A stretch of DNA of 64,000 nt, taken from NCBI RefSeq assembly GCF_050320075.1, contig NZ_CP190018.1. The stretch is one strand, 5' to 3'. How positions within the stretch are numbered: position 1 is the stretch's first letter; each line of letters opens with the position of its first letter. This DNA comes from Escherichia coli. Its GTDB lineage: Bacteria > Pseudomonadota > Gammaproteobacteria > Enterobacterales > Enterobacteriaceae. Of this stretch, positions 1 to 64,000 are shown piece by piece. The notes under the pieces were generated by a model. The model was not told where the DNA came from. It worked only from the letters and a program-made list of their open reading frames with translations, and ran no database searches. The position numbers were made by a program, and so were the translations under genes.

Positions 1-104
1 GTGGGGGAATAATCAAAAACGATGCACACCGGGGTTACCGGGTACACATATTTCATCATGCCAGCGAGTCCGGTTCTGGCACGGAAGAAACCGGACGTTA
101 TGAT

Positions 105-515
105 TTAGTGCGGAAATATTTGTGTAGTGTTCTGAATGTTCTCAGTAAAGAGTAATGAATTATCAAAGGTATAGTAATACCTTTTGTTTTCGTGGATATT
201 TGTAATCCATCTGAAAACCCCTGCTGTAGCAAGATTTTTCCTGTATTCGTAAAATGATAACTCTCCTGATTTGAATCCTTTTAAGGTGGCTTCTATAAGG
301 CATTTATTTTTTGAAAATCTTACATTTACAACCTTACCCTGTCCTTTTATTAAAACCGTATTATCGTTTTCAAGAACAAGATGAATATTCTCTGTGGCTA
401 AATAGTAAATGTAATGTGAGACATTGTGACGTTTTAGTTCAGAATAAAACCAGTGATAGTTTAAATTATTTCGCACTTTATCGAATATTTGTTTAAAAAT
501 GGCAATCTGAGCCAT
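105..515 (-). CDS. DUF1398-family lambdoid late-region protein (YbcV-like)
   Basis: 141-aa ORF (likely start at internal Met, MAQIAIFK...); sequence recalls YbcV-type proteins found between lysis genes and cos in lambdoid prophages; identification from memory, not searched. Confidence 0.5.
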
Positions 516-572
516 TGTAGTACCTTCCATGTGATATGAGGGGGCGTAGTCTGCACGATTATCTAAATTGCT

Positions 573-806
573 TCAATCTGGTCTGACCTGTTTTCTGAGC
601 AATTCAGTAATGTCACTCTTTTCTTTGTTTGCTTCAGGCGAAACTCTTTTTTCTGAGCACAGTCTCCGGCGGCAGGCTTCAATGACCCAGGCTGAGAAAT
701 TCCCGGACCCTTTTTGAACAAGAGCGATGTTAATTTGTTCAATCATTTGGTTAGGAAAGCGGATGTTGCGGGTTGTTGTTCTGCGGGTTCTGTTCTTCGT
801 TGACAT
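573..806 (-). CDS. small lambdoid prophage protein (YlcI/DUF3950-like), basic N-terminus
   Basis: 77-aa ORF, Arg/Thr-rich N-terminus then conserved-looking core; position upstream of cos as in DLP12-type prophages; family assignment recalled, uncertain. Confidence 0.4.
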   Translation of the reverse strand: MSTKNRTRRTTTRNIRFPNQMIEQINIALVQKGSGNFSAWVIEACRRRLCSEKRVSPEANKEKSDITELLRKQVRPD

Positions 807-974
807 GAGGTTGCCCTGTATTCAGTGTCGCTGATTTGTATTGTCTGAAGTTGTTTTTACGTTAGGTTGATGCAGATCAATTAATACGATACCTGCGTCA
901 TAATTGATTATTTGACGTGGTTTGATGGCCTCCACGCACGTTGTGATATGTAGATGATAATCATTATCGCTTTA

Positions 975-1180
975 CGGGTCCTTTCCGGTGATCCGACAGG
1001 TTACGGGGCGGCGACCTCGCGGGTTTTCGCTATTTATGAAAATTTTCTGGGGAAAATCATGTCGGTACTTCTCGAACATAACTATTTGTTTTTTCTAATA
1101 TCGAATCCGTAAAAGGTCCGACATGAAAACGCCTAAAAAAGTCATTTTCGGGCACTTTCATGTCGGCCCCTGTATTTATT
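975..1180. other. cos: phage cos site (cosQ-cosN-cosB); 12-nt cohesive end GGGCGGCGACCT at 1005-1016
   Basis: Sequence ...ccgacaggttacg|gggcggcgacctcgcgggttttcgctatttatgaaaattttc... matches the lambda genome ends as I recall them; lies immediately upstream of Nu1. Confidence 0.85.
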
Positions 1181-1193
1181 GTGAGACTGTTTC

Positions 1194-1713
1194 ATGAAGG
1201 TTAATAAAAAGAAACTTGCCGAAATTTTCAACGTGGATCCGCGAACGATTGAACGCTGGCAGTCTCAGGGACTCCCTTGCGTCTCCGGAGGTGGTAAGGG
1301 CGTTGAATCTGTATTTGATACCGCCATGGCAATTCAGTGGTATGCGCAGAGGGAAGCTGATATCGAAAATGAAAAACTCCGTAAAGAGGTTGAGGATTAC
1401 AGGGCTGCCAGTGAGGCAGATCTCCAGCCTGGGACTATTGAGTACGAACGCCATCGACTTACGCGTGCGCAGGCCGACGCACAGGAGCTGAAGAATGCCA
1501 GAGACTCCGCAGAGGTGGTGGAAACCGCATTCTGTACTTTCGTGCTGTCACGGATCGCAGGTGAAATTGCCAGTATTCTTGACGGGATCCCTCTCTCGGT
1601 ACAGCGGCGTTTTCCGGAACTGGAAAACCGACATGTTGATTTCCTGAAACGGGATATCATCAAAGCCATGAACAAAGCAGCCGCGCTGGATGAACTGATA
1701 CCGGGGTTGCTGA

Positions 1714-1739
<26 letters not shown>
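1194..1739 (+). CDS. nu1: terminase small subunit Nu1
   Basis: 181 aa; near-identical over its length to lambda Nu1 as recalled (MxVNKKxLAxIF...EYIEQS); follows cos. Confidence 0.95.
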
Positions 1740-5420
<3,681 letters not shown>

Positions 5421-5440
<20 letters not shown>

Positions 5441-6740
5441 TCTCCCGCATATTGCCAGCATGGCTTTTAATGAGCCGCTGATGCTTGAACCCGCCTATGC
5501 GCGGGTTTTCTTTTGTGCGCTTGCAGGCCAGCTTGGGATCAGCCGCCTGACGGATGCAGTATCCGGCGACAGCCTGACTGCCGGAGAGGCACCCGCGGCG
5601 CTGGCGTTATCCGGTGATGATGACGGACCACGACAGGCCCGCAGTTATCAGGTCATGAACGGCATCGCCGTGCTGCCGGTGTCCGGTACGCTGGTCAGCC
5701 GGACGCGGGCGCTGCAGCCGTATTCGGGAATGACCGGTTACAACGGCATTATCGCCCGTCTGCAACAGGCTGCCAGCGATCCGATGGTGGACGGCATTCT
5801 GCTGGATATGGACACACCGGGCGGGATGGTGGCGGGAGCATTTGACTGTGCTGACATCATCGCCCGTGTGCGAGACATAAAACCGGTATGGGCGCTGGCC
5901 AACGACATGAACTGCAGTGCAGGTCAGCTGCTTGCCAGCGCCGCCTCCCGGCGTCTGGTCACGCAGACCGCCCGGACAGGCTCCATCGGCGTCATGATGG
6001 CTCACAGTAATTACGGTGCTGCGCTGGAGAAACAGGGCGTGGAAATCACGCTGATTTACAGCGGCAGCCATAAGGTGGATGGCAACCCCTACAGCCATCT
6101 ACCGGATGATGTCCGGGAAACACTGCAGTCCCGGATGGATGCAACCCGCCGGATGTTTGCACAGAAGGTGTCGGCATATACCGGCCTGTCCGTGCAGGCT
6201 GTGCTGGATACCGAGGCTGCAGTGTACAGCGGTCAGGAGGCCATTGATGCCGGACTGGCTGATGAACTTGTGAACAGTACCGATGCGATCACCGTCATGC
6301 GTGATGCACTGGATGCACGTAAATCCCGTCTCTCAGGAGGGCGAATGACCAAAGAGACTCAATCAACAACTGTTTCAGCCACTGCTTCGCAGGCTGACGT
6401 TACTGGCGTGGTGCAAGCGACGGAGGGCGAGAACGCCAGCGCTGCGCAGCCGGACGTGAACGCGCAGATCACCGCAGCGGTTGCGGCAGAAAACAGTCGC
6501 ATTATGGGGATCCTCAACTGTGAGGAGGCTCACGGACGCGAAGAACAGGCATGCGTGCTGGCCGAAACCCCTGGTATGACCGTGGAAACGGCCCGCCGTA
6601 TTCTGGCCGCAGCACCACAGAGTGCACAGACGCGCAGTGACACTGCGCTGGATCGTCTGATGCAGGGGGCACCGGCACCGCTGGCTGCAGGTAACCCGGC
6701 ATCTGATGCCGTTAACGATTTGCTGAACACACCAGTGTAA
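5421..6740 (+). CDS. C: head maturation protease/scaffold C (Nu3 expected from an in-frame internal start)
   Basis: Track ORF 5286..6740 is an upstream in-frame extension; GTG at 5421 preceded by GAGGAGAAGA gives the 439-aa lambda gpC-like product (VTAELRNLPHIASMAFNEP...). Confidence 0.85.
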
Positions 6741-6749
6741 GGGATGTTT

Positions 6750-7082
6750 ATGACGAGCAAAGAAACCTTTACCCATTACCAGCCGCTGGGCAACAGTGAC
6801 CCGGCTCATACCGCAACCGCGCCCGGCGGATTGAGTGCGAAAGCGCCTGCAATGACCCCGCTGATGCTGGACACCTCCACCCGTAAGCTGGTTGCGTGGG
6901 ATGGCACCACCGACGGTGCTGCCGTTGGCATTCTTGCAGTTGCTGCTGACCAGACCAGCACCACACTGACGTTCTACAAGTCCGGCACGTTCCGTTATGA
7001 GGATGTGCTCTGGCCGGAGGCTGCCAGCGACGAGACGAAAAAACGGACCGCGTTTGCCGGAACGGCAATCAGCATCGTTTAA
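6750..7082 (+). CDS. D: head decoration protein D
   Basis: 110 aa from second Met ([15 protein letters not shown]...), lambda gpD-like. Confidence 0.9.
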
Positions 7083-7102
7083 CTTTACCCTTCATCACTA
7101 AA

Positions 7103-7124
7103 GGCCGCCTGTGCGGCTTTTTTT
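7103..7124 (+). terminator. hairpin plus T-run after D
   Basis: gccgc-ctgt-gcggc followed by ttttttt. Confidence 0.4.
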
Positions 7125-7191
7125 ACGGGATTTTTTTTATGTCGATGTACACAACCGCCCAGCTGCTGGCGGCAAATGAGCAGAAATTTAA

Positions 7192-7199
7192 GTTTGATC
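7192..7199. repeat. target-site duplication GTTTGATC (left copy)
   Basis: Identical 8-mer directly flanks both ends of the IS. Confidence 0.85.
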
Positions 7200-7229
7200 G
7201 TAAGCGACTCGTCAGAACCGTATTGATAT

Positions 7230-8801
7230 TTACTGAGAGCTCAGATCAACTTTCCAGGGCAACAGATCGCGTACCCGGTTTGCCGGCCAGTCCTGGATAT
7301 GTTCAATGACGTAACGCAGCCACTTTTCTGGCTCCACATTGTTCAGACGGCATGTGCCGATCAGCGAGTACAACACCGCCGCATGTTCACCACCGCTGTC
7401 GGAACCCGCGAACATCCAGTTTTTCCGGCCTACGGCCACTCCCCGTAAGGCGTTCTCTGCGATGTTGTTGTCGATTTCCACCCAGCCATTACTGCAGTAC
7501 ACGTTCAGTGCATCCCACTGTTTCAGCAGGTATGCGAACGCTTTTGCCGTATCTGAGTGACGCGACAGTGTTTTCATCTGTTGCTGTATCCAGTCATACA
7601 GTGACTGCATCAGTGGCGCGGCTCTGGCTTTTCTTGCCGCCAGACGCTGTTCTGCTGAACAGCCCCGGACCTCTGCCTCGATGGCATACAGTTCACCGAT
7701 ACGCTGCAGGGCTTCCGTGGTGATGTAGGTGGGCGCTCTTGCATGCACATCGTGGATTTTTCTCCGGGCATGAGCCATACACGCGGCTTCCGTTATTCTG
7801 CCGGATTCGTATAACGCCCGGTAACCACCGTAAGCATCGGCCTGAAGCACACCGCTGTAACCGGCCAGGTGATTTTGTGGATGGATACCTTTCCGGTCCG
7901 GACTGTACGCGAACCAGACCGCCGGGGGCATCTGTGAACCGGCGTTACGGTCATCACGGACGTAGACCCACAGCCGGGCTGTCCGGGTTTTACCGCTGCC
8001 CGGCTCCTGGACCGGGACGGGGATATCATCAGCATGGACTTTACCGGGCATCAGCACATACTGGCGCAGGACGTCATACAGCGGCTCCAGCAGTTCAGCA
8101 ACAGCACCTGTCCAGCGCCCCAGTGTGGCACGGCTCAGCTCCACTCCCTGACGACGGTATATTTCTGACTGGCGGTATAACGGCAGATGGTCTGCATATT
8201 TCCCGGTGACAACATGGGCCAGAAGCCCCGCTCCGGCATAACTGCGTGCAATGGGTTTTGAAGGTACTGGTGCCTGCACGATATGGTCGCACCGGCAACA
8301 GGCCTGTTTCGGACGTTGTGTTTCGATAACCTTAAAGGCGCTGCTGATAAGCTCCAGTTGCTCTGACACATCACATCCCAGAGAACTGAGTTCACCACCA
8401 CAGGCAGGACAGCATTCCTCTTCCGGCCGGATAACCCGGGTTTCACGGGGAAGTGAGGCCGGTAACGGTTTACGGGCTGAAGACTGGCGCAGGGCGGATG
8501 GCAGTACCGGGTCATATTGCTCACCCAGCGTTTCCGCCATTTCTTCCTGAAGTGCGCTGATTCGCTCCTGTGCTTCCTGTATCTGCCGTTCGGTTTTTGC
8601 ACGAAGTTTTTCTGAGCTTTTACCGAACTGCATACGTTGCAGTTTCGCAACCAGCGCCTTCAGCCGGTTGATTTCGGAAGCATAAGCCGCCACCCGCTGT
8701 GAGAGCAGGCGGTTGTATTCAGCCATCTGGCGGATGGTGTCCTGTTGCGTCTGCAACAGTGCCCGCAGGCGGGCGTTCTCATGAGCAAGTGAGGTGTCCA
8801 T
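7230..8801 (-). CDS. tnpC: IS66-family transposase (Orf3/TnpC)
   Basis: 523 aa; N-terminal coiled-coil/leucine-zipper region, CxxC...C zinc-finger-like motifs and IS66 transposase-like core. Confidence 0.85.
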
Positions 8802-8820
8802 ATCCTCACTTTACAACGGG

Positions 8821-9168
8821 TTATATGCGGATTCCAGCGCGTTCCGTTCGTTTCGGGTGCTTCCAGTTGATACCTTCAAGAAGCATGGATAACTGAGCCG
8901 GAGTAAGGTGCACCTTGCCGTCACGGGTGACTGGCCAGACGAAGCGGCCCCGCTCCAGGCGTTTGGTGAAGAGGCACAGTCCGTCACTGTCAGCCCACAA
9001 CACTTTTATCTGGTCACCCCGGCGTCCGCGGAAGATGAACAGGTGTCCGGAGAACGGGTCATCCTTCAGGACGTTCTGAACTTTTGATGCCAGGCCGTTA
9101 AAGCCATTTCGCATATCGGTGATACCTGCAACCAGCCAGATACGCGAACCTGCAGGGAGAGATATCAT
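8821..9168 (-). CDS. tnpB: IS66 Orf2 (TnpB) accessory protein
   Basis: 115 aa, typical IS66 orf2 sequence (…FIFRGRRGDQIKVLWADSDGLCLFTKRLE…); ATGA overlap with upstream orf. Confidence 0.8.
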   Translation of the reverse strand: MISLPAGSRIWLVAGITDMRNGFNGLASKVQNVLKDDPFSGHLFIFRGRRGDQIKVLWADSDGLCLFTKRLERGRFVWPVTRDGKVHLTPAQLSMLLEGINWKHPKRTERAGIRI

Positions 9169-9845
9169 CAGTGGCTGCTCCCTTTTATTTCGCGGATAAG
9201 TGTCTGTAATAACGCCGGCGTCAGTTTACCTTTAAGCCTGAGAGTTCCGGCCGGCAGAACCAGCTCACAACACAGACTGTCGGACGGTGTATTTATCTGC
9301 TCTGGTTCCTGTGCGGGGGCCGGGATTTTATTATCCGGCTCCGGCGTTAACGTCACGGGAAGCAGTGCCGGCATATTTTTTCCGGAAGGCAGCAGGCCAC
9401 CTTTCCGGTATTGATGGCGCCAGTTGAAGAGCAGGTTATCGTTGATTCCGTTTTCCCGGGCGATCTGCGCCACACAGGCTCCGGGCTGCAGTGACTGCTC
9501 CACTAAGGCGATTTTAAACTCATAAGGGAAGTTGGGCCGCCGGGGACGTTTTTTTACCACGGGGGCTTCGGATATAACGGTGCTTTCAGGACGTACGACT
9601 GGTACCGTGGAAAATTGTCCGTAAAGGCAGGCATCAAGTTCCTGCTCCGACATGCCTGCGGGCAAAGGCCACGAAAGGCCAGCTCTCCGAAAGCGCACGA
9701 ACATACTACAAACTGTTGATTTTGGTACACCCAGGCGACGCCCGGCCACAACCCGGGGTAAATGTTCTTCAAAGTGAAGACGTAAAGCTTCAGTGATCCA
9801 GGTCCGGTGTTTCATACGATAGTGTCCATTAAAAATGATGGACAT
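9168..9845 (-). CDS. tnpA: IS66 Orf1 (TnpA) accessory protein
   Basis: First ORF inside the element, 53 bp from the IS end, same strand as orf2/orf3; true start may be an internal Met. Confidence 0.65.
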   Translation of the reverse strand: MSIIFNGHYRMKHRTWITEALRLHFEEHLPRVVAGRRLGVPKSTVCSMFVRFRRAGLSWPLPAGMSEQELDACLYGQFSTVPVVRPESTVISEAPVVKKRPRRPNFPYEFKIALVEQSLQPGACVAQIARENGINDNLLFNWRHQYRKGGLLPSGKNMPALLPVTLTPEPDNKIPAPAQEPEQINTPSDSLCCELVLPAGTLRLKGKLTPALLQTLIREIKGSSH

Positions 9846-9898
9846 TATTTTTGTAGAGCCGGAGGAAACAGACCAGACGGTTTAAATGAGCCGGTTAC

Positions 9899-9906
9899 GT
9901 TTGATC
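9899..9906. repeat. target-site duplication GTTTGATC (right copy)
   Basis: Identical to 7192-7199. Confidence 0.85.
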
Positions 9907-10912
9907 CGCTGTTTCTGCGTCTCTTTTTCCGTGAGAGCTATCCCTTCACCACGGAGAAAGTCTATCTCTCACAAATTCCGGGACTGGTAAACATAGCGCT
10001 GTACGTTTCGCCGATTGTTTCCGGTGAGGTTATCCGTTCCCGTGGCGGCTCCACCTCTGAATTTACGCCGGGATATGTCAAGCCGAAGCATGAAGTGAAT
10101 CCGCAGATGACCCTGCGTCGCCTGCCGGATGAAGATCCGCAGAATCTGGCGGACCCGGCTTACCGCCGCCGTCGCATCATCCTGCAGAACATGCGTGACG
10201 AAGAGCTGGCCATTGCTCAGGTCGAAGAGATGCAGGCAGTTTCTGCCGTGCTCAAGGGCAAATACACCATGACCGGTGAAGCCTTCGATCCGGTTGAGGT
10301 GGATATGGGCCGCAGTGAGGCGAATAACATCACGCAGTCCGGCGGCACGGAGTGGAGCAAGCGTGACAAGTCCACGTATGACCCGACCGACGATATCGAA
10401 GCCTACGCGCTGAACGCCAGCGGAGTGGTGAATATCATCGTGTTTGATCCGAAAGGCTGGGCGCTGTTCCGTTCCTTCAAAGCCGTCAGGGAGAAGCTGG
10501 ATACTCGTCGCGGCTCTCATTCCGAGCTGGAGACAGCGGTGAAAGACCTGGGCAAAGCGGTGTCCTACAAGGGGATGTATGGCGATGTGGCCATCGTCGT
10601 GTATTCCGGACAGTACGTGGAAAACGGCGTCAAAAAGAACTTCCTGCCGGACAACACGATGGTGCTGGGGAACACTCAGGCACGCGGTCTGCGCACCTAT
10701 GGCTGCATTCAGGATGCGGACGCACAGCGCGAAGGCATTAACTCCTCTGCCCGTTACCCGAAAAACTGGGTGACCACCGGCGATCCGGCGCGTGAGTTCA
10801 CCATGATTCAGTCAGCACCGCTGATGCTGCTGGCTGACCCTGATGAGTTCGTGTCCGTACAACTGGCGTAATCGTGGCCCTTCGGGGCCATTTTCTCTCT
10901 GTGGAGGAGTCC

Positions 10913-11308
10913 ATGACGAAAGATGAACTGATTGTCCGTCTCCGGTCGCTGGGTGAGCAACTGAACCGTGATGTCAGCCTGACGGGGACGAAAGAAGAAC
11001 TGGCGCTCCGTGTGGCAGAGCTGGAAGAGGAGCTTGATGACACGGATGACGCTGCCGGTCAGGATACCCCTCTCAGACCGGAAAATGCGCTGACCGGACA
11101 TGAAAATGAGGTGGTATCAGAGCAGCCGGATACCATGATTGATACGGCTGCTCTGGTCACGGTCGTGGCACTGGTGACGCTGCATACTGATGCACTTCAC
11201 GCCACGCGGGATGAACCTGTGGCATTTGTGCTGCCGGGAACGGCGTTTCGTGTCTCTGTCGGTGTGGCAGCTGAAATGACAGAGCGCGGCCTGGCCAGAA
11301 TGCAATAA
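10913..11308 (+). CDS. FI: DNA-packaging/head assembly protein FI
   Basis: Starts MTKDELIVRLRSLGEQLNRDVSLTGTKEELALRVAELEEELDD...; lambda gpFI-like; track ORF starts 39 nt earlier. Confidence 0.85.
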   Translation: MTKDELIVRLRSLGEQLNRDVSLTGTKEELALRVAELEEELDDTDDAAGQDTPLRPENALTGHENEVVSEQPDTMIDTAALVTVVALVTLHTDALHATRDEPVAFVLPGTAFRVSVGVAAEMTERGLARMQ

Positions 11309-11319
11309 CGGGAGGCGCT

Positions 11320-11673
11320 GTGGCTGATTTCGATAACCTGTTCGATGCTGCCATTGCCCGCGCCGATGAAACGATACGCGGGTACATGGGAACGTCAGCC
11401 ACCATGACATCCGGTGAGCAGTCCGGCGCAGTAATACGTGGTGTTTTTGATGACCCTGAAAATATCAGCTATGCCGGACAGGGCGTACGCGTTGAAGGCT
11501 CCAGCCCGTCCCTGTTTGTCCGGACTGATGATGTGCGGCAGCTGCGGCGTGGAGACACGCTGATCATCGGTGAGGAAAACTTCTGGGTAGATCGGGTTAC
11601 GCCGGATGATGGCGGAAGCTGTCATCTCTGGCTTGGGCGGGGCGTACCGCCTGCCGTTAACCGTCGCCGCTGA
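11320..11673 (+). CDS. FII: head-tail connector FII
   Basis: 117 aa, lambda gpFII-like. Confidence 0.9.
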   Translation: MADFDNLFDAAIARADETIRGYMGTSATMTSGEQSGAVIRGVFDDPENISYAGQGVRVEGSSPSLFVRTDDVRQLRRGDTLIIGEENFWVDRVTPDDGGSCHLWLGRGVPPAVNRRR

Positions 11674-11684
11674 AAGGGGGATGT

Positions 11685-12263
11685 ATGGCCATAAAAGGTC
11701 TTGAGCAGGCCGTTGAAAACCTCAGCCGTATCAGCAAAACGGCGGTGCCCGGTGCCGCCGCAATGGCCATTAACCGCGTTGCTTCATCCGCGATATCGCA
11801 GTCTGCGTCACAGGTTGCCCGTGAGACAAAGGTACGCCGGAAACTGGTAAAGGAAAGGGCCAGGCTGAAAAGGGCCACGGTCAAAAATCCGCAGGCCAGA
11901 ATCAGGGTTAACCGGGGGGATTTGCCCGTAATCAGGCTGGGTAATGCGCGGGTTGTCCTGTCCCGCCGCAGGCGTCGTAAAAAGGGGCAGCGTTCATCCC
12001 TGAAAGGTGGCGGCAGCGTGCTTGTGGTGGGAAACCGTCGTATTCCCGGCGCGTTTATTCAGCAACTGAAAAATGGCCGGTGGCATGTCATGCAGCGTGT
12101 GGCCGGGAAAAACCGTTACCCCATTGATGTGGTGAAAATCCCGATGGCGGTGCCGCTGACCACGGCGTTTAAACAGAATATTGAGCGGATACGGCGTGAG
12201 CGTCTTCCGAAAGAGCTGGGCTATGCGCTGCAGCATCAACTGAGAATGGTAATAAAGCGATGA
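11685..12263 (+). CDS. Z: tail completion protein Z
   Basis: 192 aa, lambda gpZ length/position. Confidence 0.9.
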   Translation: MAIKGLEQAVENLSRISKTAVPGAAAMAINRVASSAISQSASQVARETKVRRKLVKERARLKRATVKNPQARIRVNRGDLPVIRLGNARVVLSRRRRRKKGQRSSLKGGGSVLVVGNRRIPGAFIQQLKNGRWHVMQRVAGKNRYPIDVVKIPMAVPLTTAFKQNIERIRRERLPKELGYALQHQLRMVIKR

Positions 12264-12655
12264 AACATACTGAACTCCGTGCAGCCGTACTGGATGCACT
12301 GGAGAAGCATGACACCGGGGCGACGCTTTTTGATGGTCGCCCCGCTGTTTTTGATGAGGCGGATTTTCCGGCAGTTGCCGTTTATCTCACCGGCGCTGAA
12401 TACACGGGCGAAGAGCTGGACAGCGATACCTGGCAGGCGGAGCTGCATATCGAAGTTTTCCTGCCTGCTCAGGTGCCGGATTCAGAGCTGGATGCGTGGA
12501 TGGAGTCCCGGATTTATCCGGTGATGAGCGATATCCCGGCACTGTCAGATTTGATCACCAGTATGGTGGCCAGTGGCTATGACTACCGGCGCGACGATGA
12601 TGCGGGCCTGTGGAGTTCAGCCGATCTGACTTATGTCATTACCTATGAAATGTGA
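12260..12655 (+). CDS. U: tail terminator protein U
   Basis: 131 aa, lambda gpU length/position. Confidence 0.9.
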
Positions 12656-12662
12656 GGACGAT

Positions 12663-13403
12663 ATGCCAACACCAAATCCTCTGGCACCGGTGAAAGGGGC
12701 CGGGACCACACTGTGGGTTTATAAGGGGAACGGTGACCCTTATGCGAACCCGCTTTCAGACGTTGACTGGTCGCGTCTGGCAAAAGTTAAAGACCTGACA
12801 CCCGGCGAACTGACCGCTGAGTCCTATGACGACAGCTATCTCGATGATGAAGATGCGGACTGGACTGCGACCGGGCAGGGGCAGAAATCCGCCGGAGATA
12901 CCAGCTTCACGCTGGCGTGGATGCCCGGAGAGCAGGGGCAGCAGGCGCTGCTGGCGTGGTTTAATGAAGGTGATACCCGTGCCTATAAAATCCGCTTCCC
13001 GAACGGCACGGTCGATGTGTTCCGCGGCTGGGTCAGCAGTATCGGTAAGGCGGTGACGGCGAAGGAAGTGATCACCCGCACGGTGAAAGTCACCAATGTG
13101 GGACGTCCGTCGATGGCAGAAGATCGCAGCACGGTAACAGCGGTAACCGGTATGACCGTGACGCCAGCCAGCGCTTCCGTAGTGAAAGGGAAGAGCACCA
13201 CGCTGAGCGTGGCATTCCAGCCGGAAGGCGCAACCGACAAGAGCTTCCGTGCGGTGTCAGCGGATAAAACAAAAGCCACCGTGTCGGTCAGTGGTATGAC
13301 CATCACCGTGAATGGCGTTGCTGCAGGCAAGGTCAACATTCCGGTTGTATCCGGTAATGGTGAGTTTGCTGCGGTTGCAGAAATCACCGTCACCGCCAGT
13401 TAA
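12663..13403 (+). CDS. V: major tail tube protein V (with C-terminal Ig-like domain)
   Basis: 246 aa from internal Met ([22 protein letters not shown]...), lambda gpV-like. Confidence 0.95.
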
Positions 13404-13418
13404 TCCGGAGAATCAGAG

Positions 13419-13841
13419 ATGTTCCTGAAAACCGAATCATTTGAACATAACGGTGTGACCGTCACGCTTTCTGAACTGTCAGCCCTGCAGCGTATTGAGC
13501 ATCTCGCCCTGATGAAACGGCAGGCAGAACAGGCGGAGTCAGACAGCAACCGGAAGTTTACTGTGGAAGACGCCATCAGAACCGGCGCGTTTCTGGTGGC
13601 GATGTCCCTGTGGCATAACCATCCGCAGAAGACAAAGCAGCCTTCCATGAATGAAGCCGTTAAACAGATTGAGCAGGAAGTGCTTACCACCTGGCCCACA
13701 GAGGCAATTTCTCATGCTGAAAACGTGGTGTACCGGCTGTCTGGTATGTATGAGTTTGTGGTGAATAATGCCCCTGAACAGGAAGAGGACGCCGGGCCCG
13801 CAGAGCCTGTTTCTGCGGGAAAGTGTTCGACGGTGAGCTGA
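13419..13841 (+). CDS. G: tail assembly chaperone G
   Basis: 140 aa, lambda gpG-like. Confidence 0.9.
   Translation: MFLKTESFEHNGVTVTLSELSALQRIEHLALMKRQAEQAESDSNRKFTVEDAIRTGAFLVAMSLWHNHPQKTKQPSMNEAVKQIEQEVLTTWPTEAISHAENVVYRLSGMYEFVVNNAPEQEEDAGPAEPVSAGKCSTVS
13817..13823 (+). other. -1 programmed frameshift slippery heptamer G GGA AAG (G to G-T)
   Basis: Heptamer in the G frame (codons GGA AAG) 18 nt before the G stop; T frame open from 13823. Confidence 0.8.
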
Positions 13842-14257
13842 GTTTTGCCCTGAAACTGGCGCGTGAGATGGGGCGACCCGACTGGCGTGCCATGCTTGCC
13901 GGGATGTCATCCACGGAGTATGCCGACTGGCACCGCTTTTACAGTACCCATTATTTTCATGATGTTCTGCTGGATATGCACTTTTCCGGGCTGACGTACA
14001 CCGTGCTCAGCCTGTTTTTCAGCGATCCGGATATGCATCCGCTGGATTTCAGTCTGCTGAACCGGCGCGAGGCTGACGAAGAGCCTGAAGATGATGTGCT
14101 GATGCAGAAAGCGGCAGGGCTTGCCGGAGGTGTCCGCTTTGGCCCGGACGGGAATGAAGTTATCCCCGCTTCCCCGGATGTGGCGGACATGACGGAGGAT
14201 GACGTAATGCTGATGACAGTATCAGAAGGGATCGCAGGAGGAGTCCGGTATGGCTGA
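13823..14257 (+). CDS. T: tail assembly protein T portion (expected to be made as G-T fusion by -1 frameshift)
   Basis: 144-codon open frame overlapping G 3' end, lambda gpT-like. Confidence 0.85.
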   Translation: MFDGELSFALKLAREMGRPDWRAMLAGMSSTEYADWHRFYSTHYFHDVLLDMHFSGLTYTVLSLFFSDPDMHPLDFSLLNRREADEEPEDDVLMQKAAGLAGGVRFGPDGNEVIPASPDVADMTEDDVMLMTVSEGIAGGVRYG

Positions 14258-16811
14258 ACCGGTAGGCGATCTGGTCGTTGATTTGAGTCTGGATGCGGCC
14301 AGATTTGACGAGCAGATGGCCAGAGTCAGGCGTCATTTTTCCGGTACGGAAAGTGATGCGAAAAGAACAGCGGCAGTCGTTGAACAGTCGCTGAGCCGAC
14401 AGGCGCTGGCTGCACAGAAAGCGGGGATTTCCGTCGGGCAGTATAAAGCCGCCATGCGTATGCTGCCTGCACAGTTCACCGACGTGGCCACGCAGCTTGC
14501 AGGCGGGCAAAGCCCGTGGCTGATCCTGCTGCAACAGGGTGGTCAGGTTAAGGACTCCTTCGGCGGGATGATCCCCATGTTCCGGGGGCTTGCCGGTGCG
14601 ATCACCCTGCCGATGGTCGGGGCCACCTCGCTGGCGGTGGCGACCGGTGCGCTGGCGTATGCCTGGTATCAGGGTAACTCAACCCTGTCCGATTTCAACA
14701 AAACGCTGGTCCTTTCCGGTAATCAGTCGGGTCTGACGGCAGATCGTATGCTGGTCCTGTCCAGAGCCGGGCAGGCGGCAGGGCTGACGTTTAACCAGAC
14801 CAGCGAGTCACTCAGTGCACTGGTTAAGGCGGGGGTAAGCGGTGAGGCTCAGATTGCGTCCATCAGCCAGAGTGTGGCGCGTTTCTCTTCTGCATCCGGT
14901 GTGGAGGTGGACAAGGTCGCTGAAGCCTTCGGGAAGCTGACCACTGACCCGACGTCGGGGCTGACGGCGATGGCGCGCCAGTTCCATAACGTGACGGCGG
15001 AGCAGATTGCGTATGTTGCTCAGTTGCAGCGTTCCGGCGATGAAGCCGGGGCATTGCAGGCGGCGAACGAAGCCGCAACGAAAGGGTTTGATGACCAGAC
15101 CCGCCGCCTGAAAGAGAACATGGGCACGCTGGAGACCTGGGCAGACAGGACAGCGCGGGCATTCAAATCCATGTGGGATGCGGTGCTGGATATTGGTCGT
15201 CCTGATACCGCGCAGGAGATGCTGATTAAGGCAGAGGCTGCGTTTAAGAAAGCAGACGACATCTGGAATCTGCGCAAGGATGATTATTTTGTTAACGATG
15301 AAGCGCGGGCGCGTTACTGGGATGATCGTGAAAAGGCCCGTCTTGCGCTTGAAGCCGCCCGAAAGAAGGCTGAGCAGCAGACTCAACAGGACAAAAATGC
15401 GCAGCAGCAGAGCGATACCGAAGCGTCACGGCTGAAATATACCGAAGAGGCGCAGAAGGCTTACGAACGGCTGCAGACGCCGCTGGAGAAATATACCGCC
15501 CGTCAGGAAGAACTGAACAAGGCACTGAAAGACGGGAAAATCCTGCAGGCGGATTACAACACGCTGATGGCGGCGGCGAAAAAGGATTATGAAGCGACGC
15601 TGAAAAAGCCGCAACAGTCCGGCGTGAAGGTGTCTGCGGGCGATCGTCAGGAAGACAGTGCTTATGCTGCCCTGCTGACGCTTCAGGCAGAACTCCGGAC
15701 GCTGGAGAAGCATGCCGGAGCGAATGAGAAAATCAGCCAGCAGCGCCGGGATTTGTGGAAGGCGGAGAGTCAGTTCGCGGTACTGGAGGAGGCGGCGCAA
15801 CGTCGCCAGCTGTCTGCACAGGAGAAATCCCTGCTGGCGCATAAAGATGAGACGCTGAAGTACAAACGCCAGCTGGCTGCACTTGGCGACAAGGTTACGT
15901 ATCAGGAGCGCCTGAACGCGCTGGCGCAGCAGGCGGATAAATTCGCACAGCAGCAACGGGCAAAACGGGCCGCCATTGATGCGAAAAGCCGGGGGCTGAC
16001 TGACCGGCAGGCAGAACGGGAAGCCACGGAACAGCGCCTGAAGGAACAGTATGGCGATAATCCGCTGGCGCTGAATAACGTCATGTCAGAGCAGAAAAAG
16101 ACCTGGGCGGCTGAAGACCAGCTTCGCGGGAGCTGGATGGCAGGCCTGAAGTCCGGCTGGAGTGAGTGGGAAGAGAGCGCCACGGACAGTATGTCGCAGG
16201 TTAAAAGTGCAGCCACGCAGACCTTTGATGGTATTGCACAGAATATGGCGGCGATGCTGACCGGCAGTGAGCAGAACTGGCGCAGCTTCACCCGTTCCGT
16301 GCTGTCCATGATGACAGAAATTCTGCTTAAGCAGGCAATGGTGGGGATTGTCGGGAGTATCGGCAGCGCCATTGGCGGTGCTGCCAGTGGTGGAGCATCC
16401 GCGTCAGGCGGTACAGCCATTCAGGCCGCTGCGGCGAAATTCCATTTTGCGACCGGGGGATTTACGGGAACCGGCGGCAAATATGAGCCAGCGGGGATTG
16501 TTCACCGTGGTGAATTTGTCTTCACGAAGGAGGCAACCAGCCGGATTGGTGTCGGCAACCTGTACCGCCTGATGCGGGGCTATGCGGAAGGTGGTTATGT
16601 GGGCGGTGCCGGAAGTCCGGCGCAGATGCGGCGGGCTGAAGGCATTAATTTTAATCAGAACAATCACGTGGTGATTCAGAACGACGGTACGAATGGTCTG
16701 CCAGGTCCACAGATGATGAAGGCAGTGTATGACATGGCCCGCAAGGGTGCCCGTGATGAAATTCAGGCACAGATGCGTGATGGTGGTCTGTTCTCCGGAG
16801 GTGGACGATGA
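14250..16811 (+). CDS. H: tail tape measure protein H
   Basis: 853 aa, coiled-coil-rich, lambda gpH length and position. Confidence 0.95.
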   Translation: MAEPVGDLVVDLSLDAARFDEQMARVRRHFSGTESDAKRTAAVVEQSLSRQALAAQKAGISVGQYKAAMRMLPAQFTDVATQLAGGQSPWLILLQQGGQVKDSFGGMIPMFRGLAGAITLPMVGATSLAVATGALAYAWYQGNSTLSDFNKTLVLSGNQSGLTADRMLVLSRAGQAAGLTFNQTSESLSALVKAGVSGEAQIASISQSVARFSSASGVEVDKVAEAFGKLTTDPTSGLTAMARQFHNVTAEQIAYVAQLQRSGDEAGALQAANEAATKGFDDQTRRLKENMGTLETWADRTARAFKSMWDAVLDIGRPDTAQEMLIKAEAAFKKADDIWNLRKDDYFVNDEARARYWDDREKARLALEAARKKAEQQTQQDKNAQQQSDTEASRLKYTEEAQKAYERLQTPLEKYTARQEELNKALKDGKILQADYNTLMAAAKKDYEATLKKPQQSGVKVSAGDRQEDSAYAALLTLQAELRTLEKHAGANEKISQQRRDLWKAESQFAVLEEAAQRRQLSAQEKSLLAHKDETLKYKRQLAALGDKVTYQERLNALAQQADKFAQQQRAKRAAIDAKSRGLTDRQAEREATEQRLKEQYGDNPLALNNVMSEQKKTWAAEDQLRGSWMAGLKSGWSEWEESATDSMSQVKSAATQTFDGIAQNMAAMLTGSEQNWRSFTRSVLSMMTEILLKQAMVGIVGSIGSAIGGAASGGASASGGTAIQAAAAKFHFATGGFTGTGGKYEPAGIVHRGEFVFTKEATSRIGVGNLYRLMRGYAEGGYVGGAGSPAQMRRAEGINFNQNNHVVIQNDGTNGLPGPQMMKAVYDMARKGARDEIQAQMRDGGLFSGGGR

Positions 16812-17137
16812 AAACCTTCCGCTGGAAAGTGAAACCCGGTATGGATGTGGCTTCGGCCCCTTCCGTAAGAAAGGTGCGCTTTGGTGATGGCTATTCCCAG
16901 CGAGCGCCTGCCGGGCTGAACGCTGACCTGAAAACGTACAGCGTGACGCTTTCTGTTCACCGTTGGGAGGCCACGGCGCTGGAGTCGTTTCTGGCTGAGC
17001 ACGGGGGCTGGAAGGCCTTTCTGTGGACGCCGCCTTATGAGTGGCGGCAGATAAAGGTGACCTGCGCAAAATGGACGTCGCGGGTCAGTATGCTGCGTGT
17101 TGAGTTCAGCGCAGAGTTTGAACAGGTGGTGAACTGA
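16808..17137 (+). CDS. M: tail tip protein M
   Basis: 109 aa, lambda gpM-like. Confidence 0.9.
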   Translation: MKTFRWKVKPGMDVASAPSVRKVRFGDGYSQRAPAGLNADLKTYSVTLSVHRWEATALESFLAEHGGWKAFLWTPPYEWRQIKVTCAKWTSRVSMLRVEFSAEFEQVVN

Positions 17138-17835
17138 TGCAGGATATCCGGCAGGAAACACTGAATGAATGCACCCGTGCGGAGCAGTCGGCCAGCGTGG
17201 TGCTCTGGGAAATCGATCTGACAGAGGTCGGTGGAGAACGTTATTTTTTCTGTAATGAGCAGAACGAAAAAGGTGAGCCGGTCACCTGGCAGGGGCGGCA
17301 GTATCTGGCGTATCCCATTCAGGGGAGTGGTTTTGAACTGAATGGCAAAGGCACCAGTACGCGCCCCATGCTGGCAGTCTCTAACCTGTACGGCATGGTC
17401 ACCGGGATGGCGGAAGACCTGCAGAGTCTGGTCGGCGGAACGGTGGTCAGGCGTAAGGTTTACGCCCGTTTTCTGGATGCGGTGAACTTCGTCAACGGAA
17501 ACAGCGATGCCGATCCGGAGCAGGAGGTGATCAGCCGCTGGCGCATCGAACAGTGCAGCGAACTGAGCGCGGTCAGTGCCTCTTTTGTACTGTCCACACC
17601 GACGGAAACGGACGGCGCTGTTTTTCCGGGGCGCATCATGCTGGCCAACACCTGCACCTGGACCTATCGCGGTGATGAGTGCGGTTATCACGGTCCGGCG
17701 GTCGCGGATGAATATGACCAGCCGACGTCCGATATCACGAAGGATAAATGCAGCAAATGCCTGAGTGGCTGTAAGTTTCGCAATAATGTCGGCAACTTTG
17801 GCGGCTTCCTTTCCATTAACAAACTTTCGCAGTAA
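17137..17835 (+). CDS. L: tail tip protein L
   Basis: 232 aa, lambda gpL-like. Confidence 0.9.
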   Translation: MQDIRQETLNECTRAEQSASVVLWEIDLTEVGGERYFFCNEQNEKGEPVTWQGRQYLAYPIQGSGFELNGKGTSTRPMLAVSNLYGMVTGMAEDLQSLVGGTVVRRKVYARFLDAVNFVNGNSDADPEQEVISRWRIEQCSELSAVSASFVLSTPTETDGAVFPGRIMLANTCTWTYRGDECGYHGPAVADEYDQPTSDITKDKCSKCLSGCKFRNNVGNFGGFLSINKLSQ

Positions 17836-17840
17836 ATCCC

Positions 17841-18584
17841 ATGACAGAGACAGAATCAGCGATTCTGGCGCACGCCCGGCGATGTGCGCCAGCGGAGTCG
17901 TGCGGCTTCGTGGTGAGAACGCCGGAGGGGGAAAGATATTTTCCCTGCGTGAATATCTCCGGTGAGCCGGAGGATTATTTCCGGATGTCGCCGGAGGACT
18001 GGCTGCAGGCAGAGATGCAGGGTGAGATTGTGGCGCTGGTCCACAGTCATCCCGGTGGTCTGCCCTGGCTGAGTGAGGCTGACCGGTGGCTGCAGGTGCA
18101 GAGTGATTTGCCGTGGTGGCTGGTCTGCCGGGGGGCGATTCACAAGTTCCGCTGTGTGCCGCATCTCACCGGGCGGCGCTTTGAGCACGGGGTGACGGAC
18201 TGTTACACGCTGTTCCGGGACGCTTACCATCTGGCGGGGATTGAGATGCCGGATTTTACGCGGGAGGATGACTGGTGGCGTCACGGTCAGAATCTCTATC
18301 TGGATAATCTGGAGGCCACAGGGCTGTATCAGGTGCCGTTGTCAGCGGCGCAGCCGGGCGATGTGCTGCTGTGCTGTTTTGGTTCATCGGTGCCGAATCA
18401 CGCCGCAATTTACTGCGGCGACGGCGAGCTGCTGCACCATATTCCTGAACAACTGAGCAAACGAGAGAGGTATACCGACAAATGGCAGCGACGCACACAC
18501 TCCCTCTGGCGTCACCGGGCATGGCGCGCATCTGCCTTTACGGGGATTTACAACGATTTGGTCGCCGCATCGACCTTCGTGTGA
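17841..18584 (+). CDS. K: tail tip assembly protein K (MPN/JAMM-like motif HSHPGG plus NlpC/P60-like C-terminal part)
   Basis: 247-aa ORF; a shorter lambda-style annotation would start at Met 17985, but the metalloprotease-like motif region argues for the long form. Confidence 0.85.
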   Translation: MTETESAILAHARRCAPAESCGFVVRTPEGERYFPCVNISGEPEDYFRMSPEDWLQAEMQGEIVALVHSHPGGLPWLSEADRWLQVQSDLPWWLVCRGAIHKFRCVPHLTGRRFEHGVTDCYTLFRDAYHLAGIEMPDFTREDDWWRHGQNLYLDNLEATGLYQVPLSAAQPGDVLLCCFGSSVPNHAAIYCGDGELLHHIPEQLSKRERYTDKWQRRTHSLWRHRAWRASAFTGIYNDLVAASTFV

Positions 18585-19123
18585 AAACGGGGGCTGAAGC
18601 CATCCGGGCGCTGGCCACACAGCTCCCGGCGTTTCGTCAGAAACTGAGCGACGGCTGGTATCAGGTACGGATTGCCGGGCGTGATACAGGTGAAACGGAA
18701 TTATCAGCCCGTCTTAATGAACCGCTGGCAAATGGTGCTGTGATCCATATCGTGCCGCGTCTGGCAGGAGCCAAAAGTGGCGGTGTGTTTCAGGCTGTGC
18801 TGGGGGCGGCTGTTATGGCGGTTGCTATATGGATGCCGGGGGTAGGAATTATGGCGAGTAATCTGCTGTTTTCTCTCGGTGCCAGTATGACGCTTGGCGG
18901 TGTTGCACAGATGCTGGCCCCTAAACCCAAAACCCCCCGCACACAGACAACGGATAACGGCAAACAGAACACCTATTTTTCTTCACTGGATAATATGGTT
19001 GCCCAGGGCAATGTTCTGCCCGTTCTGTACGGTGAAATGCGCGTGGGATCACGTGTGGTATCTCAGGAGATCAGCACAGCAGATGAAGGTGATGGTGGTC
19101 AGGTTGTGGTGATTGGTCGCTGA
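18482..19123 (+). CDS. I: tail tip assembly protein I
   Basis: 213 aa, overlaps K 3' end in another frame as in lambda. Confidence 0.85.
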   Translation: MAATHTLPLASPGMARICLYGDLQRFGRRIDLRVKTGAEAIRALATQLPAFRQKLSDGWYQVRIAGRDTGETELSARLNEPLANGAVIHIVPRLAGAKSGGVFQAVLGAAVMAVAIWMPGVGIMASNLLFSLGASMTLGGVAQMLAPKPKTPRTQTTDNGKQNTYFSSLDNMVAQGNVLPVLYGEMRVGSRVVSQEISTADEGDGGQVVVIGR

Positions 19124-19183
19124 TGAAAAACGTTTTATGTGAAACCGCCTCCGGGCGGTTTTATCGTTTATGGAGCATGACGA

Positions 19184-22100
19184 ATGGGTAAAGGCAGCAG
19201 TAAGGGGCATACCCCGCGCGAAGCGAAGGACAACCTGAAGTCCACGCAGCTGCTGAGTGTGATCGATGCCATCAGCGAAGGGCCGGTTGAAGGTCCGGTG
19301 GATGGATTAAAAAGCGTGCTGCTGAACAGTACGCCGGTGCTGGACAGTGAGGGGAATACCAATATATCCGGCGTCACGGTGGTGTTCCGGGCCGGTGAGC
19401 AGGAGCAGACTCCGCCGGAGGGATTTGAATCCTCCGGTTCCGAGACGGTGCTGGGTACGGAAGTGAAATATGACACGCCGATCACCCGCACCATCACGTC
19501 GGCAAACATCGACCGTCTGCGCTTTACCTTCGGTGTGCAGGCACTGGTGGAAACCACCTCAAAGGGGGACAGGAATCCATCGGAAGTCCGCCTGCTGGTT
19601 CAGATACAACGTAACGGTGGCTGGGTGACGGAAAAAGACATCACCATTAAGGGTAAAACCACCTCGCAGTATCTGGCCTCAGTGGTGGTGGATAACCTGC
19701 CGCCGCGCCCGTTTAATATCCGGATGCGCAGGATGACGCCGGACAGCACCACAGACCAGCTGCAGAACAAAACGCTCTGGTCGTCATACACCGAAATCAT
19801 CGATGTGAAACAGTGCTACCCGAACACGGCACTGGTCGGCGTGCAGGTGGACTCGGAGCAGTTCGGCAGCCAGCAGGTGAGCCGTAATTATCATCTGCGC
19901 GGGCGTATTCTGCAGGTGCCGTCGAACTATAACCCGCAGACGCGGCAATACAGCGGTATCTGGGACGGGACGTTTAAACCGGCATACAGCAACAACATGG
20001 CCTGGTGTCTGTGGGATATGCTGACCCATCCGCGCTACGGCATGGGGAAGCGTCTCGGTGCGGCGGATGTGGACAAATGGGCGCTGTATGTCATCGGCCA
20101 GAATTGCGACCAGTCGGTGCCGGATGGCTTTGGTGGCACGGAGCCGCGCATCACCTGTAATGCCTGGCTGACCACGCAGCGCAAGGCGTGGGATGTGCTC
20201 AGTGATTTCTGCTCGGCGATGCGCTGTATGCCGGTATGGAACGGGCAGACGCTGACGTTCGTGCAGGACCGGCCATCGGATAAGGTGTGGACCTATAACC
20301 GCAGTAATGTGGTGATGCCGGATGATGGCGCGCCGTTCCGCTACAGCTTCAGCGCCCTGAAGGACCGTCATAATGCCGTTGAGGTGAACTGGATTGACCC
20401 GAATAACGGCTGGGAGACGGCGACAGAGCTTGTGGAGGACACGCAGGCCATTGCCCGTTACGGTCGTAACGTTACGAAGATGGATGCCTTTGGCTGTACC
20501 AGCCGGGGGCAGGCACACCGCGCCGGGCTGTGGCTGATTAAAACAGAACTGCTGGAAACGCAGACCGTGGATTTCAGCGTCGGCGCAGAAGGGCTTCGCC
20601 ATGTACCGGGCGATGTTATTGAAATCTGTGATGATGACTATGCCGGTATCAGCACCGGTGGTCGTGTGCTGGCGGTGAACAGCCAGACCCGGACGCTGAC
20701 GCTCGACCGTGAAATCACGCTGCCATCCTCCGGTACCACGCTGATAAGCCTGGTTGACGGAAGTGGCAATCCGGTCAGCGTGGAGGTTCAGTCCGTCACC
20801 GACGGCGTGAAGGTAAAAGTGAGCCGTGTTCCTGACGGTGTTGCTGAATACAGCGTATGGGGGCTGAAGCTGCCGACGCTGCGCCAGCGACTGTTCCGCT
20901 GCGTGAGTATCCGTGAGAACGACGACGGCACGTATGCCATCACCGCCGTGCAGCATGTGCCGGAAAAAGAGGCCATCGTGGATAACGGGGCGCACTTTGA
21001 CGGCGAACAGAGTGGCACGGTGAATGGTGTCACGCCGCCAGCGGTGCAGCACCTGACCGCAGAAGTCACTGCAGACAGCGGGGAATATCAGGTGCTGGCG
21101 CGCTGGGATACGCCGAAGGTGGTGAAGGGTGTGAGCTTTATGCTTCGCCTGACCGTGGCAGCGGATGACGGCAGTGAGCGGCTGGTCAGCACGGCCCGGA
21201 CGACGGAAACCACATACCGCTTCAGGCAGCTGGCGCTGGGAAGCTACAGGCTGACAGTCCGGGCGGCAAATGCCTGGGGGCAGCAGGGCGATCCTGCATC
21301 GGTATCGTTCCGGATTGCCGCACCGGCAGCGCCGTCGCGGATTGAGCTGACGCCGGGCTATTTTCAGATAACCGCCACGCCCCATCTTGCCGTTTATGAT
21401 CCGACGGTACAGTTTGAGTTCTGGTTCTCGGAAAAGCGGATTGCGGATATCAGGCAGGTTGAAACTACAGCCCGCTATCTTGGCACGGCGCTGTACTGGA
21501 TAGCTGCCAGTATCAATATCAAACCGGGCCATGATTATTATTTTTACATCCGCAGTGTGAACACCGTTGGCAAATCGGCATTTGTGGAGGCTGTTGGCCA
21601 GCCGAGTGATGATGCATCCGGCTATCTGGATTTTTTCAAAGGCGAGATAGGGAAAAGCCATCTGGCTCAGGAGCTGTGGACGCAGATTGATAACGGTCAG
21701 CTTGCGCCTGACCTGGCTGAAATCAGGACGTCCATTACGGATGTCAGCAATGAAATCACGCAGACCGTCAATAAGAAACTGGAAGACCAGAGTGCGGCAA
21801 TTCAGCAGATACAGAAGGTTCAGGTTGATACAAATAATAACCTGAACAGCATGTGGGCTGTGAAGCTGCAGCAGATGCAGGACGGACGCCTTTATATCGC
21901 GGGTATTGGTGCCGGTATTGAGAACACCCCTGACGGCATGCAGAGTCAGGTGCTGCTGGCGGCGGACAGGATTGCGATGGTTAATCCTGCGAATGGCAAC
22001 ACAAAGCCGATGTTTGTTGGTCAGGGCGATCAGATATTCATGAACGAAGTGTTCCTGAAATATCTGACGGCTCCCACCATTACCAGCGGCGGTAATCCTC

Positions 22101-22663
22101 CGGCATTTTCCCTGACACCGGACGGGCGGCTGACGGCGAAAAATGCCGATATCAGCGGTAACGTGAATGCGAACTCCGGGACGCTCAACAACGTCACGAT
22201 TAACGAGAACTGCCGGGTTCTGGGAAAACTGTCCGCGAACCAGATTGAAGGCGATCTCGTTAAAACAGTGGGTAAAGCTTTCCCCCGGGACTCCCGTGCA
22301 CCGGAACGGTGGCCATCAGGGACCATTACCGTCAGGATTTATGACGATCAGCCGTTTGACCGACAGATTGTTATTCCGGCGGTGGCATTCAGCGGCGCTA
22401 AGCATGAGAGAGAGCATACTGATATTTACTCCTCATGCCGTCTGATAGTGCGGAAAAACGGTGCTGAAATTTATAACCGTACCGCGCTGGATAATACGCT
22501 GATTTACAGTGGCGTTATTGATATGCCTGCCGGTCACGGTCACATGACGCTGGAGTTTTCGGTGTCAGCATGGCTGGTAAATAACTGGTATCCCACAGCA
22601 AGTATCAGCGATTTGCTGGTTGTGGTGATGAAGAAAGCCACCGCAGGCATCAGTATCAGCTGA
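19184..22663 (+). CDS. J: central tail fibre / host specificity protein J
   Basis: 1159 aa, lambda gpJ-like order and N-terminal/central sequence. Confidence 0.9.
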
Positions 22664-22682
22664 ATTTTATAGCCCCAATACG

Positions 22683-22706
22683 GGCGTCAGAAATGACGCC
22701 TTTTTT
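22683..22706 (+). terminator. hairpin plus T-run after J
   Basis: ggcgtc-agaaat-gacgcc followed by tttttt. Confidence 0.5.
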
Positions 22707-22730
22707 ATTGCAGAAAAGCGAGAGGTAATT

Positions 22731-23330
22731 ATGCGTAAATTATGTGCTGTTATTCTGTCCACAGTAGTCTGGCTGGTCGCCGCTGGTACGCCAGCGAGCG
22801 CAGCAGAGCATCAGTCCACACTAAGCGCCGGGTATCTTCAGACCCATACTGATATGCCCGGCAACGATGACCTGAAGGGCATTAACGTGAAATACCGTTA
22901 TGAATTTACGGACACGCTGGGGCTGGTGACGTCATTCAGTTATGCCAATGCCAAAGATGAGCAAAAAACGCATTACAGCGATACCCGCTGGCATGAAGAT
23001 TCAGTGCGTAACCGCTGGTTCAGCATGATGGCGGGGCCGTCTGTACGCGTGAATGAATGGTTCAGTGCTTATGCGATGGCAGGTGTGGCTTACAGCCGTG
23101 TTTCGACTTTTTCCGGGGATTATCTCCGCGTAACTGACAGCAAGGGGAAAACGCACGATGTGCTGACCGGAAGTGATGACGGTCGCCACAGCAACACGTC
23201 TCTGGCGTGGGGGGCTGGCGTGCAGTTTAACCCGACCGAATCCGTGGCCATTGATATTGCTTATGAAGGTTCCGGCAGTGGCGACTGGCGCACTGACGGT
23301 TTCATCGTGGGTGTCGGTTATAAATTCTGA
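22731..23330 (+). CDS. lom: Lom outer-membrane protein (Ail/Lom family)
   Basis: 199 aa with signal peptide, beta-barrel-type sequence ending ...GVGYKF; lambda lom position. Confidence 0.9.
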   Translation: MRKLCAVILSTVVWLVAAGTPASAAEHQSTLSAGYLQTHTDMPGNDDLKGINVKYRYEFTDTLGLVTSFSYANAKDEQKTHYSDTRWHEDSVRNRWFSMMAGPSVRVNEWFSAYAMAGVAYSRVSTFSGDYLRVTDSKGKTHDVLTGSDDGRHSNTSLAWGAGVQFNPTESVAIDIAYEGSGSGDWRTDGFIVGVGYKF

Positions 23331-23357
23331 TTAGCCAGATAACACAGTGTTATGACA

Positions 23358-23383
23358 GCCCGCCGGTTCAGGCGGGCTTTTTT
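23358..23383 (+). terminator. hairpin plus T-run after lom
   Basis: gcccgcc-ggttca-ggcgggc followed by tttttt. Confidence 0.5.
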
Positions 23384-23388
23384 GTGGA

Positions 23389-25794
23389 GTGGATATGGCA
23401 GCAGTAAAAATCTCAGGTGTGCTGAAAGATGGTGCGGGAAAACCAATACAGAACTGCACTATTCAACTGAAGGCAAAGCGTAACAGCACCACGGTACTGG
23501 TGAACACGGTGGCCTCTGAAAATCCGGATGAAGCCGGGCGTTACAGCATGGATGTTGAGTATGGCCAGTACAGCGTCACCCTGCTGGTTGAAGGTTTTCC
23601 GCCTTCGCATGCCGGGAGCATTACCGTCTATGAAGGTTCCAGACCAGGTACGCTGAATGATTTTCTCGGTGCCATGACGGAAGAGGATGTCATGCCGGAG
23701 GCATTGCGCCGTTTTGAGGAAATGGTGGAAGAAGCGGCACGCAACGCCGAAGCCGCCTCTCAGAGCGCAGCGGCGGCAAAGAAATCCGAAACGGCTGCGG
23801 CATCATCGAAGAACGCGGCGAAAACCTCAGAAACGAATGCAGCTAATAGTGCACAGGCGGCAGCGACCTCAAAGACTGCATCGGCAAACTCCGCGACAGC
23901 AGCCAAAAAATCAGAAACCAACGCGAAAAATAGCGAGACAGCCGCAAAGACGAGCGAAACCAACGCAAAGTCCAGCCAGACGGCAGCGAAAACCAGCGAA
24001 ACGAATGCCAAAGCCAGTGAAACTGCGGCAAAAAACAGCCAGGTTGCAGCAGCCCAAAGCGAGAGCGCGGCAGCCGGTTCTGCGACTTCAGCAGCTGGAT
24101 CAGCAACTGCTGCGGCTAACAGCCAGAAAGCTGCGAAGACGAGTGAAACTAACGCAAAGTCCAGCCAGACGGCAGCGAAGACCAGCGAAACGAATGCCAA
24201 AGCCAGCGAAACTGCGGCGAAAAACAGCCAGGTTGCAGCAGCCCAAAGCGAGAGCGCGGCAGCTGGTTCTGCAAGCGCGGCGGCTGCTTCTGCCACTGCA
24301 TCAGCCAACAGTCAAAAAGCGGCAAAAACCAGTGAAACCAATGCAAAGACAAGCGAGACTGCAGCGGCGAACTCGGCGAAAGCATCGGCAGCAAGCCAGA
24401 CAGCAGCTAAAGCAAGTGAAGACGCAGCCAGAGAGTATGCAAGTCAGGCAGCAGAGCCGTATAAATATGTCTTACAGCCACTGCCTGATGTGTGGATACC
24501 GTTTAACGATTCACTGGATATGATTACGGGCTTTTCGCCGTCATATAAAAAAATTGTTATTGGTGATGATGAAATAACGATGCCTGGCGACAAGGTTGTT
24601 AAGTTTAAACGCGCATCAACTGCCACATATATCAATAAATCAGGCGTATTTAGTGTTGCTAAAATTGATGAGCCACGATTTGAAAAAGAAGGTTTATTGA
24701 TTGAAGGACAGCGCACTAACTATTTTGTTAAATCCAATACTCCCGCTGAATGGACGAGTACCAGCAATATCGATAAAACTAATAATGGTGTTGATGAATT
24801 TGGTTTTTCATATGCCAAAATGCGAACAAAAGATAATATGACAGGACAATCATCTGCACTTAGTCTGCATACATGCAGTGCATCCCGGGGGATTGATGTT
24901 AGTGGCGATAATAAGTATTGCACTGTTTCATGCAGGGTTAAAGCTCCTGATGGTCTTCGTTGTCGTTTGCGTTTTGAAAAATACGATGGGTCGGTTTATA
25001 CATTTTTAGGAGATGCTTATTTAACTTTCGGAACTCTGATAATAGAAAAAACTGGCGGAGCAGCCAATAGAATAGCAGCTACTGCAACTAAAGATCCGGT
25101 TACAGGGTGGATTTTCTATGAGGCAACTATAGAAGCTGTTGAAGGTGAAGCCTTAATTGGCGCAATGATTCAGTATGCGCCGAAAAAAGGTGGTATAACT
25201 GAAGCGGGAGATTATATTTACCTTGCAACACCACAATTTGAAAACGGCGGATGTGCTTCATCTTTTGTTATTACGACAACTGCACCCGCAACCCGCTCCA
25301 GTGATATGGTGACGATCCCAACTGAAAATAATATCTATAATAGACCGCTTACGTGTCTTGTCGAGGTCAATAGAAATTGGGGCGATATTCCTCCTAATGT
25401 AGCACCGCGTATTTTTGATTTTTCTGGTGTGCCACCTATTGAGTCAATTACATACGCTTTTAACACAACTGAGAAATATTACGGTCAGCTTTATATACAA
25501 ACTTATAAAGCGTTGACAAGTACTTACGTTTCTAGTGTGTTTGCTGGTCGAACTGATGTTCGAAAATTCATTGGTGGTTTTAATATTTATTCTGATGGTA
25601 CTAAACGAGTAGTTTCTAACGGTGAGGCTACTAAAACTATGAAAACGGAGTGGACGGGCGTAAAAACACGGACCTTTATTCGAATTGGAGGTCAAGCCAC
25701 ATCGGGAACTCGTCATCTATTCGGCCATTTGAGAAATCTTCGTCTCTGGCATAAAGAATTAACTGATGCGCAAATGGGGGAGAGTATTAAATGA
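23389..25794 (+). CDS. stf: side tail fibre protein (Stf-like), chimeric: lambda-like N-terminus, repeat shaft, AT-rich divergent C-terminal domain
   Basis: 801 aa; N-terminal ~100 aa match lambda Stf as recalled (MAVKISGVLKDG...); internal Ala/Ser/Thr/Lys repeats; composition shifts to AT-rich from about nt 24480. Confidence 0.85.
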   Translation: MDMAAVKISGVLKDGAGKPIQNCTIQLKAKRNSTTVLVNTVASENPDEAGRYSMDVEYGQYSVTLLVEGFPPSHAGSITVYEGSRPGTLNDFLGAMTEEDVMPEALRRFEEMVEEAARNAEAASQSAAAAKKSETAAASSKNAAKTSETNAANSAQAAATSKTASANSATAAKKSETNAKNSETAAKTSETNAKSSQTAAKTSETNAKASETAAKNSQVAAAQSESAAAGSATSAAGSATAAANSQKAAKTSETNAKSSQTAAKTSETNAKASETAAKNSQVAAAQSESAAAGSASAAAASATASANSQKAAKTSETNAKTSETAAANSAKASAASQTAAKASEDAAREYASQAAEPYKYVLQPLPDVWIPFNDSLDMITGFSPSYKKIVIGDDEITMPGDKVVKFKRASTATYINKSGVFSVAKIDEPRFEKEGLLIEGQRTNYFVKSNTPAEWTSTSNIDKTNNGVDEFGFSYAKMRTKDNMTGQSSALSLHTCSASRGIDVSGDNKYCTVSCRVKAPDGLRCRLRFEKYDGSVYTFLGDAYLTFGTLIIEKTGGAANRIAATATKDPVTGWIFYEATIEAVEGEALIGAMIQYAPKKGGITEAGDYIYLATPQFENGGCASSFVITTTAPATRSSDMVTIPTENNIYNRPLTCLVEVNRNWGDIPPNVAPRIFDFSGVPPIESITYAFNTTEKYYGQLYIQTYKALTSTYVSSVFAGRTDVRKFIGGFNIYSDGTKRVVSNGEATKTMKTEWTGVKTRTFIRIGGQATSGTRHLFGHLRNLRLWHKELTDAQMGESIK
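23945..24322 (+). repeat. two tandem ~189-bp (63-codon) near-identical repeats inside the stf shaft
   Basis: aacgcaaagtccagccagacggcagcgaa... recurs at 23962 and 24151; embedded in a longer array of shorter AAKTSETNAK-type units. Confidence 0.75.
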
Positions 25795-26072
25795 AAGATT
25801 TAACACTCAAATTTGCAGACAGGGCCGACTTTTCGGCCTTTATGGAGAGCATTGGCTATTATGATGACGAGTCGATGCAGGATGATATTCTTATTGACGT
25901 GATAGGTAATGTGTACAAAGAAACCGGAGAACTGACTGAAGATGGCGAACCGGTATGTGTTAAGGAAGACGGATATTTTGTAAACGTGCGCATCATTAAT
26001 GATTCGCAAATATCGTCAATATTCGATGAATACGTGGTTGCTGTTGAGCATCAACTTCGTGGCTGGATGTGA
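25791..26072 (+). CDS. acidic 93-aa hypothetical protein, translationally coupled to stf
   Basis: ATG overlaps stf stop (ATGA); AT-rich; no family recognised. Confidence 0.55.
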   Translation: MKDLTLKFADRADFSAFMESIGYYDDESMQDDILIDVIGNVYKETGELTEDGEPVCVKEDGYFVNVRIINDSQISSIFDEYVVAVEHQLRGWM

Positions 26073-26081
26073 GGAAGAAAA

Positions 26082-27122
26082 ATGGCTACATCGACAGTAA
26101 TTCCTGATGACATCAAAACGCTAAAATCCGACGTTAGCAAATTAAAAAACGATCAAGGAAGCTACGCAACAAAATTATATGTAGACAGCAAAGATGAAAT
26201 CGTTGGTGACTGGTCTGTTTCATGGTATCAGCAGGTATTGCCAACTAGCGGAGCTATATTTGGGAGAAAACTCCGCTCAACTCACAGGACGGCAGGTGTT
26301 GAGGATGCGTATTGCGAACTATACCTCAAAAAATGGATAGACAGTCCAGGTAACGCAATGGCGCGCCTTAACCTGAACGATAACGGGACAAACATTTGCT
26401 GGGACTTTACCAACCTTTATGGCGGTACGATGATTTTTCCCGGTGACAGCGGATACCTCAAAATGGGTAACTGCCTTATGTCATACAGCAAGCGTGGAAG
26501 TAACGCGCTTATTAAATTTGATTACACCGACACATTACAGATCAAATATGCCAATCATGGGTCAACCATGACATTAAACACACAGGGAACCGCTTATGCT
26601 GGTGTTACTGCTCAATTGTGGGGCAACTCCAGCCGTCCTGTTGTTTATGAAGTCGGTGTTGATGGTGGCGCTTATATGTTCTATGCGCAGAAAAATACCG
26701 ATAACACCTATATGTTAAGCGTTAATGGTGCATGTCATGCCACCGCATTTAACCAGCATTCCGACCGGGATCTGAAAGACAACATTCAGGTGATCGATAA
26801 TGCAACCGACCGCATCCGTAAAATGAACGGCTATACATACACGCTTAAAGAAAACGGTATGCCCTATGCTGGTGTCATTGCACAGGAAGCTCTGGAAGCA
26901 ATCCCAGAAGTTGTAGGTTCCGCAATGAAATATCAGGACGGTGCGAGCGGATCGGAAGGTGAAGAAGGTGAACGTTATTACACAGTAGATTATTCTGGTG
27001 TTACTGGCTTGCTTGTTCAGGTAGCCAGAGAGTCAGACGACAGAATAACAGCACTGGAAGAAGAAAACGCAGAATTAAGACAAAGATTATCTGCAATTGA
27101 TGCGGCGCTTGCGTCTAAATAA
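26082..27122 (+). CDS. tail-fibre-like protein with C-terminal intramolecular chaperone/self-cleaving domain (peptidase S74-like)
   Basis: 346 aa; good SD GAGGAAG before ATG; C-terminal ...NQHSDRDLKDNIQVIDNATDRIRKMNGYTYTLKENGMPYAGVIAQEALEAIPEVV... followed by a coiled-coil tail resembles the autoproteolytic chaperone domain of endosialidase/T5 L-shaped fibre proteins. Confidence 0.65.
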   Translation: MATSTVIPDDIKTLKSDVSKLKNDQGSYATKLYVDSKDEIVGDWSVSWYQQVLPTSGAIFGRKLRSTHRTAGVEDAYCELYLKKWIDSPGNAMARLNLNDNGTNICWDFTNLYGGTMIFPGDSGYLKMGNCLMSYSKRGSNALIKFDYTDTLQIKYANHGSTMTLNTQGTAYAGVTAQLWGNSSRPVVYEVGVDGGAYMFYAQKNTDNTYMLSVNGACHATAFNQHSDRDLKDNIQVIDNATDRIRKMNGYTYTLKENGMPYAGVIAQEALEAIPEVVGSAMKYQDGASGSEGEEGERYYTVDYSGVTGLLVQVARESDDRITALEEENAELRQRLSAIDAALASK

Positions 27123-27158
27123 TATTAAGGGGCCGAGCGCCCCGTTTTATTGGGTAGG

Positions 27159-27458
27159 ATGAAAATGGATATAACACCTTTCCTTCATGCGCTTTGTGCT
27201 GTGGCTGCGCAGCTACTGATTGGTCTTTTTACCGGGAACTGGGCTTACGGGGCGATAGCCGGTTGTACGTTCTTCATTGCGCGTGAACACACCCAGGCAG
27301 AATATCGCTGGATCGAAATGTTCGGGCATGGCAAGCGAATGAATATGCCGTGGTGGGGCGGTTTTGATCCACGCGCGTGGGATGTGGCAAGCCTGATGGA
27401 TTTTGCTGTGCCGGTGGTGGCGTGTCTGCTGGTCTGGCTGTTGGTTAATCGTGGGTGA
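27159..27458 (+). CDS. small hydrophobic membrane protein (2-3 predicted TM helices), function unknown
   Basis: Track ORF begins with TTG at 27150; ATG at 27159/27165 more plausible; hydrophobic stretches [16 protein letters not shown] and [15 protein letters not shown]. Confidence 0.5.
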
Positions 27459-27608
27459 AAAAAGGTGGGCTGTATATGCAACGGAGGAAGAAACCACGTT
27501 GCTGGAAGCCTGGAAGAAGTATCGGGTGTTGCTGAACCGTGTTAATACAACAACTGCACCGGATATTGAATGGCCAACAGTACCCATTATCGAATAGTGC
27601 ATTACGAA

Positions 27609-27650
27609 CTGCAGGATATTATATGGGATAATATTCTGCAGTTTATTGGG
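27609..27650 (+). terminator. 14-bp-stem hairpin plus T-rich tail ending the fibre-operon transcript
   Basis: ctgcaggatattat-atggg-ataatattctgcag then tttattgg. Confidence 0.4.
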
Positions 27651-27670
27651 GCTGTATTTTAAAAAGGTGT

Positions 27671-29002
27671 TTATTTTGAGTGAATTATCACCTTGTTTTT
27701 TCCGGTTCTTTTGGCTTGATATAACGCTTTGTCGGCATTGACTAACATTTCAGATGGACTGAGATTATTCTCTTTTGAAGCAAAGCAACCAATACTGACA
27801 GTTATTTTCTCAGGTCCATGCGATAATAATTTTTCCGAGCATTGCTCTTCAATGTTTTTTCTGATTCGCTCTGCAATTGATAGCAAGAGTTTTTGAGTAT
27901 TACCTTTAATGATAATACCGAACTCCTCACCGCCTAAGCGCCCTAATATATCCTCTTTCCTGATGGATTTTTTTATTATTCTGGTAACCATTACTATGAC
28001 TTGATCACCCATATGATGCCCCCATTTGTCATTGATGCTTTTGAAACTGTCAATATCTAACATTATTACTGAGAAATCATGGTGTTTTGATATATTCTTC
28101 AATGAGTCAATAAAGTATCTTCTATTGTATGTATTCGTTAGTGGATCATGAATTGCCATATGATTAGCATGATTTAATTTCCTGAAAACATAATACATGA
28201 GTGTTGAAATGATATAAATCATTGATATCAATTCAAGAAATTTTGTCATGTACCATGCAGGATGGGATTTATCAATAAAATACAATAAAATTAGATTATT
28301 GCATACTGACACTATACTAATAAGTATTATACACAACCATATTTTTGAGTAATTACGTATGCTGATGCATGAGCTGATAAGTAATACAAGCCAAAATACT
28401 GATATTATTTTGGTGTACACGATATTCCACGTCGACAAATGACGATTCAGCGAGTATTGTATAATATTAAGACTATATTTTATATGGTCACTGCTTAGAT
28501 TTTTTGCTACAAACGGAGTAATAAAAAGAATTAATATTGACAAAACAACAATTATTATGTTTCTTTTATCTTCTAAAATACTTTTATTTTTAACATTGGT
28601 GGAATAAACAGCCAGAAAGATTATAGATATAAAGCTGAACTGACGGAATAGATAATATATTGCGATATCATTTGATTTCTGATAGATTGTAGATAAATCG
28701 TTACCTAACGGAGATAAAGAAATAATAGCCACTTCTAATAAATAATACGTGTTGCTCAAAAACGCGAATGAAAGAATTAAGAGATAACTTTGTCTCTGAT
28801 TAGAAACATAGTAAAGCAATAGAAAAATAAAAATCATCAGGTTTATGAAAAAAAGCCCAATAATGAAAACACTATAACTTATTTGTGTTGTTTGTGTTAT
28901 GTATATTCCATTATTTTCATGCAGTAACAAAAATATAATAGAGATGCATGAAAATAAAAAGATGAAGATTTTTATTTTTATAGGTACCTGGTTGATAATC
29001 AT
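27671..29002 (-). CDS. membrane-anchored GGDEF-domain diguanylate cyclase (N-terminal polytopic membrane domain of unrecognised type)
   Basis: 443 aa; SD AGGTG 6 nt upstream; C-terminal GGDEF motifs incl. RKEDILGRLGGEEF (I-site RxxD + GGEEF); about 8 hydrophobic helices N-terminal; extremely AT-rich. Confidence 0.85.
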   Translation of the reverse strand: MIINQVPIKIKIFIFLFSCISIIFLLLHENNGIYITQTTQISYSVFIIGLFFINLMIFIFLLLYYVSNQRQSYLLILSFAFLSNTYYLLEVAIISLSPLGNDLSTIYQKSNDIAIYYLFRQFSFISIIFLAVYSTNVKNKSILEDKRNIIIVVLSILILFITPFVAKNLSSDHIKYSLNIIQYSLNRHLSTWNIVYTKIISVFWLVLLISSCISIRNYSKIWLCIILISIVSVCNNLILLYFIDKSHPAWYMTKFLELISMIYIISTLMYYVFRKLNHANHMAIHDPLTNTYNRRYFIDSLKNISKHHDFSVIMLDIDSFKSINDKWGHHMGDQVIVMVTRIIKKSIRKEDILGRLGGEEFGIIIKGNTQKLLLSIAERIRKNIEEQCSEKLLSHGPEKITVSIGCFASKENNLSPSEMLVNADKALYQAKRTGKNKVIIHSK

Positions 29003-29594
29003 GTACGCACCTGAGAATGATATATATATAATATGTATCGCTACAAATAACGATAATTTCTTACTGGTGATAGTATACTATTATTCTGGTTAATCGCTGT
29101 CAAATTGATGATTTTGGTTAGTATTGCAATAGCGAAGGGTTTGATCCGGTAAGACTGGCTAGGCAAGGCTATACCAAAAAATCAGTGTAGGTTCAGAAAA
29201 CGATGCACCATACAATCATCAATAATTTCAAATTGTCCATTGTGCATAAATCATAAAGAAAACCGCAGCACGTCGTATGCAAGAACGTGCTGCGGTTGGC
29301 TGGTGAGCTTTCGATAGTGCGAGTATTGAATGATTTCCAGACGTTACCGATTTTATATAACTGCAGTGGAATTATTCAACACACAGGCAAAACGGAATAA
29401 GCTGAGAAAAAAGCGTGCTTTCCCAATCTGGGGCAAATCACGTCTGAATGACACCTGAAAACAGGTGGTAGCCTCAAGAAGGCTTGGAATATTCTTCTTT
29501 AATGTTATGTAATTCATTGATTTTTCTTGTACGATTTTAAGACATTTATTCCAAGAAAAATTTTTAACTCTTTGATTTTTCGACTCTGTATCAT

Positions 29595-29656
29595 CGGTCT
29601 CGAAAACCGGAGTAGGGGCAACTCTACCGGGGGTTCAAATCCCCCTCTCTCCGCCA
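29595..29656 (+). other. 3' 61 nt of tRNA-Ser (serU-type, anticodon CGA region to CCA): prophage attR core copy, not a complete tRNA
   Basis: ggtctcgaaaaccggagtaggggcaactctaccgggggttcaaatccccctctctccgcca matches the 3' two-thirds of serU as recalled; the 5' acceptor/D-arm is absent upstream. Confidence 0.85.
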
Positions 29657-30323
29657 CCTTATCAATGACTTATCTCCCGACTTCCCGCCTTGCTTTTCCT
29701 AAACAGAACAATCGTAGAATATTCTTGAAGGGTTAGATCGTCACTGTTTTCTGTTCGATACTGTGACATTCAGCACTTGATTCGCTATGGATCTGACAGG
29801 AAGGTTTCGAGCGAAAATCTGCAGTTATTCAGTCGTTTTCTTATCGGTCACCATTATTCTTTTAGACATTGATCCTACGAAGCTGCCGCAAAGTTGGTGG
29901 TGGGAACTGAAGTTGCGTAGAGAAGGAGTCAATAATTGAGCCAAAAAAGGAACGCGGCCGTCAGATTAAAGCCGCGGGACAAAGTCCATAATTTCCAAGA
30001 GTTGTTGAATTTCCCAACTTTTTTGAAAGCCTTTGTATCATACTAACAAGTAAAAAAGGTTTAAATACCAAAATTAACCTATATTTCTGGTTAGCTTTAC
30101 CATGACAGATGACTTGCTCCTGGAGACATTGGCGCAGCCAGTCTGTATTGGTGAGTTGTGTATTTATTGTTCGCCGTTTTCTCAGTTTTTTCTACAGACA
30201 TAATAAAAAAGACACGTCTCAAGCATGAGCGTGTCTGAGTTTGTCTTATTTATTTGTCTTGGTAAATTATTGTCGTTACTACTAGGCACTGTTCTGTTAA
30301 ATAATTGAATCAGCGAAAAAAAA

Positions 30324-30974
30324 TCAATGAGACATCATTTCCTCGACCACTTCTTCGCTACTCAACTGATAGGGATAATACGTTGGCCAGTTTTCCATTT
30401 CATTTAATAAAGATTGCTGTGAATCATTACCCATAAAAATGTGAAAATGAGATGATTTTCGTGGTGCAATTATATGATCGCTAAATTGAATATATTTAGG
30501 GGCTTTGCTTTCAGGATCTTTACATTCGAATAAATAACGAACGCCTTTCTTACCTGATTTATAGGTGAGTATTTTGTATCCATCGTAATCATATTTACAG
30601 GATGTTGTTTCATTATTTCTATGGAATTCAACAATGCCGTCCTCAATGCCAATCATCTCGATATCTGTCACATAACCTTTGCGATAATAATCTTTAATTT
30701 CAGCAAATGTTTTGGTTTTATCTGCATCCGCTTTCTTCTGAAAGACGGGGTCAAGTTTGCCACTTTGCAGTAAAGGATAAACGGATTGCCATACTCCATC
30801 CCAGTCACTTAGCGTTCGGTTTTGTACATTGGCATCATCAAAAACACCATTAGCAGCTTTTTGTTCGACCTCTGTTAAGGGTTTGCCGTGTGAGTGATGA
30901 CCATGCGAAAAGGCAGGAGCGCTAACAATAAAGACACCTAAAGCAACAGCCAGTTTATGAAGACGAATCGCCAA
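30324..30974 (-). CDS. zinT: zinc/cadmium-binding periplasmic protein ZinT
   Basis: 216 aa, signal peptide plus His-rich HGHHSHG motif. Confidence 0.95.
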
Positions 30975-31152
30975 AACAGTTTCCTCCAGAGTTAATGTAT
31001 ATAATGTGTAATGTTATATTGTAACATATAACAAAATGCAACAACTCTTAGGAAACGAGTGCAAAGTTACCTCAGGTATATTTTCCTATCTTATTGAAAT
31101 GACATAAATTATGTCGATGATTTGAGGTTGATGACAAACGAAACATAACCTG

Positions 31153-31192
31153 ATGTGATCTGCGTAGGCCGGATAGGGCGCTCGCGCCGCAT
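31153..31192. repeat. REP-type palindromic element
   Basis: gtaggccggatagggcgctcgcgccgcatccggcag in the zinT-msrQ intergenic region. Confidence 0.6.
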
Positions 31193-31230
31193 CCGGCAGG
31201 GATAACGCGTACTTTGTCGGTAATATGAAG

Positions 31231-31866
31231 TTATAGAGATAATTTGTTGTGAACCTGCTTGCGTAACCGGTTGAAAAGGGAAAGCAACTTCTTATACCGT
31301 AAGGCTAAAAGCAGTACCGCCAGCCCAGCGTAGATGAGTGGCTGCGGTGAAATAATCTTCACTGACCACAGATAATGTATTGGGGCCAGGATCGCGACAA
31401 GATAGACGAAATTATGCAACTGTTGCCAGTGCTTGCCGAGTTTTCGCTGCATCGCCTGGGTTGAAGTAAACGCTAAAGCAAGCAAAATAACCCAGCTGAT
31501 AATTCCTAACGTTAAATAAGGCCGGGTAATTAACTCCTTACCTAATAACGCCAGATTATTCACGCCCAGCTCCAGTAATGCGTAACTGGTTAAATGCAGT
31601 GTCGCCCAGGCAAAGCACCATAAGCCTAACAGGCGGCGAGTGCGTATCAATAACGGCTGTTTTGCGTAGCGTGCCAGAGGTGTGATTAACAAGGTCGCCA
31701 GCAAAAATTTCAGTGCAGTGCGACCAGTAAAATGCTGAATATCTTTCACTGGATCGGCACCCAGTCCACCGTGATTGATCGCCCAGACCAGCCAGAGAAA
31801 CGGCAACAATCCGGCAAGATGCAGGCAAACTTTCATCCATGTCACCTGTTTTGCTGTCAGACGCAT
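31231..31866 (-). CDS. msrQ: methionine sulfoxide reductase haem-binding membrane subunit MsrQ
   Basis: 211 aa, polytopic; immediately downstream of msrP. Confidence 0.95.
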
Positions 31867-32877
<1,011 letters not shown>

Positions 32878-32979
32878 TCACACTTTTTTGTCGTTAGCCA
32901 GCAAGAGCCGTTTACTGTTAATCTGTCAGGGAGTGTCCTCCCTAACAGTAGCAGAGATCTGCTTTTACATATTTATGCA

Positions 32980-33393
32980 TTAACTGCCACGATAGGTTGA
33001 ATACCCATATTGGCTAAGTAATAAAGGCACATGATAATGCTCGTTCACTTTATTAATATGAAATTCAACGGGGATCTCAGGGAAGAAACTTTCAAGATTT
33101 TGTTTCTTGAAATAGTCCCCGGTTTTAAATACGACACGGTAATCGCCCGTAGTTGCAGTTTGCTCGGGCCACAGTGCCTTAATTCGTCCATCCTTATCTG
33201 TTTTGGCGGTATTAAGTTGTAACCAGCCGTTGTCCGCTTTCTTTTCAAGAGTGACTGTCACGTCGGCAGCGGGTTTTCCTGTTTGCTGGTTCAAAATGTG
33301 CACGCTAAGAATGTTTTGTTGTGCAGCATAGACCAAAGAAGGTAATGAAAATGCAGCCGTTACTACGGAGAGAACTAAATAACGCTTTAACAT
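32980..33393 (-). CDS. hiuH: 5-hydroxyisourate hydrolase (transthyretin-like)
   Basis: 137 aa, signal peptide, C-terminal ...YRGS. Confidence 0.95.
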
Positions 33394-33462
33394 GTTTATA
33401 TCCTTGTCATGTGAATGAGTTTTGAGGATAGCGAAAAAGCGTCCAGGGTAACCTTACAGCAG

Positions 33463-33480
33463 CATTACAATTTTGTAATG
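33463..33480. promoter_or_regulatory. HprR-box palindrome in the hiuH/hprR divergent promoter region
   Basis: cattacaattttgtaatg is the reverse complement of the HprR box consensus as I recall it (CATTACAAAATTGTAATG). Confidence 0.6.
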
Positions 33481-33525
33481 AACCAGGCTGTTTCTATAAC
33501 ATATGATTTATGGCATATTATTTTC

Positions 33526-34197
33526 ATGAAGATTTTACTTATTGAAGATAATCAAAGGACCCAGGAGTGGGTAACGCAGGGGCTTTCCGAAGCGGGTTAT
33601 GTCATTGATGCCGTTTCTGATGGCAGAGATGGGCTTTATCTTGCGCTGAAGGATGATTATGCATTGATCATTCTGGATATTATGCTTCCGGGTATGGATG
33701 GCTGGCAGATCTTACAAACGTTAAGAACAGCAAAGCAAACCCCTGTTATTTGCCTTACTGCAAGGGATTCTGTCGATGACAGAGTCAGAGGGCTGGACAG
33801 TGGAGCAAATGATTATCTGGTAAAACCTTTTTCATTTTCTGAGTTGCTGGCAAGGGTTCGGGCACAATTAAGGCAACATCATGCTTTGAATTCAACATTA
33901 GAAATCAGTGGCTTAAGAATGGACTCTGTTAGTCAAAGTGTGAGCAGGGACAATATCAGTATTACACTGACGCGCAAGGAGTTTCAGTTACTTTGGCTAC
34001 TGGCCTCCAGAGCTGGCGAAATTATACCCAGAACGGTTATTGCGAGTGAAATTTGGGGAATCAACTTTGATAGTGATACCAATACGGTGGACGTCGCCAT
34101 TCGCAGGCTCCGCGCAAAAGTTGATGATCCTTTTCCTGAAAAGCTAATCGCCACAATCCGGGGGATGGGCTATTCATTCGTAGCGGTAAAAAAATAA
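33526..34197 (+). CDS. hprR: two-component response regulator HprR (OmpR family)
   Basis: 223 aa from MKILLIEDNQ...; track ORF extends 37 codons upstream. Confidence 0.95.
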   Translation: MKILLIEDNQRTQEWVTQGLSEAGYVIDAVSDGRDGLYLALKDDYALIILDIMLPGMDGWQILQTLRTAKQTPVICLTARDSVDDRVRGLDSGANDYLVKPFSFSELLARVRAQLRQHHALNSTLEISGLRMDSVSQSVSRDNISITLTRKEFQLLWLLASRAGEIIPRTVIASEIWGINFDSDTNTVDVAIRRLRAKVDDPFPEKLIATIRGMGYSFVAVKK

Positions 34198-35555
34198 TGA
34201 AAAGATTATCTATAACCGTCCGTTTAACCTTGCTTTTTATATTGGTGCTGTCTGTTGCTGGCGCTGGAATTGTCTGGACTCTCTATAATGGCCTGGCAAG
34301 TGAGTTGAAATGGCGCGATGATACAACACTCATTAACCGGACAGCGCAGATCAAGCAGTTGTTAATTGATGGGGTAAATCCAGATACGTTACCTGTGTAC
34401 TTTAACCGGATGATGGATGTTAGTCAGGATATCTTGATCATTCATGGTGATAGCATCAACAAAATTGTTAACCGGACGAATGTCAGTGATGACATGTTAA
34501 ATAACATACCTGCTACTGAGACAATCAGCGCAGCTGGCATTTACAGAAGCATTATTAATGATACAGAGATAGATGCTTTACGAATTAATATTGATGAAGT
34601 TTCGCCATCATTAACGGTTACTGTGGCTAAATTGGCTTCAGCCAGACATAACATGCTTGAACAGTATAAAATTAATAGCATTATAATTTGCATTGTCGCC
34701 ATTATACTTTGCTCAGTATTAAGTCCGCTGTTAATCAGAACGGGGTTACGAGAGATCAAAAAGTTGAGTGGTGTAACGGAAGCGCTGAATTATAACGATA
34801 ACCGGGAGCCTGTTGAGGTTAGCGCATTACCGAGAGAACTAAAACCTCTTGGGCAGGCGTTGAATAAAATGCACCAAGCCTTAGTCAAAGATTTTGAACG
34901 CCTAAGTCAATTTGCTGACGATCTCGCTCATGAACTTAGAACGCCAATTAATGCATTACTGGGTCAGAATCAGGTTACGCTCAGTCAAACCAGAAGTATC
35001 GCTGAATATCAAAAAACAATTGCCGGAAACATTGAAGAGCTGGAAAATATTTCGCGGTTAACAGAGAACATACTGTTTCTTGCCAGGGCAGATAAAAATA
35101 ATGTTTTGGTGAAACTGGACTCGCTTTCTCTCAATAAGGAAGTCGAAAATTTGTTGGACTATCTTGAATACCTTTCAGACGAGAAAGAGATTTGCTTTAA
35201 GGTCGAGTGCAATCAGCAAATCTTTGCGGATAAAATTTTACTACAACGAATGTTATCGAATCTTATTGTTAACGCTATTCGATATTCGCCAGAAAAATCG
35301 CGCATTCTTATAACCAGTTTTCTTGATACCAACGGCTCTCTTAATATTGATATCGCCAGCCCTGGTACGAAAATTAATGAGCCTGAAAAACTCTTCCGTA
35401 GATTTTGGCGCGGAGATAATTCGCGTCATTCCGTAGGTCAGGGACTTGGTCTTTCTTTAGTCAAAGCGATTGCCGAATTGCATGGGGGAAGTGCTACGTA
35501 TCACTATCTCAATAAGCTTAATGTGTTCCGGATTACGTTACCGCAAAGAAATTAA
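34197..35555 (+). CDS. hprS: sensor histidine kinase HprS
   Basis: 452 aa, two TM segments, HisKA/HATPase motifs; overlaps hprR stop. Confidence 0.95.
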   Translation: MKRLSITVRLTLLFILVLSVAGAGIVWTLYNGLASELKWRDDTTLINRTAQIKQLLIDGVNPDTLPVYFNRMMDVSQDILIIHGDSINKIVNRTNVSDDMLNNIPATETISAAGIYRSIINDTEIDALRINIDEVSPSLTVTVAKLASARHNMLEQYKINSIIICIVAIILCSVLSPLLIRTGLREIKKLSGVTEALNYNDNREPVEVSALPRELKPLGQALNKMHQALVKDFERLSQFADDLAHELRTPINALLGQNQVTLSQTRSIAEYQKTIAGNIEELENISRLTENILFLARADKNNVLVKLDSLSLNKEVENLLDYLEYLSDEKEICFKVECNQQIFADKILLQRMLSNLIVNAIRYSPEKSRILITSFLDTNGSLNIDIASPGTKINEPEKLFRRFWRGDNSRHSVGQGLGLSLVKAIAELHGGSATYHYLNKLNVFRITLPQRN

Positions 35556-35586
35556 CATAGGGCTTCAGTACGCCATAAATTAACCG

Positions 35587-35626
35587 TGAAAAACGCAGCC
35601 ACGTCGTGAGTATTAACGTGGCTGCG
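35587..35626 (-). terminator. hairpin terminator between convergent hprS and hchA
   Basis: cgcagccacg-loop-cgtggctgcg with T-run on the minus strand. Confidence 0.5.
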
Positions 35627-35661
35627 ATTGATTATGCGCTTACATTACAATGTAACAGGGA

Positions 35662-36513
35662 TTAACTCGAGTAAGCGGCCAGCATTTCCTGCGCCGCCAG
35701 TTTACCCAACGCATTCGCTGCGAAAGGACTGTCGCCGGTGAGAACTTTACGGTCCTTATGTACTCGCCCGGTGATGTCGTCATTAATAATGTTCATGCAC
35801 ATTTTCTTCAGCTCTTCGCCGAAGTACCAGGTGAGATGACCCGGCATATAGCCTATCTCTGGCGTTTGTTTGTCTGCGGCGTCTGGGAATGCGCAAATGG
35901 AATAACCATTCAGTGGGTTATCGCCGTGGCGAAGTGCCAGAAAAGCCGCCGGACCGTGGCAAAGGGATATAACAAAACGGTCATTTTTGATTGCCCACTG
36001 TAAAGCGGCAGCCACGTCCTGGCTTTCTGGTAAACCAATAAGTGCGCCATGACCACCAGGAACAAAGATTGCTGCATATTCGCTGTCAGCGTTGAGGCTG
36101 GCGACAACATCCGCGAGTTTATTCGGATTGCGGAACAACGATTTATGCTGCTCAAAGAATGGCATTACTTTTTCATCTTTGTGTGGCATAGCCCAGTATT
36201 CAAACTTGGTCATCAGACCGGAAATGGTCGCCACTTCGAATTCGAAACCTGCAGCATGGAGATGATACAACGGCAGCAACGTTTCAATCGGATGGTTACC
36301 GGTCGAAAACAGTTTGCCGTTATCGGTCGGCAAATAACGTTCGTCCGCGGCGATCACCAGAATTTTATGTTTACCACGATAAGGTTTTGGGTAGTCCACG
36401 CCATCAAGATCAGAGACAGGACTAGTATATTGGCTAAGCGAATATTCTGAAGGGAAGAATGCATTATCTTCAGCAATATCGACCTGCGGATTTTTACTTG
36501 TTTGAACAGTCAT
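35662..36513 (-). CDS. hchA: Hsp31 glyoxalase/protein deglycase HchA
   Basis: 283 aa, DJ-1/PfpI family sequence. Confidence 0.95.
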   Translation of the reverse strand: MTVQTSKNPQVDIAEDNAFFPSEYSLSQYTSPVSDLDGVDYPKPYRGKHKILVIAADERYLPTDNGKLFSTGNHPIETLLPLYHLHAAGFEFEVATISGLMTKFEYWAMPHKDEKVMPFFEQHKSLFRNPNKLADVVASLNADSEYAAIFVPGGHGALIGLPESQDVAAALQWAIKNDRFVISLCHGPAAFLALRHGDNPLNGYSICAFPDAADKQTPEIGYMPGHLTWYFGEELKKMCMNIINDDITGRVHKDRKVLTGDSPFAANALGKLAAQEMLAAYSS

Positions 36514-37024
36514 AGTGTATTCCTTATTGTTGCTTAGTTAGGGTAGTCACTATATTTGCGACTGAGCTGGTCGCTATTTTTAACCAGGCTGGAAAATTGA
36601 GTCAATATATCGAAAGCGGTAGTCGGCGGGTGTAAGTATGTAATGATGATGCTGCACTGGTGTTGAATATTATTCACGCCAAATTTTCCTTATTGAGCAA
36701 CGTCGTCGCAAGTGGCCTCAATGATTTTAGACCATTATCAGAGGTCCGGGGCGGCAGGGAGAGATTTAGTGCTGTGGAATATTGTGGTGCTGATGAATAT
36801 TTATATCCCGGATTGGTAGAGAAAAAGCTTTTTCCATGCACTTTTTTTGCAAATATTTCTGTATGGGAGGCGGTTTTGTTGCAGATTAATTCATAAAGAA
36901 ATGCATTTGGGTGTTGGCTGGAAGAGTCGCGGGTAGATGTTATTGTGCCAGCAGGGGCAGGGTAAGGTACTGTATCGATATGCTTTGGCAATTGCATGTG
37001 CCGCAGAGGGAGATGAAATGCCAA

Positions 37025-37062
37025 TAAAAAAGCCTGAGTTCGATGAGGGACGAACTCAGGCT
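37025..37062 (-). terminator. hairpin terminator downstream of the porin gene
   Basis: agcctgagttcg-loop-cgaactcaggct with T-run on the minus strand. Confidence 0.5.
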
Positions 37063-37104
37063 AGTGTTAACTTTTACAGTAACACGCCGCGGCGCGTTGG
37101 CTGA

Positions 37105-38298
37105 TTAGAACTGGTAGACTAAGCCCACAGCAACGATATCATCGGTAGCGATGCCGTTTGCTTTGTAGAAGTCGTCGTCGTTGTCCAGCAGGTTGATTTT
37201 GTAATCAACGTAGGTGGACATGTTTTTGTTGAAGTAGTAAGTCGCACCAATATCAACGTATTTAACCAGATCTTTATTGGTGTAACGTGGGTCGCCGTTG
37301 CCGTCATGAGCCCAACCACCTAAATCCTTACCTTTAGATTGCAGGTAAGCGATGGACGGGCGTAGGCCGAAGTCGAACTGATACTGAGCAACAACTTCAA
37401 AGTTTTGGGTTTTGTTCGCAATACCACCTCTGTCAATGTCGTTATTGTCTTTTCCGCTGCCATATGCAGTCATATTACGTGTTTCTGCATACATTGCCGC
37501 TAAATAGACATTATTCGCATCATATTTAGCACCGACTGTCCATGCTTCAGCTGTTTCACCACCAGCATATTTATTCGAGCGTTGCTCACCTAAACCAGTA
37601 GCACGTTGGTTATCAGTACGGTCAGAGTTTGAATATGCAGCCCCGAGGCTTAACCCGAAGTCAAAGTCATAGGAAGTGGACATACCGAAACCGTCACCAT
37701 TTTCTTTAGACAGTTTACGATTATTACCATTACCAGAACCTTCTTGATCCCAAAGCCCACCCGATCCTTCATTATTACCCTGATATTGCAGAGCAAAGTT
37801 CAGGCCATCGACCTGACCAAAGAAGCCATTGTTACGGTAGGTTGCAACACCATTAGCACGACCGTTCAGGAAGTTGTCGGCACCAGCATAGGTATCGCCA
37901 CCAAATTCTGGCAGCATATCGGTCCATGCTTCAATGTCATATACGACACCGTAGTTACGACCATAGTCGAAAGTACCATTCTGACCAAAGCCTAAACCTG
38001 CAAATGCCAGACGCGTTGCGGGATTACCTTTGTCGCTTTCAGGACCGTTTGCGCCAATGTTAAATTCCCACTGACCATAACCAGTGAATTGGTCAGCGAT
38101 CTGAGTTTCACCTTTGAAACCGATACGGGCATATGACATGTCGCCATCGCTGCCAGCATCATCAGAGAAGTAGTGCAGGCCCGCTACTTTTCCGTACAAA
38201 TCCAGTTTATTACCATCTTTATTATAGACTTCAGCCGCATTTGCTGCGCCAGCAACTAATAACGCCGGGACCAGCATTGCCAGAACTTTTCTTTTCAT
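37105..38298 (-). CDS. yedS: OmpC/PhoE-family general porin (yedS-type), apparently intact
   Basis: Starts [27 protein letters not shown]..., ends ...GLVYQF; track ORF extends 10 codons upstream. Confidence 0.85.
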
Positions 38299-38845
38299 TA
38301 TGTATTCCCTTGTGATTATAATCTTCATGAATATATCAATAAGTGCCGTTATCCAAAAAAAAGCACATTTGGATACTATTCTATGAAGTTCATTTTATTT
38401 TAAAGATTACATGTAACAAATATATTTAAAAGATTTCAAAATGTTTCTAATCTATTTAATATAATTCAGAATTATGAATTCTAAATATAAATATTCATGA
38501 AAATTATAAATGTATATCAATATGTTATGAGTTGAGCGGAAACATAGGGGGTATCAATGATTGTTGCGCCAAACGGCTGGTGTGATCACGCGCACATTAA
38601 TGAAGGCATAAAAAAAGCCGGCATCATGCCGGCCCAAAAAAAATAAACAAGACGATAAAAGGCTAATAACGGAAGCATCATGACACAGAATAATAAAAAG
38701 GTATAATTGTAATCAGTGCTAATATATTGATTGAATGAATTAATAAAGCCGATATCAAAGATAAATAAAATCGCTCAAAACGATTTTTCCTGTATTCACT
38801 GCCGTTGCGCAAAAATTATCTATTTGTTCAAAAAATGATTGAGTC

Positions 38846-39229
38846 TTGACTGGCTCATCCAATGTGGAAAAATGTGACTTTTATCACATAATAGTACTAA
38901 GTCTGAATTTTCCGGGTTATCTCAAAATGGAATACGGTTCGACAAAGATGGAAGAGAGACTCTCTCGCAGCCCTGGCGGCAAATTGGCTTTGTGGGCTTT
39001 CTATACATGGTGTGGCTATTTCGTCTGGGCAATGGCGCGTTACATCTGGGTGATGAGCCGGATCCCTGATGCCCCGGTGTCGGGATTTGAAAGCGATTTA
39101 GGCTCTACCGCGGGAAAGTGGTTAGGGGCACTGGTCGGATTTTTATTTATGGCTCTGGTCGGGGCATTGTTAGGCAGCATTGCCTGGTATACCCGACCTC
39201 GTCCCGCACGTAGCAGACGCTATGAATAA
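38846..39229 (+). CDS. yedR: inner membrane protein YedR
   Basis: Two hydrophobic helices; start codon uncertain (an internal GTG or Met is possible). Confidence 0.7.
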   Translation: MTGSSNVEKCDFYHIIVLSLNFPGYLKMEYGSTKMEERLSRSPGGKLALWAFYTWCGYFVWAMARYIWVMSRIPDAPVSGFESDLGSTAGKWLGALVGFLFMALVGALLGSIAWYTRPRPARSRRYE

Positions 39230-39268
39230 AAACTGCTAAGGTTGCGACTCTTTGGCAACGGAGCGCGT

Positions 39269-39964
39269 ATGGACTTACAACACTGGCAGACACAGTTCGA
39301 AAACTGGTTGAAAAACCATCATCAGCACCAGGACGCGGCCCATGACGTATGTCATTTTCGCCGCGTCTGGGCTACGGCACAGAAGCTGGCGGCAGATGAC
39401 GATGTCGATATGCTGGTGATTTTAACCGCCTGTTATTTTCACGATATTGTGAGCCTGGCGAAAAATCATCCGCAACGGCAGCGTTCTTCAATCCTGGCGG
39501 CAGAAGAGACGCGTCGCCTGCTCCGTGAAGAGTTCGTGCAATTTCCGGCGGAGAAAATCGAGGCCGTTTGTCATGCCATTGCCGCTCACAGTTTCAGCGC
39601 GCAAATCGCCCCCTTAACAACGGAAGCTAAAATCGTCCAGGATGCGGATCGGCTGGAAGCCCTGGGTGCGATTGGCCTGGCGCGCGTGTTTGCTGTTTCA
39701 GGGGCATTGGGCGTGGCGCTGTTTGATGGTGAAGATCCGTTCGCACAGCATCGCCCGCTTGATGATAAACGCTACGCGCTGGATCATTTCCAGACTAAGT
39801 TGCTGAAGCTACCGCAAACCATGCAAACCGCAAGAGGCAAGCAGCTGGCGCAGCACAACGCGCAATTTTTAGTCGAGTTTATGGCGAAGCTCAGTGCCGA
39901 ACTGGCGGGGGAGAATGAAGGTGTCGATCACAAGGTGATAGATGCGTTTTCACCCGCGGGCTGA
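39269..39964 (+). CDS. yedJ: HD-domain phosphohydrolase YedJ
   Basis: 231 aa from [10 protein letters not shown]...; HD motif. Confidence 0.9.
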
Positions 39965-40030
39965 GCGCGTGGCCCTAAATGGCTGTAATTATGTTAACCT
40001 GTCGGCCATCTCAGATGGCCGGTTAAATCT

Positions 40031-41449
40031 ATGCAGGAAAATATATCAGTAACCGATTCATACAGCACCGGGAATGCCGCACAGGCAATGCTGGAGAAAC
40101 TGCTGCAAATTTATGATGCTAAAACGCTGGTGGCGCAGCTTAATGGTGTGGGTGAGAATCACTGGAGCGCGGCAATTTTAAAACGTGCGCTGGCGAATGA
40201 CTCGGCATGGCACCGTTTAAGTGAGAAAGAGTTCGCCCATCTGCAAACGTTGCTACCCAAACCACCGGCACATCATCCGCATTATGCGTTTCGCTTTATC
40301 GATCTGTTTGCCGGAATTGGCGGCATCCGTCGCGGTTTTGAATCGATTGGCGGACAGTGCGTGTTTACCAGCGAATGGAACAAACATGCGGTACGCACTT
40401 ATAAAGCCAATCATTATTGCGACCCGGCGACGCATCATTTTAATGAAGATATCCGCGACATCACCCTCAGCCATAAAGAAGGCGTGAGTGATGAGGCGGC
40501 GGCGGAACATATTCGTCAACACATTCCTGAACACGATGTATTACTGGCGGGTTTTCCTTGTCAGCCATTTTCGCTGGCTGGCGTATCGAAAAAGAACTCG
40601 CTCGGGCGGGCGCACGGTTTTGCCTGTGATACCCAGGGCACGCTGTTCTTTGATGTGGTGCGTATTATCGACGCGCGTCGACCGGCGATTTTTGTGCTCG
40701 AAAACGTCAAAAACCTGAAAAGCCACGACCAGGGTAAAACGTTCCGCATCATCATGCAGACGCTGGACGAACTGGGCTATGACGTGGCCGACGCAGACGA
40801 TAACGGGCCGGACGATCCGAAAATCATCGATGGCAAACATTTTCTGCCGCAGCACCGTGAACGCATCGTGCTGGTGGGTTTTCGTCGCGATCTGAATCTG
40901 AAAGCCGATTTTACTCTGCGTGATATCAGCAAATATTTCCCTGCACAGCGAGTGACGCTGGCGCAGCTGCTGGACCCGATGGTCGAGGCGAAATATATCC
41001 TGACGCCGGTACTGTGGAAGTACCTCTATCGATATGCGAAAAAACATCAGGCGCGCGGTAACGGCTTCGGTTATGGAATGGTTTATCCGAACAATCCGCA
41101 AAGCGTCACGCGTACGCTGTCTGCGCGTTATTACAAAGATGGCGCGGAAATTTTAATCGATCGCGGTTGGGATATGGCCACGGGTGAGAAAGACTTTGAC
41201 GATCCGCTGAATCAGCAACATCGCCCACGTCGGTTAACGCCTCGTGAATGCGCGCGTTTAATGGGGTTTGAAGCGCCGGGAGAAGCGAAATTCCGCATTC
41301 CGGTTTCGGACACTCAGGCCTATCGCCAGTTCGGTAACTCGGTGGTCGTACCGGTCTTTGCCGCGGTGGCAAAACTGCTTGAGCCAAAAATCAAACAGGC
41401 GGTGGCGTTGCGTCAGCAAGAGGCACAACATGGCCGACGTTCACGATAA
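40031..41449 (+). CDS. dcm: DNA-cytosine C5 methyltransferase Dcm
   Basis: 472 aa; PC and ENV motifs ([14 protein letters not shown]). Confidence 0.95.
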
Positions 41450-41900
41450 GGCCACTCGCAGCAAAAATATGCGCGCGATTGCTACGCGTGATACGGCGAT
41501 TGAGAAGCGCCTCGCCAGTCTGTTAACCGGGCAGGGCCTGGCATTTCGCGTTCAGGACGCGGATCTCCCCGGACGCCCGGATTTTGTCGTTGATGAATAT
41601 CGCTGCGTGATATTTACCCACGGCTGCTTCTGGCATCATCATCACTGCTATCTGTTTAAAGTGCCTGAGACACGAACCGAGTTCTGGCTGGAGAAGATAG
41701 GTAAAAATGTTGAGCGCGATCGCCGCGATATCAGTCGCTTGCAGGAACTCGGCTGGCGCGTATTGATTGTCTGGGAGTGCGCGTTACGTGGGCGCGAGAA
41801 GCTGAAGGATGAAGCGCTTACCGAGCGTCTGGAAGAGTGGATCTGCGGCGAAGGTGCCAGCGCGCAGATCGACACGCAGGGGATTCATTTACTCGCTTGA
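41430..41900 (+). CDS. vsr: very-short-patch repair endonuclease Vsr
   Basis: 156 aa from [21 protein letters not shown]; overlaps dcm 3' end in a different frame (known arrangement). Confidence 0.95.
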
Positions 41901-42809
41901 TGCGTCCTGAATAACTGGCGCAACTACGGGTTTTGCCGGGAAGAGATATTTTCCCAACGTGACCAGTACCACCGCGAAGACAATTACGCCGAGCGCCAGC
42001 CATTCAATCTTCGACAGCGTCTCTCCGCCCAGTCCCGTACCCAGCAAGACCGCGACCACCGGGTTAACGTAGGCGTAGCTGGTGGCGAGAGCCGGACTGA
42101 CGTTGCGGATTAAATACATATAAGCGTTAATGGCGATAATCGAACCAAACAGCGCCAGATAGCCGACCGCAAGGAAGCCTGAAAGGGAAGGGAGCGCCGT
42201 CAGTTTTTCACCTGCAATCATCGACGCGATCATTAACACCACGCCTGCTGCCAGCATCTCAATCGCACCCGCCATCATCCCTACAGGTAATGTAATGCGC
42301 GAGCCATAAACCGAGCCAAACGCCCAGCTAATCGAGCCGATTAAAATCAGAATCGCGCCCCACGGATTGCCGCTTAAATTTCCACCGCTATTGAGCATGA
42401 TGATTCCGGCAAGCCCAATGGCGATACCCACCCATTCCAGTTTGCGCGTTTTAATGCCAAATAGGCGGCTGAAGCACAAGGTAAAGAGAGGCACGGTTGC
42501 AACCACTACGGCGGCGATGCCGGAAGGAACATTTTGATGTTCGGCAACCGTTACCATGCCATTACCGACAGCCAGCAATAACAGGCCAATCAGCGCGGCA
42601 TTGAGCAGCGGACGTAGCGGGGGGAGTTTGTGTCCGCGCAGTAGCAAAAATGCCAGCAATAAAATACCGGCTGCCAGGAATCGCACGCCCGCCATCATTA
42701 ACGGCGGCCAGCTTTCCACGCCAATCCGAATGACAAAATAGGTTGAGCCCCAAATGATATACAACGCAAACAACGCGCCAAAAAGCGGTAACAACTGGCG
42801 GAAACGCAT
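41889..42809 (-). CDS. yedA: EamA/DMT-family transporter YedA
   Basis: 306 aa, about 10 TM helices. Confidence 0.9.
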   Translation of the reverse strand: MRFRQLLPLFGALFALYIIWGSTYFVIRIGVESWPPLMMAGVRFLAAGILLLAFLLLRGHKLPPLRPLLNAALIGLLLLAVGNGMVTVAEHQNVPSGIAAVVVATVPLFTLCFSRLFGIKTRKLEWVGIAIGLAGIIMLNSGGNLSGNPWGAILILIGSISWAFGSVYGSRITLPVGMMAGAIEMLAAGVVLMIASMIAGEKLTALPSLSGFLAVGYLALFGSIIAINAYMYLIRNVSPALATSYAYVNPVVAVLLGTGLGGETLSKIEWLALGVIVFAVVLVTLGKYLFPAKPVVAPVIQDASSE

Positions 42810-42981
42810 AATCCCTCACGGTGGAAATAAAAAGGTGGTTCATAGTAAACGTGAAAATCATTCTGCTGGCGAGAGATATAATTGCACTTGATTGTTAAAA
42901 AAATGTTGACCTGTGAAGCAAGTATCAGAGCTGCCGTTTTTGCTTCATACTTACACCCTTCAACAATAAAAATGAGAGGGA

Positions 42982-43899
42982 ATGCTTTTGGCCGGGAGTA
43001 GTTTACTGACGTTGCTCGATGATATCGCCACACTGCTGGACGATATTTCCGTGATGGGCAAACTGGCGGCGAAGAAAACCGCCGGTGTATTAGGGGATGA
43101 CTTATCGCTCAATGCGCAACAAGTTTCAGGCGTGCGCGCCAACCGGGAACTTCCCGTGGTCTGGGGCGTGGCGAAAGGATCGCTGATCAATAAAGTGATT
43201 CTGGTGCCGCTGGCGCTGATCATCAGTGCGTTTATCCCGTGGGCGATTACGCCACTGTTGATGATTGGCGGCGCGTTTCTCTGCTTTGAAGGGGTAGAGA
43301 AAGTGCTGCATATGCTGGAGGCGCGTAAACATAAAGAAGATCCGGCGCAGAGTCAGCAGCGTCTGGAGAAGTTGGCGGCGCAGGATCCGCTGAAGTTTGA
43401 AAAAGACAAAATAAAAGGGGCGATTCGTACCGATTTTATATTGTCTGCGGAAATCGTCGCCATCACGCTGGGGATTGTGGCAGAAGCGCCGTTGCTTAAT
43501 CAGGTGCTGGTGCTTTCAGGCATCGCGCTGGTAGTGACCGTGGGCGTCTACGGTCTGGTAGGGGTTATCGTTAAGATTGATGACCTGGGGTATTGGCTGG
43601 CGGAAAAATCCAGCGCGCTGATGCAGGCATTAGGTAAAGGGTTATTGATCATTGCGCCCTGGTTGATGAAGGCGTTATCGATTGTCGGCACGCTGGCGAT
43701 GTTCCTCGTCGGCGGCGGGATTGTGGTACATGGTATTGCGCCGCTGCATCACGCCATTGAACATTTCGCCGGGCAGCAAAGTGCAGTGGTGGCGATGATA
43801 TTACCGACTGTTTTAAATCTGATTCTTGGTTTTATCATCGGTGGCATCGTGGTGCTGGGAGTGAAAGCAGTAGCGAAAATGCGCGGTCAGGCACATTAA
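42982..43899 (+). CDS. yedI: DUF808 inner membrane protein YedI
   Basis: 305 aa. Confidence 0.9.
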
Positions 43900-43977
43900 T
43901 ACTCGCACAGGCTATTATGCAAAATTCGCCATCTTAAACTAAGGTGAACAAGTTTCACTCGAAAAAAGGAGGCGAGT

Positions 43978-44160
43978 ATGAGCTTTATGGTTAGTGAGGA
44001 AGTTACGGTTAAAGAGGGCGGCCCGCGGATGATTGTCACCGGATACTCCAGCGGTATGGTTGAGTGTCGTTGGTATGACGGTTACGGGGTCAAGCGGGAA
44101 GCTTTTCATGAAACCGAGCTTGTTCCGGGGGAGGGGAGTCGTTCTGCGGAAGAAGTTTGA
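43978..44160 (+). CDS. yodC: small protein YodC
   Basis: 60 aa. Confidence 0.85.
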   Translation: MSFMVSEEVTVKEGGPRMIVTGYSSGMVECRWYDGYGVKREAFHETELVPGEGSRSAEEV

Positions 44161-44330
44161 AAGGGTATCATTAACACCAGGCCGGATCACATCCGGCCTG
44201 GTGTGCCAATGCCTGCAATGAATGATAGTCGCGTCTTATCATGCCACCATTATAAAATTATCGCTGTTTTGCGGTACGTTATCGCCGGGTTATGCCAGAA
44301 TCATAAAAAAGCAGGTTGGGAGTCGTCAGG

Positions 44331-46858
<2,528 letters not shown>

Positions 46859-47037
46859 TTACCAGGATGATTCTCAAAACAGCACAAATTATCAAAGATG
46901 TTTTTTTCGGGAGCGATCCCGTTGACGCCAGAGCCACCAAGGGGTGACGCGCGTCACATTTCTATTCATAAGTAGCGTTAATCATTCATATCACGAATAT
47001 TTTCTTGTCAGCGAAAAAAATTGCGGATAAGGTGATG

Positions 47038-47124
47038 AACACATCAGATTTCCTGGTGTAACGAATTTTTTAAGTGCTTCTTGCTTAAGCAAGTTTCATC
47101 CCGACCCCCTCAGGGTCGGGATTT
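47038..47124 (+). ncRNA. dsrA: DsrA small regulatory RNA
   Basis: aacacatcagatttcctggtgtaacgaattttttaagtgcttcttgcttaagcaagtttcatcccgaccccctcagggtcgggattt matches DsrA as recalled, incl. terminal hairpin plus U-run. Confidence 0.9.
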
Positions 47125-47137
47125 TTTTATTGTGCAT

Positions 47138-64000: not shown

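Follow-up and report, generated by a model that had tools for sequence, protein, structure and literature searches.

The major capsid gene E of the lambdoid prophage in the window (the whole 64,000-nucleotide stretch of Escherichia coli DNA analysed here) is interrupted by a complete copy of the insertion sequence ISCro1. We are highly confident in the account as a whole, namely that ISCro1 jumped recently into E of a prophage integrated at serU, that the interrupted gene spread with its clone and that the site was not a random one. An active copy of ISCro1, a DDE-transposase IS that is very abundant in E. coli, would have transposed into E, and the 8-bp staggered cut and repair that are usual for ISCro1 would have duplicated GTTTGATC. 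Despite its recent origin, the IS-bearing allele has since spread with its clone. The choice of site was non-random, as it combines the AT-richest spot of the head region with a top-0.1% match to the target preference of the element. The copy in the window is itself presumably active.

The interrupting element had been predicted to belong to the IS66 family. Domain profiles and identity to annotated copies agree with this assignment and make it more precise, as ISCro1. Its parts are as follows:

7200-9898, minus strand: complete copy of ISCro1 (IS66 family), 2,699 bp, with its genes antisense to the phage late operon
7200-7221, plus strand: terminal inverted repeat at the tnpC-proximal end, GTAAGCGACTCGTCAGAACCGT, unique in the window
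9877-9898, minus strand: terminal inverted repeat at the tnpA-proximal end, GTAACCGGCTCATTTAAACCGT on the minus strand, one copy in the window
9168-9845, minus strand: tnpA, 225 aa, IS66 accessory protein with a helix-turn-helix (PF01527, 55 bits; NF038385, 296 bits with a cut-off of 150)
8821-9168, minus strand: tnpB, 115 aa, IS66 Orf2-like accessory protein (PF05717, 136 bits; NF033819)
7230-8801, minus strand: tnpC, 523 aa, DDE transposase (PF03050, 346 bits; PF13007, PF13005 and PF13817; NF033517, 478 bits with a cut-off of 180)

The three genes follow one another on the minus strand in the order tnpA-tnpB-tnpC, and the tnpA stop and tnpB start overlap by 1 nt (base 9168). TnpC carries leucine-zipper, zinc-finger, DDE and C-terminal IS66 domains, and all Pfam matches exceeded their gathering scores. 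The inverted repeats are imperfect, agreeing at 16 of 22 positions, and each begins with GTAA. Thus the three-gene layout, the TnpA, TnpB and TnpC types, the repeats and the 8-bp duplication are all those of the IS66 family. At the nucleotide level the element is 100% identical to copies named 'ISCro1 family' by RefSeq/PGAP (4,545 matching records), and the name used here comes from this annotation of identical copies rather than from the ISfinder reference entry. The same sequence is present in the genomes YZLc1-3, Ec-U3, E04 and DLI.6n. Genomes with any match have a median of 2 matching places and a maximum of 34, and complete E. coli genomes together contain about 14,000 such places. The name ISCro1 was introduced for Citrobacter rodentium ICC168, with a count of 24 copies in that strain (PMC3072379); the window copy shares the gene layout, domains and 8-bp duplication of ISCro1 as named and, judged against the RefSeq-annotated copies, is a standard one with no detectable difference.

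The insertion splits E near its start:

7139-7199, plus strand: 5' fragment of E, codons 1-20 plus 1 nt, continuing into the IS as a 56-aa ORF that ends at 7309
7192-7199, no strand assigned: left 8-bp target-site duplication, GTTTGATC, covering E codons 18-20 and the first base of codon 21, and present as a single copy at a natural empty site (locus L062)
9899-9906, no strand assigned: right 8-bp target-site duplication, GTTTGATC
9907-10871, plus strand: 3' fragment of E, from the rest of codon 21 to codon 341 and the stop

The original prediction placed the break after codon 20, with a 2,699-bp element inserted there, and our mapping refined this to codon 20 plus one base. The duplication is perfect; by chance alone, 8 bp would agree at the two ends about once in 65,536. 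When we deleted 7200-9906 in silico, the frame of E was restored exactly, as had been predicted, giving an uninterrupted 341-codon ORF (beginning MSMYTTAQLLAANEQKFKFD and followed by PLFLRL...) whose product shares 98.2% identity with lambda gpE. The 3' fragment of E is entered in frame by an ORF whose GTG start lies at 9807, within the IS. Neither the 56-aa left-junction ORF nor this 354-aa fusion ORF returned an exact match when looked up. RefSeq annotates the 3' fragment, with a CTG start, as a 320-aa 'major capsid protein', a product found on 12 contigs, and since this call looks intact, prophage-completeness tools may score the prophage as intact.

Natural empty sites supported the recent date that had been proposed for the insertion. 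In four loci (L062, L063, L064 and L069) the same prophage lacks the IS and has a single GTTTGATC; these loci showed 0 mismatches to window positions 1-7199; downstream of the IS they differ by 1-7 substitutions over 3.7-11 kb, with 3 additional gaps in L063. The existence of IS-free siblings with a 100% identical upstream flank of 7.2 kb indicates that the insertion is recent, and the identity of the IS to copies elsewhere points the same way. The strain of assembly GCA_021503195.1 is one such IS-free sibling. That the same DNA occurs both with and without the IS also demonstrates the mobility of the element. The IS-bearing allele is not unique to one strain: it occurs in at least 12 assemblies, some of them complete genomes produced by different laboratories. 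Over the 64 kb of the window, Ec-U3 shows 5 substitutions and YZLc1-3 about 10, and members of the clone with the IS-bearing allele came from chickens (China) and humans (Burkina Faso).

We compared the rest of the prophage with phage lambda (NC_001416). The relevant features are:

1006-1017, plus strand: cosN cohesive-end sequence, GGGCGGCGACCT
1194-6740, plus strand: head genes nu1, A, W, B and C/nu3, all full length
6750-7082, plus strand: head decoration gene D, intact, 98.2% amino acid identity to lambda
7100-7124, plus strand: D-E intergenic hairpin with a 9-bp stem followed by a T-run, the most AT-rich part of the 8-kb head region
10913-22663, plus strand: FI, FII, Z, U, V, G/T, H, M, L, K, I and J, all full length
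22731-27597, plus strand: non-lambda right arm with an Ail/Lom-family gene, a different side-tail-fibre set and a tfa remnant
29595-29656, plus strand: attR, a 62-bp exact repeat of the 3' end of tRNA-Ser (serU), the right boundary of the integrated prophage

The genes from nu1 to J are collinear with lambda, and apart from E every head and tail reading frame among them is full length, consistent with the prediction that they were intact. The D-E hairpin was missed by a simple terminator scan, and folding of the region gave an overall z-score that was not significant. The predicted near-identity to lambda holds for the A-K module, in which the proteins are 92.7-100% identical to their lambda counterparts with the exception of FI (88.6%). 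It does not extend to nu1 (83%), I (81%) or J (83%). The cosN sequence is identical; the nick region and the cosQ side match lambda almost completely, with a single substitution in the 120 nt shown, whereas cosB is divergent. The host-range genes and right arm are not those of lambda either: the Ail/Lom-family gene is 45% identical to lom, stf is different and tfa is reduced to a remnant of 39 codons (27478-27597). Moreover, lambda integrates between gal and bio, whereas this prophage occupies serU.

The early and lysis half lies outside the window. According to the relatives YZLc1-3 and Ec-U3, attL is located ~18 kb upstream of the window, and we infer the state of this half from these two near-identical complete genomes. 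In both, the genes are Qin/Rac-like (dicB, ydfABC, ydaT, hokD, DUF968, rusA and rrrQ); a lambda-type early region (N, cI/cro, O/P, Q, S/R/Rz) was absent from them, and the early region is thus a further part to which the likeness to lambda does not apply. The prediction that the prophage can probably replicate and lyse concerns this half and goes beyond what the window itself supports. The lysis cassette appears intact in both genomes. However, the int gene is flagged as frameshifted in both, an ExoVIII-type gene is frameshifted in one, and there are several accessory pseudogenes. We considered the int flag as proof of decay and dropped it: frame 0 stays open for 340 aa, spans the H...Y catalytic motif and stops at attL, and the flag may be an annotation effect.

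By analogy with the biology of lambda E mutants, gpE truncated after residue 20 should leave this prophage, on its own, unable to make proheads. The prediction that no capsids are built unless the IS is lost is overstated, however: it overlooked a second lambda-type E locus, which is present elsewhere in the genomes of clone-mates and could complement the defect or repair E by recombination. A related situation is known from the lambdoid prophages of EHEC O157 Sakai, among which Sp4 has nu1 broken by an IS and head-defective prophages are still packaged via complementation by co-resident ones (Asadulghani et al. 2009, PMC2669165). The likeness lies in the IS-broken morphogenesis or packaging gene and in the second lambda-type E locus of the clone; in Sakai the IS and the gene are different ones.

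The identical 8 bp is used repeatedly and independently, in both orientations, in other E. coli strains. In the prophage of ETEC H10407 (NC_017633.1, about 1,314,175-1,316,873), a 2,699-bp ISCro1 that differs at 2 positions interrupts the same E codons with the same duplication, GTTTGATC, but in the opposite orientation and in another prophage and host lineage, which marks it as an independent event. DLI.6n also carries ISCro1 in the opposite orientation with GTTTGATC duplicated. In TUM12368 the site and the orientation are those of the window, and the early region of the prophage is different. Further ISCro1 sites lie at -76, -40 and +10 bp from the window site. In 2EC1 the IS sits in the D-E spacer, at the hairpin (duplication GCTTTTTT), and in MS1657 between U and V. 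Altogether, the mapped ISCro1 insertions in lambda-type prophages (n = 19) cluster at the D/E and U/V boundaries, but the D/E cluster came partly from a search aimed there, so that its size relative to other zones is biased (the unbiased sample is the 12 blind picks, of which 1 was near D/E). All 19 have perfect 8-bp duplications. An early candidate, an oriented hotspot with three sites within 76 bp in one orientation, was discarded: the 801-bp junction query detects only about +/-160 bp, and with queries of 4 kb + IS + 4 kb in both orientations (153 and 58 genomes) the apparent orientation bias was gone. A rough estimate of insertion density was indecisive after IS enrichment in prophages was allowed for.

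The duplicated sequences are rich in AT and show T at -5 and A/T at -3. The mapped sites average 49% AT compared to 43% for the region (P about 1e-4), and the AT-richest 200-bp bin of the region is D/E. We derived a weight matrix independently, from 46 distinct sites found by scanning IMG/VR for the left end of the IS (0 of the 46 lay within nu1-J), and although the target preference that it describes is weak, GTTTGATC scored in its top 0.1%. The same short-range matrix failed at the U/V cluster (0.98x enrichment), so AT-richness and sequence preference are an incomplete account. We tentatively suggest, at slightly below even confidence, that ISCro1 is drawn non-randomly to two zones of ~200 bp, one at the start of E and the other at the start of V, with targeting at U/V going beyond the 8-bp preference and AT content; the cause of this regional preference we can only infer. 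A literature search on IS66 target preference or a hotspot at the E site found nothing relevant. The nearest case known to us is the afa/dr regulatory region of E. coli ST131, where ISCro1 occupies a position used by other insertions, termed an IS hotspot (PMC8764528); there different ISs share one site, whereas here a single IS uses two zones in phage structural genes.

Could all ISCro1 copies at GTTTGATC descend from one ancient insertion that homologous recombination spread among lambdoid prophages, with no hotspot at all? Such prophages recombine freely, and TUM12368 shares site and orientation with the window clone, the two IS copies being 1 nt apart. However, recombination cannot yield the opposite orientation seen at the same 8 bp in H10407 and DLI.6n, which largely refutes this explanation. 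In addition, the flanks in TUM12368 keep the normal divergence of 2-3% up to 61 and 44 bp from the IS, so that acquisition by gene conversion, which could in principle have occurred, would have involved very short flanks. The E alleles are all intact after in-silico excision and their differences are biased towards synonymous changes (14 synonymous versus 6 non-synonymous in TUM12368), indicating that they diverged as working genes before each insertion, and the window prophage has IS-free siblings. We therefore regard a single ancestral insertion as very unlikely. That the IS in E is a misplaced multi-copy repeat is less probable still, to the point of being negligible: ISCro1 is indeed multi-copy and such repeats are a classic source of misassembly, but the duplication lies exactly at the IS termini, the junctions are identical in all of the independent assemblies counted above, and three short contigs (L073-L075) stop inside the IS at the expected junction.

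Clustering at the starts of E and V might also result from selection after random insertion, for example if the host gained from losing the two most abundant virion proteins. Both clusters do coincide with gene starts, one with that of the major capsid gene and one with that of the major tail gene, and the U/V cluster that the matrix leaves unexplained fits this view. Under selection, however, hits would be expected along the whole of E (1,026 bp) and V (741 bp), and none mapped to the remaining ~950 bp of E. Several insertions, moreover, are intergenic with intact neighbours, among them those in 2EC1 and MS1657. Finally, loss of capsid or tail does not prevent lambda from lysing the cell on induction. 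We consider selection improbable, though a more serious contender than a single ancestral insertion, and retain repeated, independent and non-random insertion as the preferred reading.

The breaking of prophage genes by insertion sequences is a textbook route of prophage decay. ISCro1 in E is a real but ordinary event of an already catalogued kind, to which the recurrent hotspot is a modest extra. The IS-split E allele is already present in public genomes and has little significance by itself, but the pair of filled and empty sites within one clone is useful for dating a prophage-disabling event, and the repeated use of GTTTGATC together with the E and V zones provides a natural data set for target choice in the IS66 family. 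If the targeting of two zones is true, an IS66-family transposase would be responding to a regional cue that has gone unrecognised, for instance protein-bound or bent DNA or local structure, and ISCro1 would disable lambdoid prophages across E. coli in a recurrent, semi-directed way.

The gene for the major capsid protein, E, in the lambda-type prophage at serU is split by a complete copy of ISCro1, an insertion sequence of the IS66 family. All three ISCro1 proteins (IS66-family TnpA, TnpB and DDE transposase) scored above the curated Pfam and NCBIfam cut-offs, and the element was 100% identical to RefSeq copies annotated as ISCro1. Its terminal inverted repeats are imperfect (16 of 22 positions match), and each end occurs only once in the window.

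Features of the insertion sequence
7200-9898, antisense to the phage late operon: ISCro1, complete, 2,699 bp
9845..9168, minus strand: tnpA, 225 aa
9168..8821, minus strand: tnpB, 115 aa, one-base overlap with tnpA
8801..7230, minus strand: tnpC, 523 aa

Copies of the 8-bp target GTTTGATC flank the element at 7192-7199 and 9899-9906, and E is broken after codon 20 plus one base. When ISCro1 and one repeat were removed in silico, a 341-codon E was obtained (98.2% protein identity to lambda gpE), as the original prediction of an IS66-family element in E with an intact duplication had it. The strongest confirmation of the insertion comes from natural IS-free copies of E. Four loci from other genomes (L062, L063, L064 and L069) carry the same prophage with a single GTTTGATC and without the IS; they matched window positions 1-7199 with 0 mismatches and differed by 1-7 substitutions in the 3.7-11 kb that follow the IS (with 3 gaps besides in L063). 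An uninterrupted E with exactly the same amino-acid sequence was found on at least 19 contigs among the matches listed in the look-up. The window's IS is also identical to copies carried by unrelated genomes which, together with flanks that match those of the IS-free siblings, indicates that the insertion is young; the proposed recent knock-out of E thus held. The allele is common to more than one strain. Only 5 substitutions in 64 kb separate the window from Ec-U3 (human urine, Burkina Faso) and about 10 separate it from YZLc1-3 (chicken, China), and a truncated E product is called 3' of the IS on 12 contigs, of which 8 exceed 1 Mb.

The insertion shortens gpE to 20 native residues followed by 36 IS-encoded ones, and therefore no proheads should be expected from this prophage by itself. 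The tail genes are uninterrupted. A GTG at 9807 inside the IS opens a predicted reading frame that continues in frame into the remainder of E. As each of the two clone-mates (the near-identical genomes Ec-U3 and YZLc1-3) carries a second locus, outside the window, that matches the 3' part of E, complementation or recombinational repair of the defect is possible; for head-defective O157 prophages it has been demonstrated by experiment (PMC2669165). In RefSeq, the clone-mates' E remainder (window 9909-10871) is annotated as an intact 320-aa 'major capsid protein' with a CTG start and without a pseudogene flag. This product stands in protein databases on 12 contigs and could mislead the scoring of prophage completeness.

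We then compared the rest of the prophage with lambda. Once the IS was removed, nu1-J (the head and tail genes) were all full length, in agreement with the expectation that no head-tail frame other than E is broken.

Protein identity to lambda, and right boundary of the prophage
A, W, B, C, D, E, FII, Z, U, V, G, T, H, L, K: 96-100%
M: 93%
FI: 89%
nu1, I, J: 81-83%
lom: 45%
29595-29656: right prophage boundary, 62-bp repeat of the serU 3' end

The cosN site is that of lambda whereas cosB has diverged, and the side tail fibre is unlike lambda's. Only the last 39 codons of tfa remain (27478-27597), 3' of a 294-bp ORF; because the prophage of TUM12368 has the same arrangement, this remnant may be the relic of a past exchange of tail-fibre modules, not a sign of recent decay. 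Between it and the right boundary, inside the att-bounded element, lie a sensor diguanylate-cyclase gene (27671-29001, minus strand; frameshifted in YZLc1-3, intact in Ec-U3) and a 72-bp 'capsid protein' fragment (29283-29354). The early half of the prophage is upstream of the window and was read from the clone-mates instead. In both it is Qin/Rac-like (dicB, ydfABC, ydaT, hokD, DUF968, rusA, a Q-like antiterminator and rrrQ), and none of the lambda immunity or replication genes was present in it. The lysis cassette looks intact in both genomes; several accessory genes are pseudogenes, an ExoVIII-type gene is frameshifted in one of the two, and the integrase is flagged as frameshifted in both, yet reads 340 aa through the catalytic motif, ending at attL. 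Thus, the description 'otherwise lambda-near-identical' applies to the head-tail module but not to the early half, lom or the side tail fibre/tfa region.

The same 8 bp have been used repeatedly. In TUM12368, ISCro1 sits at the identical site in the same orientation as in the window, in a prophage whose early region is wholly different and whose flanks differ from the window's by 2-3% up to points 61 and 44 bp from the IS. In ETEC H10407 (duplicate record SEC470) and DLI.6n it occupies the same site in the opposite orientation, with GTTTGATC duplications. Nearby insertions were found at -76 bp in 2EC1 (in the T-run of the D-E hairpin, leaving E intact), at -40 bp in ABWA45 and at +10 bp in ECONIH5. 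All E alleles were intact after in-silico excision and their mutual differences were mostly synonymous (14 synonymous to 6 non-synonymous for the window against TUM12368); the flanks thus accumulated their differences while the genes still worked, ahead of each insertion. In H10407 (NC_017633.1; L079, L076), ISCro1 has disabled two distinct lambda-type prophages, one through E (opposite orientation) and the other through U (window orientation).

ISCro1 matches were numerous (4,545 records, spread over 3,017 of 5,426 complete E. coli genomes). Queries of 4 kb + IS + 4 kb in both orientations placed ISCro1 within or close to genes B-H of a lambda-type late region in 153 genomes for the window orientation, many of them an O26:H11 clone in which the IS splits gene C, and in 58 for the opposite one. 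Perfect 8-bp duplications flanked all 19 mapped insertions (18 prophages), three of which were in FII or Z. The U-end/V-start zone (window equivalents 12536-12773, uninterrupted in the window itself) was hit in eight lineages at 7 distinct sites, including GTACCAAA, a second target hit in both orientations. The D-end/E-start zone was also hit in eight lineages, a count inflated by targeted search. Of 12 insertions picked without knowledge of their position, only one fell in this zone and eight fell within 238 bp at U/V, which occurred 0 times in 300,000 uniform simulations.

Could target preference explain these zones? In a profile derived from IMG/VR (46 independent ISCro1 flanks), the duplications were AT-rich, with a preference for T at -5 and for A/T at -3. 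Under this profile GTTTGATC scored among the best 0.1% of positions. Within the 8 kb, the 200-bp bin richest in AT is the D/E boundary, and head-region insertion sites were AT-enriched (49% versus 43%, P about 1e-4). The U/V zone showed no enrichment under the profile (0.98x), and eight insertions in one interval arose in 1 of 100,000 profile-weighted simulations; the U/V cluster is not accounted for by the 8-bp preference and remains improbable even under that null. Selection for gene loss is an unlikely cause because the insertions spare the bodies of E and V and in some cases fall between genes.

Other mobile DNA was noticed. Just past attR, window 29822-29971 is 96% identical to an ISCro1 flank in an IMG/VR contig (L058), so related DNA has served as an ISCro1 target as well; this region may be the remnant of a further mobile element. 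By fliE (about 59718-61116), the clone-mates' annotation shows a frameshifted DUF5503 gene and an integrase fragment of 99 bp, which look like the decayed remains of an integrative element lying between yedL and the fli operons. In E. coli E04 (NZ_CM143912.1, L006 20339-38302), an island of 16.9 kb bounded by the 10-bp direct repeat AGCCGAAGCA interrupts a lambda-type E at codons 79-82. The island looks like a capsid-forming satellite, as it encodes an integrase, a primase and SSB together with decoration and major capsid proteins of its own, besides a TIR-domain protein. The E-integrase junction recurs in 172 of the 5,426 complete genomes. This suggests that integration is site-specific, with a helper-type capsid gene as the target; for cf-PICIs, six attB sites have been reported.

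The hotspots for insertion are of modest interest and remain explained only in part. The knock-out of E by ISCro1 is ordinary biology, one case of a recurrent and already sequenced class that includes the reference ETEC strain H10407.

Follow-up and report, generated by a model that had tools for sequence, protein, structure and literature searches.

The 247-residue form of the lambda-type tail assembly protein K in an Escherichia coli prophage and a likely origin of its 199-residue annotation

The window analyzed here is a stretch of 64,000 nucleotides of Escherichia coli DNA (assembly GCF_050320075.1, contig NZ_CP190018.1) and carries a lambda-type prophage tail operon with the gene order H-M-L-K-I-J (Table 1). 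The stop codon of L (TAA, 17833-17835) is followed after a gap of 5 nt (ATCCC) by the ATG of gene K; between the in-frame stop at 17817-17819 and this ATG there is no other start codon. This agrees with the original prediction, made from the sequence alone, that a 247-codon K frame directly follows L. The lambda-style start that the same prediction placed at the Met at 17985 was also located correctly: this ATG is the in-frame codon 49 of the K ORF, corresponds in the alignment to position 14276, where lambda K is annotated to start, and would yield a protein of 199 aa. The long form has a predicted mass of ∼27.5 kDa, against ∼22.5 kDa for the short form, and would begin with the N-terminal peptide MTETESAILAHAR. 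At the DNA level, the L-K-I region is 96 to 97% identical to lambda-group phages. A tblastn search of 50,697 phage records with the 247-aa protein matched 1751 of them, and the comparison of K with phrog_30 gave E = 5e-162; on these two grounds, membership of K in its family reflects homology and not chance. Elsewhere in the operon, H and M overlap by ATGA (16808-16811), and M and L have one base in common (17137). These overlaps and the 5-nt gap between L and K suggest translational coupling from one cistron to the next along the tail-tip genes. The K segment (17800-18600) is widespread in the species, being present at a coverage of at least 80% in 4346 of 5426 complete E. coli genomes, with a median of 3 and a maximum of 15 copies per genome.

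Table 1. Coordinates, in window positions, of the genes, domains, predicted active-site codons, and translation signals at the K locus
Feature	Coordinates	Strand	Basis
Gene H	14250-16811	+	Tail operon, ORF list/Pfam
Gene M	16808-17137	+	Tail operon, ORF list/Pfam
Gene L, minor tail protein L	17137..17835	+	ORF list; Pfam Phage_tail_L, 330 bits
L-stop/K-start junction, TAA-ATCCC-ATG	17833..17843	+	Sequence
Gene K, long form, 247 aa, ATG start	17841..18584	+	ORF list
JAB/JAMM (MPN+) metalloprotease domain of K, ∼residues 1-105	17841..18155	+	Pfam PF14464, PDB profile search, Foldseek
JAMM active-site codon E19	17895-17897	+	
Internal SD-like GGAGG (17969-17973) and ATG of codon 49 (17985-17987)	17969..17987	+	dG -9.5 kcal/mol, spacer ∼10 nt
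JAMM active-site codon H68	18042-18044	+	
JAMM active-site codon H70	18048-18050	+	
JAMM active-site codon S78	18072-18074	+	
JAMM active-site codon D81	18081-18083	+	
NlpC/P60 (C40) cysteine peptidase domain of K, residues 111-224	18171..18512	+	Pfam PF00877
NlpC/P60 catalytic codon C121	18201-18203	+	
NlpC/P60 catalytic codon H187	18399-18401	+	
NlpC/P60 catalytic codon H199	18435-18437	+	
Gene I, Ubl domain then C-terminal plug domain	18482..19123	+	ORF list; Pfam Lambda_tail_I, 86.7 bits
Gene J	from 19184	+	Tail operon, ORF list/Pfam

The long form of K carries two complete peptidase domains, as the original prediction had supposed when it preferred a protein with a JAMM-like and an NlpC/P60-like domain. 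In Pfam, Prok-JAB (PF14464) matches residues 4 to 98 of the long form with 49.4 bits against a cutoff of 25, whereas the short form scores 19.6 bits and falls under that cutoff. NLPC_P60 (PF00877) matches the long form with 50.4 bits against a cutoff of 23. Reading the sequence of the long form reveals a complete JAMM motif, E19 ... H68-S-H70-x7-S78-x2-D81, that conforms to the pattern E-x(n)-H-S/T-H-x7-S-x2-D (Ambroggio et al. 2003, PMC300881). The histidines lie in the HSHPGG stretch at residues 68 to 73 (nt 18042-18059), and the 199-aa form is without the JAMM Glu. In the NlpC/P60 half, C121, H187, and H199 supply the Cys, the His, and the third polar residue of the catalytic site.

Structural comparisons gave the same assignment. 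An AlphaFold model of K, based on 91 homologues, was obtained with a pLDDT of 97.2 and a pTM of 0.91. A Foldseek search with the JAB half of this model returned 5ld9, 5lda, 2kks, AMSH, Rpn11, and CSN5 with a probability of 1.00, which is consistent with an MPN fold, and the NlpC/P60 half matched MepS/Spr, LytE, C. difficile autolysins, 4hpe, and 9ubf, consistent with a papain-like fold. The first 48 residues of K contribute a helix (residues 3-15) and two strands (21-27 and 30-36), all modeled with a pLDDT of 97 to 98. In a profile search of the PDB, 2kks, 2kcq, and 5lda align from query profile positions 3 to 12, and the matches begin at about residue 5 of the best-matching chains. For 2kks and 2kcq the alignment starts at profile position 3 to 4 and includes the Glu-x-Cys-Gly segment with the catalytic Glu. 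The original prediction had held that the short start removes the region ahead of HSHPGG. This is correct but incomplete, because the catalytic Glu, the helix, and both strands are lost as well, and a JAB domain cut at its N terminus in this way would probably not fold.

To what extent the catalytic residues are kept among homologues was counted in 96 representatives with less than 50% identity to K; the bin of 50 to 65% identity was left out, as it was contaminated by fragments and chimeric gene calls. The JAMM Glu, E19, is kept in 95 of the 96 representatives, H68 and D81 in all 96, H70 in 95, and S78 in 89, with Thr in the other 7. The NlpC/P60 residues are retained to a similar degree (C121 in 95/96, H187 and H199 in 94/96 each). 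Overall, the five JAMM residues are nearly invariant among homologues down to ∼30% identity. Selection was followed in 38 distinct close alleles; relatives at 94 to 98% identity were used for this polymorphism analysis and are unsuited to judging start conservation. Across K codons 2 to 48, the numbers of variable sites at codon positions 1, 2, and 3 are 10, 2, and 23 (pN/pS 0.275), and across codons 49 to 214 they are 25, 9, and 65 (pN/pS 0.076). The first 48 codons of K are thus protein-coding in the K frame, under purifying selection, and an integral part of the JAB domain in both its structure and its catalytic site. These data bear directly on the idea that the N-terminal JAB domain is a decaying remnant, that the NlpC/P60 domain alone matters, and that the choice of start is functionally irrelevant. 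Versions of TAPK that have only the NlpC/P60 domain are indeed mentioned by Iyer et al. 2006 (PMC1779556). With a near-invariant set of JAMM residues, purifying selection on codons 2 to 48, and a JAB fold modeled with very high confidence, we regard the probability of a decaying JAB as close to negligible.

Start conservation was judged from the tblastn search on phages and from 12 annotated distant loci. Of the 1751 matched phage records, 1720 cover at least 80% of the 247-aa query, and the alignments begin at residues 1 to 10 in phages of Morganella, Stenotrophomonas, Burkholderia, Pseudomonas, Vibrio, Moraxella, Serratia, and Klebsiella, and likewise in HK022 and T1-like phages. In 11 of the 12 diverse loci, the K start lies 0 to 30 nt past the L stop or overlaps L; in the twelfth, Moraxella Mcat27, no L is annotated upstream of K. 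The start in these loci is usually found ∼10 residues ahead of a conserved 'I-x-x-H-A' helix, and many of them have a good Shine-Dalgarno (SD) sequence. The downstream Met, on the other hand, is poorly kept. Only 11 of the 96 representatives below 50% identity have Met49, with Ile in 64, and Ile also occupies this codon in 11 of 14 relatives at 80 to 90% identity. The alignment of homologues that had been proposed as a check therefore places the conserved start at the long form. A start and ribosome-binding site (RBS) conserved solely at the downstream Met, which had been named as the pattern that would speak against the long form, is not what the homologues display, since Met49 is mostly Ile.

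The RBS inspection, also proposed as a check, came out the other way. No SD sequence precedes ATG 17841, where the best anti-SD duplex has a dG of +0.7 kcal/mol, and the internal GGAGG lies at a favorable position ahead of codon 49 (Table 1). Judged by the RBS alone, the sequence would favor the short start. In the phage 21 record, too, curators gave K no RBS while its neighbors received one. The absence of an SD sequence at ATG 17841 and its distance of 5 nt from the L stop lead us to infer reinitiation at this codon, and the L-K junction is likely a termination-reinitiation site, so the long start probably relies on translational coupling to L. Ribosomes finishing L would reinitiate at ATG 17841, and the resulting K expression would be low and coupled to L, as may suit a catalytic assembly factor.

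With a GGAGG ahead of ATG 17985 and no SD ahead of 17841, gene callers often choose the short start. Most large protein clusters of the K gene consist of 247-aa proteins, and four clusters of 199-aa proteins (P0058, P0061, P0065, and P0066) together hold ∼11,000 member sequences. The 199-aa calls of P0066 and P0061 were traced to two contigs (L109 and L110) in which K retains its ATG and the whole of the long frame; since the long ORF is open in both, these products are gene-caller choices. The size of the 199-aa clusters, the strong GGAGG, and the short start annotated in the lambda RefSeq, DE3, and lambda imm434 records could all be taken to mean that the 199-aa protein is the only functional K and that the upstream 144 nt are an untranslated spacer or a dispensable leader. 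Those 144 nt nevertheless vary in a coding pattern and encode the near-invariant catalytic Glu together with a helix and two strands of the JAB domain, the Met that would have to serve as the start is Ile in most relatives, and the lambda annotation is accounted for by a 1-nt gap in the reference, as described below. We consider it very improbable that the short protein is the only functional K.

The internal signal is also compatible with a scheme in which, within the lambda subgroup, both proteins are made, namely full-length K coupled to L and a nested 199-aa K' comprising the NlpC/P60 domain and a crippled JAB domain. In such a scheme K' would be the more abundant product and would be without a functional JAB domain, and the ratio of K to K' would tune the processing of I in tail-tip assembly. 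The internal GGAGG and ATG occur together in 33 of the 38 close alleles, the internal SD is strong where the upstream start is intrinsically weak, and lambda has other nested genes on record, C/nu3 and S/S' (S107/S105). The conservation of the signal is less convincing. The internal GGAGG encodes a conserved Pro-Glu of K, which accounts for its presence, and it persists where the ATG is absent: a Stx-type relative retains GGAGG and has ATT at codon 49, and Ile is likewise found in most distant relatives. Among the 38 alleles, 4 weaken the SD with A instead of G at 17972 (GAG to GAA), 1 changes its first G to T at 17969, and 1 loses the ATG through an A to C change at 17985 that produces CTG. 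Given in addition the probable misfolding of a truncated JAB domain, we hold initiation at Met49 and a nested K', and with it any tuning of I processing by the K/K' ratio, to be unlikely.

We return to full-length K as the functional gene and to the source of the 199-aa annotation of lambda K. Aligned with the window, phage 21, and mEp332, the lambda reference (NC_001416/J02459) is one base shorter, at GGAGGC-TATTTCC, and is without a G after position 14266. The long K ORF is broken in the reference because this G is missing, and the frame from ATG 14133 ends after 76 codons. The 199-aa annotation follows from this 1-nt gap, with ATG 14276 left as the next plausible start for the downstream frame. 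The extra G, and with it an open 247-codon ORF from ATG 14133, is found in five independent lambda or lambda-derived sequences, namely LC730321 (Lambda_AGU), KT232076, PV340536, OM418626 (lambda imm434), and EU078592 (DE3). The curated lambda imm434 and DE3 records keep the short start despite the open long ORF, a choice that the internal GGAGG likewise explains. Exact matches to the reference over the gap stretch were found in four records, which are the reference itself twice, OR474059, and OR974322. OR474059, an 'UNVERIFIED' engineered strain, matches the reference at 100% identity over 24.5 kb. For OR974322 the identity to the reference is 99.988%, position 138 included, with Sam7 present and cI857 and ind1 absent. 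Judging from these identities, both were probably derived from the reference and would not be independent of it, and they were left out of the count of independent lambda sequences.

A whole-genome comparison of the reference with LC730321 revealed two compensating single-base differences in the left arm, at 138, where the reference has an extra G, and at 14266. Vendor documentation for lambda DNA presumably lists the same differences as those computed here, with one base deleted at 138 and a G inserted at 14266. We take UniProt entry P03729 to give lambda K as a protein of 199 aa. A literature search for a published note on a lambda reference correction at 14266 or on a sequencing error in gene K found none that was relevant. 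A programmed -1 frameshift at the gap was considered and rejected, as the surroundings of GAG GCT ATT TCC contain no slippery heptamer of the form X XXY YYZ, and the extra G is simply present in the five independent lambda sequences. The 199-aa K is best explained as the legacy of a one-base error in the 1982 lambda sequence, and a strain-specific mutation in the DNA sequenced at that time is the less likely origin of the gap.

Several further observations concern irregular K records. LC730321 also has an extra C at 20833, which restores stf (Ur-lambda type). A profile of 76 positions described as 'unknown function', phrog_7305, matches K residues 1 to 76 (window 17841-18068), and its length is that of the 76-codon truncated frame of the lambda reference; phrog_7305 appears to have been built from frameshift-truncated K fragments. 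The mEp332 record (PV340541) has lost one nucleotide from the run of G in GGAGGGGG, aligned to window ∼17926-17932, and its K is annotated as a protein of 233 aa whose ATG is not in the K frame in other phages. The deletion probably reflects either a sequencing error in the homopolymer or a genuine frameshift.

Gene I overlaps the final 103 nt of K in a different reading frame (window 18482-18584). In the 38 alleles, polymorphism changes sharply at this border: as far as 18479 it falls at third positions of K, and from 18490 onward at those of I. The substitutions in the overlap are silent in I and alter K, with a pN/pS of 6.75 for K codons 215 to 247. A C-terminal helix of K (residues 230-244) recurs in Morganella, mEp515, and Serratia homologues, and no K/I overlap is present in the Morganella phage. 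Gene I itself has two annotated starts, ATG 18482 in the lambda style and ATG 18521 (Met14), which RefSeq PGAP uses on the identical E. coli sequence. GAGAGG (dG -9.3) precedes ATG 18482, and no SD precedes ATG 18521. Of the three variable sites between the two starts, two fall at I third positions, which lends weak support to 18482.

The product of gene I is presumed to be the substrate or partner of K. The presence of a JAMM motif in K has been on record since 2003 (PMC300881), and the JAB plus NlpC/P60 architecture of K, together with its linkage to the Ubl N-terminal domain of I, was published in 2006 (PMC1779556). In that work, Iyer et al. proposed that K frees the Ubl domain of I by cutting after its C-terminal Gly (PMC1779556). 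The I protein of the window has a Lambda_tail_I (Ubl) domain at residues 14 to 97, followed by ...AGAKSGG. gpK is needed for tail assembly and is absent from virions by mass spectrometry and cryo-EM (PMC10721106, PMC12617516), and in the tail tip structure only residues 135 to 223 of gpI were resolved (PMC10721106). The Ubl domain ending in Gly-Gly and the partly resolved gpI would be consistent with a processing model. Since both predicted active sites are intact and conserved, we infer that K is a dual peptidase that, as the tip is assembled, may process I and perhaps a second tail protein. K would act on the product of the adjacent gene, most likely cutting after the Gly-Gly that ends the Ubl domain, so that just the C-terminal plug of I would remain in the tail tip. 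One check put forward by the original prediction, N-terminal proteomics of tail tips, is unsuited to K, because gpK was not found in virions (PMC10721106).

Comparison with known systems places the window K closest to lambda gpK, the TAPK of Iyer et al. 2006, with which it shares the operon position in H-M-L-K-I-J, the JAB and NlpC/P60 domains, and the ∼103-nt overlap with I. Lambda-group K proteins (HK630, ev243, and ev207) have 96 to 98% protein identity to window K, and the corrected K of lambda itself is near-identical to it over the first 73 residues compared, with minor residue differences such as E3 versus Q3 and D45 versus A45. The difference lies in annotation: lambda gpK is given as 199 aa from ATG 14276 in NC_001416/J02459, whereas the frame of the window is intact at 247 codons. 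Among cellular JAMM proteins, Pyrococcus furiosus JAMM1 (5LD9/5LDA) and the archaeal desampylase HvJAMM1 have the complete E...HxH...S..D motif in common with K, and the fold of P. furiosus JAMM1 was matched by Foldseek with E = 6e-5 and a TM-score of 0.65 on the target. As with JAB/JAMM peptidases, the gene for K is linked to that of a ubiquitin-like beta-grasp protein ending in Gly-Gly, here gene I. Unlike JAMM1 and HvJAMM1, K has its JAB domain fused to NlpC/P60 and acts in phage tail morphogenesis, and its presumed substrate is the linear Ubl-fusion protein I and not an isopeptide conjugate. The Cys-His-His triad and papain-like fold are common to K, E. coli MepS/Spr, and B. subtilis LytE. 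In contrast to these two, K is without a signal peptide or a cell-wall-binding domain and is absent from virions, which makes a peptidoglycan-cleaving role at infection unlikely; the substrate of the K NlpC/P60 domain is probably a tail protein.

Taken together, domain completeness, the conservation of catalytic residues, the start positions of homologues, and codon-position variation support the long form as the functional gene. With a probability of about 0.9, we conclude that 17841-18584 is a lambda-type prophage K of 247 aa starting at ATG 17841, that its product is a non-virion enzyme of tail-tip assembly with two predicted peptidase activities, and that the 199-aa K is an annotation artifact. 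A 247-aa K with JAB and NlpC/P60 domains is already known. For the window itself the analysis adds nothing new, as RefSeq already annotates a 100%-identical E. coli segment correctly, as a 744-nt 'C40 family peptidase' of 247 aa (WP_167784514.1). What is added to prior knowledge is an explicit origin for the short lambda annotation and the reason why gene callers repeat the short start.

The value of these findings lies mainly in curation. NC_001416 and J02459 still give a 199-aa K without the catalytic Glu of the JAB domain; the 2003 JAMM paper cited AAA96551, a truncated K (PMC300881), and a 2020 paper analyzed the truncated K of 199 residues (PMC7291167). With an in-frame GGAGG ahead of Met49, gene callers have repeated the short-start error in thousands of assemblies. 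The 247-aa form is the one to clone for testing K as a deubiquitinase-like protease on I.

Follow-up and report, generated by a model that had tools for sequence, protein, structure and literature searches.

The gene lom of this Escherichia coli prophage lies between two hairpins, each followed by a run of T, and the question raised by the locus is whether gene and hairpins make up an autonomous moron, expressed in the lysogen from a promoter of its own, or a dependent part of the late operon in which they sit. A moron, as defined for HK97 and HK022 (Juhala et al. 2000; reviewed in PMC3594210), is an additional gene that brings a promoter and a terminator of its own and has an atypical G+C content, and the literature counts lom among the moron products made by the lambda prophage (PMC3594210, PMC7067206). 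The gene as such is already known: in the order J-lom-stf it is a textbook lambda accessory gene, present in roughly three out of four complete E. coli genomes, and finding it is by itself nothing new.

The lom gene and its prophage setting

All positions refer to the window, the whole 64,000-nt stretch of DNA that was analysed. Between about 1190 and 27600 it holds the head and tail genes, the late region of a lambda-like E. coli prophage, and the chromosome of strain YZLc1-3 differs from the window at only 7 positions across the first 27.8 kb; within 22400-23700, YZLc1-3 and a second strain, Ec-U3, are 100% identical to it. The features on which the argument turns are the following.

19184-22663, plus strand: gene J, tail tip/host-specificity protein, 1159 aa (ORF, Pfam, PGAP)
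22682-22709, plus strand: HP1, hairpin (stem 22682-22689/22694-22701, loop GAAA) and T-run (scan, folding)
22710-22730, plus strand: 21-nt leader GCAGAAAAGCGAGAGGTAATT with Shine-Dalgarno GAGAGG at 22720-22725 (sequence)
22731-23330, plus strand: lom, 199-aa ORF
23357-23383, plus strand: HP2, hairpin (8 pairs, 7 of them G-C, loop GGTTCA) and T6 (scan, folding)
22710-23382, plus strand: lom-specific DNA, 673 bp, comprising leader, lom and HP2 (empty-site alignment)
23384-25794, plus strand: stf, side tail fibre, with RBS GGAG at 23386-23389 and ATG at 23395 (Pfam phage_tail_N; PGAP CDS 23395-25794)

J carries the Pfam domains Phage-tail_3, Ig_J, FNIII-A_GpJ, Ig_GpJ_C and Phage_Tail_Tip and is labelled 'gpJ' by PGAP in the near-identical genome NZ_CP123240.1, and the start of stf aligns with that of lambda stf. 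Pfam matches and ORF context confirm that an Ail/Lom gene is embedded in the late (tail) operon of a lambdoid prophage, as the initial annotation had proposed.

The product of lom matches the Pfam family PF06316 (Ail_Lom) from end to end (1-199 of 199 residues, E 3.5e-126, 419 bits against a gathering cut-off of 23) and PHROG 108, 'Lom outer membrane protein' (E 2e-106). Among solved structures, lambda Lom comes closest (PDB 9wso, E 6e-50), ahead of OmpX (1qj8) and Ail (3qra) at E values of about 1e-18, in each case over residues 26-199. By eye, the translation opens with a Sec signal peptide (MRKLCAVILSTVVWLVAAGTPASA/AEHQ, cleavage ASA/AE) and closes on ...GVGYKF, with a terminal aromatic residue as in outer-membrane beta-barrels, and the protein is predicted to be the precursor of an 8-stranded outer-membrane beta-barrel. 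Two NCBIfam models score below their cut-offs (Rck, 121 against 258; OmpX, 103 against 176), and on these scores Lom is an equivalog of neither.

Several further observations concern the surrounding prophage. An IS66-family element (ISCro1-like, 7140-9960, genes at 7230-9845 on the minus strand) interrupts the major capsid gene E about 20 codons from its start, with an 8-bp duplication, GTTTGATC, at 7192-7199 and 9899-9906; since it splits E, the prophage is defective, and lom is nevertheless intact. Downstream of lom, stf contains at 23895-24366 a tandem repeat of 189 bp (2.3 copies, 85% match) whose 21/42-bp subrepeats code for Ala/Ser/Thr/Lys-rich ...KTSETNAK... units, with a local AT skew of up to 0.6. 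Between 24400 and 26400 the G+C content falls from about 55% to 37-43% over the C-terminal half of stf, a small downstream ORF and a tail-fibre gene, which indicates a mosaic receptor-binding module of different origin. The prophage ends in the remnant of a tail-fibre-assembly gene (27478-27597), and next to it an AT-rich diguanylate cyclase gene (27671-29002, minus strand), annotated as frameshifted in YZLc1-3, forms an intact 443-aa ORF in the window.

Two hairpins and the extent of the lom insert

HP1 reads GGGCGTCA-GAAA-TGACGCCT (22682-22701), continues as TTTTTTATT to 22709, and begins 19 nt past the J stop, its 8 pairs being followed by U6AUU. HP2 reads AGCCCGCC-GGTTCA-GGCGGGCT (23357-23378), with T6 at 23378-23383, and lies 27 nt past the lom stop. 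Folded in short context, HP1 reaches -14.1 kcal/mol (z -5.1) and HP2 -18.6 kcal/mol (z -3.6), values equalled in none of 200 shuffles for either. The initial annotation had placed the Ail/Lom gene between two such structures, and its coordinates agree with ours to within 1 nt. In a scan of the whole window on the plus strand, the two hairpins rank third and about fifth (-17.6 kcal/mol for HP2 and -13.0 kcal/mol for HP1), energies comparable to those found for the terminators of two sRNA genes of the same window that served as positive controls, DsrA (terminator 47098-47122; gene 47038-47124, plus strand) and RseX (terminator 38634-38616; gene 38610-38699, minus strand), both genes scoring above the Rfam gathering threshold.

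Both hairpins are intergenic, stand directly after a stop codon and combine a G+C-rich stem-loop with a U-run on the coding strand, features that fit putative intrinsic terminators. We rejected bidirectional terminators, the T-runs of HP1 and HP2 lying on the plus strand only, as well as assignment to an Rfam family, 22500-23500 giving only sub-threshold chance matches (Trp_leader, 22 bits; a human lncRNA). Luk and Szybalski reportedly mapped terminators downstream of J; our literature search for 'tJ1' terminators found none, and a preprint on lambda sRNAs deals with other parts of the phage. In the lom 3' UTR there is also a perfect 7-1-7 palindrome (ATAACAC-A-GTGTTAT, 23339-23353), whose core TAACACAGTGTTA aligns with lambda; about four such palindromes are estimated to occur by chance per 64 kb, and this copy is notable only for its conservation.

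Might the two hairpins be inverted repeats that arose by chance and have no function? A generic scan of the surrounding 10 kb counts 11 terminator-like sites against 10.3 in shuffled sequence, a total that by itself speaks for chance, but HP1 and HP2 are the top two of them and occupy exactly the two intergenic gaps, and the shuffles never folded as well. Conservation points the same way. Across 80 related viral contigs, in which leader and Shine-Dalgarno are invariant, the HP1 stem occurs as GCGTCA/TGACGC, GCGCCA/TGGCGC and GCACCA/TGGTGC, with one G-U intermediate, so that pairing is kept through compensatory changes between GC and AU and between CG and UA at two stem positions. In the covariation count, 93.7% of cells are paired and 7 are changed on both sides, values of which neither is reached in 500 shuffles, and slid controls are paired at 37-62%; the sole unpaired row is lambda, which has another hairpin sequence shifted by a few bases. 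HP2 is nearly invariant in 60 of the 80 related loci and in lambda, which amounts to conservation with no covariation signal. Besides, lambda, the Stx1_14040 type, the L042-type spacer and Gifsy-1 form a hairpin and T-run at the same places from differing sequences. With this evidence, we regard a chance origin as scarcely credible.

Cargo genes are not alone in having such hairpins. Between D, the head decoration gene (ending at 7082), and E (starting at 7140), the hairpin GGCCGCCTGTGCGGC (7103-7118), with T7 spanning 7103-7127, is an intrinsic-terminator-like element of the late operon that flanks no cargo gene, and another stands between J and stf in phages that have no lom.

Those lom-less phages delimit the insert. 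Querying with the 3' end of J joined straight to the 5' end of stf retrieved phages in which the two genes are only 58 nt apart, among them 4A7, ev087, PhiR47_2 and ev017, all with a J-HP1-stf junction. This lom-less junction is shared by 29 phage records, phage 21 among them, and by 1193 of 5426 E. coli genomes, one of them Nissle 1917; in OL657228.1, the record of phage 21, HP1 bears the label 'terminator'. HK97 and HK022 were dropped as empty-site references, their J and stf DNA not being alignable and giving no boundary. The two arrangements compare as follows.

Lom-less junction: J-stop ATTTTATAACCCAGATAC-[HP1]-TTTTTTATT / TGTGGAGTGAAT-ATG(stf)
Window junction: as the lom-less left part to 22709, then GCAGAAAAGCGAGAGGTAATT-lom-3'UTR-HP2-TTTTT, then TGTGGAGTGGAT-ATG(stf)

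Aligned by eye with four lom-less loci (L085-L088), the breakpoint falls at ...GCCTTTTTTATT/TGTGGAGTGAAT ATG(stf), and the boundaries of the insert hold to within 2 nt on either side owing to a T microhomology. Because lom-less relatives carry the same HP1 with the same flanks, HP1 is best read as the resident terminator of J, outside the insert. HP2 is absent from the lom-less junctions and lies inside the insert, and would be the terminator carried by the lom cassette. By the same alignment lom appears as optional DNA, and either its gain or its loss could account for the difference.

The full arrangement is widespread. Matches to at least 80% of the length of the 1.3-kb J-lom-stf segment come from 4064 of 5426 complete E. 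coli genomes and from 161 phage records, among which Stx-converting phages are numerous. Its right-hand end varies. In L042-type loci (20 loci; L042, 2600-2752), a 150-nt lom-stf spacer, beginning at the lom stop and unrelated to the usual 3' UTR and HP2, has its own strong terminator (-20.5 kcal/mol) directly before the stf RBS. In five related loci, of which L017-L019 (at about 2650-3260) are listed, the shared sequence ends a few bases past the HP2 T-run, at …GGGCTTTTTTGTG/CACAGAAAACCCC, and in the one locus examined, L019, the break is followed by an IS200/IS605-type transposase gene.

Promoter signals and the expression of lom

An autonomous moron would have its own nearby promoter and be expressed constitutively in the lysogen, with both terminators belonging to the unit. 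The two flanking terminator-like hairpins, the optional character of lom and its designation as a prophage-expressed moron product of lambda agree with this explanation. Against it stand the occurrence of HP1 with the same flanks at so many lom-less junctions and the geometry of the insert, which leaves no room for a promoter, just 21 nt, RBS included, separating the HP1 T-tract from the ATG. The upstream region of its own with which the initial annotation had credited lom therefore shrinks to these 21 nt, the hairpin before them being part of the J-stf backbone.

Promoter scans are of a piece with this geometry. A tool-based scan returned no promoter-like site on the plus strand near lom, and a weight-matrix scan of the 435 nt upstream gave no sigma-70-like promoter above background, the best site scoring 6.9 against a median block best of 7.9, and 65% of the window's 435-nt blocks reaching at least 6.9; such consensus scans miss weak, activator-dependent and alternative-sigma promoters, and an atypical promoter overlapping HP1 is also possible. 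In 22664-22730, where the initial annotation had suggested that a promoter be sought, the sole site has its -10 hexamer on the lom ATG and therefore cannot serve lom. No promoter site is common to the window, lambda, Stx1_14040 and PhiR30_1 alleles. A PhoP box, as for the pagC and rck relatives, was considered and discarded, none lying near lom and the nearest being at 22262-22278 on the minus strand; across the window, the pattern KGTTTA-N5-KGTTTA with at most 2 mismatches occurs 23 times against 12.9 expected (0 of 100 shuffles reaching 23), an excess that may merely reflect T-rich segments. To our knowledge, the lom promoter has never been defined.

Composition gives no signal of foreign origin either: the G+C content of lom, 53.3%, matches that of its neighbours (51.8% in the last 900 nt of J, 55.7% in the first 900 nt of stf; 54.9% in the prophage part of the window), which again speaks against an autonomous moron. 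Two of the four sequence features of a moron, optional DNA and an own terminator, are thus found in lom, and the other two, an own promoter and an atypical G+C content, are not. The initial description of lom as a self-contained moron stands in so far as the gene is optional and HP2 is its own; it gives way in that HP1 belongs to J and no promoter is evident.

Published expression data bear on both sides. Lambda lom is reported as expressed from the repressed prophage (PMC7067206, PMC3594210, PMC12366544), and in one lambda lysogen study it was not detected (PMC2147009), a result that counts against an autonomous moron. Phage phi24B has a distant lom that is expressed constitutively and independently of induction (PMC3342100, PMC4651098), and some promoter is therefore implied there; this and the reports of expression from the repressed lambda prophage speak against a gene without a promoter. 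Taking these reports together with the sequence, we judge an autonomous moron unlikely here, though a serious contender.

Our preferred reading, to which we give a probability of about 0.6, is that lom forms a cargo cassette of about 673 bp with no promoter, placed behind the J terminator and transcribed mainly late and at most weakly in the lysogen. A lambda-type late operon is transcribed by Q-antiterminated polymerase. The cassette would consist of RBS, lom and the intrinsic terminator HP2, set immediately behind a pre-existing HP1, and the two hairpins would stop ordinary RNA polymerase on the plus strand. In lytic growth, polymerase that started at the late promoter and was modified by Q would pass both of them, placing J, Lom and Stf on one transcript, a read-through that fits statements, in PMC9836094 and PMC12366544 (both citing Liu et al. 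2013), that lambda Lom is strongly raised late in the lytic cycle. In the repressed prophage, lom expression would be low, coming from a weak or factor-dependent start that lies upstream of HP1 or overlaps it, or else from polymerase leaking past HP1. HP2 would re-create a terminator directly ahead of the stf RBS, the position in which one is found in every junction variant (L042 type, Gifsy-1, HK022 cor). Lom would then be exported by way of its signal peptide and take its place in the outer membrane, where lambda Lom, according to PMC3594210 and PMC12366544, is linked to adhesion (to epithelial cells, as cited in PMC3594210) and, when overexpressed, blocks lambda adsorption.

A plainer possibility is that lom is an ordinary late gene without expression of any consequence in the lysogen, its hairpins being mainly mRNA 3'-end or stability elements or partial terminators that set dosage along the antiterminated late transcript, and Lom acting late, for example by stopping progeny phage from adsorbing to infected cells or debris. 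This would suit the hairpins that part non-cargo late genes (D-E, and J-stf in lom-less phages), the empty promoter scans, the late rise of Lom and the joint transfer of lom with the holin gene (PMC9836094), as well as the protection that overexpressed Lom affords against lambda-vir and not against T7 (PMC12366544, where a section heading credits the protein class with blocked adsorption). It is at odds, however, with the reports of lom expression in lysogens (PMC7067206, PMC12366544), with plaque formation not needing lom (PMC10695390) and with lom having stayed intact although the capsid gene of its prophage is destroyed, a persistence that points to a gain for the host cell and not for virions. 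We consider this explanation improbable, and the promoterless cassette remains our reading of the locus.

Lom alleles and comparison with known systems

The allele in the window is the common E. coli prophage and Stx-phage type, 97% identical to that of phage 2G7b. Its protein is 48% identical to the Stx1_14040 type, and its leader is 72-77% identical to those of lambda-type and Stx1_14040-type alleles. A sharply bounded block at 23240-23400, comprising the last ~90 nt of lom, the 3' UTR with the palindrome, HP2 and the start of stf, is 80-100% identical in all allele types, whereas the lom bodies of the same alleles share 32-60% DNA identity and HP1 lies in the divergent part. As HP1 and the lom body diverge and the 3' block is conserved, the two terminators do not delimit the unit of allelic exchange. 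That HP1 diverges together with lom in the Stx1_14040 and lambda types nevertheless runs counter to the promoterless model and in favour of an autonomous moron, for by these alignments the two can apparently travel together.

A stronger version of the late-cargo idea would make lom, set without a promoter behind the J terminator, essentially late-operon cargo and no unit of lysogenic conversion; its main selected role would be late in the lytic cycle or in protecting kin, by keeping sister phage from adsorbing to infected cells or debris, it would be expressed in the lysogen by terminator leakage only, and the conserved 3' block would be the recombination linker for swaps between alleles as divergent as 46% identity; this we offer tentatively, as a possibility that we rather doubt.

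The closest known system is lambda lom itself (NC_001416, 18965-19585, between J and stf/orf-401), which occupies the same slot and belongs to the same Pfam family. Lambda and the window share the order J, hairpin and T-run, 21-22 nt leader with GAGAGG, lom, hairpin and T-run, stf, and are 80-98% identical over the last ~90 nt of lom, the 3' UTR, HP2 and the start of stf. Lambda differs in its Lom, which has 206 aa against 199 in the window and 46% identity, and in its HP1, which has another sequence, is weaker (-9.7 against -14.1 kcal/mol) and carries the T-run TTTTATT.

The J-stf slot holds other cargo elsewhere. In HK022 (L084, 4690-6030) it contains two ORFs, the exclusion gene cor and a terminator, and in Gifsy-1 (L094, 2080-2496) an 80-aa hypothetical ORF whose terminator 3' arm and T-run, GGCGGGCTTTTTT, resemble HP2. 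Like lom, cor and the Gifsy-1 ORF are small genes in this slot with a terminator directly before the stf RBS; unlike lom, they encode unrelated proteins and follow upstream spacers of at least 121 nt, which could hold promoters. At the level of the protein, Ail of Yersinia, OmpX and Rck/PagC belong to the same homologous family of 8-stranded beta-barrels (Ail/Lom/OmpX), their genes being chromosomal or plasmid-borne, in contrast to the window's lom, which is prophage-borne and embedded in a tail operon.

What the window adds to this picture is a refinement: the cassette appears to bring a terminator and no promoter, and the upstream terminator belongs to the tail-gene backbone, which sharpens the question of the lom promoter and cautions that a terminator-flanked prophage gene is not automatically an autonomous moron. 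Set beside the morons of HK97 and HK022, lom differs in having neither a recognisable promoter nor room for one, in its ordinary G+C content and in an upstream terminator that is part of the backbone; it resembles them as a single extra gene relative to collinear relatives, with its own downstream terminator and a host-affecting surface protein as its product.

Follow-up and report, generated by a model that had tools for sequence, protein, structure and literature searches.

The types of O-antigen or capsule that a siphovirus can penetrate are set by its side or lateral tail fibres, the same parts that are exchanged when phages and delivery particles derived from them are engineered towards new targets. 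In lambda, the side tail fibre gene stf lies in the late operon after J and lom and is directly followed by a small gene, the fibre assembly gene tfa. The T5-like phages DT57C and DT571/2 have branched lateral tail fibres made of LtfA and LtfB, with two receptor-binding proteins per fibre and the second held via the first (PMC4728585, PMC10713586). In IrisVonRoten (Bas32), Gp22 is the proximal and Gp24 the distal lateral fibre protein, and the C-terminal domain of Gp22 has been called galectin-like (PMC11990801). The K1F endosialidase, T5 pb1 and S16 gp37 each end in an S74 domain with a Ser-x4-Lys dyad and a long C-terminal helix.

Here we describe a fibre locus in a stretch of 64,000 nucleotides from Escherichia coli (GCF_050320075.1, NZ_CP190018.1), referred to as the window. 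Its gene order and spacing are those of IrisVonRoten bas32_0022, bas32_0023 and bas32_0024 (Gp22-Gp23-Gp24). The proximal fibre of IrisVonRoten has the same head module and last strand (GERHLFGHIRNFRIWHKELTD) as the window Stf, its middle protein is a 92-aa homologue with 39% identity to the 93-aa protein of the window, and Gp24 starts with MVTKTVIPTDITKLK, like the window tip, and carries an S74 chaperone at its end. The two loci differ in the virion anchor, which is of the T5 type (the collar protein LtfC) in IrisVonRoten and a lambda phage_tail_N domain in the window, and in the distal protein, which has 574 residues and two receptor-binding domains (a "T-shaped" fibre) in IrisVonRoten and 346 residues in the window. 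The small protein, Gp23, is neither discussed nor modelled in the published account (PMC11990801).

The fibres of DT57C and DT571/2 resemble our reading of the window in having two receptor-binding proteins with the second held via the first, and an S74 chaperone on the distal protein. A natural deletion can fuse their two fibre genes, which parallels the fused versions of the window tip described below. They differ in that LtfA and LtfB are both S74-ended, LtfA lacks a lectin-like head, no small gene is reported between the LtfA and LtfB genes, and the N-terminus of LtfB is like phiEco32 gp15 and unlike the MATSTVIP segment of the window tip. With lambda, the window shares the late-operon position after J and lom, a homologous Stf N-terminal anchor and a small gene directly 3' of stf. 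However, the window Stf has another kind of C-terminus (a lectin-like head); its small neighbour does not resemble Tfa; and there is an extra fibre gene and only a tfa stump. Compared with the K1F endosialidase, T5 pb1 and S16 gp37, the S74 carrier in the window shares the dyad, the helix and the terminal position of the domain but is a short, separately encoded tip without an enzymatic domain, and its cleavage is only predicted. Nothing specific to this cassette was found in the Eligo lambda-engineering preprint, the Hf4s preprint or the RBPseg paper. The main outcome is a confirmation of the automated annotation, with the locus assigned to an architecture that is already known.

Layout and distribution of the fibre cassette

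Three open reading frames follow one another on the + strand: stf (from 23389 or 23395 to 25794), a 93-aa frame (25791-26072) and a 346-aa frame (26082-27122). The features of the region are:

23395..25794, + strand: stf, side tail fibre (proximal subunit), 799-801 aa; open reading frame, RefSeq CDS start at 23395
24478..25791, + strand: Stf head module, residues 364-801; profile, NCBIfam match and low-GC onset
25791..26072, + strand: 93-aa acidic protein of the phrog_1361 family (function unknown); open reading frame and PHROG match
26082..27122, + strand: 346-aa protein, most likely the distal tip, phrog_4563; open reading frame, PHROG match and S74 domain
26082..26156, + strand: N-terminal segment of the tip, first 25 codons, MATSTVIPDDIKTLKSDVSKLKNDQ; conservation
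26760..27119, + strand: S74 intramolecular chaperone domain, residues 227-346; Pfam match and conservation of the Ser and Lys
26760-26762 and 26775-26777, + strand: codons of Ser227 and Lys232
27129..27150, + strand: terminator-like GC hairpin and then a T-run, closing the fibre operon
27165..27458, + strand: 97-aa two-helix membrane protein, phrog_1443 (function unknown)
27478..27597, + strand: 3' remnant of tfa (tail fibre assembly gene), a pseudogene (RefSeq "incomplete; missing N-terminus")

The stf stop codon (TGA, 25792-25794) shares bases with the start codon of the 93-aa frame (ATG, 25791-25793), which confirms the ATGA overlap of the original prediction at 25791-25794 and implies that the 93-aa protein is translationally coupled to Stf. 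The spacer from the TGA of the 93-aa frame to the ATG of the 346-aa frame is 9 nt (GGAAGAAAA), and the strong Shine-Dalgarno sequence expected there is present as GAGGA, overlapping the stop codon of the 93-aa frame. Both genes 3' of stf had been called AT-rich, and their GC content is indeed 0.42-0.455 against 0.52-0.62 upstream, but the low-GC block already begins near 24400, inside stf (roughly codon 340) and not at the stf stop. The exchanged AT-rich block starts mid-stf. These two genes do follow stf in the place of tfa, yet the replacement is not clean, as a C-terminal remnant of tfa remains at 27478-27597.

The arrangement had also been termed non-canonical, and this description does not hold. 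The cassette is common: this version occurs at full length in about 90 complete E. coli genomes, identical copies are found in E. coli chromosomes and in the viable lambdoid phages Tritos, 2G7b, HannyBb and PhiR63_1, and the cassette is also present in several isolated phages and in four or five phage groups. The shared gene order is a fibre with a lectin-like head, then a protein of ~92 aa, then an S74 protein with an M-x-T-x-T-x-IP-x-DI-x-x-LK start. It is seen in lambdoid phages, in the T1-like phages KarlJaspers and BEBK14, in the Nonagvirus JenP1, in the T5-like phages HMD-P4 and IrisVonRoten, and in the distant loci L007-L009. The stop/start overlap is found in all these groups, and the second spacer measures 2-11 nt, being 9 nt except in KarlJaspers and L007-L009. 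The cassette, made up of the distal half of stf and the genes of the 93-aa and 346-aa proteins, is widespread among phages and serves for a side fibre of separate proteins.

The lectin-like head of Stf and the small acidic protein

Stf matches phrog_1419 (E = 0) and has three parts: a virion anchor at the N-terminus, a repetitive shaft rich in Ala, and a head module at the C-terminus. Residues 5-134 match Pfam phage_tail_N (E 4e-66), and residues 5-97 match the solved N-terminus of Ur-lambda Stf (9E7M, E 3e-48; PMC12617516). The head begins with PLPDVWIPFNDSL and closes with the lectin-like strand HLFGHLRNLRLWHKELTDAQ. A profile of 10 homologous head modules matches the RcGTA head spike fibre Rcc01080 (6TB9, E 2.2e-26), and residues 437-637 of Stf match the NCBIfam family GTA_spike_fiber (E 2.8e-15). 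Laminin_G_3 (PF13385) is weak in the window Stf (E 0.0096, last 62 residues); among the 10 homologous heads it reaches E<=0.001 in three and E<=0.1 in nine, and one distant relative has a precomputed match. From these similarities, the head is predicted to be, probably, a glycan-binding domain. Within stf, it is this module that accompanies the 93-aa gene. The homologous Gp22 head (residues 339-796) was modelled by the BASEL authors as a confident homotrimer without Gp23 (PMC11990801); the model holds no hint that a partner is needed, an observation that counts against the explanation we prefer below.

The 93-aa open reading frame is a real gene. It matches phrog_1361 with an E value of 1.5e-46, has relatives in 71 clusters at 50% identity and is under constraint (median dN/dS 0.285, 1007 pairs), so the coding signal and conservation expected of it are present. 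The diversity of the family emerged from an exhaustive representative search; a word-indexed search returned near-identical E. coli copies only. AF2 predicts a confident fold (pLDDT 91, pTM 0.78). There is no Pfam match even at E<=10 and no NCBIfam match, and the PHROG matches are two families of unknown function, with the Tfa families (Caudo_TAP and related) not among them. Sequence and profile searches of the PDB gave chance-level matches only (GAPDH, E 0.04; telomerase p19, E 0.02), and BFVD returned uncharacterised phage proteins only. When fusions containing the 93-aa domain were sought, the longer matches turned out to be artefacts of frameshifts or fragments, or else a repeat protein with no relation to the family (P0303). 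The literature yielded neither proteomic nor genetic data for any member. This conserved but uncharacterised family is the sole unordinary element of an otherwise known kind of cassette.

The genomic neighbourhood of the family is constant. Whether the phage is virulent or temperate, every examined homologue of the 93-aa protein has a homologous head encoded before it, and the protein encoded just upstream ends in the motif of the lectin-like strand in all cases but that of the metagenomic locus L011, where the ending is divergent. This constancy bears on an idea raised by the acidity of the protein, namely that the late operon carries it as a passenger with an anti-defence role, for instance as a DNA mimic that blocks restriction. 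The charge is as strong as first described (21 Asp and Glu against 7 Lys and Arg, pI 4.05, net charge about -14) and the protein is small, but we regard a DNA mimic as very improbable. The protein has no sequence or fold likeness to the known mimics Ocr and ArdA, and the question of whether it is Tfa-like or Ocr/ArdA-like is answered by neither. Pfam, NCBIfam and the PDB give it no sequence match, its BFVD matches are confined to uncharacterised phage proteins, and expression with the late structural genes would come too late for anti-restriction. The gene always stands behind, and is coupled to, a lectin-headed fibre gene, and within the cassette it is conserved best; both facts point to a protein that partners the fibre head rather than to a DNA mimic.

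A following S74 tip gene is not a constant companion. Homologues of the 93-aa protein occur without one in phage 21, Perceval, Lambda_ev203, L010 and rV5-like phages (rV5 itself is not among the phages listed with this small-protein allele). Phage 21 and Perceval are viable without any tip gene, so the 93-aa protein is not merely an adaptor for the tip. By its distribution, the protein is tied to the lectin-like Stf head rather than to the 346-aa protein. The original suggestion of an adaptor or chaperone fits the strict linkage to the upstream fibre gene. We propose that it partners the Stf head, as an assembly factor and/or a joint piece.

The S74-ended protein, a probable distal tip

Residues 227-278 of the 346-aa protein match Pfam Peptidase_S74 (PF13884; E 1.5e-13, score 51.3, model positions 1-57 of 58). 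The domain occupies the C-terminal residues 227-346 of 346 and starts with a Ser-x4-Lys dyad (S227-D-R-D-L-K232), in which S227, D228, R229 and K232 are each at least 90% conserved in an alignment of 41 sequences. The profile of these 41 sequences matches the intramolecular-chaperone region of phage S16 gp37 (6F45, E 1.3e-9) and also the auto-processing domain of MYRF (7DC3, E 6.8e-5). AF2 places a C-terminal helix at residues 304-344 (pLDDT 86-94). The S74-type C-terminus foreseen in the original prediction is therefore borne out by the HMM match and the conserved S227 and K232, as is a long helix after the Ser-Asp...Lys motif. The monomer model of the whole protein is poor (mean pLDDT 65.7), which is expected for an intertwined trimer and uninformative on fold; Foldseek gave no significant PDB match for it, T4 gp34 (E 0.16) ranking first among the fibres. 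The relatives of the protein are tail fibre PHROGs. Together, the sequence evidence supports the view that the protein belongs to a fibre or its tip and bears a self-cleaving intramolecular chaperone of the S74 type. With a chaperone of its own, the protein would need no separate Tfa, and the S74 match, the dyad and the fibre PHROGs agree with the earlier view of a second fibre or tip folding in this way. The S74 cleavage position is established for the K1F endosialidase and T5 pb1, and by analogy autocleavage is predicted just before Ser227; it would free a 13-kDa fragment and leave a mature tip of 25 kDa.

The tip is built from a conserved N-terminal segment, putatively for docking, followed by a short coiled coil, a beta-rich receptor-binding region and the C-terminal chaperone. 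The N-terminal motif M-[AV]-T-x-T-x-IP-x-DI-x-x-LK is kept in lambdoid, T1-like, Nonagvirus and T5-like phages, while the remainder varies, and this segment is likely the attachment site to the Stf head or the 93-aa protein. Homologues of the tip also exist as parts of single-chain fibres. The single 633-aa fibre of ChristophMerian consists of residues 1-251 of the JenP1 fibre joined to the JenP1/window tip from residue 7 to its end (residues 334-623 match window tip residues 7-339, E 8e-55), with no head and no small gene. The fibre of Klebsiella phage KLB26 is similar, its residues 605-852 matching window tip residues 58-339. In phrog_6578 (1210 aa), the Stf N-terminus is joined to the C-terminus of this tip, and phrog_5668 is a further sign that the tip is homologous to the far end of fibres made as one chain. 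As ChristophMerian and KLB26 have the tip fused to a shaft, the 346-aa protein most likely forms the distal, receptor-binding tip of the side fibre, which gives this fibre, on the best reading, a second element for receptor binding.

Synteny, fusion and conservation suggest that the tip attaches to the Stf head or the 93-aa protein. Because this attachment is deduced, the 346-aa protein could instead be an independent short fibre or spike attached elsewhere on the tail, or purely a chaperone acting in trans, although we think this improbable. Short tip alleles (225-234 aa) would keep only about 110 residues after cleavage, which is why some annotators name them chaperones. Against such readings, the 346-aa protein contains no domain besides S74 and no recognisable virion anchor, phage_tail_N being confined to Stf. 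Moreover, the tip gene always lies right after the pair of head and small gene in four or five groups with unrelated tail tips, and in single-chain fibres its homologue is covalently joined as the distal end. Action in trans is further at odds with the S74 domains themselves, which to our knowledge act in cis in every characterised case. In the BASEL annotation, the 225-aa tip versions are entered as "putative lateral tail fiber chaperone", which is what suggests an action in trans.

The conserved connector region and a proposed model of the fibre

We compared 63 distinct prophage loci, all E. coli prophage relatives. Mean identity is 93% for the 93-aa protein, 83% for the last 30 residues of Stf and 86% for the first 25 residues of the tip. 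It is about 60% (minimum 27-37%) for the Stf head, and the tip beyond its first 25 residues has a median identity of 23%. Recombination breakpoints flank this conservation island on both sides. The pattern in E. coli prophages is one of two hypervariable receptor-binding parts around a small, highly conserved connector region.

The explanation we favour, at somewhat better than even confidence, is a side fibre of separate polypeptides in which Stf with its lectin head, the 93-aa partner or joint and the self-chaperoned 346-aa tip are combined. The region would code for the distal two thirds of this fibre. The N-terminal domain of Stf would anchor it at the tail tip, and Stf would form an Ala-rich trimeric shaft ending in a lectin-like head. 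This head, kin to the RcGTA head spike and closed by a strand of concanavalin type, has a surface glycan as its probable ligand. The 93-aa protein, made in step with Stf by translational coupling, would act with the conserved end of the head, most likely as a dedicated assembly factor that remains as, or helps to form, the joint socket. The 346-aa protein would trimerise from its C-terminus with the aid of its own S74 chaperone, which may then cut itself off at Ser227 via the Ser227/Lys232 dyad. The mature 25-kDa tip could dock by its conserved N-terminal segment on the head or the 93-aa protein, giving the fibre a second, exchangeable receptor-binding element.

A reading that overlaps with this one, and differs solely in whether the 93-aa protein stays in the fibre, takes that protein as a pure folding or assembly chaperone of the lectin-headed Stf. 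It would then be a positional analogue of Tfa absent from the virion, and the tip would dock directly on the head. Fibre chaperone genes typically adjoin and are coupled to the fibre gene, as the 93-aa gene is, immediately 3' of stf. The protein is found wherever there is a lectin-headed fibre, whether or not a tip gene is present, and is absent from S74-ended single-chain fibres, so that each type of fibre C-terminus would have its own downstream helper. However, client-specific chaperones usually co-vary with their clients, and here the 93-aa protein is ~93% identical while the supposed client head falls to 27-60%. The lack of similarity to Tfa families and the confident modelling of a homologous head as a trimer alone also count against it. 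These points are not decisive, and we hold the chaperone-only role to be a genuine but rather unlikely option.

Returning to the fibre of separate polypeptides, we tentatively suggest, as a bolder idea that we hold to be less likely than not, that phrog_1361 is a previously unrecognised, widely shared joint protein. With the last strand of the head it would form a standard socket for M-x-T-x-T-x-IP-x-DI-x-x-LK tips across lambdoid, T1-like, T5-like and Nonagvirus phages. If so, these phages could swap both receptor-binding parts around one conserved connector, and a function could be given to a family labelled "hypothetical" in the examined phage and prophage records. Should the tip N-terminus and the 93-aa protein prove to be such a joint, they would also offer a natural splice point for chimeric fibres.

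Downstream of the cassette, the 97-aa membrane protein (phrog_1443) has 94-96% identity to the copies of PhiR49_1, IdasGreatGrand and phage 21. Its gene lies 3' of the cassette only in lambdoid phages, and in phage 21 it stands directly 3' of the small acidic-protein gene.

Organization of the stf cassette

The cassette, which comprises the lectin-like C-terminal module of Stf (the head, residues 364-801), a 93-aa gene and a 346-aa gene, forms the end of a late operon of the lambda type (terminase, portal, tape measure, L, K, I, J and lom). The six-frame ORF list of the raw sequence positions its reading frames as follows.

23389-25794, plus strand: stf (RefSeq start 23395)
25791-26072, plus strand: 93-aa ORF
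26082-27122, plus strand: 346-aa ORF

As originally predicted, stf stops and the 93-aa ORF starts within one ATGA in the raw sequence, and the 346-aa ORF begins 9 nt after the small-gene stop, with an upstream GAGGA that overlaps that stop codon. Both genes are AT-rich, as had been proposed, but the block opens inside stf near 24400, before the stf stop; the GC profile of the window stays at 0.39-0.455 throughout approximately 24400 to 27200.

Stf carries a phage_tail_N anchor (E 4e-66) whose homologue is the Stf N-terminus in the solved Ur-lambda tail structure (9E7M, E 3e-48), followed by an Ala-rich repetitive shaft and then the head, a C-terminal module of approximately 440 residues that begins PLPDVWIPFNDSL. 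The head-module profile matches the Rhodobacter gene transfer agent head spike fibre Rcc01080 (6TB9, E 2.2e-26), a match with which NCBIfam agrees. The head closes with the strand HLFGHLRNLRLWHKELTDAQ, where a Laminin_G_3 match is weak in the window protein (E 0.0096) and clearer among its relatives (E<=0.001 in 3 and E<=0.1 in 9 of the 10). Within the shaft, nested tandem repeats at 23895-24366 have periods of 21, 42 and 189 nt, the longest unit being present 2.3 times at 85% identity, and encode Ala/Ser/Lys/Thr/Glu-rich heptad-like repeats. Shaft length differs among stf alleles (686-868 aa), and these differences presumably arise via the tandem repeats.

Distribution and synteny of the cassette

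The module had been considered non-canonical, but public genomes and phage records already contain the same sequence, and its annotation there is largely right. Many E. coli chromosomes match a 4.1-kb stretch at 99.5-100% identity, with 90 complete genomes having it at full length, and four isolated lambdoid phages (Tritos, PhiR63_1, 2G7b and HannyBb) carry both genes at 97-98% identity. The 93-aa protein has homologues in 186 phage records. Our gene-context census covered approximately 95 loci and, with them, part of these records.

Loci inspected for gene context
Lambdoid: PhiR49_1, IdasGreatGrand, phage 21, Perceval, Lambda_ev203
T1-like: KarlJaspers, BEBK14
Nonagvirus: JenP1
T5-like: HMD-P4, IrisVonRoten
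rV5-like myovirus: CarlMeissner (EmilHeitz from the tblastn table only)
Distant genomic and metagenomic: L007-L011

At all inspected loci the small gene starts at, or a few bases from, the fibre-gene stop. The same lectin-like strand closes the upstream fibre gene, with the exception of the metagenomic locus L011, where the ending is loosely similar. At most loci a protein ending in a Peptidase_S74 intramolecular-chaperone domain (S74, PF13884) follows the small gene after 2-11 nt (nearly always 9 nt) and starts M-[AV]-T-x-T-x-IP-x-DI-x-x-LK, an N-terminus that differs in L007-L009. No S74 tip protein follows the small gene in phage 21, Perceval, Lambda_ev203, L010, L011 or the rV5-like phages. 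Since the small gene is present with or without a tip, the 93-aa protein is linked to the fibre with the lectin-like head, and the third part, the S74 tip, is optional. This tight linkage of the 93-aa family to lectin-headed fibres extends across siphoviruses and rV5-like myoviruses, and the family is the only cassette element new to the literature searched.

The same three genes, homologous to those of the window, form the Gp22-23-24 lateral fibre locus of IrisVonRoten, in which Gp22 and Gp24 have been published as the proximal and distal lateral fibre proteins (PMC11990801). By analogy, the window cassette would work in the same way. LtfA/LtfB of DT57C, where branched two-protein fibres are experimentally established (PMC4728585), is a functional analogue. 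Compared with lambda Stf/Tfa, the window cassette differs in head type and in helper, and has an extra tip.

The 25-kb viral contig IMGVR_UViG_2724679539_000001 holds two cassette copies (L068 and L069) in opposite orientation approximately 8 kb apart, an arrangement that may represent two adjacent prophages or an assembly artefact. Several records labelled 'Campylobacter phage' or 'Listeria phage' contain the small gene in its rV5-like or T5-like E. coli form, at identities of up to 100%, which points to mislabelling or contamination of the entries and not to a truly wide host range.

The 93-aa protein as a candidate partner of the Stf head

The 93-aa ORF is a genuine gene, with both conservation and coding signal. 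Its product matches phrog_1361 end to end (E 1.5e-46), and an exhaustive profile search resolved the family into 71 clusters at 50% identity, nearly all of them stand-alone proteins of 85-110 aa. In the family alignment 12 positions are almost invariant and P-x-R-V-W-A is conserved at the C-terminus; the median dN/dS over 47 distinct alleles is 0.285. AF2 predicts a confident compact fold (pLDDT 91, pTM 0.78). The protein, of 10.7 kDa, is acidic, as expected from the original prediction (21 acidic versus 7 basic residues, pI 4.05); apart from its charge and size, nothing was found in favour of a DNA mimic.

Identity of cassette segments across 63 distinct E. coli prophage loci
Stf head: mean approximately 60%, minimum 27-37%
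Last 30 Stf residues: mean 83%
93-aa protein: mean 93%, the highest in the cassette
First 25 tip residues: mean 86%
Rest of tip: median 23%, with two main alleles of 346 and 234 aa

The conserved island formed by the Stf end, the 93-aa protein and the tip start is flanked on both sides by recombination breakpoints. Because the helper remains constant while the variable surfaces of its neighbour change, its site of action must be the end of the head that is conserved; and since the tip N-terminus is conserved, its binding partner must be conserved too. From these sequence patterns, our reading is that the 93-aa protein is a head partner that assists assembly, and that it probably forms part of the tip socket. 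It is not solely a tip adaptor, because tip-less phages retain the small gene. A serious rival is that it acts as a pure non-structural chaperone, a somewhat unlikely reading that largely overlaps the overall model of a Stf head, a 93-aa partner and a distal tip; we consider that model reasonably probable.

The 346-aa protein, a probable fibre tip

The third part of the model, the 346-aa protein, is named 'tail fiber domain-containing protein' in RefSeq, and its relatives carry PF13884. The HMM search gives a Pfam Peptidase_S74 match at residues 227-278 (E 1.5e-13), starting at the NQHSDRDLKDN motif from which such a domain had been predicted. Across 41 aligned relatives, conservation is 90% or higher at S227, D228, R229 and K232. 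Among solved structures, the alignment profile matches phage S16 gp37 in its chaperone region (6F45, E 1.3e-9) and a related domain, the auto-processing domain of MYRF (7DC3, E 6.8e-5). The AF2 monomer model of the tip is poor; its helix at 304-344 (pLDDT 86-94) agrees with the anticipated amphipathic coiled coil. Every feature testable here is consistent with S74 membership, and the domain accounts for the proposed folding of a fibre-like tip without Tfa. On the model of K1F endosialidase and T5 pb1, the domain would nucleate tip trimerisation and then cleave itself just before Ser227, leaving a 25-kDa mature tip that ends at residue 226 and releasing a 13-kDa fragment.

A domain search found no virion anchor of its own in the 346-aa protein. 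Its first ~20 residues are kept across four phage groups with unrelated tail tips and the remainder is variable, a pattern that marks an attachment segment. The lateral fibre of the Nonagvirus ChristophMerian is a single 633-aa protein in which residues 1-251 of the JenP1 fibre are joined to a homologue of the JenP1 and window tips from residue 7 to the end, and both the head and the small gene are absent. Tip-to-fibre joining is also seen in Klebsiella phage KLB26 and phrog_6578. The N-terminus, these fusions and the IrisVonRoten parallel point to the 346-aa protein as the putative distal, receptor-binding end of the Stf fibre. The split three-gene fibre of JenP1 and the fused single gene of ChristophMerian belong to one genus; what the fused form lacks is precisely the head module, the small gene and six initial tip codons, as if a 'knee' had been cleanly inserted or deleted.

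The cassette had also been thought to replace the lambda tail-fibre assembly gene, tfa; the replacement is not a clean one, since tfa is truncated and a remnant persists. A terminator-like hairpin lies 3' of the 346-aa gene and is followed by two features.

27165-27458, plus strand: 97-aa protein with two predicted membrane helices (phrog_1443)
27478-27597, plus strand: tfa stump, last ~40 codons only

The stump is the scar of the recombination that delivered the head, small gene and tip module, and what was exchanged comprises the Stf head, the 93-aa gene and the 346-aa gene. The 97-aa membrane protein is 94-96% identical in phage 21, PhiR49_1 and IdasGreatGrand and is absent from the T1-, T5- and Nonagvirus versions of the cassette; it could be a moron, for example an exclusion protein. 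PhiR49_1, too, has kept a short piece of tfa, farther downstream. Just 3' of the cassette in Tritos lies a gene for a Pin-type site-specific recombinase (7976-8566), reminiscent of the fibre segments that invert in Mu, P1 and e14. Adjoining the prophage end in the window is a membrane-bound diguanylate cyclase gene (27671-29002, minus strand, GC ~0.29). It is an intact 443-aa ORF here, and RefSeq calls the same locus 'frameshifted' in strain YZLc1-3, whose sequence agrees fully with the window to position 27500 at least.

Follow-up and report, generated by a model that had tools for sequence, protein, structure and literature searches.

Positions 23941–24318 of the window (the whole 64,000-nt stretch of DNA analyzed here) very probably represent an in-frame tandem duplication of a nine-heptad, 63-residue module in Stf, a side tail fiber protein of the lambda type, within its Ala/Ser-rich proximal rod. 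The duplication is a common length variant of a kind already described; it is ordinary, and our understanding of tail fibers is unchanged by it. In the proposed mechanism, Stf would trimerize, with its N-terminal domain (about aa 1–94) acting as the collar that holds the fiber on the tail and its C-terminal lectin-like region binding the host surface. As the duplication adds complete heptads, the coiled coil should remain unbroken, and the extra module may lengthen the rod by about 63 × 0.148 nm = 9.3 nm. The 144-nt module heads and the bracketing AAKTSETNAK motif could sponsor unequal homologous recombination or replication slippage that generates in-phase length variants, and among the products would be a one-module allele with copy 1 at its 5' end and copy 2 at its 3' end. 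This recombination route, like any influence on adsorption, is inferred.

A sequence-only reading had placed the repeat within the stf shaft; the gene context bears this out and marks the gene as a lambda-type stf. The gene follows J and lom in the order known from lambda, as part of a lambda-like tail module (Table 1), and its product matches the Pfam family PF08400 (phage_tail_N, E = 4.1e-66, aa 5–134). A phmmer search of the PDB returned the Ur-lambda “Tail fiber protein” (9e7m/9mgh, query 3–95, E = 3.1e-48), and 9e7m was also the best Foldseek match of Stf, at 86% identity. The role of this collar (StfN) domain has been described for Ur-lambda (Yu, 2025, Sci Adv, PMC12617516). An Ala/Ser-rich heptad shaft begins directly after the N-terminal domain, as is typical of Stf. 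In the near-identical genome NZ_CP123240, the RefSeq CDS for stf has the same coordinates; an in-frame GTG lies at 23389, upstream of the ATG.

Table 1. Features of the stf region, with positions numbered from the first nucleotide of the window.
Feature	Position	Strand	Description
J, tail-tip gene	19184–22663		Upstream of lom
lom	22731–23330		Between J and stf; Ail_Lom, E = 3.5e-126
stf, side tail fiber gene	23395–25794	+	ORF call; 799 aa from ATG 23395
N-terminal collar (StfN) domain	23395–23676	+	Fiber-to-tail attachment; PDB and Foldseek matches
Heptad array (shaft)	23710–24444	+	35 uninterrupted xAxxSxx heptads, 245 residues; heptad listing, position composition
Module copy 1	23941–24129	+	9 heptads, AAKTSET...AAANSQK
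Tail type 1 (end of copy 1)			AAAGSAT SAAGSAT AAANSQK
Module copy 2	24130–24318	+	9 heptads
Tail type 2 (end of copy 2)			AAAGSAS AAAASAT ASANSQK
Partial third copy, start only	24319–24366	+	AAKTSET NAKTSET AA...; TRF, heptad listing, short-repeat families D1 and D3
C-terminal beta-rich region	24712–25791	+	aa ~440–799; predicted LamG/concanavalin-like lectin folds
+1-frame ORF	23687–24523	+	Non-coding by-product; 278 aa, 837 nt without a stop
Antisense ORF across shaft	23760–24308	-	By-product; 182 aa
Smaller antisense ORFs	23843–24106 and 24149–24394	-	By-products

The distal half of the protein is of a different type. AlphaFold2 (AF2) gives a pLDDT of 70–94 across most of aa 440–620, Foldseek matches of the C-terminal region include laminin LG4–5, neurexin LNS, and CBM40, and a homologue (P0101) carries the precomputed Pfam domain PF13385. 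On the basis of these predicted folds, the lectin-like region is presumed to be the receptor-binding part of Stf. Downstream of stf are a 93-aa ORF and an S74-chaperone fiber, with tfa present only as a 120-bp remnant; the gp37-like distal tip and adjoining Tfa chaperone that mark the lambda arrangement in the strict sense were not found. Because the C-terminal half is lectin-like and only a remnant of tfa is left, we assign the protein to the Stf family in its broad sense and regard its distal module as swapped, rather than treating it as an end-to-end ortholog of lambda Stf.

The 189-bp direct tandem repeat noted in the sequence-only reading was recovered both by TRF (period 189, 2.3 copies, 23932–24366, score 632) and by a repeat search (two 189-nt copies at a spacing of 189), the latter returning no inverted repeats. 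The blocks as first delimited, 23945–24133 and 24134–24322, are identical at 165 of 189 nt (87.3%), the same number as for the heptad-register copies; the location was correct, but the proposed start is 1 nt off codon phase, the register boundaries being 23941, 24130, and 24319. No other in-phase lag in the array exceeds 61% identity across 189 nt. Relative to a 52% background, the binomial probability of the match is 5.5e-25, and the two head-to-tail copies are well above background similarity.

The copies had also been called near-identical, which is accurate for the first 48 codons only. This 144-nt head is 94% identical (135/144 nt), with nine differences that are all synonymous, in contrast to 67% (30/45 nt) and four amino-acid changes for the 45-nt tail formed by the last 15 codons. 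The two copies match at 59 of 63 residues, differ by 16 synonymous vs. 4 non-synonymous codons, and have a longest exact run in common of 44 nt; with 24 differing sites, they are readily told apart. The AAKTSETNAK motif opens each module and recurs at the start of the partial third copy. The motif 3' of the array was considered as the source of the first bases of copy 2, which would place the original duplication junction, but only one of four diagnostic sites agrees and the idea is unsupported.

The surrounding array had been described as degenerate 10-residue units. Its basic unit is instead seven residues (21 nt), with a 14-residue, 42-nt super-period: TRF reports short periods of 21 and 42 in the array, the spacings of short repeats are all multiples of 21, and 189 bp is exactly nine heptads (63 codons). 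Heptad position 2 is Ala in 31 of 35 units and position 5 is Ser in 32 of 35, and Fourier analysis of Ser gives peaks at 7, 3.5, and 2.33 residues.

Copy number does differ among relatives, a comparison suggested with the original observation. We based allele counts on a census of the best 120 protein clusters, among which 61 have one module (26 heptads) and 48 have two (35 heptads); variants with 28, 31, 33, or 34 heptads are rare, each with a single-digit count, and no three-module allele was seen. The 26- and 35-heptad forms are found in roughly equal numbers of clusters, sometimes on nearly identical flanks. The fiber of phage IdasGreatGrand has exactly 63 residues fewer. Heptad phase is kept in 116 of the 120 clusters, and the exceptions are four singletons (-4, -5, -12, and -30 residues). 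Unless sequencing errors explain these singletons, the phase rule is less than absolute. Similar behavior is known for the coiled-coil stalks of T4 fibritin, trimeric autotransporter adhesins, and streptococcal M proteins, which gain and lose whole-heptad blocks by recombination with the fold intact, although their sequences are presumably unrelated to Stf and their cores are mostly hydrophobic.

Forms with one and two copies occur in otherwise similar alleles. Two one-copy alleles (L008 and L010) have flanks that are 97–98% identical at the nucleotide level, and one-copy alleles with near-identical flanks are 98–99% identical as whole proteins. The single module of L008 and L010 has copy-1 states at the first four to six diagnostic sites and copy-2 states after these, making it a chimera with the 5' end of copy 1 and the 3' end of copy 2, as unequal recombination would be expected to produce. 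If the tail differences are counted as one event, however, the head sites alone give a P of about 0.06 for this polarized pattern, which could also fit an ancestral one-copy form whose copies later diverged in different parts.

Recombinational change of fiber length, as originally proposed, is thus consistent with the chimeric single module, but the ready expansion and contraction that had been envisaged is not supported: the copies differ by the synonymous changes noted above, their tails are copy-specific, and the 120 clusters include no three-copy allele. Tail type 1 was found only in two-module alleles of the census, and each of the 61 one-copy clusters has a module ending in tail type 2; among the 48 two-copy clusters, the tails are copy-specific in all but two, both of which have a divergent first module. 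The one- and two-module forms are an old, fairly stable dimorphism rather than a fast-changing array. It is conceivable, though unlikely, that the 26- vs. 35-heptad dimorphism is a maintained length polymorphism that tunes the reach of the side fiber through capsule or O-antigen layers that vary in thickness, with recombination between module heads as a slow switch.

A considerably less probable reading makes the array a fast-switching contingency locus, with lysogen populations containing mixed fiber lengths. The direct repeats with their 94%-identical head, the one- and two-copy alleles on closely matching flanks, and the rare intermediate lengths are all compatible with switching, but an exact shared run no longer than 44 nt, 16 synonymous differences between copies, tails that keep to their copies in nearly all two-copy clusters, and the restriction to two common length classes, with the three-copy form absent from the 120 clusters, argue against it. 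There is also no length variation in the best 60 complete-genome matches, 59 of which span 1,296 bp and one (H79) 1,294 bp.

The significance of the duplication is chiefly practical. Two breaks in similarity to relatives were seen, one at ~24285, within copy 2, and one about 240 bp beyond the array; the heptad array is the site at which natural stf alleles swap partners, and indels of whole heptads are tolerated. These features give useful guidance for chimeric or length-adjusted fibers like those in lambda-based delivery vectors; a Nature 2024 vector paper does not specify where in the shaft stf fusions are made. A natural pair of fibers differing by a predicted ~9 nm could serve to test fiber length against adsorption.

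The importance of heptad phase depends on the shaft being a coiled coil. The array has the seven-residue periodicity of such a structure, and its conserved core positions alternate at intervals of 3 and 4 residues. We modeled full-length Stf with AF2 as a monomer from 36 sequences; the result (pTM 0.34) is a low-confidence helical hairpin in which the shaft is usable for helicity only, with helices at 100–226 and 237–352, a fold-back at 227–236, and shaft pLDDT of only about 40–67. Searching the PDB by sequence for a solved shaft structure gave none; the matches were the collar, of 94 residues, and a local, weak one to DpK2. Residues 102–393 of Ur-lambda gpStf have been described as the “proximal coiled-coil domain” of a trimeric fiber in a model based on cryo-EM/ET (PMC12617516). 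In fibers of O157 prophages, the PCoil segment that follows PfN is alpha-helical by CD and trimeric by SEC-MALLS of PfN-PCoil, shows an Ala/Ser heptad pattern, and varies in length by multiples of seven (PMC3368898). By analogy with these published homologues, from which the oligomeric state is taken, the Stf shaft is probably an alpha-helical coiled coil of three chains.

That the array is instead a disordered or beta-structured spacer, in which heptad phase would be irrelevant, is highly improbable. Large hydrophobic residues are almost absent, AF2 confidence is low, and no Pfam model covers the shaft (besides PF08400, the scan of Stf gave only a sub-threshold CarboxypepD_reg match), all of which would suit a spacer. 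Such a spacer would not, however, account for a strict seven-residue register across 245 residues that is retained in nearly all alleles, and the low-confidence AF2 shaft is helical apart from its fold-back, the homologous PCoil is helical and trimeric by experiment, the Ur-lambda model is a coiled coil, and DpK2 has triple-helical bundle density.

The Stf shaft has several close parallels. Like the Stf array, the PCoil of EPclA as described (Ghosh, 2012, PLoS One 7:e37872, PMC3368898) comes after a PF08400 (PfN) domain, is rich in Ala and Ser, places its small residues at 3-3-1 spacing within each heptad, and has hardly any Leu or Ile. It is ~110 residues long (~16 nm) vs. 245 here with the nine-heptad duplication, and it continues as a collagen triple helix and PfC, whereas the Stf array leads into the lectin-like C-terminal region. 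The Stf of lambda and Ur-lambda (Yu, 2025; PDB 9E7M/9MGH for StfN) shares the 86%-identical N-terminal domain, and lambda orf-401 is 60% identical to our protein over the first 285 aa (E = 5e-85), with the same xAxxSxx register starting at about residue 104. The lambda array has about 40 heptads, is more degenerate, and is without the 63-residue tandem duplication; lambda Stf also has a hinge and an OmpC-binding gp37-like distal domain and requires Tfa, while the C-terminal half here differs. For these comparisons we used NC_001416, as the record “Lambda_2E9” belongs to a Jouyvirus whose fiber is a different one of 673 aa. DpK2, the depolymerase of Klebsiella phage RAD2 (PDB 7LZJ; PMC8552709), has local AAKxSExNAK heptads (a weak match, E about 1e-3) in an N-terminal part seen as an extended triple-helical bundle, but these make up a brief segment of a tailspike whose enzyme domain is a beta-helix, and the bundle is without an atomic model.

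The sequence-only reading had also raised the possibility of assembly collapse, and there is next to no chance that the two copies are an assembly artefact, whether a false expansion or a collapsed longer array. Numerous homologues in the databases are proteins cut off where a contig ends, and the median genome has 2 related stf 5' regions, with a maximum of 14, which could confuse short-read assembly; the repeats, combined with the presence of several related prophages in one genome, are a likely reason that many short-read assemblies end in stf. Nevertheless, the junction between the copy-1 tail and the copy-2 head is present in 1,006 of 5,426 complete E. coli genomes. Genome-level allele counts relied on 95-nt tail-specific BLAST queries, for which the tail-1 count is usable and the tail-2 count is confounded by cross-matches merged into single places. 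Both copies lie in a 1,296-bp stretch that has 100% identity to two other complete genomes and 97.8–99.9% identity to the next 58 among the matches listed, and the independently sequenced phages PhiR49_1, 2G7b, and PhiR47_1 have two copies each. Recurrence of the junction in many complete genomes and isolated phages means that it is not an assembly artefact, and the distinguishable copies and the lack of any three-copy protein among the best 120 clusters agree with this.

Finally, spurious ORFs had been expected from the repeat in every frame on both strands. By-product ORFs do occur (Table 1), but not every frame is open: within 23740–24450 the +1 frame has no stops, the +2 frame has 10, and the minus frames have 7, 3, and 4, and only two of the three minus frames contain the antisense ORFs, which are 182, 87, and 81 aa long. 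The open alternative frames result from a codon set rich in GCN, AAR, AGY, and ACN. Substitutions relative to four relatives fall at stf codon position 3 in 69 of 101 cases, and this bias, with the synonymous excess between copies, indicates from sequence comparison that purifying selection acts in the stf frame. The 278-aa +1 ORF or the 182-aa antisense ORF can be dismissed almost entirely as a real overlapping gene served by the repeat, in spite of the long stop-free +1 frame and of orf206b, annotated antisense in the same region of lambda, since all nine head differences are silent in stf yet alter the +1 peptide at several positions (the two copies translate to visibly different peptides in that frame), substitutions cluster at stf third positions, the open frames follow from codon content, and the RefSeq annotation of NZ_CP123240 has no such gene. 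For annotation, the codon usage of the shaft keeps long frames open, and gene-calling programs may wrongly report these as genes; compare orf206b, an antisense ORF annotated inside orf-401 in the lambda record (NC_001416).

The 189-bp tandem repeat that a sequence-only reading had placed in the shaft of stf, the side tail fibre gene of a lambda-like prophage, is genuine. Tandem Repeats Finder reports it at 23932-24366 (period 189, 2.3 copies, 85% matches, 0 indels, score 632), a repeat search of the region returned two 189-nt copies at a spacing of 189 and no inverted repeats, and the blocks first proposed, 23945-24133 and 24134-24322, agree at 165/189 positions. Since the array around it is also repetitive, it was judged against the remaining in-phase lags (multiples of 21 nt): at these, the best window of 189 nt reached only 48-61% identity, and 165/189 against a 52% background gives a binomial P of 5.5e-25. 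The description "near-identical" fits the first 48 codons, where the 9 nucleotide differences (135/144 matching, 94%) are all synonymous, but not the last 15, with 30/45 nucleotides matching and 4 amino-acid changes. The two module proteins share 59/63 residues.

The array had been read as degenerate 10-residue units, but it is built on units of 7. Starting at residue 108 (numbered from the GTG start), 35 consecutive sevens share a single register: 31 have Ala at position 2, 32 have Ser at position 5, and position 1 is Ala or Asn in 32. Tandem Repeats Finder also gives periods of 21 and 42 nt, and all spacings within the short-repeat families are multiples of 21. With a 21-nt unit, 189 bp is exactly nine heptads, and each 63-codon module can be set in heptad register, with a 144-nt head and a 45-nt tail.

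Features of the stf region (window coordinates)
Feature	Position	Size	Remarks
stf ORF	23395-25794		downstream of 1,159-aa J-like gene and lom gene
Module copy 1	23941-24129		heptad register
Module copy 2	24130-24318		heptad register
Conserved ORF	in region 25791-27597	93 aa	overlaps stf stop
Second fibre gene	26082-27122	346 aa	Peptidase_S74 intramolecular-chaperone domain, E=4.8e-14
ORF		97 aa	after second fibre gene
tfa remnant		120 bp	after 97-aa ORF; only tfa sequence downstream of stf

The stf product belongs to the PF08400 side-tail-fibre family and has the family's Ala/Ser shaft, a probable coiled coil. It matches the Pfam "prophage tail fibre N-terminal" entry (E=4e-66). Its residues 3-95 align with a 94-residue chain, "Tail fiber protein", in the structure of the Ur-lambda tail tip (9E7M/9MGH; E=3e-48), which is also the top Foldseek match (86% identity). 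The upstream lom gene matches Ail_Lom (E=3.5e-126). Lambda orf-401, the N-terminal half of lambda's frameshifted stf, is 60% identical to Stf over 285 residues (E=5e-85) and likewise has the xAxxSxx register, over ~40 heptads. The genome of E. coli YZLc1-3 (NZ_CP123240) is almost the same as the window, with 7 mismatches and a single 1-nt indel over 35.7 kb; its stf is annotated at identical coordinates, within a lambda-like prophage adjoining zinT.

An AF2 monomer model predicts helix at residues 100-352 with one fold-back at 227-236, at low confidence, and indicates helical propensity only. At the standard coiled-coil rise of ~0.148 nm per residue, the 245-residue array would be ~36 nm long, and an extra module would lengthen the rod by ~9.3 nm. 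Published work on homologues offers stronger support for the fold than the model does. Ur-lambda gpStf, studied by cryo-EM, cryo-ET and AlphaFold3, was described as trimeric, residues 1-91 making a collar domain, 92-101 a linker and 102-393 a "proximal coiled-coil domain" (Yu et al., 2025; PMC12617516). From a PF08400-family fibre of an O157 prophage, a PfN-PCoil fragment was purified, and its Ala/Ser-rich PCoil was alpha-helical and trimeric by CD and SEC-MALLS, with a loose Ala-x-x-Ala/Ser-x-x-Ser heptad and a length, 16 nm for ~110 residues, in agreement with the same rise (Ghosh et al., 2012; PMC3368898). In the window array, small residues recur at these three positions with the 3-3-1 spacing (position 2 Ala, 5 Ser, 1 Ala/Asn). 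The shaft also has a weak local match (E ~1e-3) in the N-terminal portion of Klebsiella phage depolymerase DpK2, which appeared as an extended triple-helical bundle, without an atomic model (PMC8552709).

Copy number differs among relatives, as the earlier reading had anticipated. A search with Stf residues 1-430 found 3,198 proteins at E<=1e-30, and the array was measured between fixed anchors in the best 120 clusters (90% identity). One module (26 heptads) occurs in 61 clusters and two (35 heptads) in 48, 2/48 with a divergent first module; 28, 31, 33 and 34 heptads occur in 3, 1, 2 and 1 clusters, and four singletons are out of phase (-4, -5, -12 and -30 residues). No three-module allele was found among these 120 clusters. 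All 61 one-module clusters carry the tail of copy 2, and the copy 1 tail was found in the census only in that position, in two-module alleles. Two modules are also present in the sequenced phages PhiR49_1, 2G7b and PhiR47_1 (the second shorter by one heptad in PhiR47_1), and phage IdasGreatGrand lacks exactly 63 residues.

The duplication is a common, stable allele. A 1,296-bp stretch holding both copies is 100% identical in two complete E. coli genomes and 97.8-99.9% identical in the next 58 among the matches listed, its span exactly unchanged in 59/60 (2 bp shorter in H79); the 95-nt junction of copy 1 tail and following head is present in 1,006/5,426 complete E. coli genomes. The worry that the assembly had mishandled the repeat can be set aside, because the two-copy form recurs in complete genomes and sequenced phages. 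Among close homologues, many are "partial" proteins, 470-630 aa long, that end at contig edges shortly past the shaft, and complete E. coli genomes have a median of 2 and a maximum of 14 places matching the 5' half of stf. This conserved half, common to several prophages, probably breaks short-read assemblies at stf.

For the origin of the length variants, we compared the window with one-module DNA from two loci, L008 (protein P0047) and L010 (P0051), whose flanks are 97-98% identical to it in nucleotide sequence. At the 24 diagnostic sites separating copy 1 from copy 2, their states run 1111211 2221 2222... and 111111 2222...12, respectively: the 5' end is copy 1, and copy 2 begins at ~nt 80-134. 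IdasGreatGrand has the same polarity. A single unequal crossover between two heads would yield such a chimera, copy 1 at its 5' end and copy 2 at its 3' end, and in P0047 the switch lies within a 44-nt run, the longest exact match between the copies. Alternatively, the one-module form could be ancestral, with the copy 2 head and copy 1 tail diverging later; with all tail differences taken as a single event, P from just the head sites is ~0.06. Whichever form is ancestral, copy-number change is slow; the copies differ at 16 synonymous codons. The proposal that the repeats let fibre length change by recombination thus stands insofar as the single module is chimeric as unequal crossover predicts, but such change is slow.

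The array also marks a limit at which modules are exchanged. For several phages, similarity ends at query position 897 (window 24285), inside the copy 2 tail, and for others at 1296, ~240 bp past the array; PhiR47_1 passes from the array, register kept, into different distal sequence. At codon 35 of the modules (24043-24045, 24232-24234) the window allele reads AAKNSQV in both copies; most two-module clusters pair V in copy 1 with D in copy 2 (20 clusters), and 4 are V/V. Gene conversion over a short tract from copy 1 could explain the V of copy 2, as could one A-to-T substitution (GAT to GTT).

Variation of the PCoil shaft's length in heptad phase is a kind of feature already described in 2012; the exact window stf is in RefSeq, and close relatives occur in isolated phages. 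It may be, though this seems to us improbable, that both lengths are kept because hosts differing in their surface layers make the reach of the fibre important.

Spurious ORFs had been expected in every frame on both strands. Between 23740 and 24450 no stop interrupts the +1 frame (278-aa ORF), but the +2 frame has 10 stops and the minus frames 7, 3 and 4, with ORFs of 182, 87 and 81 aa in only two of the three. These frames are open because the codon set is rich in GCN, AAR, AGY and ACN. They are indeed spurious, and stf is the selected frame: 69/101 shaft substitutions against four relatives fall at stf codon position 3, and the head differences between the copies are all synonymous there, whereas the +1 translations of the copies visibly differ. 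The lambda record (NC_001416) lists orf206b (1248-1868, minus strand) antisense to the Ala/Ser shaft of orf-401; it is probably a long-standing spurious annotation, a composition-driven open frame of the same kind as the 182-aa antisense ORF.

Stf is not orthologous to lambda Stf over its whole length, because its C-terminal half (24712-25791, aa ~440-799) is predicted to form beta-sandwich lectin-like domains or jelly rolls and no intact tfa lies downstream. Foldseek matches of this half include laminin LG4-5, neurexin LNS, sialidase CBM40 and pentraxin-like folds; PF13385 is present in a homologue. Unlike in lambda and T4, the distal half is not a gp37-type tip, and the predicted folds point to carbohydrate instead of OmpC as the putative receptor. 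The second fibre, like stf, varies in length: 234 aa in several relatives (PhiR49_1 and loci L008-L011) and ~345 aa in 2G7b.

An IS66-family element (7230-9845) separates the head-decoration gene (6750-7082) from the major capsid gene (annotated start 9909) and has three minus-strand ORFs of 523, 115 and 225 aa, annotated in YZLc1-3 as ISCro1 transposase, TnpB and TnpA. The insertion may cut the capsid gene off from its upstream operon or truncate it, with the possible consequence that the prophage forms no particles. The diguanylate-cyclase gene adjoining the prophage end (27671-29002, minus strand) is intact in the window, as an ORF of 443 aa, and has a frameshift annotation in YZLc1-3, which is otherwise nearly identical; the two differ only by a T in a T5/T4 run at ~27834 (AATAATTTTTCC in the window vs. 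AATAATTTTCC in YZLc1-3).

What the first reader, a model, noticed from the sequence alone, without database searches (positions are those of the whole stretch)
27159..27597. Small membrane protein (and an overlapping 64-codon ORF) directly after the fibre genes: candidate superinfection-exclusion or fibre-associated factor
A roughly 100-aa ORF with two or three predicted TM helices follows the fibre genes in the same orientation and precedes the operon terminator hairpin (27609-27641). Lambdoid phages often place small membrane or lipoprotein exclusion genes (Cor-type) at exactly this position. A second frame (27403-27597, 64 codons) encodes a non-repetitive peptide (…[38 protein letters not shown]) but has no convincing independent start, so it may be a gene remnant or be translated by coupling.
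Basis: inference. Interest (0 to 1): 0.4.

Follow-up and report, generated by a model that had tools for sequence, protein, structure and literature searches.

The report
Fibre-linked small membrane protein, dead tfa
After the tail-fibre genes of this E. coli lambdoid prophage sits a real, strongly conserved gene for a 97-residue inner-membrane protein of unknown function that follows the host-recognition gene in many kinds of phage; the overlapping second "ORF" is only the dead 3' end of a lambda-type tail-fibre assembly gene.

Summary
Both objects exist. ORF1 (27165-27458, +) is a genuine gene. It encodes a 97-aa three-helix membrane protein (AlphaFold pLDDT 97.9) that matches PHROG 1443 ("unknown function") end to end. 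It has no Pfam, NCBIfam or PADLOC match and no informative structural neighbour. It occurs in 35% of complete E. coli genomes and in about 2,000 protein clusters from Enterobacteriaceae, Aeromonas, Comamonas and a Halomonas phage. Its core motif [12 protein letters not shown]...NMPWWGGFD is kept by purifying selection.

In lambdoid, P22-like, epsilon15-like, HP1/P2-like and phiHAP-1-like phages it lies directly after the receptor-binding protein gene, often overlapping its stop codon. Its sequence follows the host gene pool, not the fibre type. It decays in virulent phages that keep the same fibre type, and it survives alone in defective prophages and in one Aeromonas chromosome.

I therefore read it as a host-directed accessory membrane protein, most plausibly an exclusion or envelope factor, and not a fibre-assembly factor. 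It is not Cor/Llp-type: there is no lipobox and no homology. The function is untested.

ORF2 is not a gene. Only 27478-27597 is meaningful: the last 39 codons of lambda tfa (85% amino-acid identity), with no in-frame start. It is a recombination scar shared with phage 21, Tritos and BL21 Rac.

The parts
27165..27458 (+). Gene for a 97-aa three-helix inner-membrane protein (PHROG 1443 family; named 'Ybl63' in one UniRef entry; WP_000355601.1)
   Evidence: Full-length match to phrog_1443, E = 5.8e-59. PGAP annotates a CDS here. AlphaFold pLDDT 97.9. Present in 1905 of 5426 complete E. coli genomes. Under purifying selection.
27155..27159 (+). Shine-Dalgarno-like TAGGA, 5 nt before the ATG at 27165
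   Evidence: Read directly from the sequence. Homologues in other loci carry GGAG/GAGG-type motifs at the same distance.
27129..27143 (+). Short G+C hairpin followed by GTTTTATT (terminator-like), between the S74 fibre gene stop and the membrane gene
   Evidence: Flagged by the terminator scan. Its folding energy is not distinguishable from shuffles (z = -0.96), so its function is uncertain.
27478..27597 (+). Dead 3' fragment (last 39 codons plus stop) of a lambda-type tail fibre assembly gene, tfa
   Evidence: Caudo_TAP profile positions 95-130 of 131. 85% amino-acid identity to lambda Tfa residues 156-194. 89% nucleotide identity to the last 120 nt of lambda tfa. PGAP pseudogene 'missing N-terminus'.
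27403..27597 (+).
   Evidence: Listed. The first 25 codons are an out-of-frame reading of the membrane gene and the spacer. There is no in-frame ATG or GTG in the tfa-derived part.
27606..27644 (+). Strong hairpin (17-bp stem, 5-nt loop) followed by UUUAUU, between the tfa remnant and the convergent diguanylate cyclase gene; candidate terminator
   Evidence: dG -20.9 kcal/mol, z = -5.6, 0 of 200 shuffles fold as well.
26082..27122 (+). 346-aa tail fibre with a C-terminal Peptidase_S74 intramolecular chaperone domain, immediately upstream
   Evidence: PF13884, E = 4.8e-14. phrog_4563 tail fiber protein.
25791..26072 (+). 93-aa protein (phrog_1361, unknown function), part of the same fibre cassette
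   Evidence: In phage 21, BL21 Rac and PhiR41_1 the corresponding 92-aa gene directly precedes the membrane gene.
23389..25794 (+). 801-aa side tail fibre with a lambda Stf-type N-terminus
   Evidence: PF08400 phage_tail_N, E = 4e-66. phrog_1419.

Best explanation
Shown. Window 27165-27458 is a functional gene for a 97-residue integral inner-membrane protein with three helices. It belongs to a large family with no assigned function (PHROG 1443). The family moves horizontally among temperate phages and nearly always lands directly downstream of the receptor-binding protein gene (tail fibre or tailspike), whatever the virion type. The adjacent stretch 27478-27597 is the fossil 3' end of a lambda-type tfa. 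It marks the right-hand boundary of an old cassette swap that replaced 'stf C-terminus + tfa' with 'new stf C-terminus + 93-aa gene (+ S74 fibre) + membrane gene'.

Inferred. The protein acts on the host cell rather than on the fibre. Its nearly invariant interfacial loop (R40-E41-H42-x-Q44-A-E46-Y-R-W-I ... M-P-W-W-G-G-F-D), together with H8 at the same membrane face, is predicted to face the cytoplasm. This loop would bind or modify a component of the inner membrane or envelope machinery that is conserved across Proteobacteria. The most likely phenotype is protection of the infected or lysogenic cell against further phage infection, that is, superinfection exclusion at or after the inner membrane, or another change in envelope physiology.

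My probabilities: real conserved gene plus tfa fossil, above 0.95. Host-directed accessory protein rather than assembly factor, about 0.6. Specifically exclusion or envelope protection, about 0.4.
For: It is a real gene.
- Full-length PHROG match.
- 575 homologous clusters with the single sequence and 2054 with the profile, all about 95-105 aa and stand-alone.
- In one homologue group the core (residues 36-95) is 89% identical in amino acids, but only 63% of codons are identical at conserved residues. That is purifying selection.
- AlphaFold pLDDT 97.9.

It is linked to receptor-binding protein genes.
- In 42 diverse viral contigs the upstream same-strand gene is a 350-1300-aa fibre or tailspike that overlaps the gene's start or ends within 78 nt of it in most loci.
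- Pfam domains of those upstream genes: Peptidase_S74 12, Tail_spike_N 8, pectate-lyase-like 7, P22 Head_binding 5, Phage_tail_fib 3, GDSL 1, Caudo_TAP 1.
- The same position is seen in phage 21, Tritos, JEP4, phiv142-3, phiHAP-1, PhiR41_1, and in Leclercia and Aeromonas HP1-like prophages.

It is host-directed rather than fibre-directed.
- Sequences cluster by host gene pool. E. coli copies that sit behind an S74 fibre, a P22-type tailspike, an epsilon15-type tailspike or stf+92aa are each other's closest relatives.
- The gene is frame-broken in virulent phage 6947, which keeps an S74 fibre; four related phages show the same partial, unannotated match.
- It is intact in the defective Rac prophage of BL21, where stf is truncated.
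- It stands alone between pirin and RIO1 kinase genes in an Aeromonas rivipollensis chromosome.
- It lies among small genes away from any fibre gene in Aeromonas phage 62AhydR11PP.

It has moron-like features. GC is 54% against 41-47% for the neighbouring fibre genes, and a terminator-like hairpin lies upstream.

Topology. The 40-73 loop carries 5.4 K+R on average, against 0 in the 24-25 turn and 0.3 in the C-tail.

tfa fossil. The left junction is identical in the window, Tritos, phage 21 and BL21 Rac, while the right ends differ.
Against: - No sigma-70-like promoter was found on the + strand in the scanned stretch 26900-27800, which covers the 3' end of the fibre gene and the spacer before ORF1.
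- In many phages the start codon overlaps the stop of the receptor-binding protein gene. In HP1-like prophages and phiHAP-1 the gene sits inside the tail operon. Together these predict late, lytic co-expression rather than expression in the lysogen.
- Diverged but intact copies exist in virulent Aeromonas phages.
- There is no similarity to any known exclusion or defence protein family and no informative structural neighbour.
- No publication was found on the family.
- The functional part is therefore inference from context only.
Confidence: 0.55

Rival explanations
1. Late morphogenetic or release helper for receptor-binding proteins. The membrane protein is made together with the fibre or tailspike. 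It would help maturation, localisation or release, for example by docking fibres at the membrane or keeping them from being trapped by envelope glycans.
For: The gene is tightly linked to receptor-binding protein genes, and its start often overlaps their stop. It lies inside tail operons in HP1-like prophages and phiHAP-1. No promoter of its own was detected. The N-terminal third of the protein varies more than the core, and the copies behind S74 fibres look alike by eye in that region. Rare database proteins fuse the 92-aa fibre-cassette protein to it.
Against: The upstream proteins are structurally unrelated to each other. They include P22-type tailspikes, which are known to fold without accessory proteins (established knowledge). 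Sequence follows the host pool, not the fibre type. The gene is a pseudogene in virulent phages that keep S74 fibres. It is intact with no fibre gene nearby in an Aeromonas chromosome and in phage 62AhydR11PP, and intact in BL21 Rac beside a truncated stf. In phage 21 there is no S74 fibre gene beside it.
Confidence: 0.15
2. Lysis-timing protein: a holin, antiholin or pinholin-like membrane protein expressed late.
For: It is about 100 aa with three hydrophobic helices, like class I holins. In phiv142-3 it lies just upstream of a holin-endolysin-endopeptidase cassette. One family member gave a weak Phage_holin_8 hit, E = 0.0036.
Against: There is no charged C-terminal tail: the mean C-tail is 3 residues with 0.3 K+R. 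The interhelical loop is extremely conserved, which is unlike holins. In lambdoid, P22-like and HP1-like phages the gene is far from the lysis cassette, and this prophage has its own holin, lysozyme and lysis-protein genes elsewhere. It is kept intact in defective prophages and in a bacterial chromosome.
Confidence: 0.08
3. A passenger with little function of its own. The gene persists because its conserved 3' two-thirds, like the tfa 3' remnant next to it, serve as a homology anchor for exchanging receptor-binding cassettes between phages.
For: The pattern is mosaic: the 5' third is variable and the rest conserved, and codon identity is somewhat higher in the conserved part (0.63 against 0.44). 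The left junction with the tfa fragment is identical in several phages, while the right-hand endpoints differ. Fragments of the gene are left behind in virulent phages next to fibre genes.
Against: Synonymous sites are well diverged while the amino acids are kept. The protein is about 60% identical from E. coli to Comamonas and Aeromonas, where DNA homology is too low to drive recombination. Specific charged and aromatic residues are invariant. The predicted fold is confident.
Confidence: 0.1
4. ORF2 (27403-27597) is translated, by coupling or frameshifting from ORF1, to give a Tfa-like C-terminal peptide or a fusion protein.
For: The ORF is open for 64 codons. The tfa-derived 39 residues are 85% identical to lambda Tfa. 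An A-rich run (TGAAAAAAG) follows the ORF1 stop codon.
Against: There is no in-frame ATG or GTG. The tfa frame is +1 relative to ORF1, whereas the A_AAA_AAG motif would give a -1 shift and lies after the stop codon. Only 36 of 131 Caudo_TAP profile positions remain. The remnant is cut at different points in phage 21, Tritos/BL21 and this window. Longer database variants of ORF1 read into other frames, not the tfa frame. PGAP calls it a pseudogene.
Confidence: 0.03

Closest known systems
Cor (phi80, N15, HK022, mEp167) and T5 Llp: receptor-blocking exclusion lipoproteins encoded next to tail or receptor-binding genes (from established knowledge)
   Same: A small envelope protein encoded beside the phage's host-recognition genes. 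It is a plausible way to link a protective function to the adsorption module.
   Different: There is no signal peptide with a lipobox (0 of 72 members) and no sequence relationship. It has three membrane helices, and the conserved loop is predicted to be cytoplasmic. It is associated with glycan-binding fibres and tailspikes of many kinds, not with FhuA-binding proteins.
Inner-membrane superinfection-exclusion proteins: T4 Imm, P22 SieA, HK97 gp15 (from established knowledge; SieA paper PMC10883804 seen only in search results)
   Same: A small integral inner-membrane protein of a phage. It is host-directed and dispensable for virion assembly. This is the kind of mechanism I consider most likely.
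   Different: No detectable homology. Those genes are not systematically tied to the receptor-binding gene. No exclusion phenotype has been shown for this family.
Receptor-modifying conversion genes placed after the tailspike gene in P22-like and epsilon15-like phages: gtrABC, oac, CUS-3 neuO, epsilon15 polymerase-inhibitor genes (from established knowledge; gtr cluster of Hf4s in 10.1101/2021.06.09.447823)
   Same: Same genomic slot. In JEP4 this gene is the only gene between the tailspike gene and int. In phiv142-3 it directly follows the tailspike.
   Different: Those genes are specific for one glycan. This protein is nearly the same behind very different fibres and tailspikes. It is too small and too uniform to be a serotype-specific transferase.
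Lambda Tfa / Caudo_TAP (PF02413), for the second ORF
   Same: Residues 26-64 of ORF2 are 85% identical to lambda Tfa residues 156-194. At the DNA level 120 nt are 89% identical, and the homology ends at the stop codon.
   Different: Only the last 36 of 131 profile positions are present, with no start codon. It is a pseudogene fragment.
Rfam RF02111 IS009 (candidate sRNA)
   Same: Match at 27456-27554, E about 1e-15.
   Different: The score of 69.8 bits is below the gathering score of 117. The model has no base pairs, and its matching 3' 70 positions are simply tfa coding sequence. 122 model positions are replaced by 22 nt here.

Membership tests
PHROG 1443 (unnamed phage protein family, function unknown) | Full-length match to the family profile | tested here: met
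   E = 5.8e-59, residues 1-96 against profile positions 1-96 of 97.
Cor / Llp-type receptor-blocking lipoproteins | N-terminal signal peptide ending in a lipobox cysteine | tested here: not met
   0 of 72 family members have a [LVI][ASTVI][GAS]C motif in the first 30 residues. C11 of the window protein is not conserved.
Cor / Llp-type receptor-blocking lipoproteins | Sequence homology to Cor or Llp | tested here: not met
   The only PHROG hits are three families of unknown function. There are no Pfam, NCBIfam or PADLOC hits.
Cor / Llp-type receptor-blocking lipoproteins | Encoded next to the host-recognition genes | tested here: met
   Directly downstream of fibre or tailspike genes in the window and in all phage types examined.
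Cor / Llp-type receptor-blocking lipoproteins | Blocks adsorption through the outer-membrane receptor | not testable with these tools
   This needs adsorption and efficiency-of-plating assays.
Moron (independently expressed accessory gene in a late operon) | Base composition different from the neighbours | tested here: met
   GC is 54.4% against 41.5-46.6% for the three fibre-module genes.
Moron (independently expressed accessory gene in a late operon) | Own promoter upstream | tested here: not met
   No + strand sigma-70-like site in 26900-27800. The scan is simple, so a weak or non-consensus promoter is not excluded.
Moron (independently expressed accessory gene in a late operon) | Flanking terminator(s) | tested here: inconclusive
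   A terminator-like hairpin lies upstream at 27129-27143 (z only -0.96). A strong hairpin lies downstream at 27606-27644 (z = -5.6), but the tfa remnant separates it from the gene.
Class I holins | Three transmembrane helices in a protein of about 100 aa | tested here: met
   Helices 4-23, 26-53 and 74-96.
Class I holins | Charged, hydrophilic C-terminal tail, and a position in the lysis cassette | tested here: not met
   The C-tail averages 3 residues with 0.3 K+R. The holin, lysozyme and lysis-protein genes of this prophage lie about 25 kb upstream.
Caudo_TAP / lambda Tfa (second ORF) | Homology to Tfa | tested here: met
   PF02413, E = 1.8e-15. 85% identity to lambda Tfa residues 156-194.
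Caudo_TAP / lambda Tfa (second ORF) | Complete domain with a start codon (an intact gene) | tested here: not met
   Only profile positions 95-130 of 131 are present. There is no in-frame ATG or GTG. PGAP pseudogene.
Rfam IS009 (RF02111) | Score at or above the curated gathering threshold | tested here: not met
   69.8 bits against 117.

The most novel reading that the evidence does not exclude
The family is a new, broadly distributed class of phage-encoded inner-membrane effector. Its invariant cytoplasm-facing loop (H8 / R-E-H-x-Q-A-E-Y-R-W / P-W-W-G-G-F-D) would bind or enzymatically modify a universal envelope component, for example the undecaprenyl-phosphate-linked glycan machinery or a DNA-entry route. 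It would thereby give generic, receptor-independent protection that travels with whatever receptor-binding cassette a temperate phage acquires. That would explain why sipho-, myo- and podoviruses all keep it in the same slot.
Probability: 0.2. Interest if true: 0.7.

Novelty: new variant of a known kind. Interest (0 to 1): 0.42.

Why it matters
About a third of complete E. coli genomes carry this gene, with a median of two copies. It is also found in prophages of Salmonella, Citrobacter, Enterobacter, Leclercia, Aeromonas and Comamonas. Yet it has no name, no Pfam family and no paper.

Its fixed position after the host-recognition gene in unrelated virion types, together with its near-invariant loop, makes it a well-defined and cheap experimental target. 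If it excludes other phages or alters the envelope, that matters for phage-therapy host-range prediction and for interpreting prophage-mediated resistance. It would also matter for engineering swaps of receptor-binding proteins, because the gene and the tfa fossil mark natural cassette boundaries. If it has no phenotype, it is a useful marker of fibre-module exchange between temperate and virulent phages.

The second ORF has no significance beyond being a recombination scar.

Tried and rejected
- **Pfam, NCBIfam and PADLOC scans of ORF1.** Nothing significant; only a PhoR N-terminal hit at E = 0.059, taken as transmembrane composition. A Pfam scan of 72 diverse members gave only scattered weak hits.
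- **Profile searches for fused domains.** All hits in the listed output (best 150 of 430, best 120 of 2054) are short stand-alone proteins. The 190-194-aa hits are the 92-aa cassette protein joined to this one across a single stop codon, which lies in the same frame. One has W at the stop position, which looks like a genetic-code or gene-calling artefact.
- **Frameshift or fusion to the tfa remnant.** Rejected; see the rival explanations.
- **S74-specific partner.** Rejected: only 12 of 42 upstream genes have an S74 domain, and phage 21 has none adjacent.
- **Link to the lysis cassette.** Seen only in phiv142-3.
- **Literature.** No paper mentions Ybl63, WP_000355601, FIG00639861 or phrog_1443. 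Papers on lambdoid morons, BTP1 transcriptomics and Hf4s seroconversion do not describe this gene.
- **Rfam.** The IS009 hit is explained by tfa sequence.
- **The search for related loci with the broad alignment.** It failed because no stretch was conserved enough. It was repeated with closer alignments.
Full report
**Setting.** The window is E. coli chromosome and is 100% identical to strain 20, NZ_CP064847. The finding lies at the right end of a lambda-like prophage. That prophage has a complete set of holin, lysozyme, terminase, portal, capsid and tail genes, followed by gpJ and lom. Next comes a fibre module:
- an 801-aa Stf-like fibre (23389-25794, phage_tail_N);
- a 93-aa protein (25791-26072, phrog_1361);
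- a 346-aa fibre with a Peptidase_S74 chaperone domain (26082-27122).

After the finding comes a convergent, AT-rich (30% GC) MASE4-GGDEF diguanylate cyclase gene (27671-29002, minus strand). Beyond it lie a fragment of tRNA-Ser at 29595-29700 and then yodB/zinT.

**Observation.** Both ORFs are present as described. ORF1 is best started at the ATG at 27165, giving 97 aa. That is the PGAP start. It lines up with the family N-terminus 'MD..P..H' and has a TAGGA motif 5 nt upstream. A second, weak terminator-like hairpin lies at 27129-27143, between the S74 fibre gene and ORF1 (z = -0.96).

**ORF2 is a fossil.**
- Only its last 39 codons carry signal. They match Caudo_TAP profile positions 95-130 of 131 (E = 1.8e-15) and are 85% identical to lambda Tfa residues 156-194.
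- At the DNA level, window 27477-27596 is 89% identical to the last 120 nt of lambda tfa, and the homology ends at the stop codon.
- The first 25 codons of ORF2 are just another frame of the ORF1 3' end and an 18-nt spacer.
- There is no in-frame ATG or GTG in the tfa-derived part.
- PGAP annotates 27478-27597 as a tfa pseudogene 'missing N-terminus'.
- The left junction (…GGGTGAAAAAAGGTG.GCTGTATA|TGCAACGGAGG…) is the same in the window, phage Tritos, phage 21 and the BL21 Rac prophage. The right end is cut at different points: early in phage 21 (before sitABCD), 12 nt before the stop in Tritos and BL21 (before pinR), and at the stop here.

So one old recombination event placed the new cassette into the 3' end of tfa, and later events trimmed the remnant. 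I considered a frameshift fusion because TGAAAAAAG follows the ORF1 stop. I rejected it for three reasons. The slippery run lies after the stop codon. A -1 shift would not reach the tfa frame, which is +1. Longer database variants of ORF1 read into other frames. A sub-threshold Rfam hit to IS009 (69.8 bits against a gathering score of 117) is explained by the same tfa sequence.

**ORF1 is a real gene from a large family with no assigned function.**
- It matches phrog_1443 ('unknown function') over its full length (E = 5.8e-59).
- It matches nothing in Pfam, NCBIfam or PADLOC.
- It is present in 1905 of 5426 complete E. coli genomes, with a median of two copies and up to seven.
- It occurs in 59 Escherichia phage records, including phage 21, Tritos, Perceval and many lambda-like isolates.
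- Searches of large protein collections found 575 clusters with the single sequence and 2054 with a profile. About 430 representatives remain at 50% identity. All listed hits are short stand-alone proteins, all are called 'hypothetical', and none has a Pfam domain. The only name found is 'Ybl63', from one UniRef entry.
- No paper mentions it.
- Relatives from Aeromonas, Comamonas, Leclercia, Citrobacter and Salmonella are still about 60% identical. They share an invariant block, [12 protein letters not shown] … R … M-P-W-W-G-G-F-D … W … S … D, plus H8 and Q16. In the wider family E41, W72 and P83 are invariant, and H8, R40, Q44, A45 and E46 are nearly so.
- Within one group of 28 homologues the core (residues 36-95) is 89% identical in amino acids, but only 63% of codons are identical at conserved residues. 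The conservation is therefore purifying selection, not recent common descent.
- AlphaFold gives a very confident three-helix model: pLDDT 97.9, helices 4-23, 26-53 and 74-96.
- Structure and profile searches returned only generic helical matches.
- Counting K+R across 72 members gives 5.4 in the 40-73 loop, 0 in the 24-25 turn and 0.3 in the C-tail. The positive-inside rule therefore predicts an N-in, C-out topology with the conserved loop in the cytoplasm. No member has a lipobox. The depositors of phage 21 recorded a different call, 2 TMDs with N-in and C-in, so topology needs an experiment.

**Context is the main new result.** In 42 diverse viral contigs the gene directly follows a long same-strand gene. 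In most loci that gene overlaps its start or ends within 78 nt of it, and in the S74-type loci the overlap is 8 nt. Those upstream genes are receptor-binding proteins of unrelated architectures: Peptidase_S74 fibres (12), Tail_spike_N (8), pectate-lyase-like (7), P22 Head_binding tailspikes (5), Phage_tail_fib (3), GDSL esterase (1) and Caudo_TAP (1). Annotated genomes show the same position:

| Phage or prophage | Position of the gene |
|---|---|
| Phage 21 | After stf plus a 92-aa gene |
| Tritos, LF82 prophage | As in the window |
| JEP4 (P22-like) | After the tailspike and before int; the only gene in that slot |
| phiv142-3 (epsilon15-like) | After the tailspike and before the holin cassette |
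| Leclercia and Aeromonas HP1-like prophages | After the tail fibre, inside the tail operon |
| phiHAP-1 | After tfa and before the sheath gene |
| PhiR41_1 (108-kb phage) | After stf plus a 92-aa gene |
| Comamonas prophage | After a 2520-aa gpJ-like gene plus a 72-aa gene |

**What the context says about function.** Several observations argue that the protein serves the cell rather than the fibre.
1. Sequences cluster by host gene pool, not by the type of upstream gene or virion. E. coli copies behind an S74 fibre, a P22-type tailspike, an epsilon15-type tailspike or stf+92aa are nearest neighbours.
2. Virulent siphophage 6947 carries an S74-type fibre followed by a frame-broken remnant of the gene. 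Four related phages show the same partial, unannotated match. The gene is therefore dispensable for S74 fibre assembly and for lytic growth.
3. It is intact in the defective Rac prophage of BL21, beside a truncated stf. It also stands alone in an Aeromonas rivipollensis chromosome with no phage genes nearby.
4. Its GC content (54%) differs from the fibre genes (41-47%), and a terminator-like hairpin lies between them, as for morons.
5. In P22-like and epsilon15-like phages the slot after the tailspike is where receptor-modifying conversion genes usually sit (established knowledge; the gtr cluster of phage Hf4s is one example).

Other observations argue against a lysogen-expressed function.
- No promoter was found upstream.
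- The frequent start/stop overlap and the position inside tail operons imply late co-expression with the fibre gene.
- Diverged but intact copies occur in virulent Aeromonas phages, away from recognisable fibre genes.

A late-expressed or early-expressed exclusion protein has precedent in T4 Imm (established knowledge), so these points weaken the host-directed reading but do not refute it.

**Mechanism I commit to.** This is an accessory inner-membrane protein that works through its invariant interfacial loop. The loop is predicted to be cytoplasmic and to lie at the same membrane face as H8 and D79. It would act on a host envelope or inner-membrane component that is conserved across Proteobacteria. 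The most likely outcome is protection against further infection or an altered envelope. My probabilities:
- Host-directed accessory protein, not an assembly factor: about 0.6.
- Specifically exclusion or envelope protection: about 0.4.
- Rivals: helper for fibre or tailspike maturation or release, 0.15; lysis timing, 0.08; near-functionless passenger acting as a recombination anchor, 0.1.

The passenger idea has some support. The 5' third of the gene is much more variable (56% amino-acid identity) than the rest. By eye, the copies behind S74 fibres look alike in that third. Synonymous identity is somewhat higher in the core. Cassette-swap breakpoints inside the gene may therefore contribute to the pattern, but they cannot explain the amino-acid conservation.

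**Comparison with known systems.** It behaves like the small envelope proteins that phages encode beside adsorption genes (Cor, Llp). It may work like inner-membrane exclusion proteins (Imm, SieA, HK97 gp15). It is a member of none of these: there is no lipobox, no homology and a different architecture. It is not a holin by tail or position. The second ORF is a fragment of Caudo_TAP, not a member gene.

**Verdict.** The tfa remnant is ordinary and already annotated. The membrane protein is a common, conserved family with no assigned function and a striking, previously undescribed (as far as I could find) linkage to receptor-binding genes across phage morphotypes. It is of moderate interest and easily testable.

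Noticed in passing
window 27671-29002 (- strand), with flanks to 29700: A very AT-rich (29.7% GC) MASE4-GGDEF diguanylate cyclase gene sits between the prophage fibre module and a tRNA-Ser fragment at 29595-29700. ARAGORN finds no complete tRNA here. The cyclase gene is therefore cargo at the prophage/att border. This stretch is largely present in 765 of 5426 E. coli genomes.
   Followed up: partly
window 27456-27554 (+): There is a sub-threshold Rfam hit to the candidate sRNA family IS009 (69.8 bits against a gathering score of 117). The model has no base pairs, and its last 70 positions are tfa coding sequence. IS009 hits in prophages may often simply be tfa 3' ends.
   Followed up: yes
L146 3965-4120 (Escherichia phage 6947); the same partial match in ST1UNAM, ZCEC08, PBM-2 and PBM-3: Phage 6947, a virulent siphophage, carries a fibre with an S74-type C-terminus. 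It is followed by a frame-broken remnant of the membrane gene ('...RRRANIPWWGGFDWRAWDLPSLLD*'). The four other phages show the same partial, unannotated match. This is a trace of fibre-cassette transfer from temperate to virulent phages.
   Followed up: partly
proteins P0304, P0305, P0306, P0310, P0348 (metagenome assemblies): These 190-194-aa proteins join the 92-aa fibre-cassette protein (phrog_1361) to the membrane protein. In phage 21 the two genes are in the same frame, separated by a single stop codon. One fusion has W at the stop position, which looks like an alternative-code or gene-calling artefact. P0348 has no W at the junction and is not explained that way.
   Followed up: partly
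window 25791-26072 (+): The 93-aa gene (phrog_1361, unknown function) overlaps the stop of the Stf-like gene by 4 nt (stf ends at 25794, the 93-aa gene starts at 25791). It stands where tfa would normally be. It may be the assembly chaperone for the new Stf C-terminal domain, which has no Pfam match.
   Followed up: no
L008 5522-6112, L142 5522-6112, L143 4522-5112: In Tritos, BL21 Rac and LF82 the tfa remnant is followed by a pin-family invertase gene on the opposite strand. Homology to tfa stops 12 nt before the stop codon there. This suggests the remnant once bordered an invertible fibre segment. In this window the invertase is absent and the cyclase gene follows instead.
   Followed up: no
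window 23760-24400 (both strands): The alanine-rich repeat region of the Stf-like gene (AAKTSETNAK repeats) generates several long overlapping ORFs in other frames and on the minus strand (182, 278, 87 aa and others). These are by-products of the repeat, not genes.
   Followed up: no
L091, L092, L093 and other loci, about 330 nt downstream of the membrane gene: In a group of about 55% GC viral contigs the membrane gene is followed by a 105-aa UmuD-like gene (phrog_3469) at the contig end. A Comamonas prophage also has umuD/umuC-like genes a few kb downstream. This neighbour recurs within that phage group only.
   Followed up: partly
window 29284-29355: PGAP annotates a 72-nt 'capsid protein' pseudogene fragment between the cyclase gene and the tRNA-Ser fragment. 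It is probably debris from an earlier prophage at the same attachment site.
   Followed up: no

Follow-up and report, generated by a model that had tools for sequence, protein, structure and literature searches.

The diguanylate cyclase gene dgcX as probable cargo of a lambda-like prophage at serU in Escherichia coli

Gene Identity and Domain Architecture

The window analyzed here is a stretch of 64,000 nucleotides from Escherichia coli (assembly GCF_050320075.1, contig NZ_CP190018.1). It is nearly identical to E. coli Ec-U3 (NZ_CM192149.1), with 3 mismatches over 64 kb, so that the annotation of Ec-U3 can be transferred to it. A lambda-like late operon reads rightward through J, lom and the tail fibre genes, and convergent with its end lies a minus-strand frame that stays open for approximately 1.3 kb at 29.7% GC (Table 1). 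Its start codon is backed by homologs with the same first methionine. An open frame of this length would hardly arise by chance at such a GC content. With the profile matches, this confirms that the 443-aa ORF reported opposite to the late operon in a preliminary description of this DNA is real.

Table 1. Features of the dgcX locus, with positions in the window
Feature	Position	Strand	Basis
Module common to dgcX copies at different loci (from 356 bp before to 194 bp after the gene, with the tfa remnant)	27477..29358	-	BLAST
3' remnant of tfa, last late-operon feature before the slot	27478..27597	+	RefSeq annotation of Ec-U3 mapped to the window
dgcX cassette (DNA present here, missing from an empty-slot serU prophage)	27576..29254	-	BLAST against L007 (empty slot) and L006 (other cargo)
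AT-rich hairpin with weak U tract, 28 nt past the dgcX stop, possible terminator	27607..27643	-	Fold -16 kcal/mol, z=-5.9
Coding sequence of dgcX, 443 codons plus stop (ATG at 29002, stop at 27671)	27671..29002	-	ORF; identity to DgcX of 55989; Pfam and NCBIfam matches
GGDEF catalytic domain, residues 283-437	27692..28156	-	PF00990, E=4.7e-44, full model length
A-site GGEEF, residues 357-361	27920..27934	-	Read from translation
I-site RKED (RxxD, allosteric c-di-GMP product inhibition), residues 348-351	27950..27961	-	Sequence
MASE4 membrane sensor domain, residues 40-274	28181..28885	-	PF17158, E=3e-35
Shine-Dalgarno-like AGGTG, 5 nt before the ATG	29008..29012	-	Sequence; kept in 4/4 aligned loci
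Best sigma-70-like promoter candidate, TTGACA-17 nt-TAGTAT, ~73 nt before the ATG	29075..29103	-	Inferred from consensus scan, 10/12 matches
Conserved boundary element of ~100 bp, containing a GC-rich hairpin of 14 bp (29261-29297) and, after it, UUUUCUUUAU	29255..29360	-	Fold -24.8 kcal/mol, z=-5.2
attR, a perfect 62-bp copy of the 3' portion of tRNA-Ser serU (tRNA positions 29-90)	29595..29656	+	Comparison with serU

The encoded protein is identical to DgcX of enteroaggregative E. coli (EAEC) 55989 at 436 of 443 residues over the full length (98.4%; 7 substitutions), and at 438 of 443 to an attB-type copy in which the published primer sites are present. Primer dgcX-u-18, used for a dgcX::lacZ fusion (Supplementary Table S3 of PMC4287979), matches the window exactly at 28989-29011. 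Strain 55989 is among those for which dgcX was first defined, and in its genome the 443-aa MASE4-GGDEF gene has a tail-fibre assembly gene on one side and ybhB on the other. DgcX orthologs have been defined by more than 75% cover and more than 50% identity (Cimdins-Ahne et al., 2023; PMC10459773), and the high full-length identity to EAEC/O104:H4 DgcX places the window protein among them. The ORF is dgcX, an already characterized E. coli diguanylate cyclase gene named in 2014 (Richter et al., 2014; PMC4287979) and taken up in the later study cited above. The novelty implied in the preliminary description is thereby lost, and the work proposed there (Pfam, distribution, expression, Congo-red and motility analyses) is essentially already in the literature.

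Profile searches matched both domains of the protein. The PF17158 match spans model positions 4-237 of 239, and the TIGR00254 (NCBIfam) score of 162 bits exceeds the cutoff of 37.4. The N-terminal region, first described as a sensor that could not be assigned to a family, is MASE4, a domain also common to DgcT and CdgI.

Catalytic and Inhibitory Sites

The glutamates of the GGEEF motif are E359 and E360, a numbering that equals that of the published E359A/E360A mutants (PMC10459773). Residues D316, N324, D333 and K431 align with D327, N335, D344 and K442 of PleD (1W25), with K435 as a conservative substitute for PleD R446. Judged by this alignment, the metal-, guanine- and phosphate-binding residues are all present or conservatively replaced, and the active site is not degenerate relative to PleD. 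DgcX of the window is thus predicted to be a catalytically complete GGDEF cyclase able to convert GTP to c-di-GMP. The phenotypes of a near-identical DgcX allele were lost in GGEAF and GGAAF mutants (PMC10459773).

The RKED motif stands five residues before GGEEF, as was read from the sequence at the outset. Its R348 and D351 are invariant in an alignment of 20 homologs. The allele carried by an island between argW and dsdC has RKDD at this site.

The MASE4 Membrane Domain

Since a full-length AlphaFold model used as Foldseek query had matched only solved GGDEF domains, the MASE4 part was modeled and searched alone. The model of residues 1-282 (pLDDT 81.9, pTM 0.83) contains eight helices, and the bundle of eight transmembrane helices predicted by the AlphaFold models covers residues 8-283. 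A hydropathy scan gave approximately 7-8 hydrophobic segments, in line with the roughly eight hydrophobic helices first counted by eye. In the model, the Lys/Arg-rich loops 135-145 and 215-219 lie on one face and the opposite face has short loops only, the longest of these, 169-193, being a small beta hairpin. Invariant residues of the domain include N111, D112, R120, W192 and E257. With respect to the predicted helices the charged loops obey the positive-inside rule, a topology in which the N-terminus and the GGDEF domain would both be cytoplasmic. The predicted fold of MASE4 is GPCR-like, a hint from modeling that would be a small addition to the literature.

Prophage Context and Attachment Site

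The remnant of tfa lies 73 bp downstream of the dgcX stop, and the same layout of dgcX next to the end of the tail fibre genes was found in six other genomes. On the other side, a 62-bp repeat of the serU 3' end lies 593 bp beyond dgcX. ARAGORN detected no tRNA in the window because the att copy is only a 62-bp tRNA fragment; it was found by direct comparison with serU. At the other end of the prophage, as seen in Ec-U3, a frameshifted integrase abuts the full serU and mtfA. In prophage-free K-12 the order is zinT-yodB-serU-mtfA and no prophage is present there. The repeat, together with the complete serU and the integrase at the far end, indicates a prophage in serU with the repeat as attR and dgcX inside it, which upholds the earlier placement of the gene at the attR end as cargo of the prophage. 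In L002, a copy at lambda attB, the 15-bp lambda core GCTTTTTTATACTAA separates ybhB from dgcX; the core is outside dgcX, so the gene is inside attR there as well.

The window also contains dgcQ (44331-46025) and the fli operons (48673-59652). These neighbors had been located correctly in the preliminary description, and the functional tie to dgcX suggested there was dropped: 78% of copies lie elsewhere, and the serU site is used in 29 of 770 dgcX genomes, less than 4% of copies. The closeness of dgcX to dgcQ and fli is a consequence of the serU integration site.

Promoter Region and Flanking Hairpins

The AGGTG motif before dgcX, first noted as a Shine-Dalgarno element of its own, is Shine-Dalgarno-like, its spacing being 5 nt and not the 6 nt first given. 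Upstream of it, the best candidate promoter is identical in the attB-type allele. Promoter-like sites in the upstream region numbered 13, as compared with 11.4 in shuffled sequences, which is no excess. The window is near-identical to the attB-type copy up to position -356, where the homology stops, and in the 250 bp before the ATG one base differs from that reporter-tested allele. The published upstream primer dgcX-d-412 had no match in the window within 3 mismatches. Its site is absent because the homology ends at -356, and this is no evidence against the identity of the gene.

The boundary element is terminator-like on the dgcX strand and forms the upstream edge of the cargo slot. It is present in prophages with an empty slot, with dgcX and with a catalase operon, and occurs twice in the prophage of locus L005. 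All Rfam matches in the window (IS009, CssrB and others) were below the gathering thresholds; that to CssrB overlaps the boundary element. A terminator scan of the dgcX locus found none, the two strong flanking hairpins failing the loop and U-tract rules.

A Variable Cargo Slot

Comparison of prophages shows what can stand between tfa and the boundary element. The 1.88-kb dgcX module is 98.6% identical to the attB copy (L002) and 90% identical to the copy in the argW-dsdC island (L003). One sister prophage at serU (L007) has both flanks in common with the window and an empty slot, with 27 bp between the end of tfa and the hairpin element; another (L006) carries a con-10/YciE/YciF/Mn-catalase operon in place of dgcX. 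In prophages of the L005 type, a type II restriction-modification pair lies directly upstream of dgcX, bracketed by two hairpin elements. Among the genomes inspected, the cassette occurs at three or more loci and is next to tfa each time. These sequence comparisons fit a variable cargo slot whose contents are probably swapped by recombination among mosaic lambdoid prophages.

The base composition of dgcX (29.7% GC) differs from that of the phage late region (54.3%) and of the chromosomal part of the window (49.4%), and so bears out the earlier suggestion that its AT-richness points to a separate acquisition. The gene thus has the marks of a moron: it is inside the att bounds, it is present or absent among homologous prophages and its composition is atypical. 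The sequence evidence favors dgcX as true prophage cargo, acquired apart from the phage backbone.

Distribution and Carriage

Of 5426 complete E. coli genomes, 770 (14%) carry the gene, 766 of them at a coverage of at least 80%, and the ORF is unbroken in 766 genomes. Insertion sites were counted with junction queries at thresholds of at least 80% coverage, dgcX-specific sequence being required and, for serU, also flanking chromosomal DNA. Prophages that lack dgcX have the hairpin element and b-region too, and the queries were therefore built on larger dgcX-specific parts. The lambda-attB type accounts for 604 genomes, by a query that can also be satisfied by dgcX plus a lambda-type arm. The argW-dsdC island accounts for about 86, in agreement with the 85 genomes that have an allele of ~94% identity. 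The serU type seen in the window was counted in 29 genomes by junction query, which leaves, by difference, about 50 with dgcX at other locations. Full-length homologs were found only in Escherichia and, at ~40% identity, in Citrobacter, in agreement with published work (PMC10459773).

A search of 50,697 phage records gave no match to dgcX DNA, and tblastn found only isolated GGDEF domains with at most 63% coverage. No copy was found in the PLSDB plasmids. All three of the dgcX prophages inspected end to end are damaged, an anecdotal sample (n=3) that proves nothing. In that of the window, an IS66-family element separates the head-decoration gene from the capsid gene and the integrase is frameshifted; that of STEC711 has an 11-kb satellite-like element within the capsid gene, and that of 55989 a frameshifted large terminase gene (terL). 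Neither the phage records nor these three defective prophages thus provided a particle-forming phage that carries dgcX. The absence from phages and the damage to the prophages suggest that dgcX was retained after prophage domestication.

Expression, Phenotype and Proposed Role

A single-copy dgcX::lacZ fusion covering -412 to +18 showed the highest expression of any E. coli diguanylate cyclase (DGC) gene and depended on RpoD and RpoS (PMC4287979). Overexpression of DgcX increased cellulose independently of csgD and decreased swimming, effects for which GGEEF was needed (PMC10459773); an increase of CsgD and curli in some backgrounds is a further published phenotype. That a c-di-GMP source at this locus could affect biofilm and motility, as proposed in the preliminary description, had therefore been shown earlier for dgcX (PMC4287979; PMC10459773). 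Deletion of dgcX in the commensal Fec101 had minor effects only (PMC10459773), and given this result the physiological weight of the gene may be small. With a single base differing in the 250 bp before the ATG from the attB-type allele, the allele of the window is expected to act like published dgcX.

Taken together, we consider it very likely that the locus contains dgcX as a horizontally spread MASE4-GGDEF cyclase gene that forms self-contained cargo in a serU lambda-like prophage and raises c-di-GMP in the lysogen. DgcX would convert two GTP to c-di-GMP, with binding of the product at the RKED I-site restraining its output, and MASE4 presumably gates dimerization or activity in response to a signal. 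The cassette, with its own promoter region and flanked by hairpins, would occupy the place between the tfa stop and the hairpin element, in the b-region of the serU prophage. Integration would cut dgcX off from pL transcription and make it rely on its own promoter, and the upstream hairpin may insulate it from read-through. Expressed in this manner independently of phage functions, the gene would raise the c-di-GMP level of the lysogen.

The reading of dgcX as cargo has to be weighed against a literature that is ambivalent and places the gene 'adjacent' to prophage DNA throughout (PMC4287979; PMC10333796). On a rival reading, dgcX would be chromosomal DNA beside prophages that is outside the mobile element and is occasionally moved by specialized transduction. 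None of the sequenced phage genomes searched carries it, which would fit such an origin. The attachment sites argue otherwise: the att repeat at serU and the lambda core at attB both lie outside dgcX, and no extra att core is present between tfa and dgcX. Furthermore, in prophages of different att specificity the cassette fills one and the same slot, bounded by the tfa stop and the hairpin element. A conserved chromosomal gene should also be found in prophage-free relatives, and K-12 lacks dgcX at serU and at all the other loci concerned. Origin as flanking chromosomal DNA is therefore very improbable, and the placement inside att at serU and lambda attB, in a defined slot with alternative contents, speaks against the published statement that the gene is not part of a mobile element. 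A catalytically silent protein, either a c-di-GMP receptor or scaffold like CdgI or the product of a decaying and silenced remnant, is hardly credible. Its appeal is that the window prophage is defective and that very AT-rich DNA is often silenced, but GGEEF and the catalytic residues are intact, the ORF is unbroken in those 766 genomes, the phenotypes need GGEEF and the reporter fusion was stronger than that of any other E. coli DGC gene.

What dgcX does for its carrier is a separate matter. A main role in exclusion or defense, in which DgcX shields the lysogen or prophage, e.g., by a c-di-GMP-driven matrix that masks receptors, appears quite unlikely to us. The b-region is a typical site for defense-type cargo, the restriction-modification pair adjoins dgcX in the same slot of other prophages, and c-di-GMP alters phage susceptibility elsewhere, as with VpvC of V. 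cholerae (mentioned in PMC10333796). On the other hand, PADLOC gave 0 families at E<=0.001 for DgcX, the alternative cargo of the slot is a stress operon (catalase/YciEF) and not a defense system, and the known DgcX phenotypes are biofilm and motility. In the literature on dgcX we found no paper tying the gene to phage resistance, and a search for prophage-encoded cyclases in lysogenic conversion returned nothing relevant to dgcX. A bolder combination is speculative and, in our estimate, unlikely: dgcX would be true lambdoid cargo kept for the benefit of the prophage, such as matrix masking of receptors or retention of lysogens in biofilms, and at the same time MASE4 would form a GPCR-like ligand pocket of seven helices, joined by an extra one, and would sense a lipophilic signal from the gut or host.

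As dgcX is the most strongly expressed cyclase gene of the species, its recognition at a rarely used integration site of a urinary-type strain is a useful annotation and no discovery. The gene, its family and its phenotypes were already known; small additions are the serU site, the placement inside att, the contents of the slot, the locus counts, the absence from phage collections and the hint at a GPCR-like fold.

Comparison with Known Systems

GGDEF proteins are known from phages, but these differ from DgcX in architecture. GGDEF genes occur in Bacillus phage SP-15 and Escherichia phage vB_EcoS-683R6, with ~36-38% identity over the domain, and phage YuA has a short GGDEF-only protein (cited in PMC10333796). 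None of these phage proteins has MASE4 or covers more than 63% of DgcX, and PHROG matches are confined to the C-terminus. Among lambdoid morons and b-region cargo (lom, bor and genes beyond tfa), dgcX is alike in composition, promoter-like region, hairpins, att bounds and presence or absence. Unlike these, it is not carried by any sequenced free phage, and the examples inspected are in damaged prophages.

Two full-length paralogs are encoded by K-12, in line with the published papers. DgcT (YcdT; 37% identity, E=3e-84) likewise has MASE4, an active GGEEF and RxxD. It differs in being encoded in the core chromosome, beside pgaABCD, by a gene of 38.6% GC, compared with 29.7% for dgcX, and dgcT is very weakly expressed (PMC4287979). 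CdgI (YeaI; 38% identity, E=5e-91) has MASE4 and an intact I-site, and is also chromosomal.

The closest counterpart is DgcX of 55989 and O104:H4, to which the strong biofilm and adherence phenotype of enteroaggregative and O104:H4 E. coli is in part attributed. It agrees with the window in architecture, in the positions of GGEEF and RKED, in promoter-proximal sequence and in its place after the tail-fibre assembly gene. It differs in seven residues, in the region upstream of -356 and in the integration site, since there the prophage is at lambda attB and in the window it is at serU.

Cargo position and possible boundary element

The stretch between the 3' remnant of the tail fibre assembly gene tfa and the hairpin element does not always carry the diguanylate cyclase gene dgcX. 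A sister serU prophage has a con-10/YciE-YciF/manganese catalase operon, with a GC-rich terminator of its own, in precisely the slot that dgcX takes in the window. In locus L005, where dgcX is identical to the window copy, a restriction endonuclease and methyltransferase pair adjoins it upstream, and this pair is flanked by two copies of the ~100-bp hairpin element (96% and 100%). Cargo cassettes may recombine at this element or be delimited by it.

Both sides of dgcX gave sub-threshold Rfam matches, to IS009 in the tfa remnant (69.8 bits; gathering threshold 117) and to CssrB, a Shigella sRNA, at the hairpin element (44 bits; gathering threshold 76).

The dgcX allele of the argW-dsdC island has 94% nucleotide identity and 416 of 443 identical amino acids. 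Its product-inhibition site reads RKDD, not RKED, and its putative promoter is without the TTGACA -35 hexamer. The island itself is decayed, a 96-bp tfa remnant being its sole tail gene.

Coordinates of the features discussed (L, loci in other E. coli genomes, own coordinates)
Feature	Sequence	Position	Setting
Head-decoration gene	window	6750-7082	serU prophage
ISCro1 (tnpA, tnpB, transposase)	window	7230-9845	serU prophage
Major capsid gene	window	9909-10871	serU prophage
IS009 match	window	27456-27554	tfa 3' remnant
CssrB match	window	29199-29294	hairpin element
Hairpin element	window	29255-29360	upstream of dgcX
220-bp sequence	window	30104-30323	yodB position
Porin gene	window	37105-38298	between drpB and hchA
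DUF5503 gene, integrase fragment	window	59719-61117	adjoining fliE
dgcX allele	L003 (NZ_AP022036.1)	8001-9332	argW-dsdC island
Type II restriction endonuclease, DNA cytosine methyltransferase	L005 (NZ_CP101222.1)	2766-6355	directly upstream of dgcX
con-10/YciE-YciF ferroxidase/ferritin-like/manganese catalase operon	L006 (NZ_OZ546922.1)	5204-7417	sister serU prophage
Major capsid gene with ~11-kb insert	L013 (NZ_CP041416.1)	about 17139-29296	lambda-attB prophage with dgcX, strain STEC711
Large terminase gene	L014 (NC_011748.1)	12120-14044	dgcX prophage, EAEC 55989

Chromosomal surroundings

Between zinT and the serU-proximal sequence, the window lacks yodB (cytochrome b561), 220 bp standing in place of the 995 bp with yodB in strain 20 and K-12. 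The porin gene annotated ompC is intact; in K-12 this locus carries the yedS pseudogene. The DUF5503 gene (frameshifted) and the 99-bp integrase fragment are probably leftovers of another integrated element.

Lesions in dgcX-bearing prophages

Each of the three dgcX prophages inspected has a lesion affecting a gene for morphogenesis or integration. In the window, the IS66-family element ISCro1 separates the head-decoration and major capsid genes, and the integrase, which lies beyond the window, is frameshifted; together these suggest that the serU prophage is defective. The third case is EAEC 55989, whose large terminase gene is annotated as frameshifted.

In STEC711, the major capsid gene is interrupted by the insert, which encodes an integrase, a primase, an Icd-like protein, an SSB and an Abi-family protein, as well as major capsid, head decoration and small terminase proteins of its own. 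The insert looks like a capsid-forming, PICI-like satellite residing within the capsid gene of its helper.

Follow-up and report, generated by a model that had tools for sequence, protein, structure and literature searches.

What is part of a serine tRNA gene doing between the tail-fibre end of a prophage and the chromosomal gene zinT? The DNA analysed here, a 64-kb stretch of an Escherichia coli chromosome (64,000 nucleotides, referred to below as the window, with positions counted from its first letter), carries at 29003-29656 an AT-rich region followed by the 3′ portion of a tRNA-Ser gene. A preliminary description, made from the letters alone, took this fragment for the right attachment site (attR) of a phage that integrates into the 3′ end of serU. 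In the following, we present evidence that makes us highly confident that 29359-29656, together with its right flank, is the attR (P arm, core and B′) of a lambdoid prophage of about 47.9 kb inserted by a tyrosine integrase. This reading draws on three kinds of direct observation: sequence identities, the comparison with empty sites and the architecture of motifs. The features of the locus are collected in Table 1.

Table 1. Features of the serU prophage right end and its surroundings (window coordinates).
Feature	Position	Strand	Basis or remark
Prophage late region: end of lysis genes, terminase, head, tail and tail-fibre genes	1-27476	+	annotation of YZLc1-3 (99.98% identical)
dgcX cassette: last ~100 bp of tail-fibre-assembly gene, dgcX, upstream region, conserved element	27477-29358	-	
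dgcX, intact 443-aa diguanylate cyclase	27671-29002	-	ORF; MASE4 membrane sensor and GGDEF
dgcX 5′ untranslated and promoter region	29003-29289	-	shared with dgcX loci at other chromosomal sites
Lambdoid boundary element, ~100 bp	29253-29355	.	conserved; hairpin with 12-bp stem at 29261-29297
P arm of phage attachment site	29359-29594	+	common to 744 genomes at serU
att core, displaced original serU 3′ end	29595-29656	+	62-nt 3′ fragment of tRNA-Ser(CGA), identical at attL
B′ chromosomal flank, directly after serU in empty-site genomes	29657-30103	+	present in 5421/5426 genomes
220-bp alternative allele with zinT terminator hairpin (30210-30236) and U-run (minus strand)	30104-30323	-	
zinT, first chromosomal gene right of the prophage	30324-30974	-	ORF and annotation

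The 3′ end of serU is duplicated at the two ends of a prophage

The core sequence, CGGTCTCGAAAACCGGAGTAGGGGCAACTCTACCGGGGGTTCAAATCCCCCTCTCTCCGCCA, is an exact copy of nucleotides 29 to 90 of the 90-nt serU gene for tRNA-Ser(CGA) and thus begins at the second base of the anticodon stem and includes the terminal CCA. The serU origin proposed in the preliminary description is therefore confirmed, and only the length needs correction, from 61 to 62 nt, the number that its own coordinates span. The 62-nt sequence is present in a single copy in the window, where no match was expected by chance and no shuffle gave one. No second or partial copy of the kind left by tandem elements was found in the window, even with a 25-mer and three mismatches. 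A complete tRNA-Ser gene at 29.5-29.7 kb, the finding named beforehand as incompatible with an attachment site, was ruled out with both ARAGORN and Rfam. ARAGORN detected no complete tRNA anywhere in the 64-kb window and, as a positive control, picked up the intact serU at the other prophage end of a near-identical genome. A search of the whole window at Rfam gathering thresholds likewise returned no tRNA, the only genes reported being DsrA and rseX.

The left attachment site (attL) lies outside the window and was read from near-identical complete genomes, not from the source genome itself. One of these, E. coli YZLc1-3 (NZ_CP123240.1), shares 99.977% identity with the window across 34.7 kb. 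Its intact serU, identical to our partial copy over the shared part, lies at record positions 2107955-2108044, which corresponds to 18.2 kb left of the window start. A tyrosine integrase gene is found 27 bp beyond the intact tRNA gene on the opposite strand, in the company of a DUF4224 gene, and the left prophage end abuts serU, with mtfA and asnT beyond it, in the K-12 order. Alignment of the two prophage ends showed that exactly 62 nt are identical (62/62) and that the flanks are unrelated on both sides. The repeat expected at the other end of the prophage was thus recovered, as were the intact serU and the integrase, although at a somewhat shorter distance than the 20-25 kb that had been predicted.

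The integrase gene encodes a 341-aa protein with Pfam Phage_integrase and SAM-like N-terminal domains. It should be noted that PGAP flags int as frameshifted in YZLc1-3, together with an exonuclease gene; the 341-aa ORF is nevertheless uninterrupted, and copies annotated as intact in other records share 99.4-99.7% identity with it. The enzyme is not lambda Int but belongs to a different clade, its nearest named relative being the Int of Salmonella phage ST64B (59%). Two 'phage' records with the same integrase, ON470580 and ON470583, were rejected as candidates for a free phage; ON470583, the only one of the two examined, is a prophage prediction that includes chromosomal mtfA and asnT.

These comparisons identify the fragment at 29595-29656 as the attR copy left by a prophage that used the 3′ end of serU as its integration site. 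The prophage is lambdoid and about 47.9 kb long; its attL (B-O-P′) adjoins int, and its attR (P-O-B′) extends from 29359-29656 onward. In this reading, a tyrosine integrase recombined the phage with the last 62 nt of serU. Since the phage attP brought its own copy of these 62 nt, an intact serU was rebuilt at attL beside int, and the original 3′ end was displaced to the far side of the prophage, where it persists as a non-functional stub. The 592 bp to the left of the stub are phage DNA, consisting of the 5′ region of dgcX (which encodes a c-di-GMP synthase and is read leftward), a hairpin element and the P arm.

The P arm shares its repeats with the arm beside the integrase at attL

If the stub is the attR of this particular prophage, the sequence to its left should carry sites for the integrase encoded at the other end. 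The P arm is shared only with serU prophages. It contains two arm-type repeats, CTTGGAATA, at 29483-29492 (plus strand) and, inverted, at 29546-29555 (minus strand), which are putative Int sites. The P′ arm at attL has three tandem copies, ACTTGGAATT-ACTTGGAATA-TTTTCTTGGAATA, that overlap the 3′ end of int. The motif TTGGAATA occurs only four times in the whole 64-kb window, counting both strands. Two matches to the IHF-like sequence WATCAANNNNTTR, both on the minus strand, were seen at 29510-29522 and 29565-29577, within a 17-nt direct repeat. Candidate arm-type repeats of the TTGGAATA type are thus present in both arms, twice in P and three times in P′, with two predicted IHF sites in P. As its repeats recur in P′, the P arm of the window can be tied to the integrase at attL. 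Judging from these motifs, Int and IHF would be expected to bind at the P-arm sites.

This arrangement is reminiscent of lambda, where the arms contain P1 and P2 and P′1-3, respectively; the serU prophage likewise has two repeats in P and three in P′, and its P′ repeats overlap the 3′ end of int in a lambda-like manner. The resemblance to lambda attR (P-O-B′) extends to the location of the integrase beside attL, the duplication of the core at both ends and the IHF-like sites in the P arm. The two systems differ in their cores, 62 nt of a tRNA gene in the serU prophage compared to 15 bp in lambda, and in the arm motif, which is TTGGAATA and not that of lambda. No nucleotide similarity between this region of the window and lambda attP or sib was detected.

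The same data bear on the idea that the stub is a relic of an older serU element, since deleted after tandem or successive integration and unrelated to the present lambdoid prophage. Such a history could be imagined, since serU is used by several elements, both prophages and integrative elements, the 592 bp preceding the stub are a mosaic and PGAP annotates a 72-bp 'capsid protein' pseudogene at 29284-29355. We consider it very improbable, however: the window has a single core copy, the P repeats match the P′ arm beside the present integrase, the order tail fibre, P arm, core is the same in the dgcX-less prophage of strain EC958, and the 'capsid' call sits on a hairpin element found at many lambdoid phage ends.

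serU is a frequently occupied site in E. coli

To place this prophage in a wider context, we used a 451-bp K-12 attB probe on 5426 complete E. coli genomes, counting a site as uninterrupted when at least 80% of the query was covered. The serU site was uninterrupted in 3856/5426 genomes, leaving about 1570 (~29%) in which it was interrupted. Most interrupted sites are split at the core, with a left piece that ends at CCA, a right piece that starts at tRNA position 29 and an overlap of 62 nt; the breaks, at attB query positions 171/172 and 232, coincide with the limits of the 62-nt core. In K-12, mtfA, serU and the flank are contiguous, as expected of an empty site. The preliminary description had named the cryptic prophage CP4-44 as the occupant of serU in K-12; this was a mistake, as CP4-44 is annotated at 2066020-2078748, 22.5 kb from serU (2043468-2043557), and the K-12 serU site is empty. 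Its portrayal of serU as an integration hotspot with different occupants was well founded: besides the ~1570 interrupted sites, the P-arm/core/B′ junction of the window recurs in 744 genomes, including strains 042 and EC958, and a different P arm is present at serU in O157 strains and others. In the inner 50 bp of the P arm, the similarity of the O157-type occupants to the window is only 90%.

Several prophages at serU have been described. The right end of phage SerU-LTIIb (KU052038.1, from E. coli strain 41) is organized as here, with side-tail-fibre genes followed by a 62-nt pseudo tRNA-Ser and the chromosome, and is 95% identical to window positions 29472-29940; this phage differs by the presence of the LT-IIb enterotoxin near the lysis genes and the lack of dgcX. 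serU is also listed as a prophage site in strain SE11 (PP_SE11-6) and in STEC O121:H19. PP_SE11-6 and the serU prophages of STEC O121:H19, O145:H28 and EC958 (ST131) have the same integration gene as the prophage studied here. The P arm, core and flank of the EC958 prophage are 96-97% identical to the window, and a 77-nt duplication was reported for SE11, compared to 62 nt here. dgcX was reported in none of the SE11, O121:H19, O145:H28 and EC958 serU prophages, whereas it is present in that of the window.

The chromosomal flank varies independently of the prophage

The segment 29595-30103 is 96.5% identical to K-12 2043529-2043021, which runs from the middle of serU into the downstream spacer. 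The gap between the stub and zinT measures 667 bp and lacks yodB, in agreement with the ~660 bp and the absence of yodB noted earlier, and we could confirm that yodB lies between zinT and serU in K-12 (zinT-yodB-serU-mtfA). The only departure from the K-12 arrangement on this side is located between the zinT stop codon and 30103, where the 220-bp alternative allele replaces 995 bp of K-12 sequence that holds yodB, and the replacement begins exactly at the zinT stop codon. As for other chromosomal features of the window, two sRNA genes were scored at the Rfam gathering level, DsrA at 47038-47124 (plus strand) and rseX at 38610-38699 (minus strand).

Could the prophage have caused the loss of yodB, through an imprecise event such as aberrant excision or integration? 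yodB is 570 bp from serU in K-12 and absent here, and phages with captured serU-flanking DNA exist (see below). Chromosomal DNA is intact over the first 447 bp beyond the core, however, and the replacement, in addition to starting precisely at the zinT stop codon, brings a zinT terminator with it. Furthermore, the yodB-less allele was found in 2281/5426 complete genomes (42%), including Nissle-type and O104:H4 strains; with at most ~1570 interrupted sites, at least ~700 yodB-less genomes must have an empty serU. Conversely, the same dgcX-serU prophage junction is also found in yodB-positive strains (two of the genomes matching the window), and yodB is present on the chromosomal side of the prophage in KU052038. 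A prophage-induced loss of yodB is accordingly hard to credit, and we rate its likelihood as very low. Since the yodB-less allele is commoner than interrupted serU and the junction also occurs with yodB, the allele is independent of the prophage, and the 'rearranged flank' that had been associated with occupancy of this locus has to be dissociated from it.

The AT-rich stretch is a mosaic that includes the upstream region of dgcX

The 592 bp between dgcX and the stub (29003-29594) have a GC content of 36.5%, compared to 50.8% for the whole window, and contain no ORF longer than 54 aa. The preliminary description was accurate as regards AT-richness and lack of coding capacity, but this DNA is neither unrelated nor featureless: it is a mosaic of identifiable phage modules, namely the dgcX upstream region, a conserved hairpin element and the P arm.

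According to Richter et al. (2014, PMC4287979), dgcX is the most strongly expressed diguanylate cyclase gene of E. coli and is always located beside lambdoid prophage DNA. The dgcX prophages published so far occupy attB-lambda (ybhC/ybhB), the Rac site (ydaW-uspF) and argW-dsdC (PMC4287979; Cimdins-Ahne et al. 2023, PMC10459773). The DgcX protein of the window, with Pfam MASE4 (1.8e-35) and GGDEF (3.2e-44) domains, is identical to that of HUSEC2011 (O104:H4) at 436/443 positions, and its gene likewise follows the tail-fibre-assembly gene. At the DNA level, the ~1.9-kb cassette, which has a GC content of 32%, is 99.0% identical to the right end of the HUSEC2011 lambda-attB prophage. The dgcX prophages of EAEC/STEC O104:H4, ETEC, SE11 and Fec101 thus share the same 1.9-kb cassette (99% DNA and 98% protein identity) and have it in the same place at their right ends, immediately behind the tail-fibre-assembly gene; the difference is that the carrier is located at serU in the present case. 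This arrangement is found in only about 29-36 of the 766 dgcX-positive complete genomes.

Upstream of dgcX, a sigma-70-like match (TTGACA-17-TAGTAT at 29103-29075) constitutes a predicted promoter by its agreement with the consensus, and dgcX may well be expressed in the source strain. The gene is intact in the window (443 aa) and annotated as frameshifted in YZLc1-3 (41943-43273 of the locus record). A sub-threshold match to IS009 (70 bits vs. a threshold of 117) was also seen at 27456-27554 (plus strand), over the remnant of the tail-fibre-assembly gene.

Compared to the dgcX-less serU prophage of EC958, positions 27444-29289 are extra DNA. The homology to the HUSEC2011 cassette and that to the EC958 backbone overlap at 29290-29358, inside the conserved element. 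This overlap is the likely right-hand crossover joining the dgcX cassette to the serU-type backbone, and we propose that the cassette would have recombined onto the serU phage within the hairpin element.

A conserved hairpin element lies at the likely recombination joint

The hairpin of the element (29261-29297) combines the 12-bp stem with an invariant 13-nt loop, TCGTATGCAAGAA, and is followed by a U-run on the minus strand; its folding energy is -24.8 kcal/mol. A terminator scan of 28900-30400 gave nothing, its loop limit being 8 nt, and both this hairpin and that of zinT were found by direct folding. About 4000 E. coli genomes contain the element, and it recurs in HK97, phi80, phiP27 and many Stx phages; its place is the boundary between the tail-fibre genes and the b region. 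In an alignment of six sequences, two stem pairs show compensatory changes, and 94% of the cells in the stem are paired, compared to 17-49% when the 3′ partners are slid.

Three candidate identities for the element were rejected. The Rfam model of the sRNA CssrB (RF02799) scored 44.1 bits against a threshold of 76, the alignment covering the 3′ hairpin and a few 5′ bases only, with about 100 model positions absent. A lambda-type sib/tI retroregulator was also dismissed, as neither sib nor the P arm of lambda shows homology to it; HK97 has an annotated sib (21042-21091) that is distinct from the element (20936-21039) and directly adjoins it, and in phi80 the element is 1.7 kb from attP. Lastly, the 72-bp pseudogene annotated by PGAP does not qualify as a satellite remnant because it coincides with the boundary element of many prophage ends, and the 'capsid' or 'nucleocapsid protein' call is most likely spurious.

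Phages with lambda Int carry a probable fossil of a serU attR

An observation of a different kind came from phages ev099 (NC_049953.1), mEp332 and PhiR70_1, which contain window positions 29400-29934 at 98-99% identity in their b regions (4282-4816 in ev099 and 4283-4817 in mEp332). The phage-borne unit comprises the P arm, including its two arm sites, as well as the 62-nt core and 278 bp of chromosomal B′. Chromosomal homology ends at 29934, and an AraC-family regulator gene and IS remnants come next. In all, 94 complete E. coli genomes contain the unit. The copy in ev099 was rejected as a true serU attP: this phage has the int/xis/attP of lambda (96.8% identity), and what follows the core on its right is chromosomal sequence, unlike the P′ arm of attL. 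The simplest reading is that host DNA was captured by aberrant excision of a serU-integrated ancestor, whose integration module would later have changed.

The existence of this unit raises the question of whether the stub and flanks in the window (29400-29934) could similarly be a passenger, carried as a fossil att by a phage integrated elsewhere. Although phages with lambda Int do carry the segment, the homology to K-12 in the window extends beyond 29934, up to 30103, and is found again from zinT through msrQP and hiuH, in the K-12 order. On its left side, the prophage borders on mtfA-serU, again as in K-12, and the integrase at attL is not lambda Int, with P′ repeats that match the P arm of the window. 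These data leave the passenger explanation with next to no plausibility, and point to a genuine attR of a prophage inserted at serU.

The prophage is probably defective

The annotation of YZLc1-3 gives the content of the prophage as dicB/ydfABCD, the Q antiterminator, lysis, terminase and portal genes, a lambda-like tail, J, lom and tail fibres. ISCro1, an element of the IS66 family (tnpA, tnpB and transposase), occupies positions ~7230-9845, between the head-decoration and major-capsid genes. Because of its insertion in the head-gene region, the prophage is probably defective for particle formation, and its attR may no longer be in use. The prophage may still be able to excise today.

A related copy of the serU prophage in E. 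coli MLI106K3 (NZ_CP117020.1) has an element of ~11 kb inside its major capsid gene (record 1106513-1117458), nearly the same place as that of ISCro1 in the window. This element encodes its own integrase, primase, Icd-like protein, SSB, major capsid, head-decoration and small terminase proteins and resembles a capsid-forming satellite.

Discussion

The locus is the ordinary attR of a lambdoid prophage integrated at serU; comparable prophages are on record for KU052038, SE11 and the STEC strains. As such, it carries little weight as a discovery, its use being in the annotation of the prophage boundary, where a 'non-coding' gap of ~590 bp is resolved into named parts. What is mildly new is that serU is a fourth reported location for dgcX prophages, that a conserved hairpin element lies at the recombination joint and that phages carry a fossil serU attR with host DNA.

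A tentative idea, which we hold to be possible but on balance doubtful, concerns the conserved element. The element might be a functional RNA or terminator and, at the same time, a shared crossover point by which cargo such as dgcX moves between phages with different integration modules. The fossil serU attR in phages with lambda Int would then represent a complementary route, in which aberrant excision loads attR-adjacent DNA into the b region.

For prophage annotation in complete E. coli genomes, the census provides the proportions of strains with an interrupted serU (~29%), without yodB (42%) and with dgcX (14%). Globally, our data document serU as a home for prophages that carry dgcX, the highly expressed c-di-GMP synthase gene of the 2011 O104:H4 outbreak strain, and clearly illustrate the exchange of a cassette at a boundary sequence that is conserved among phages.
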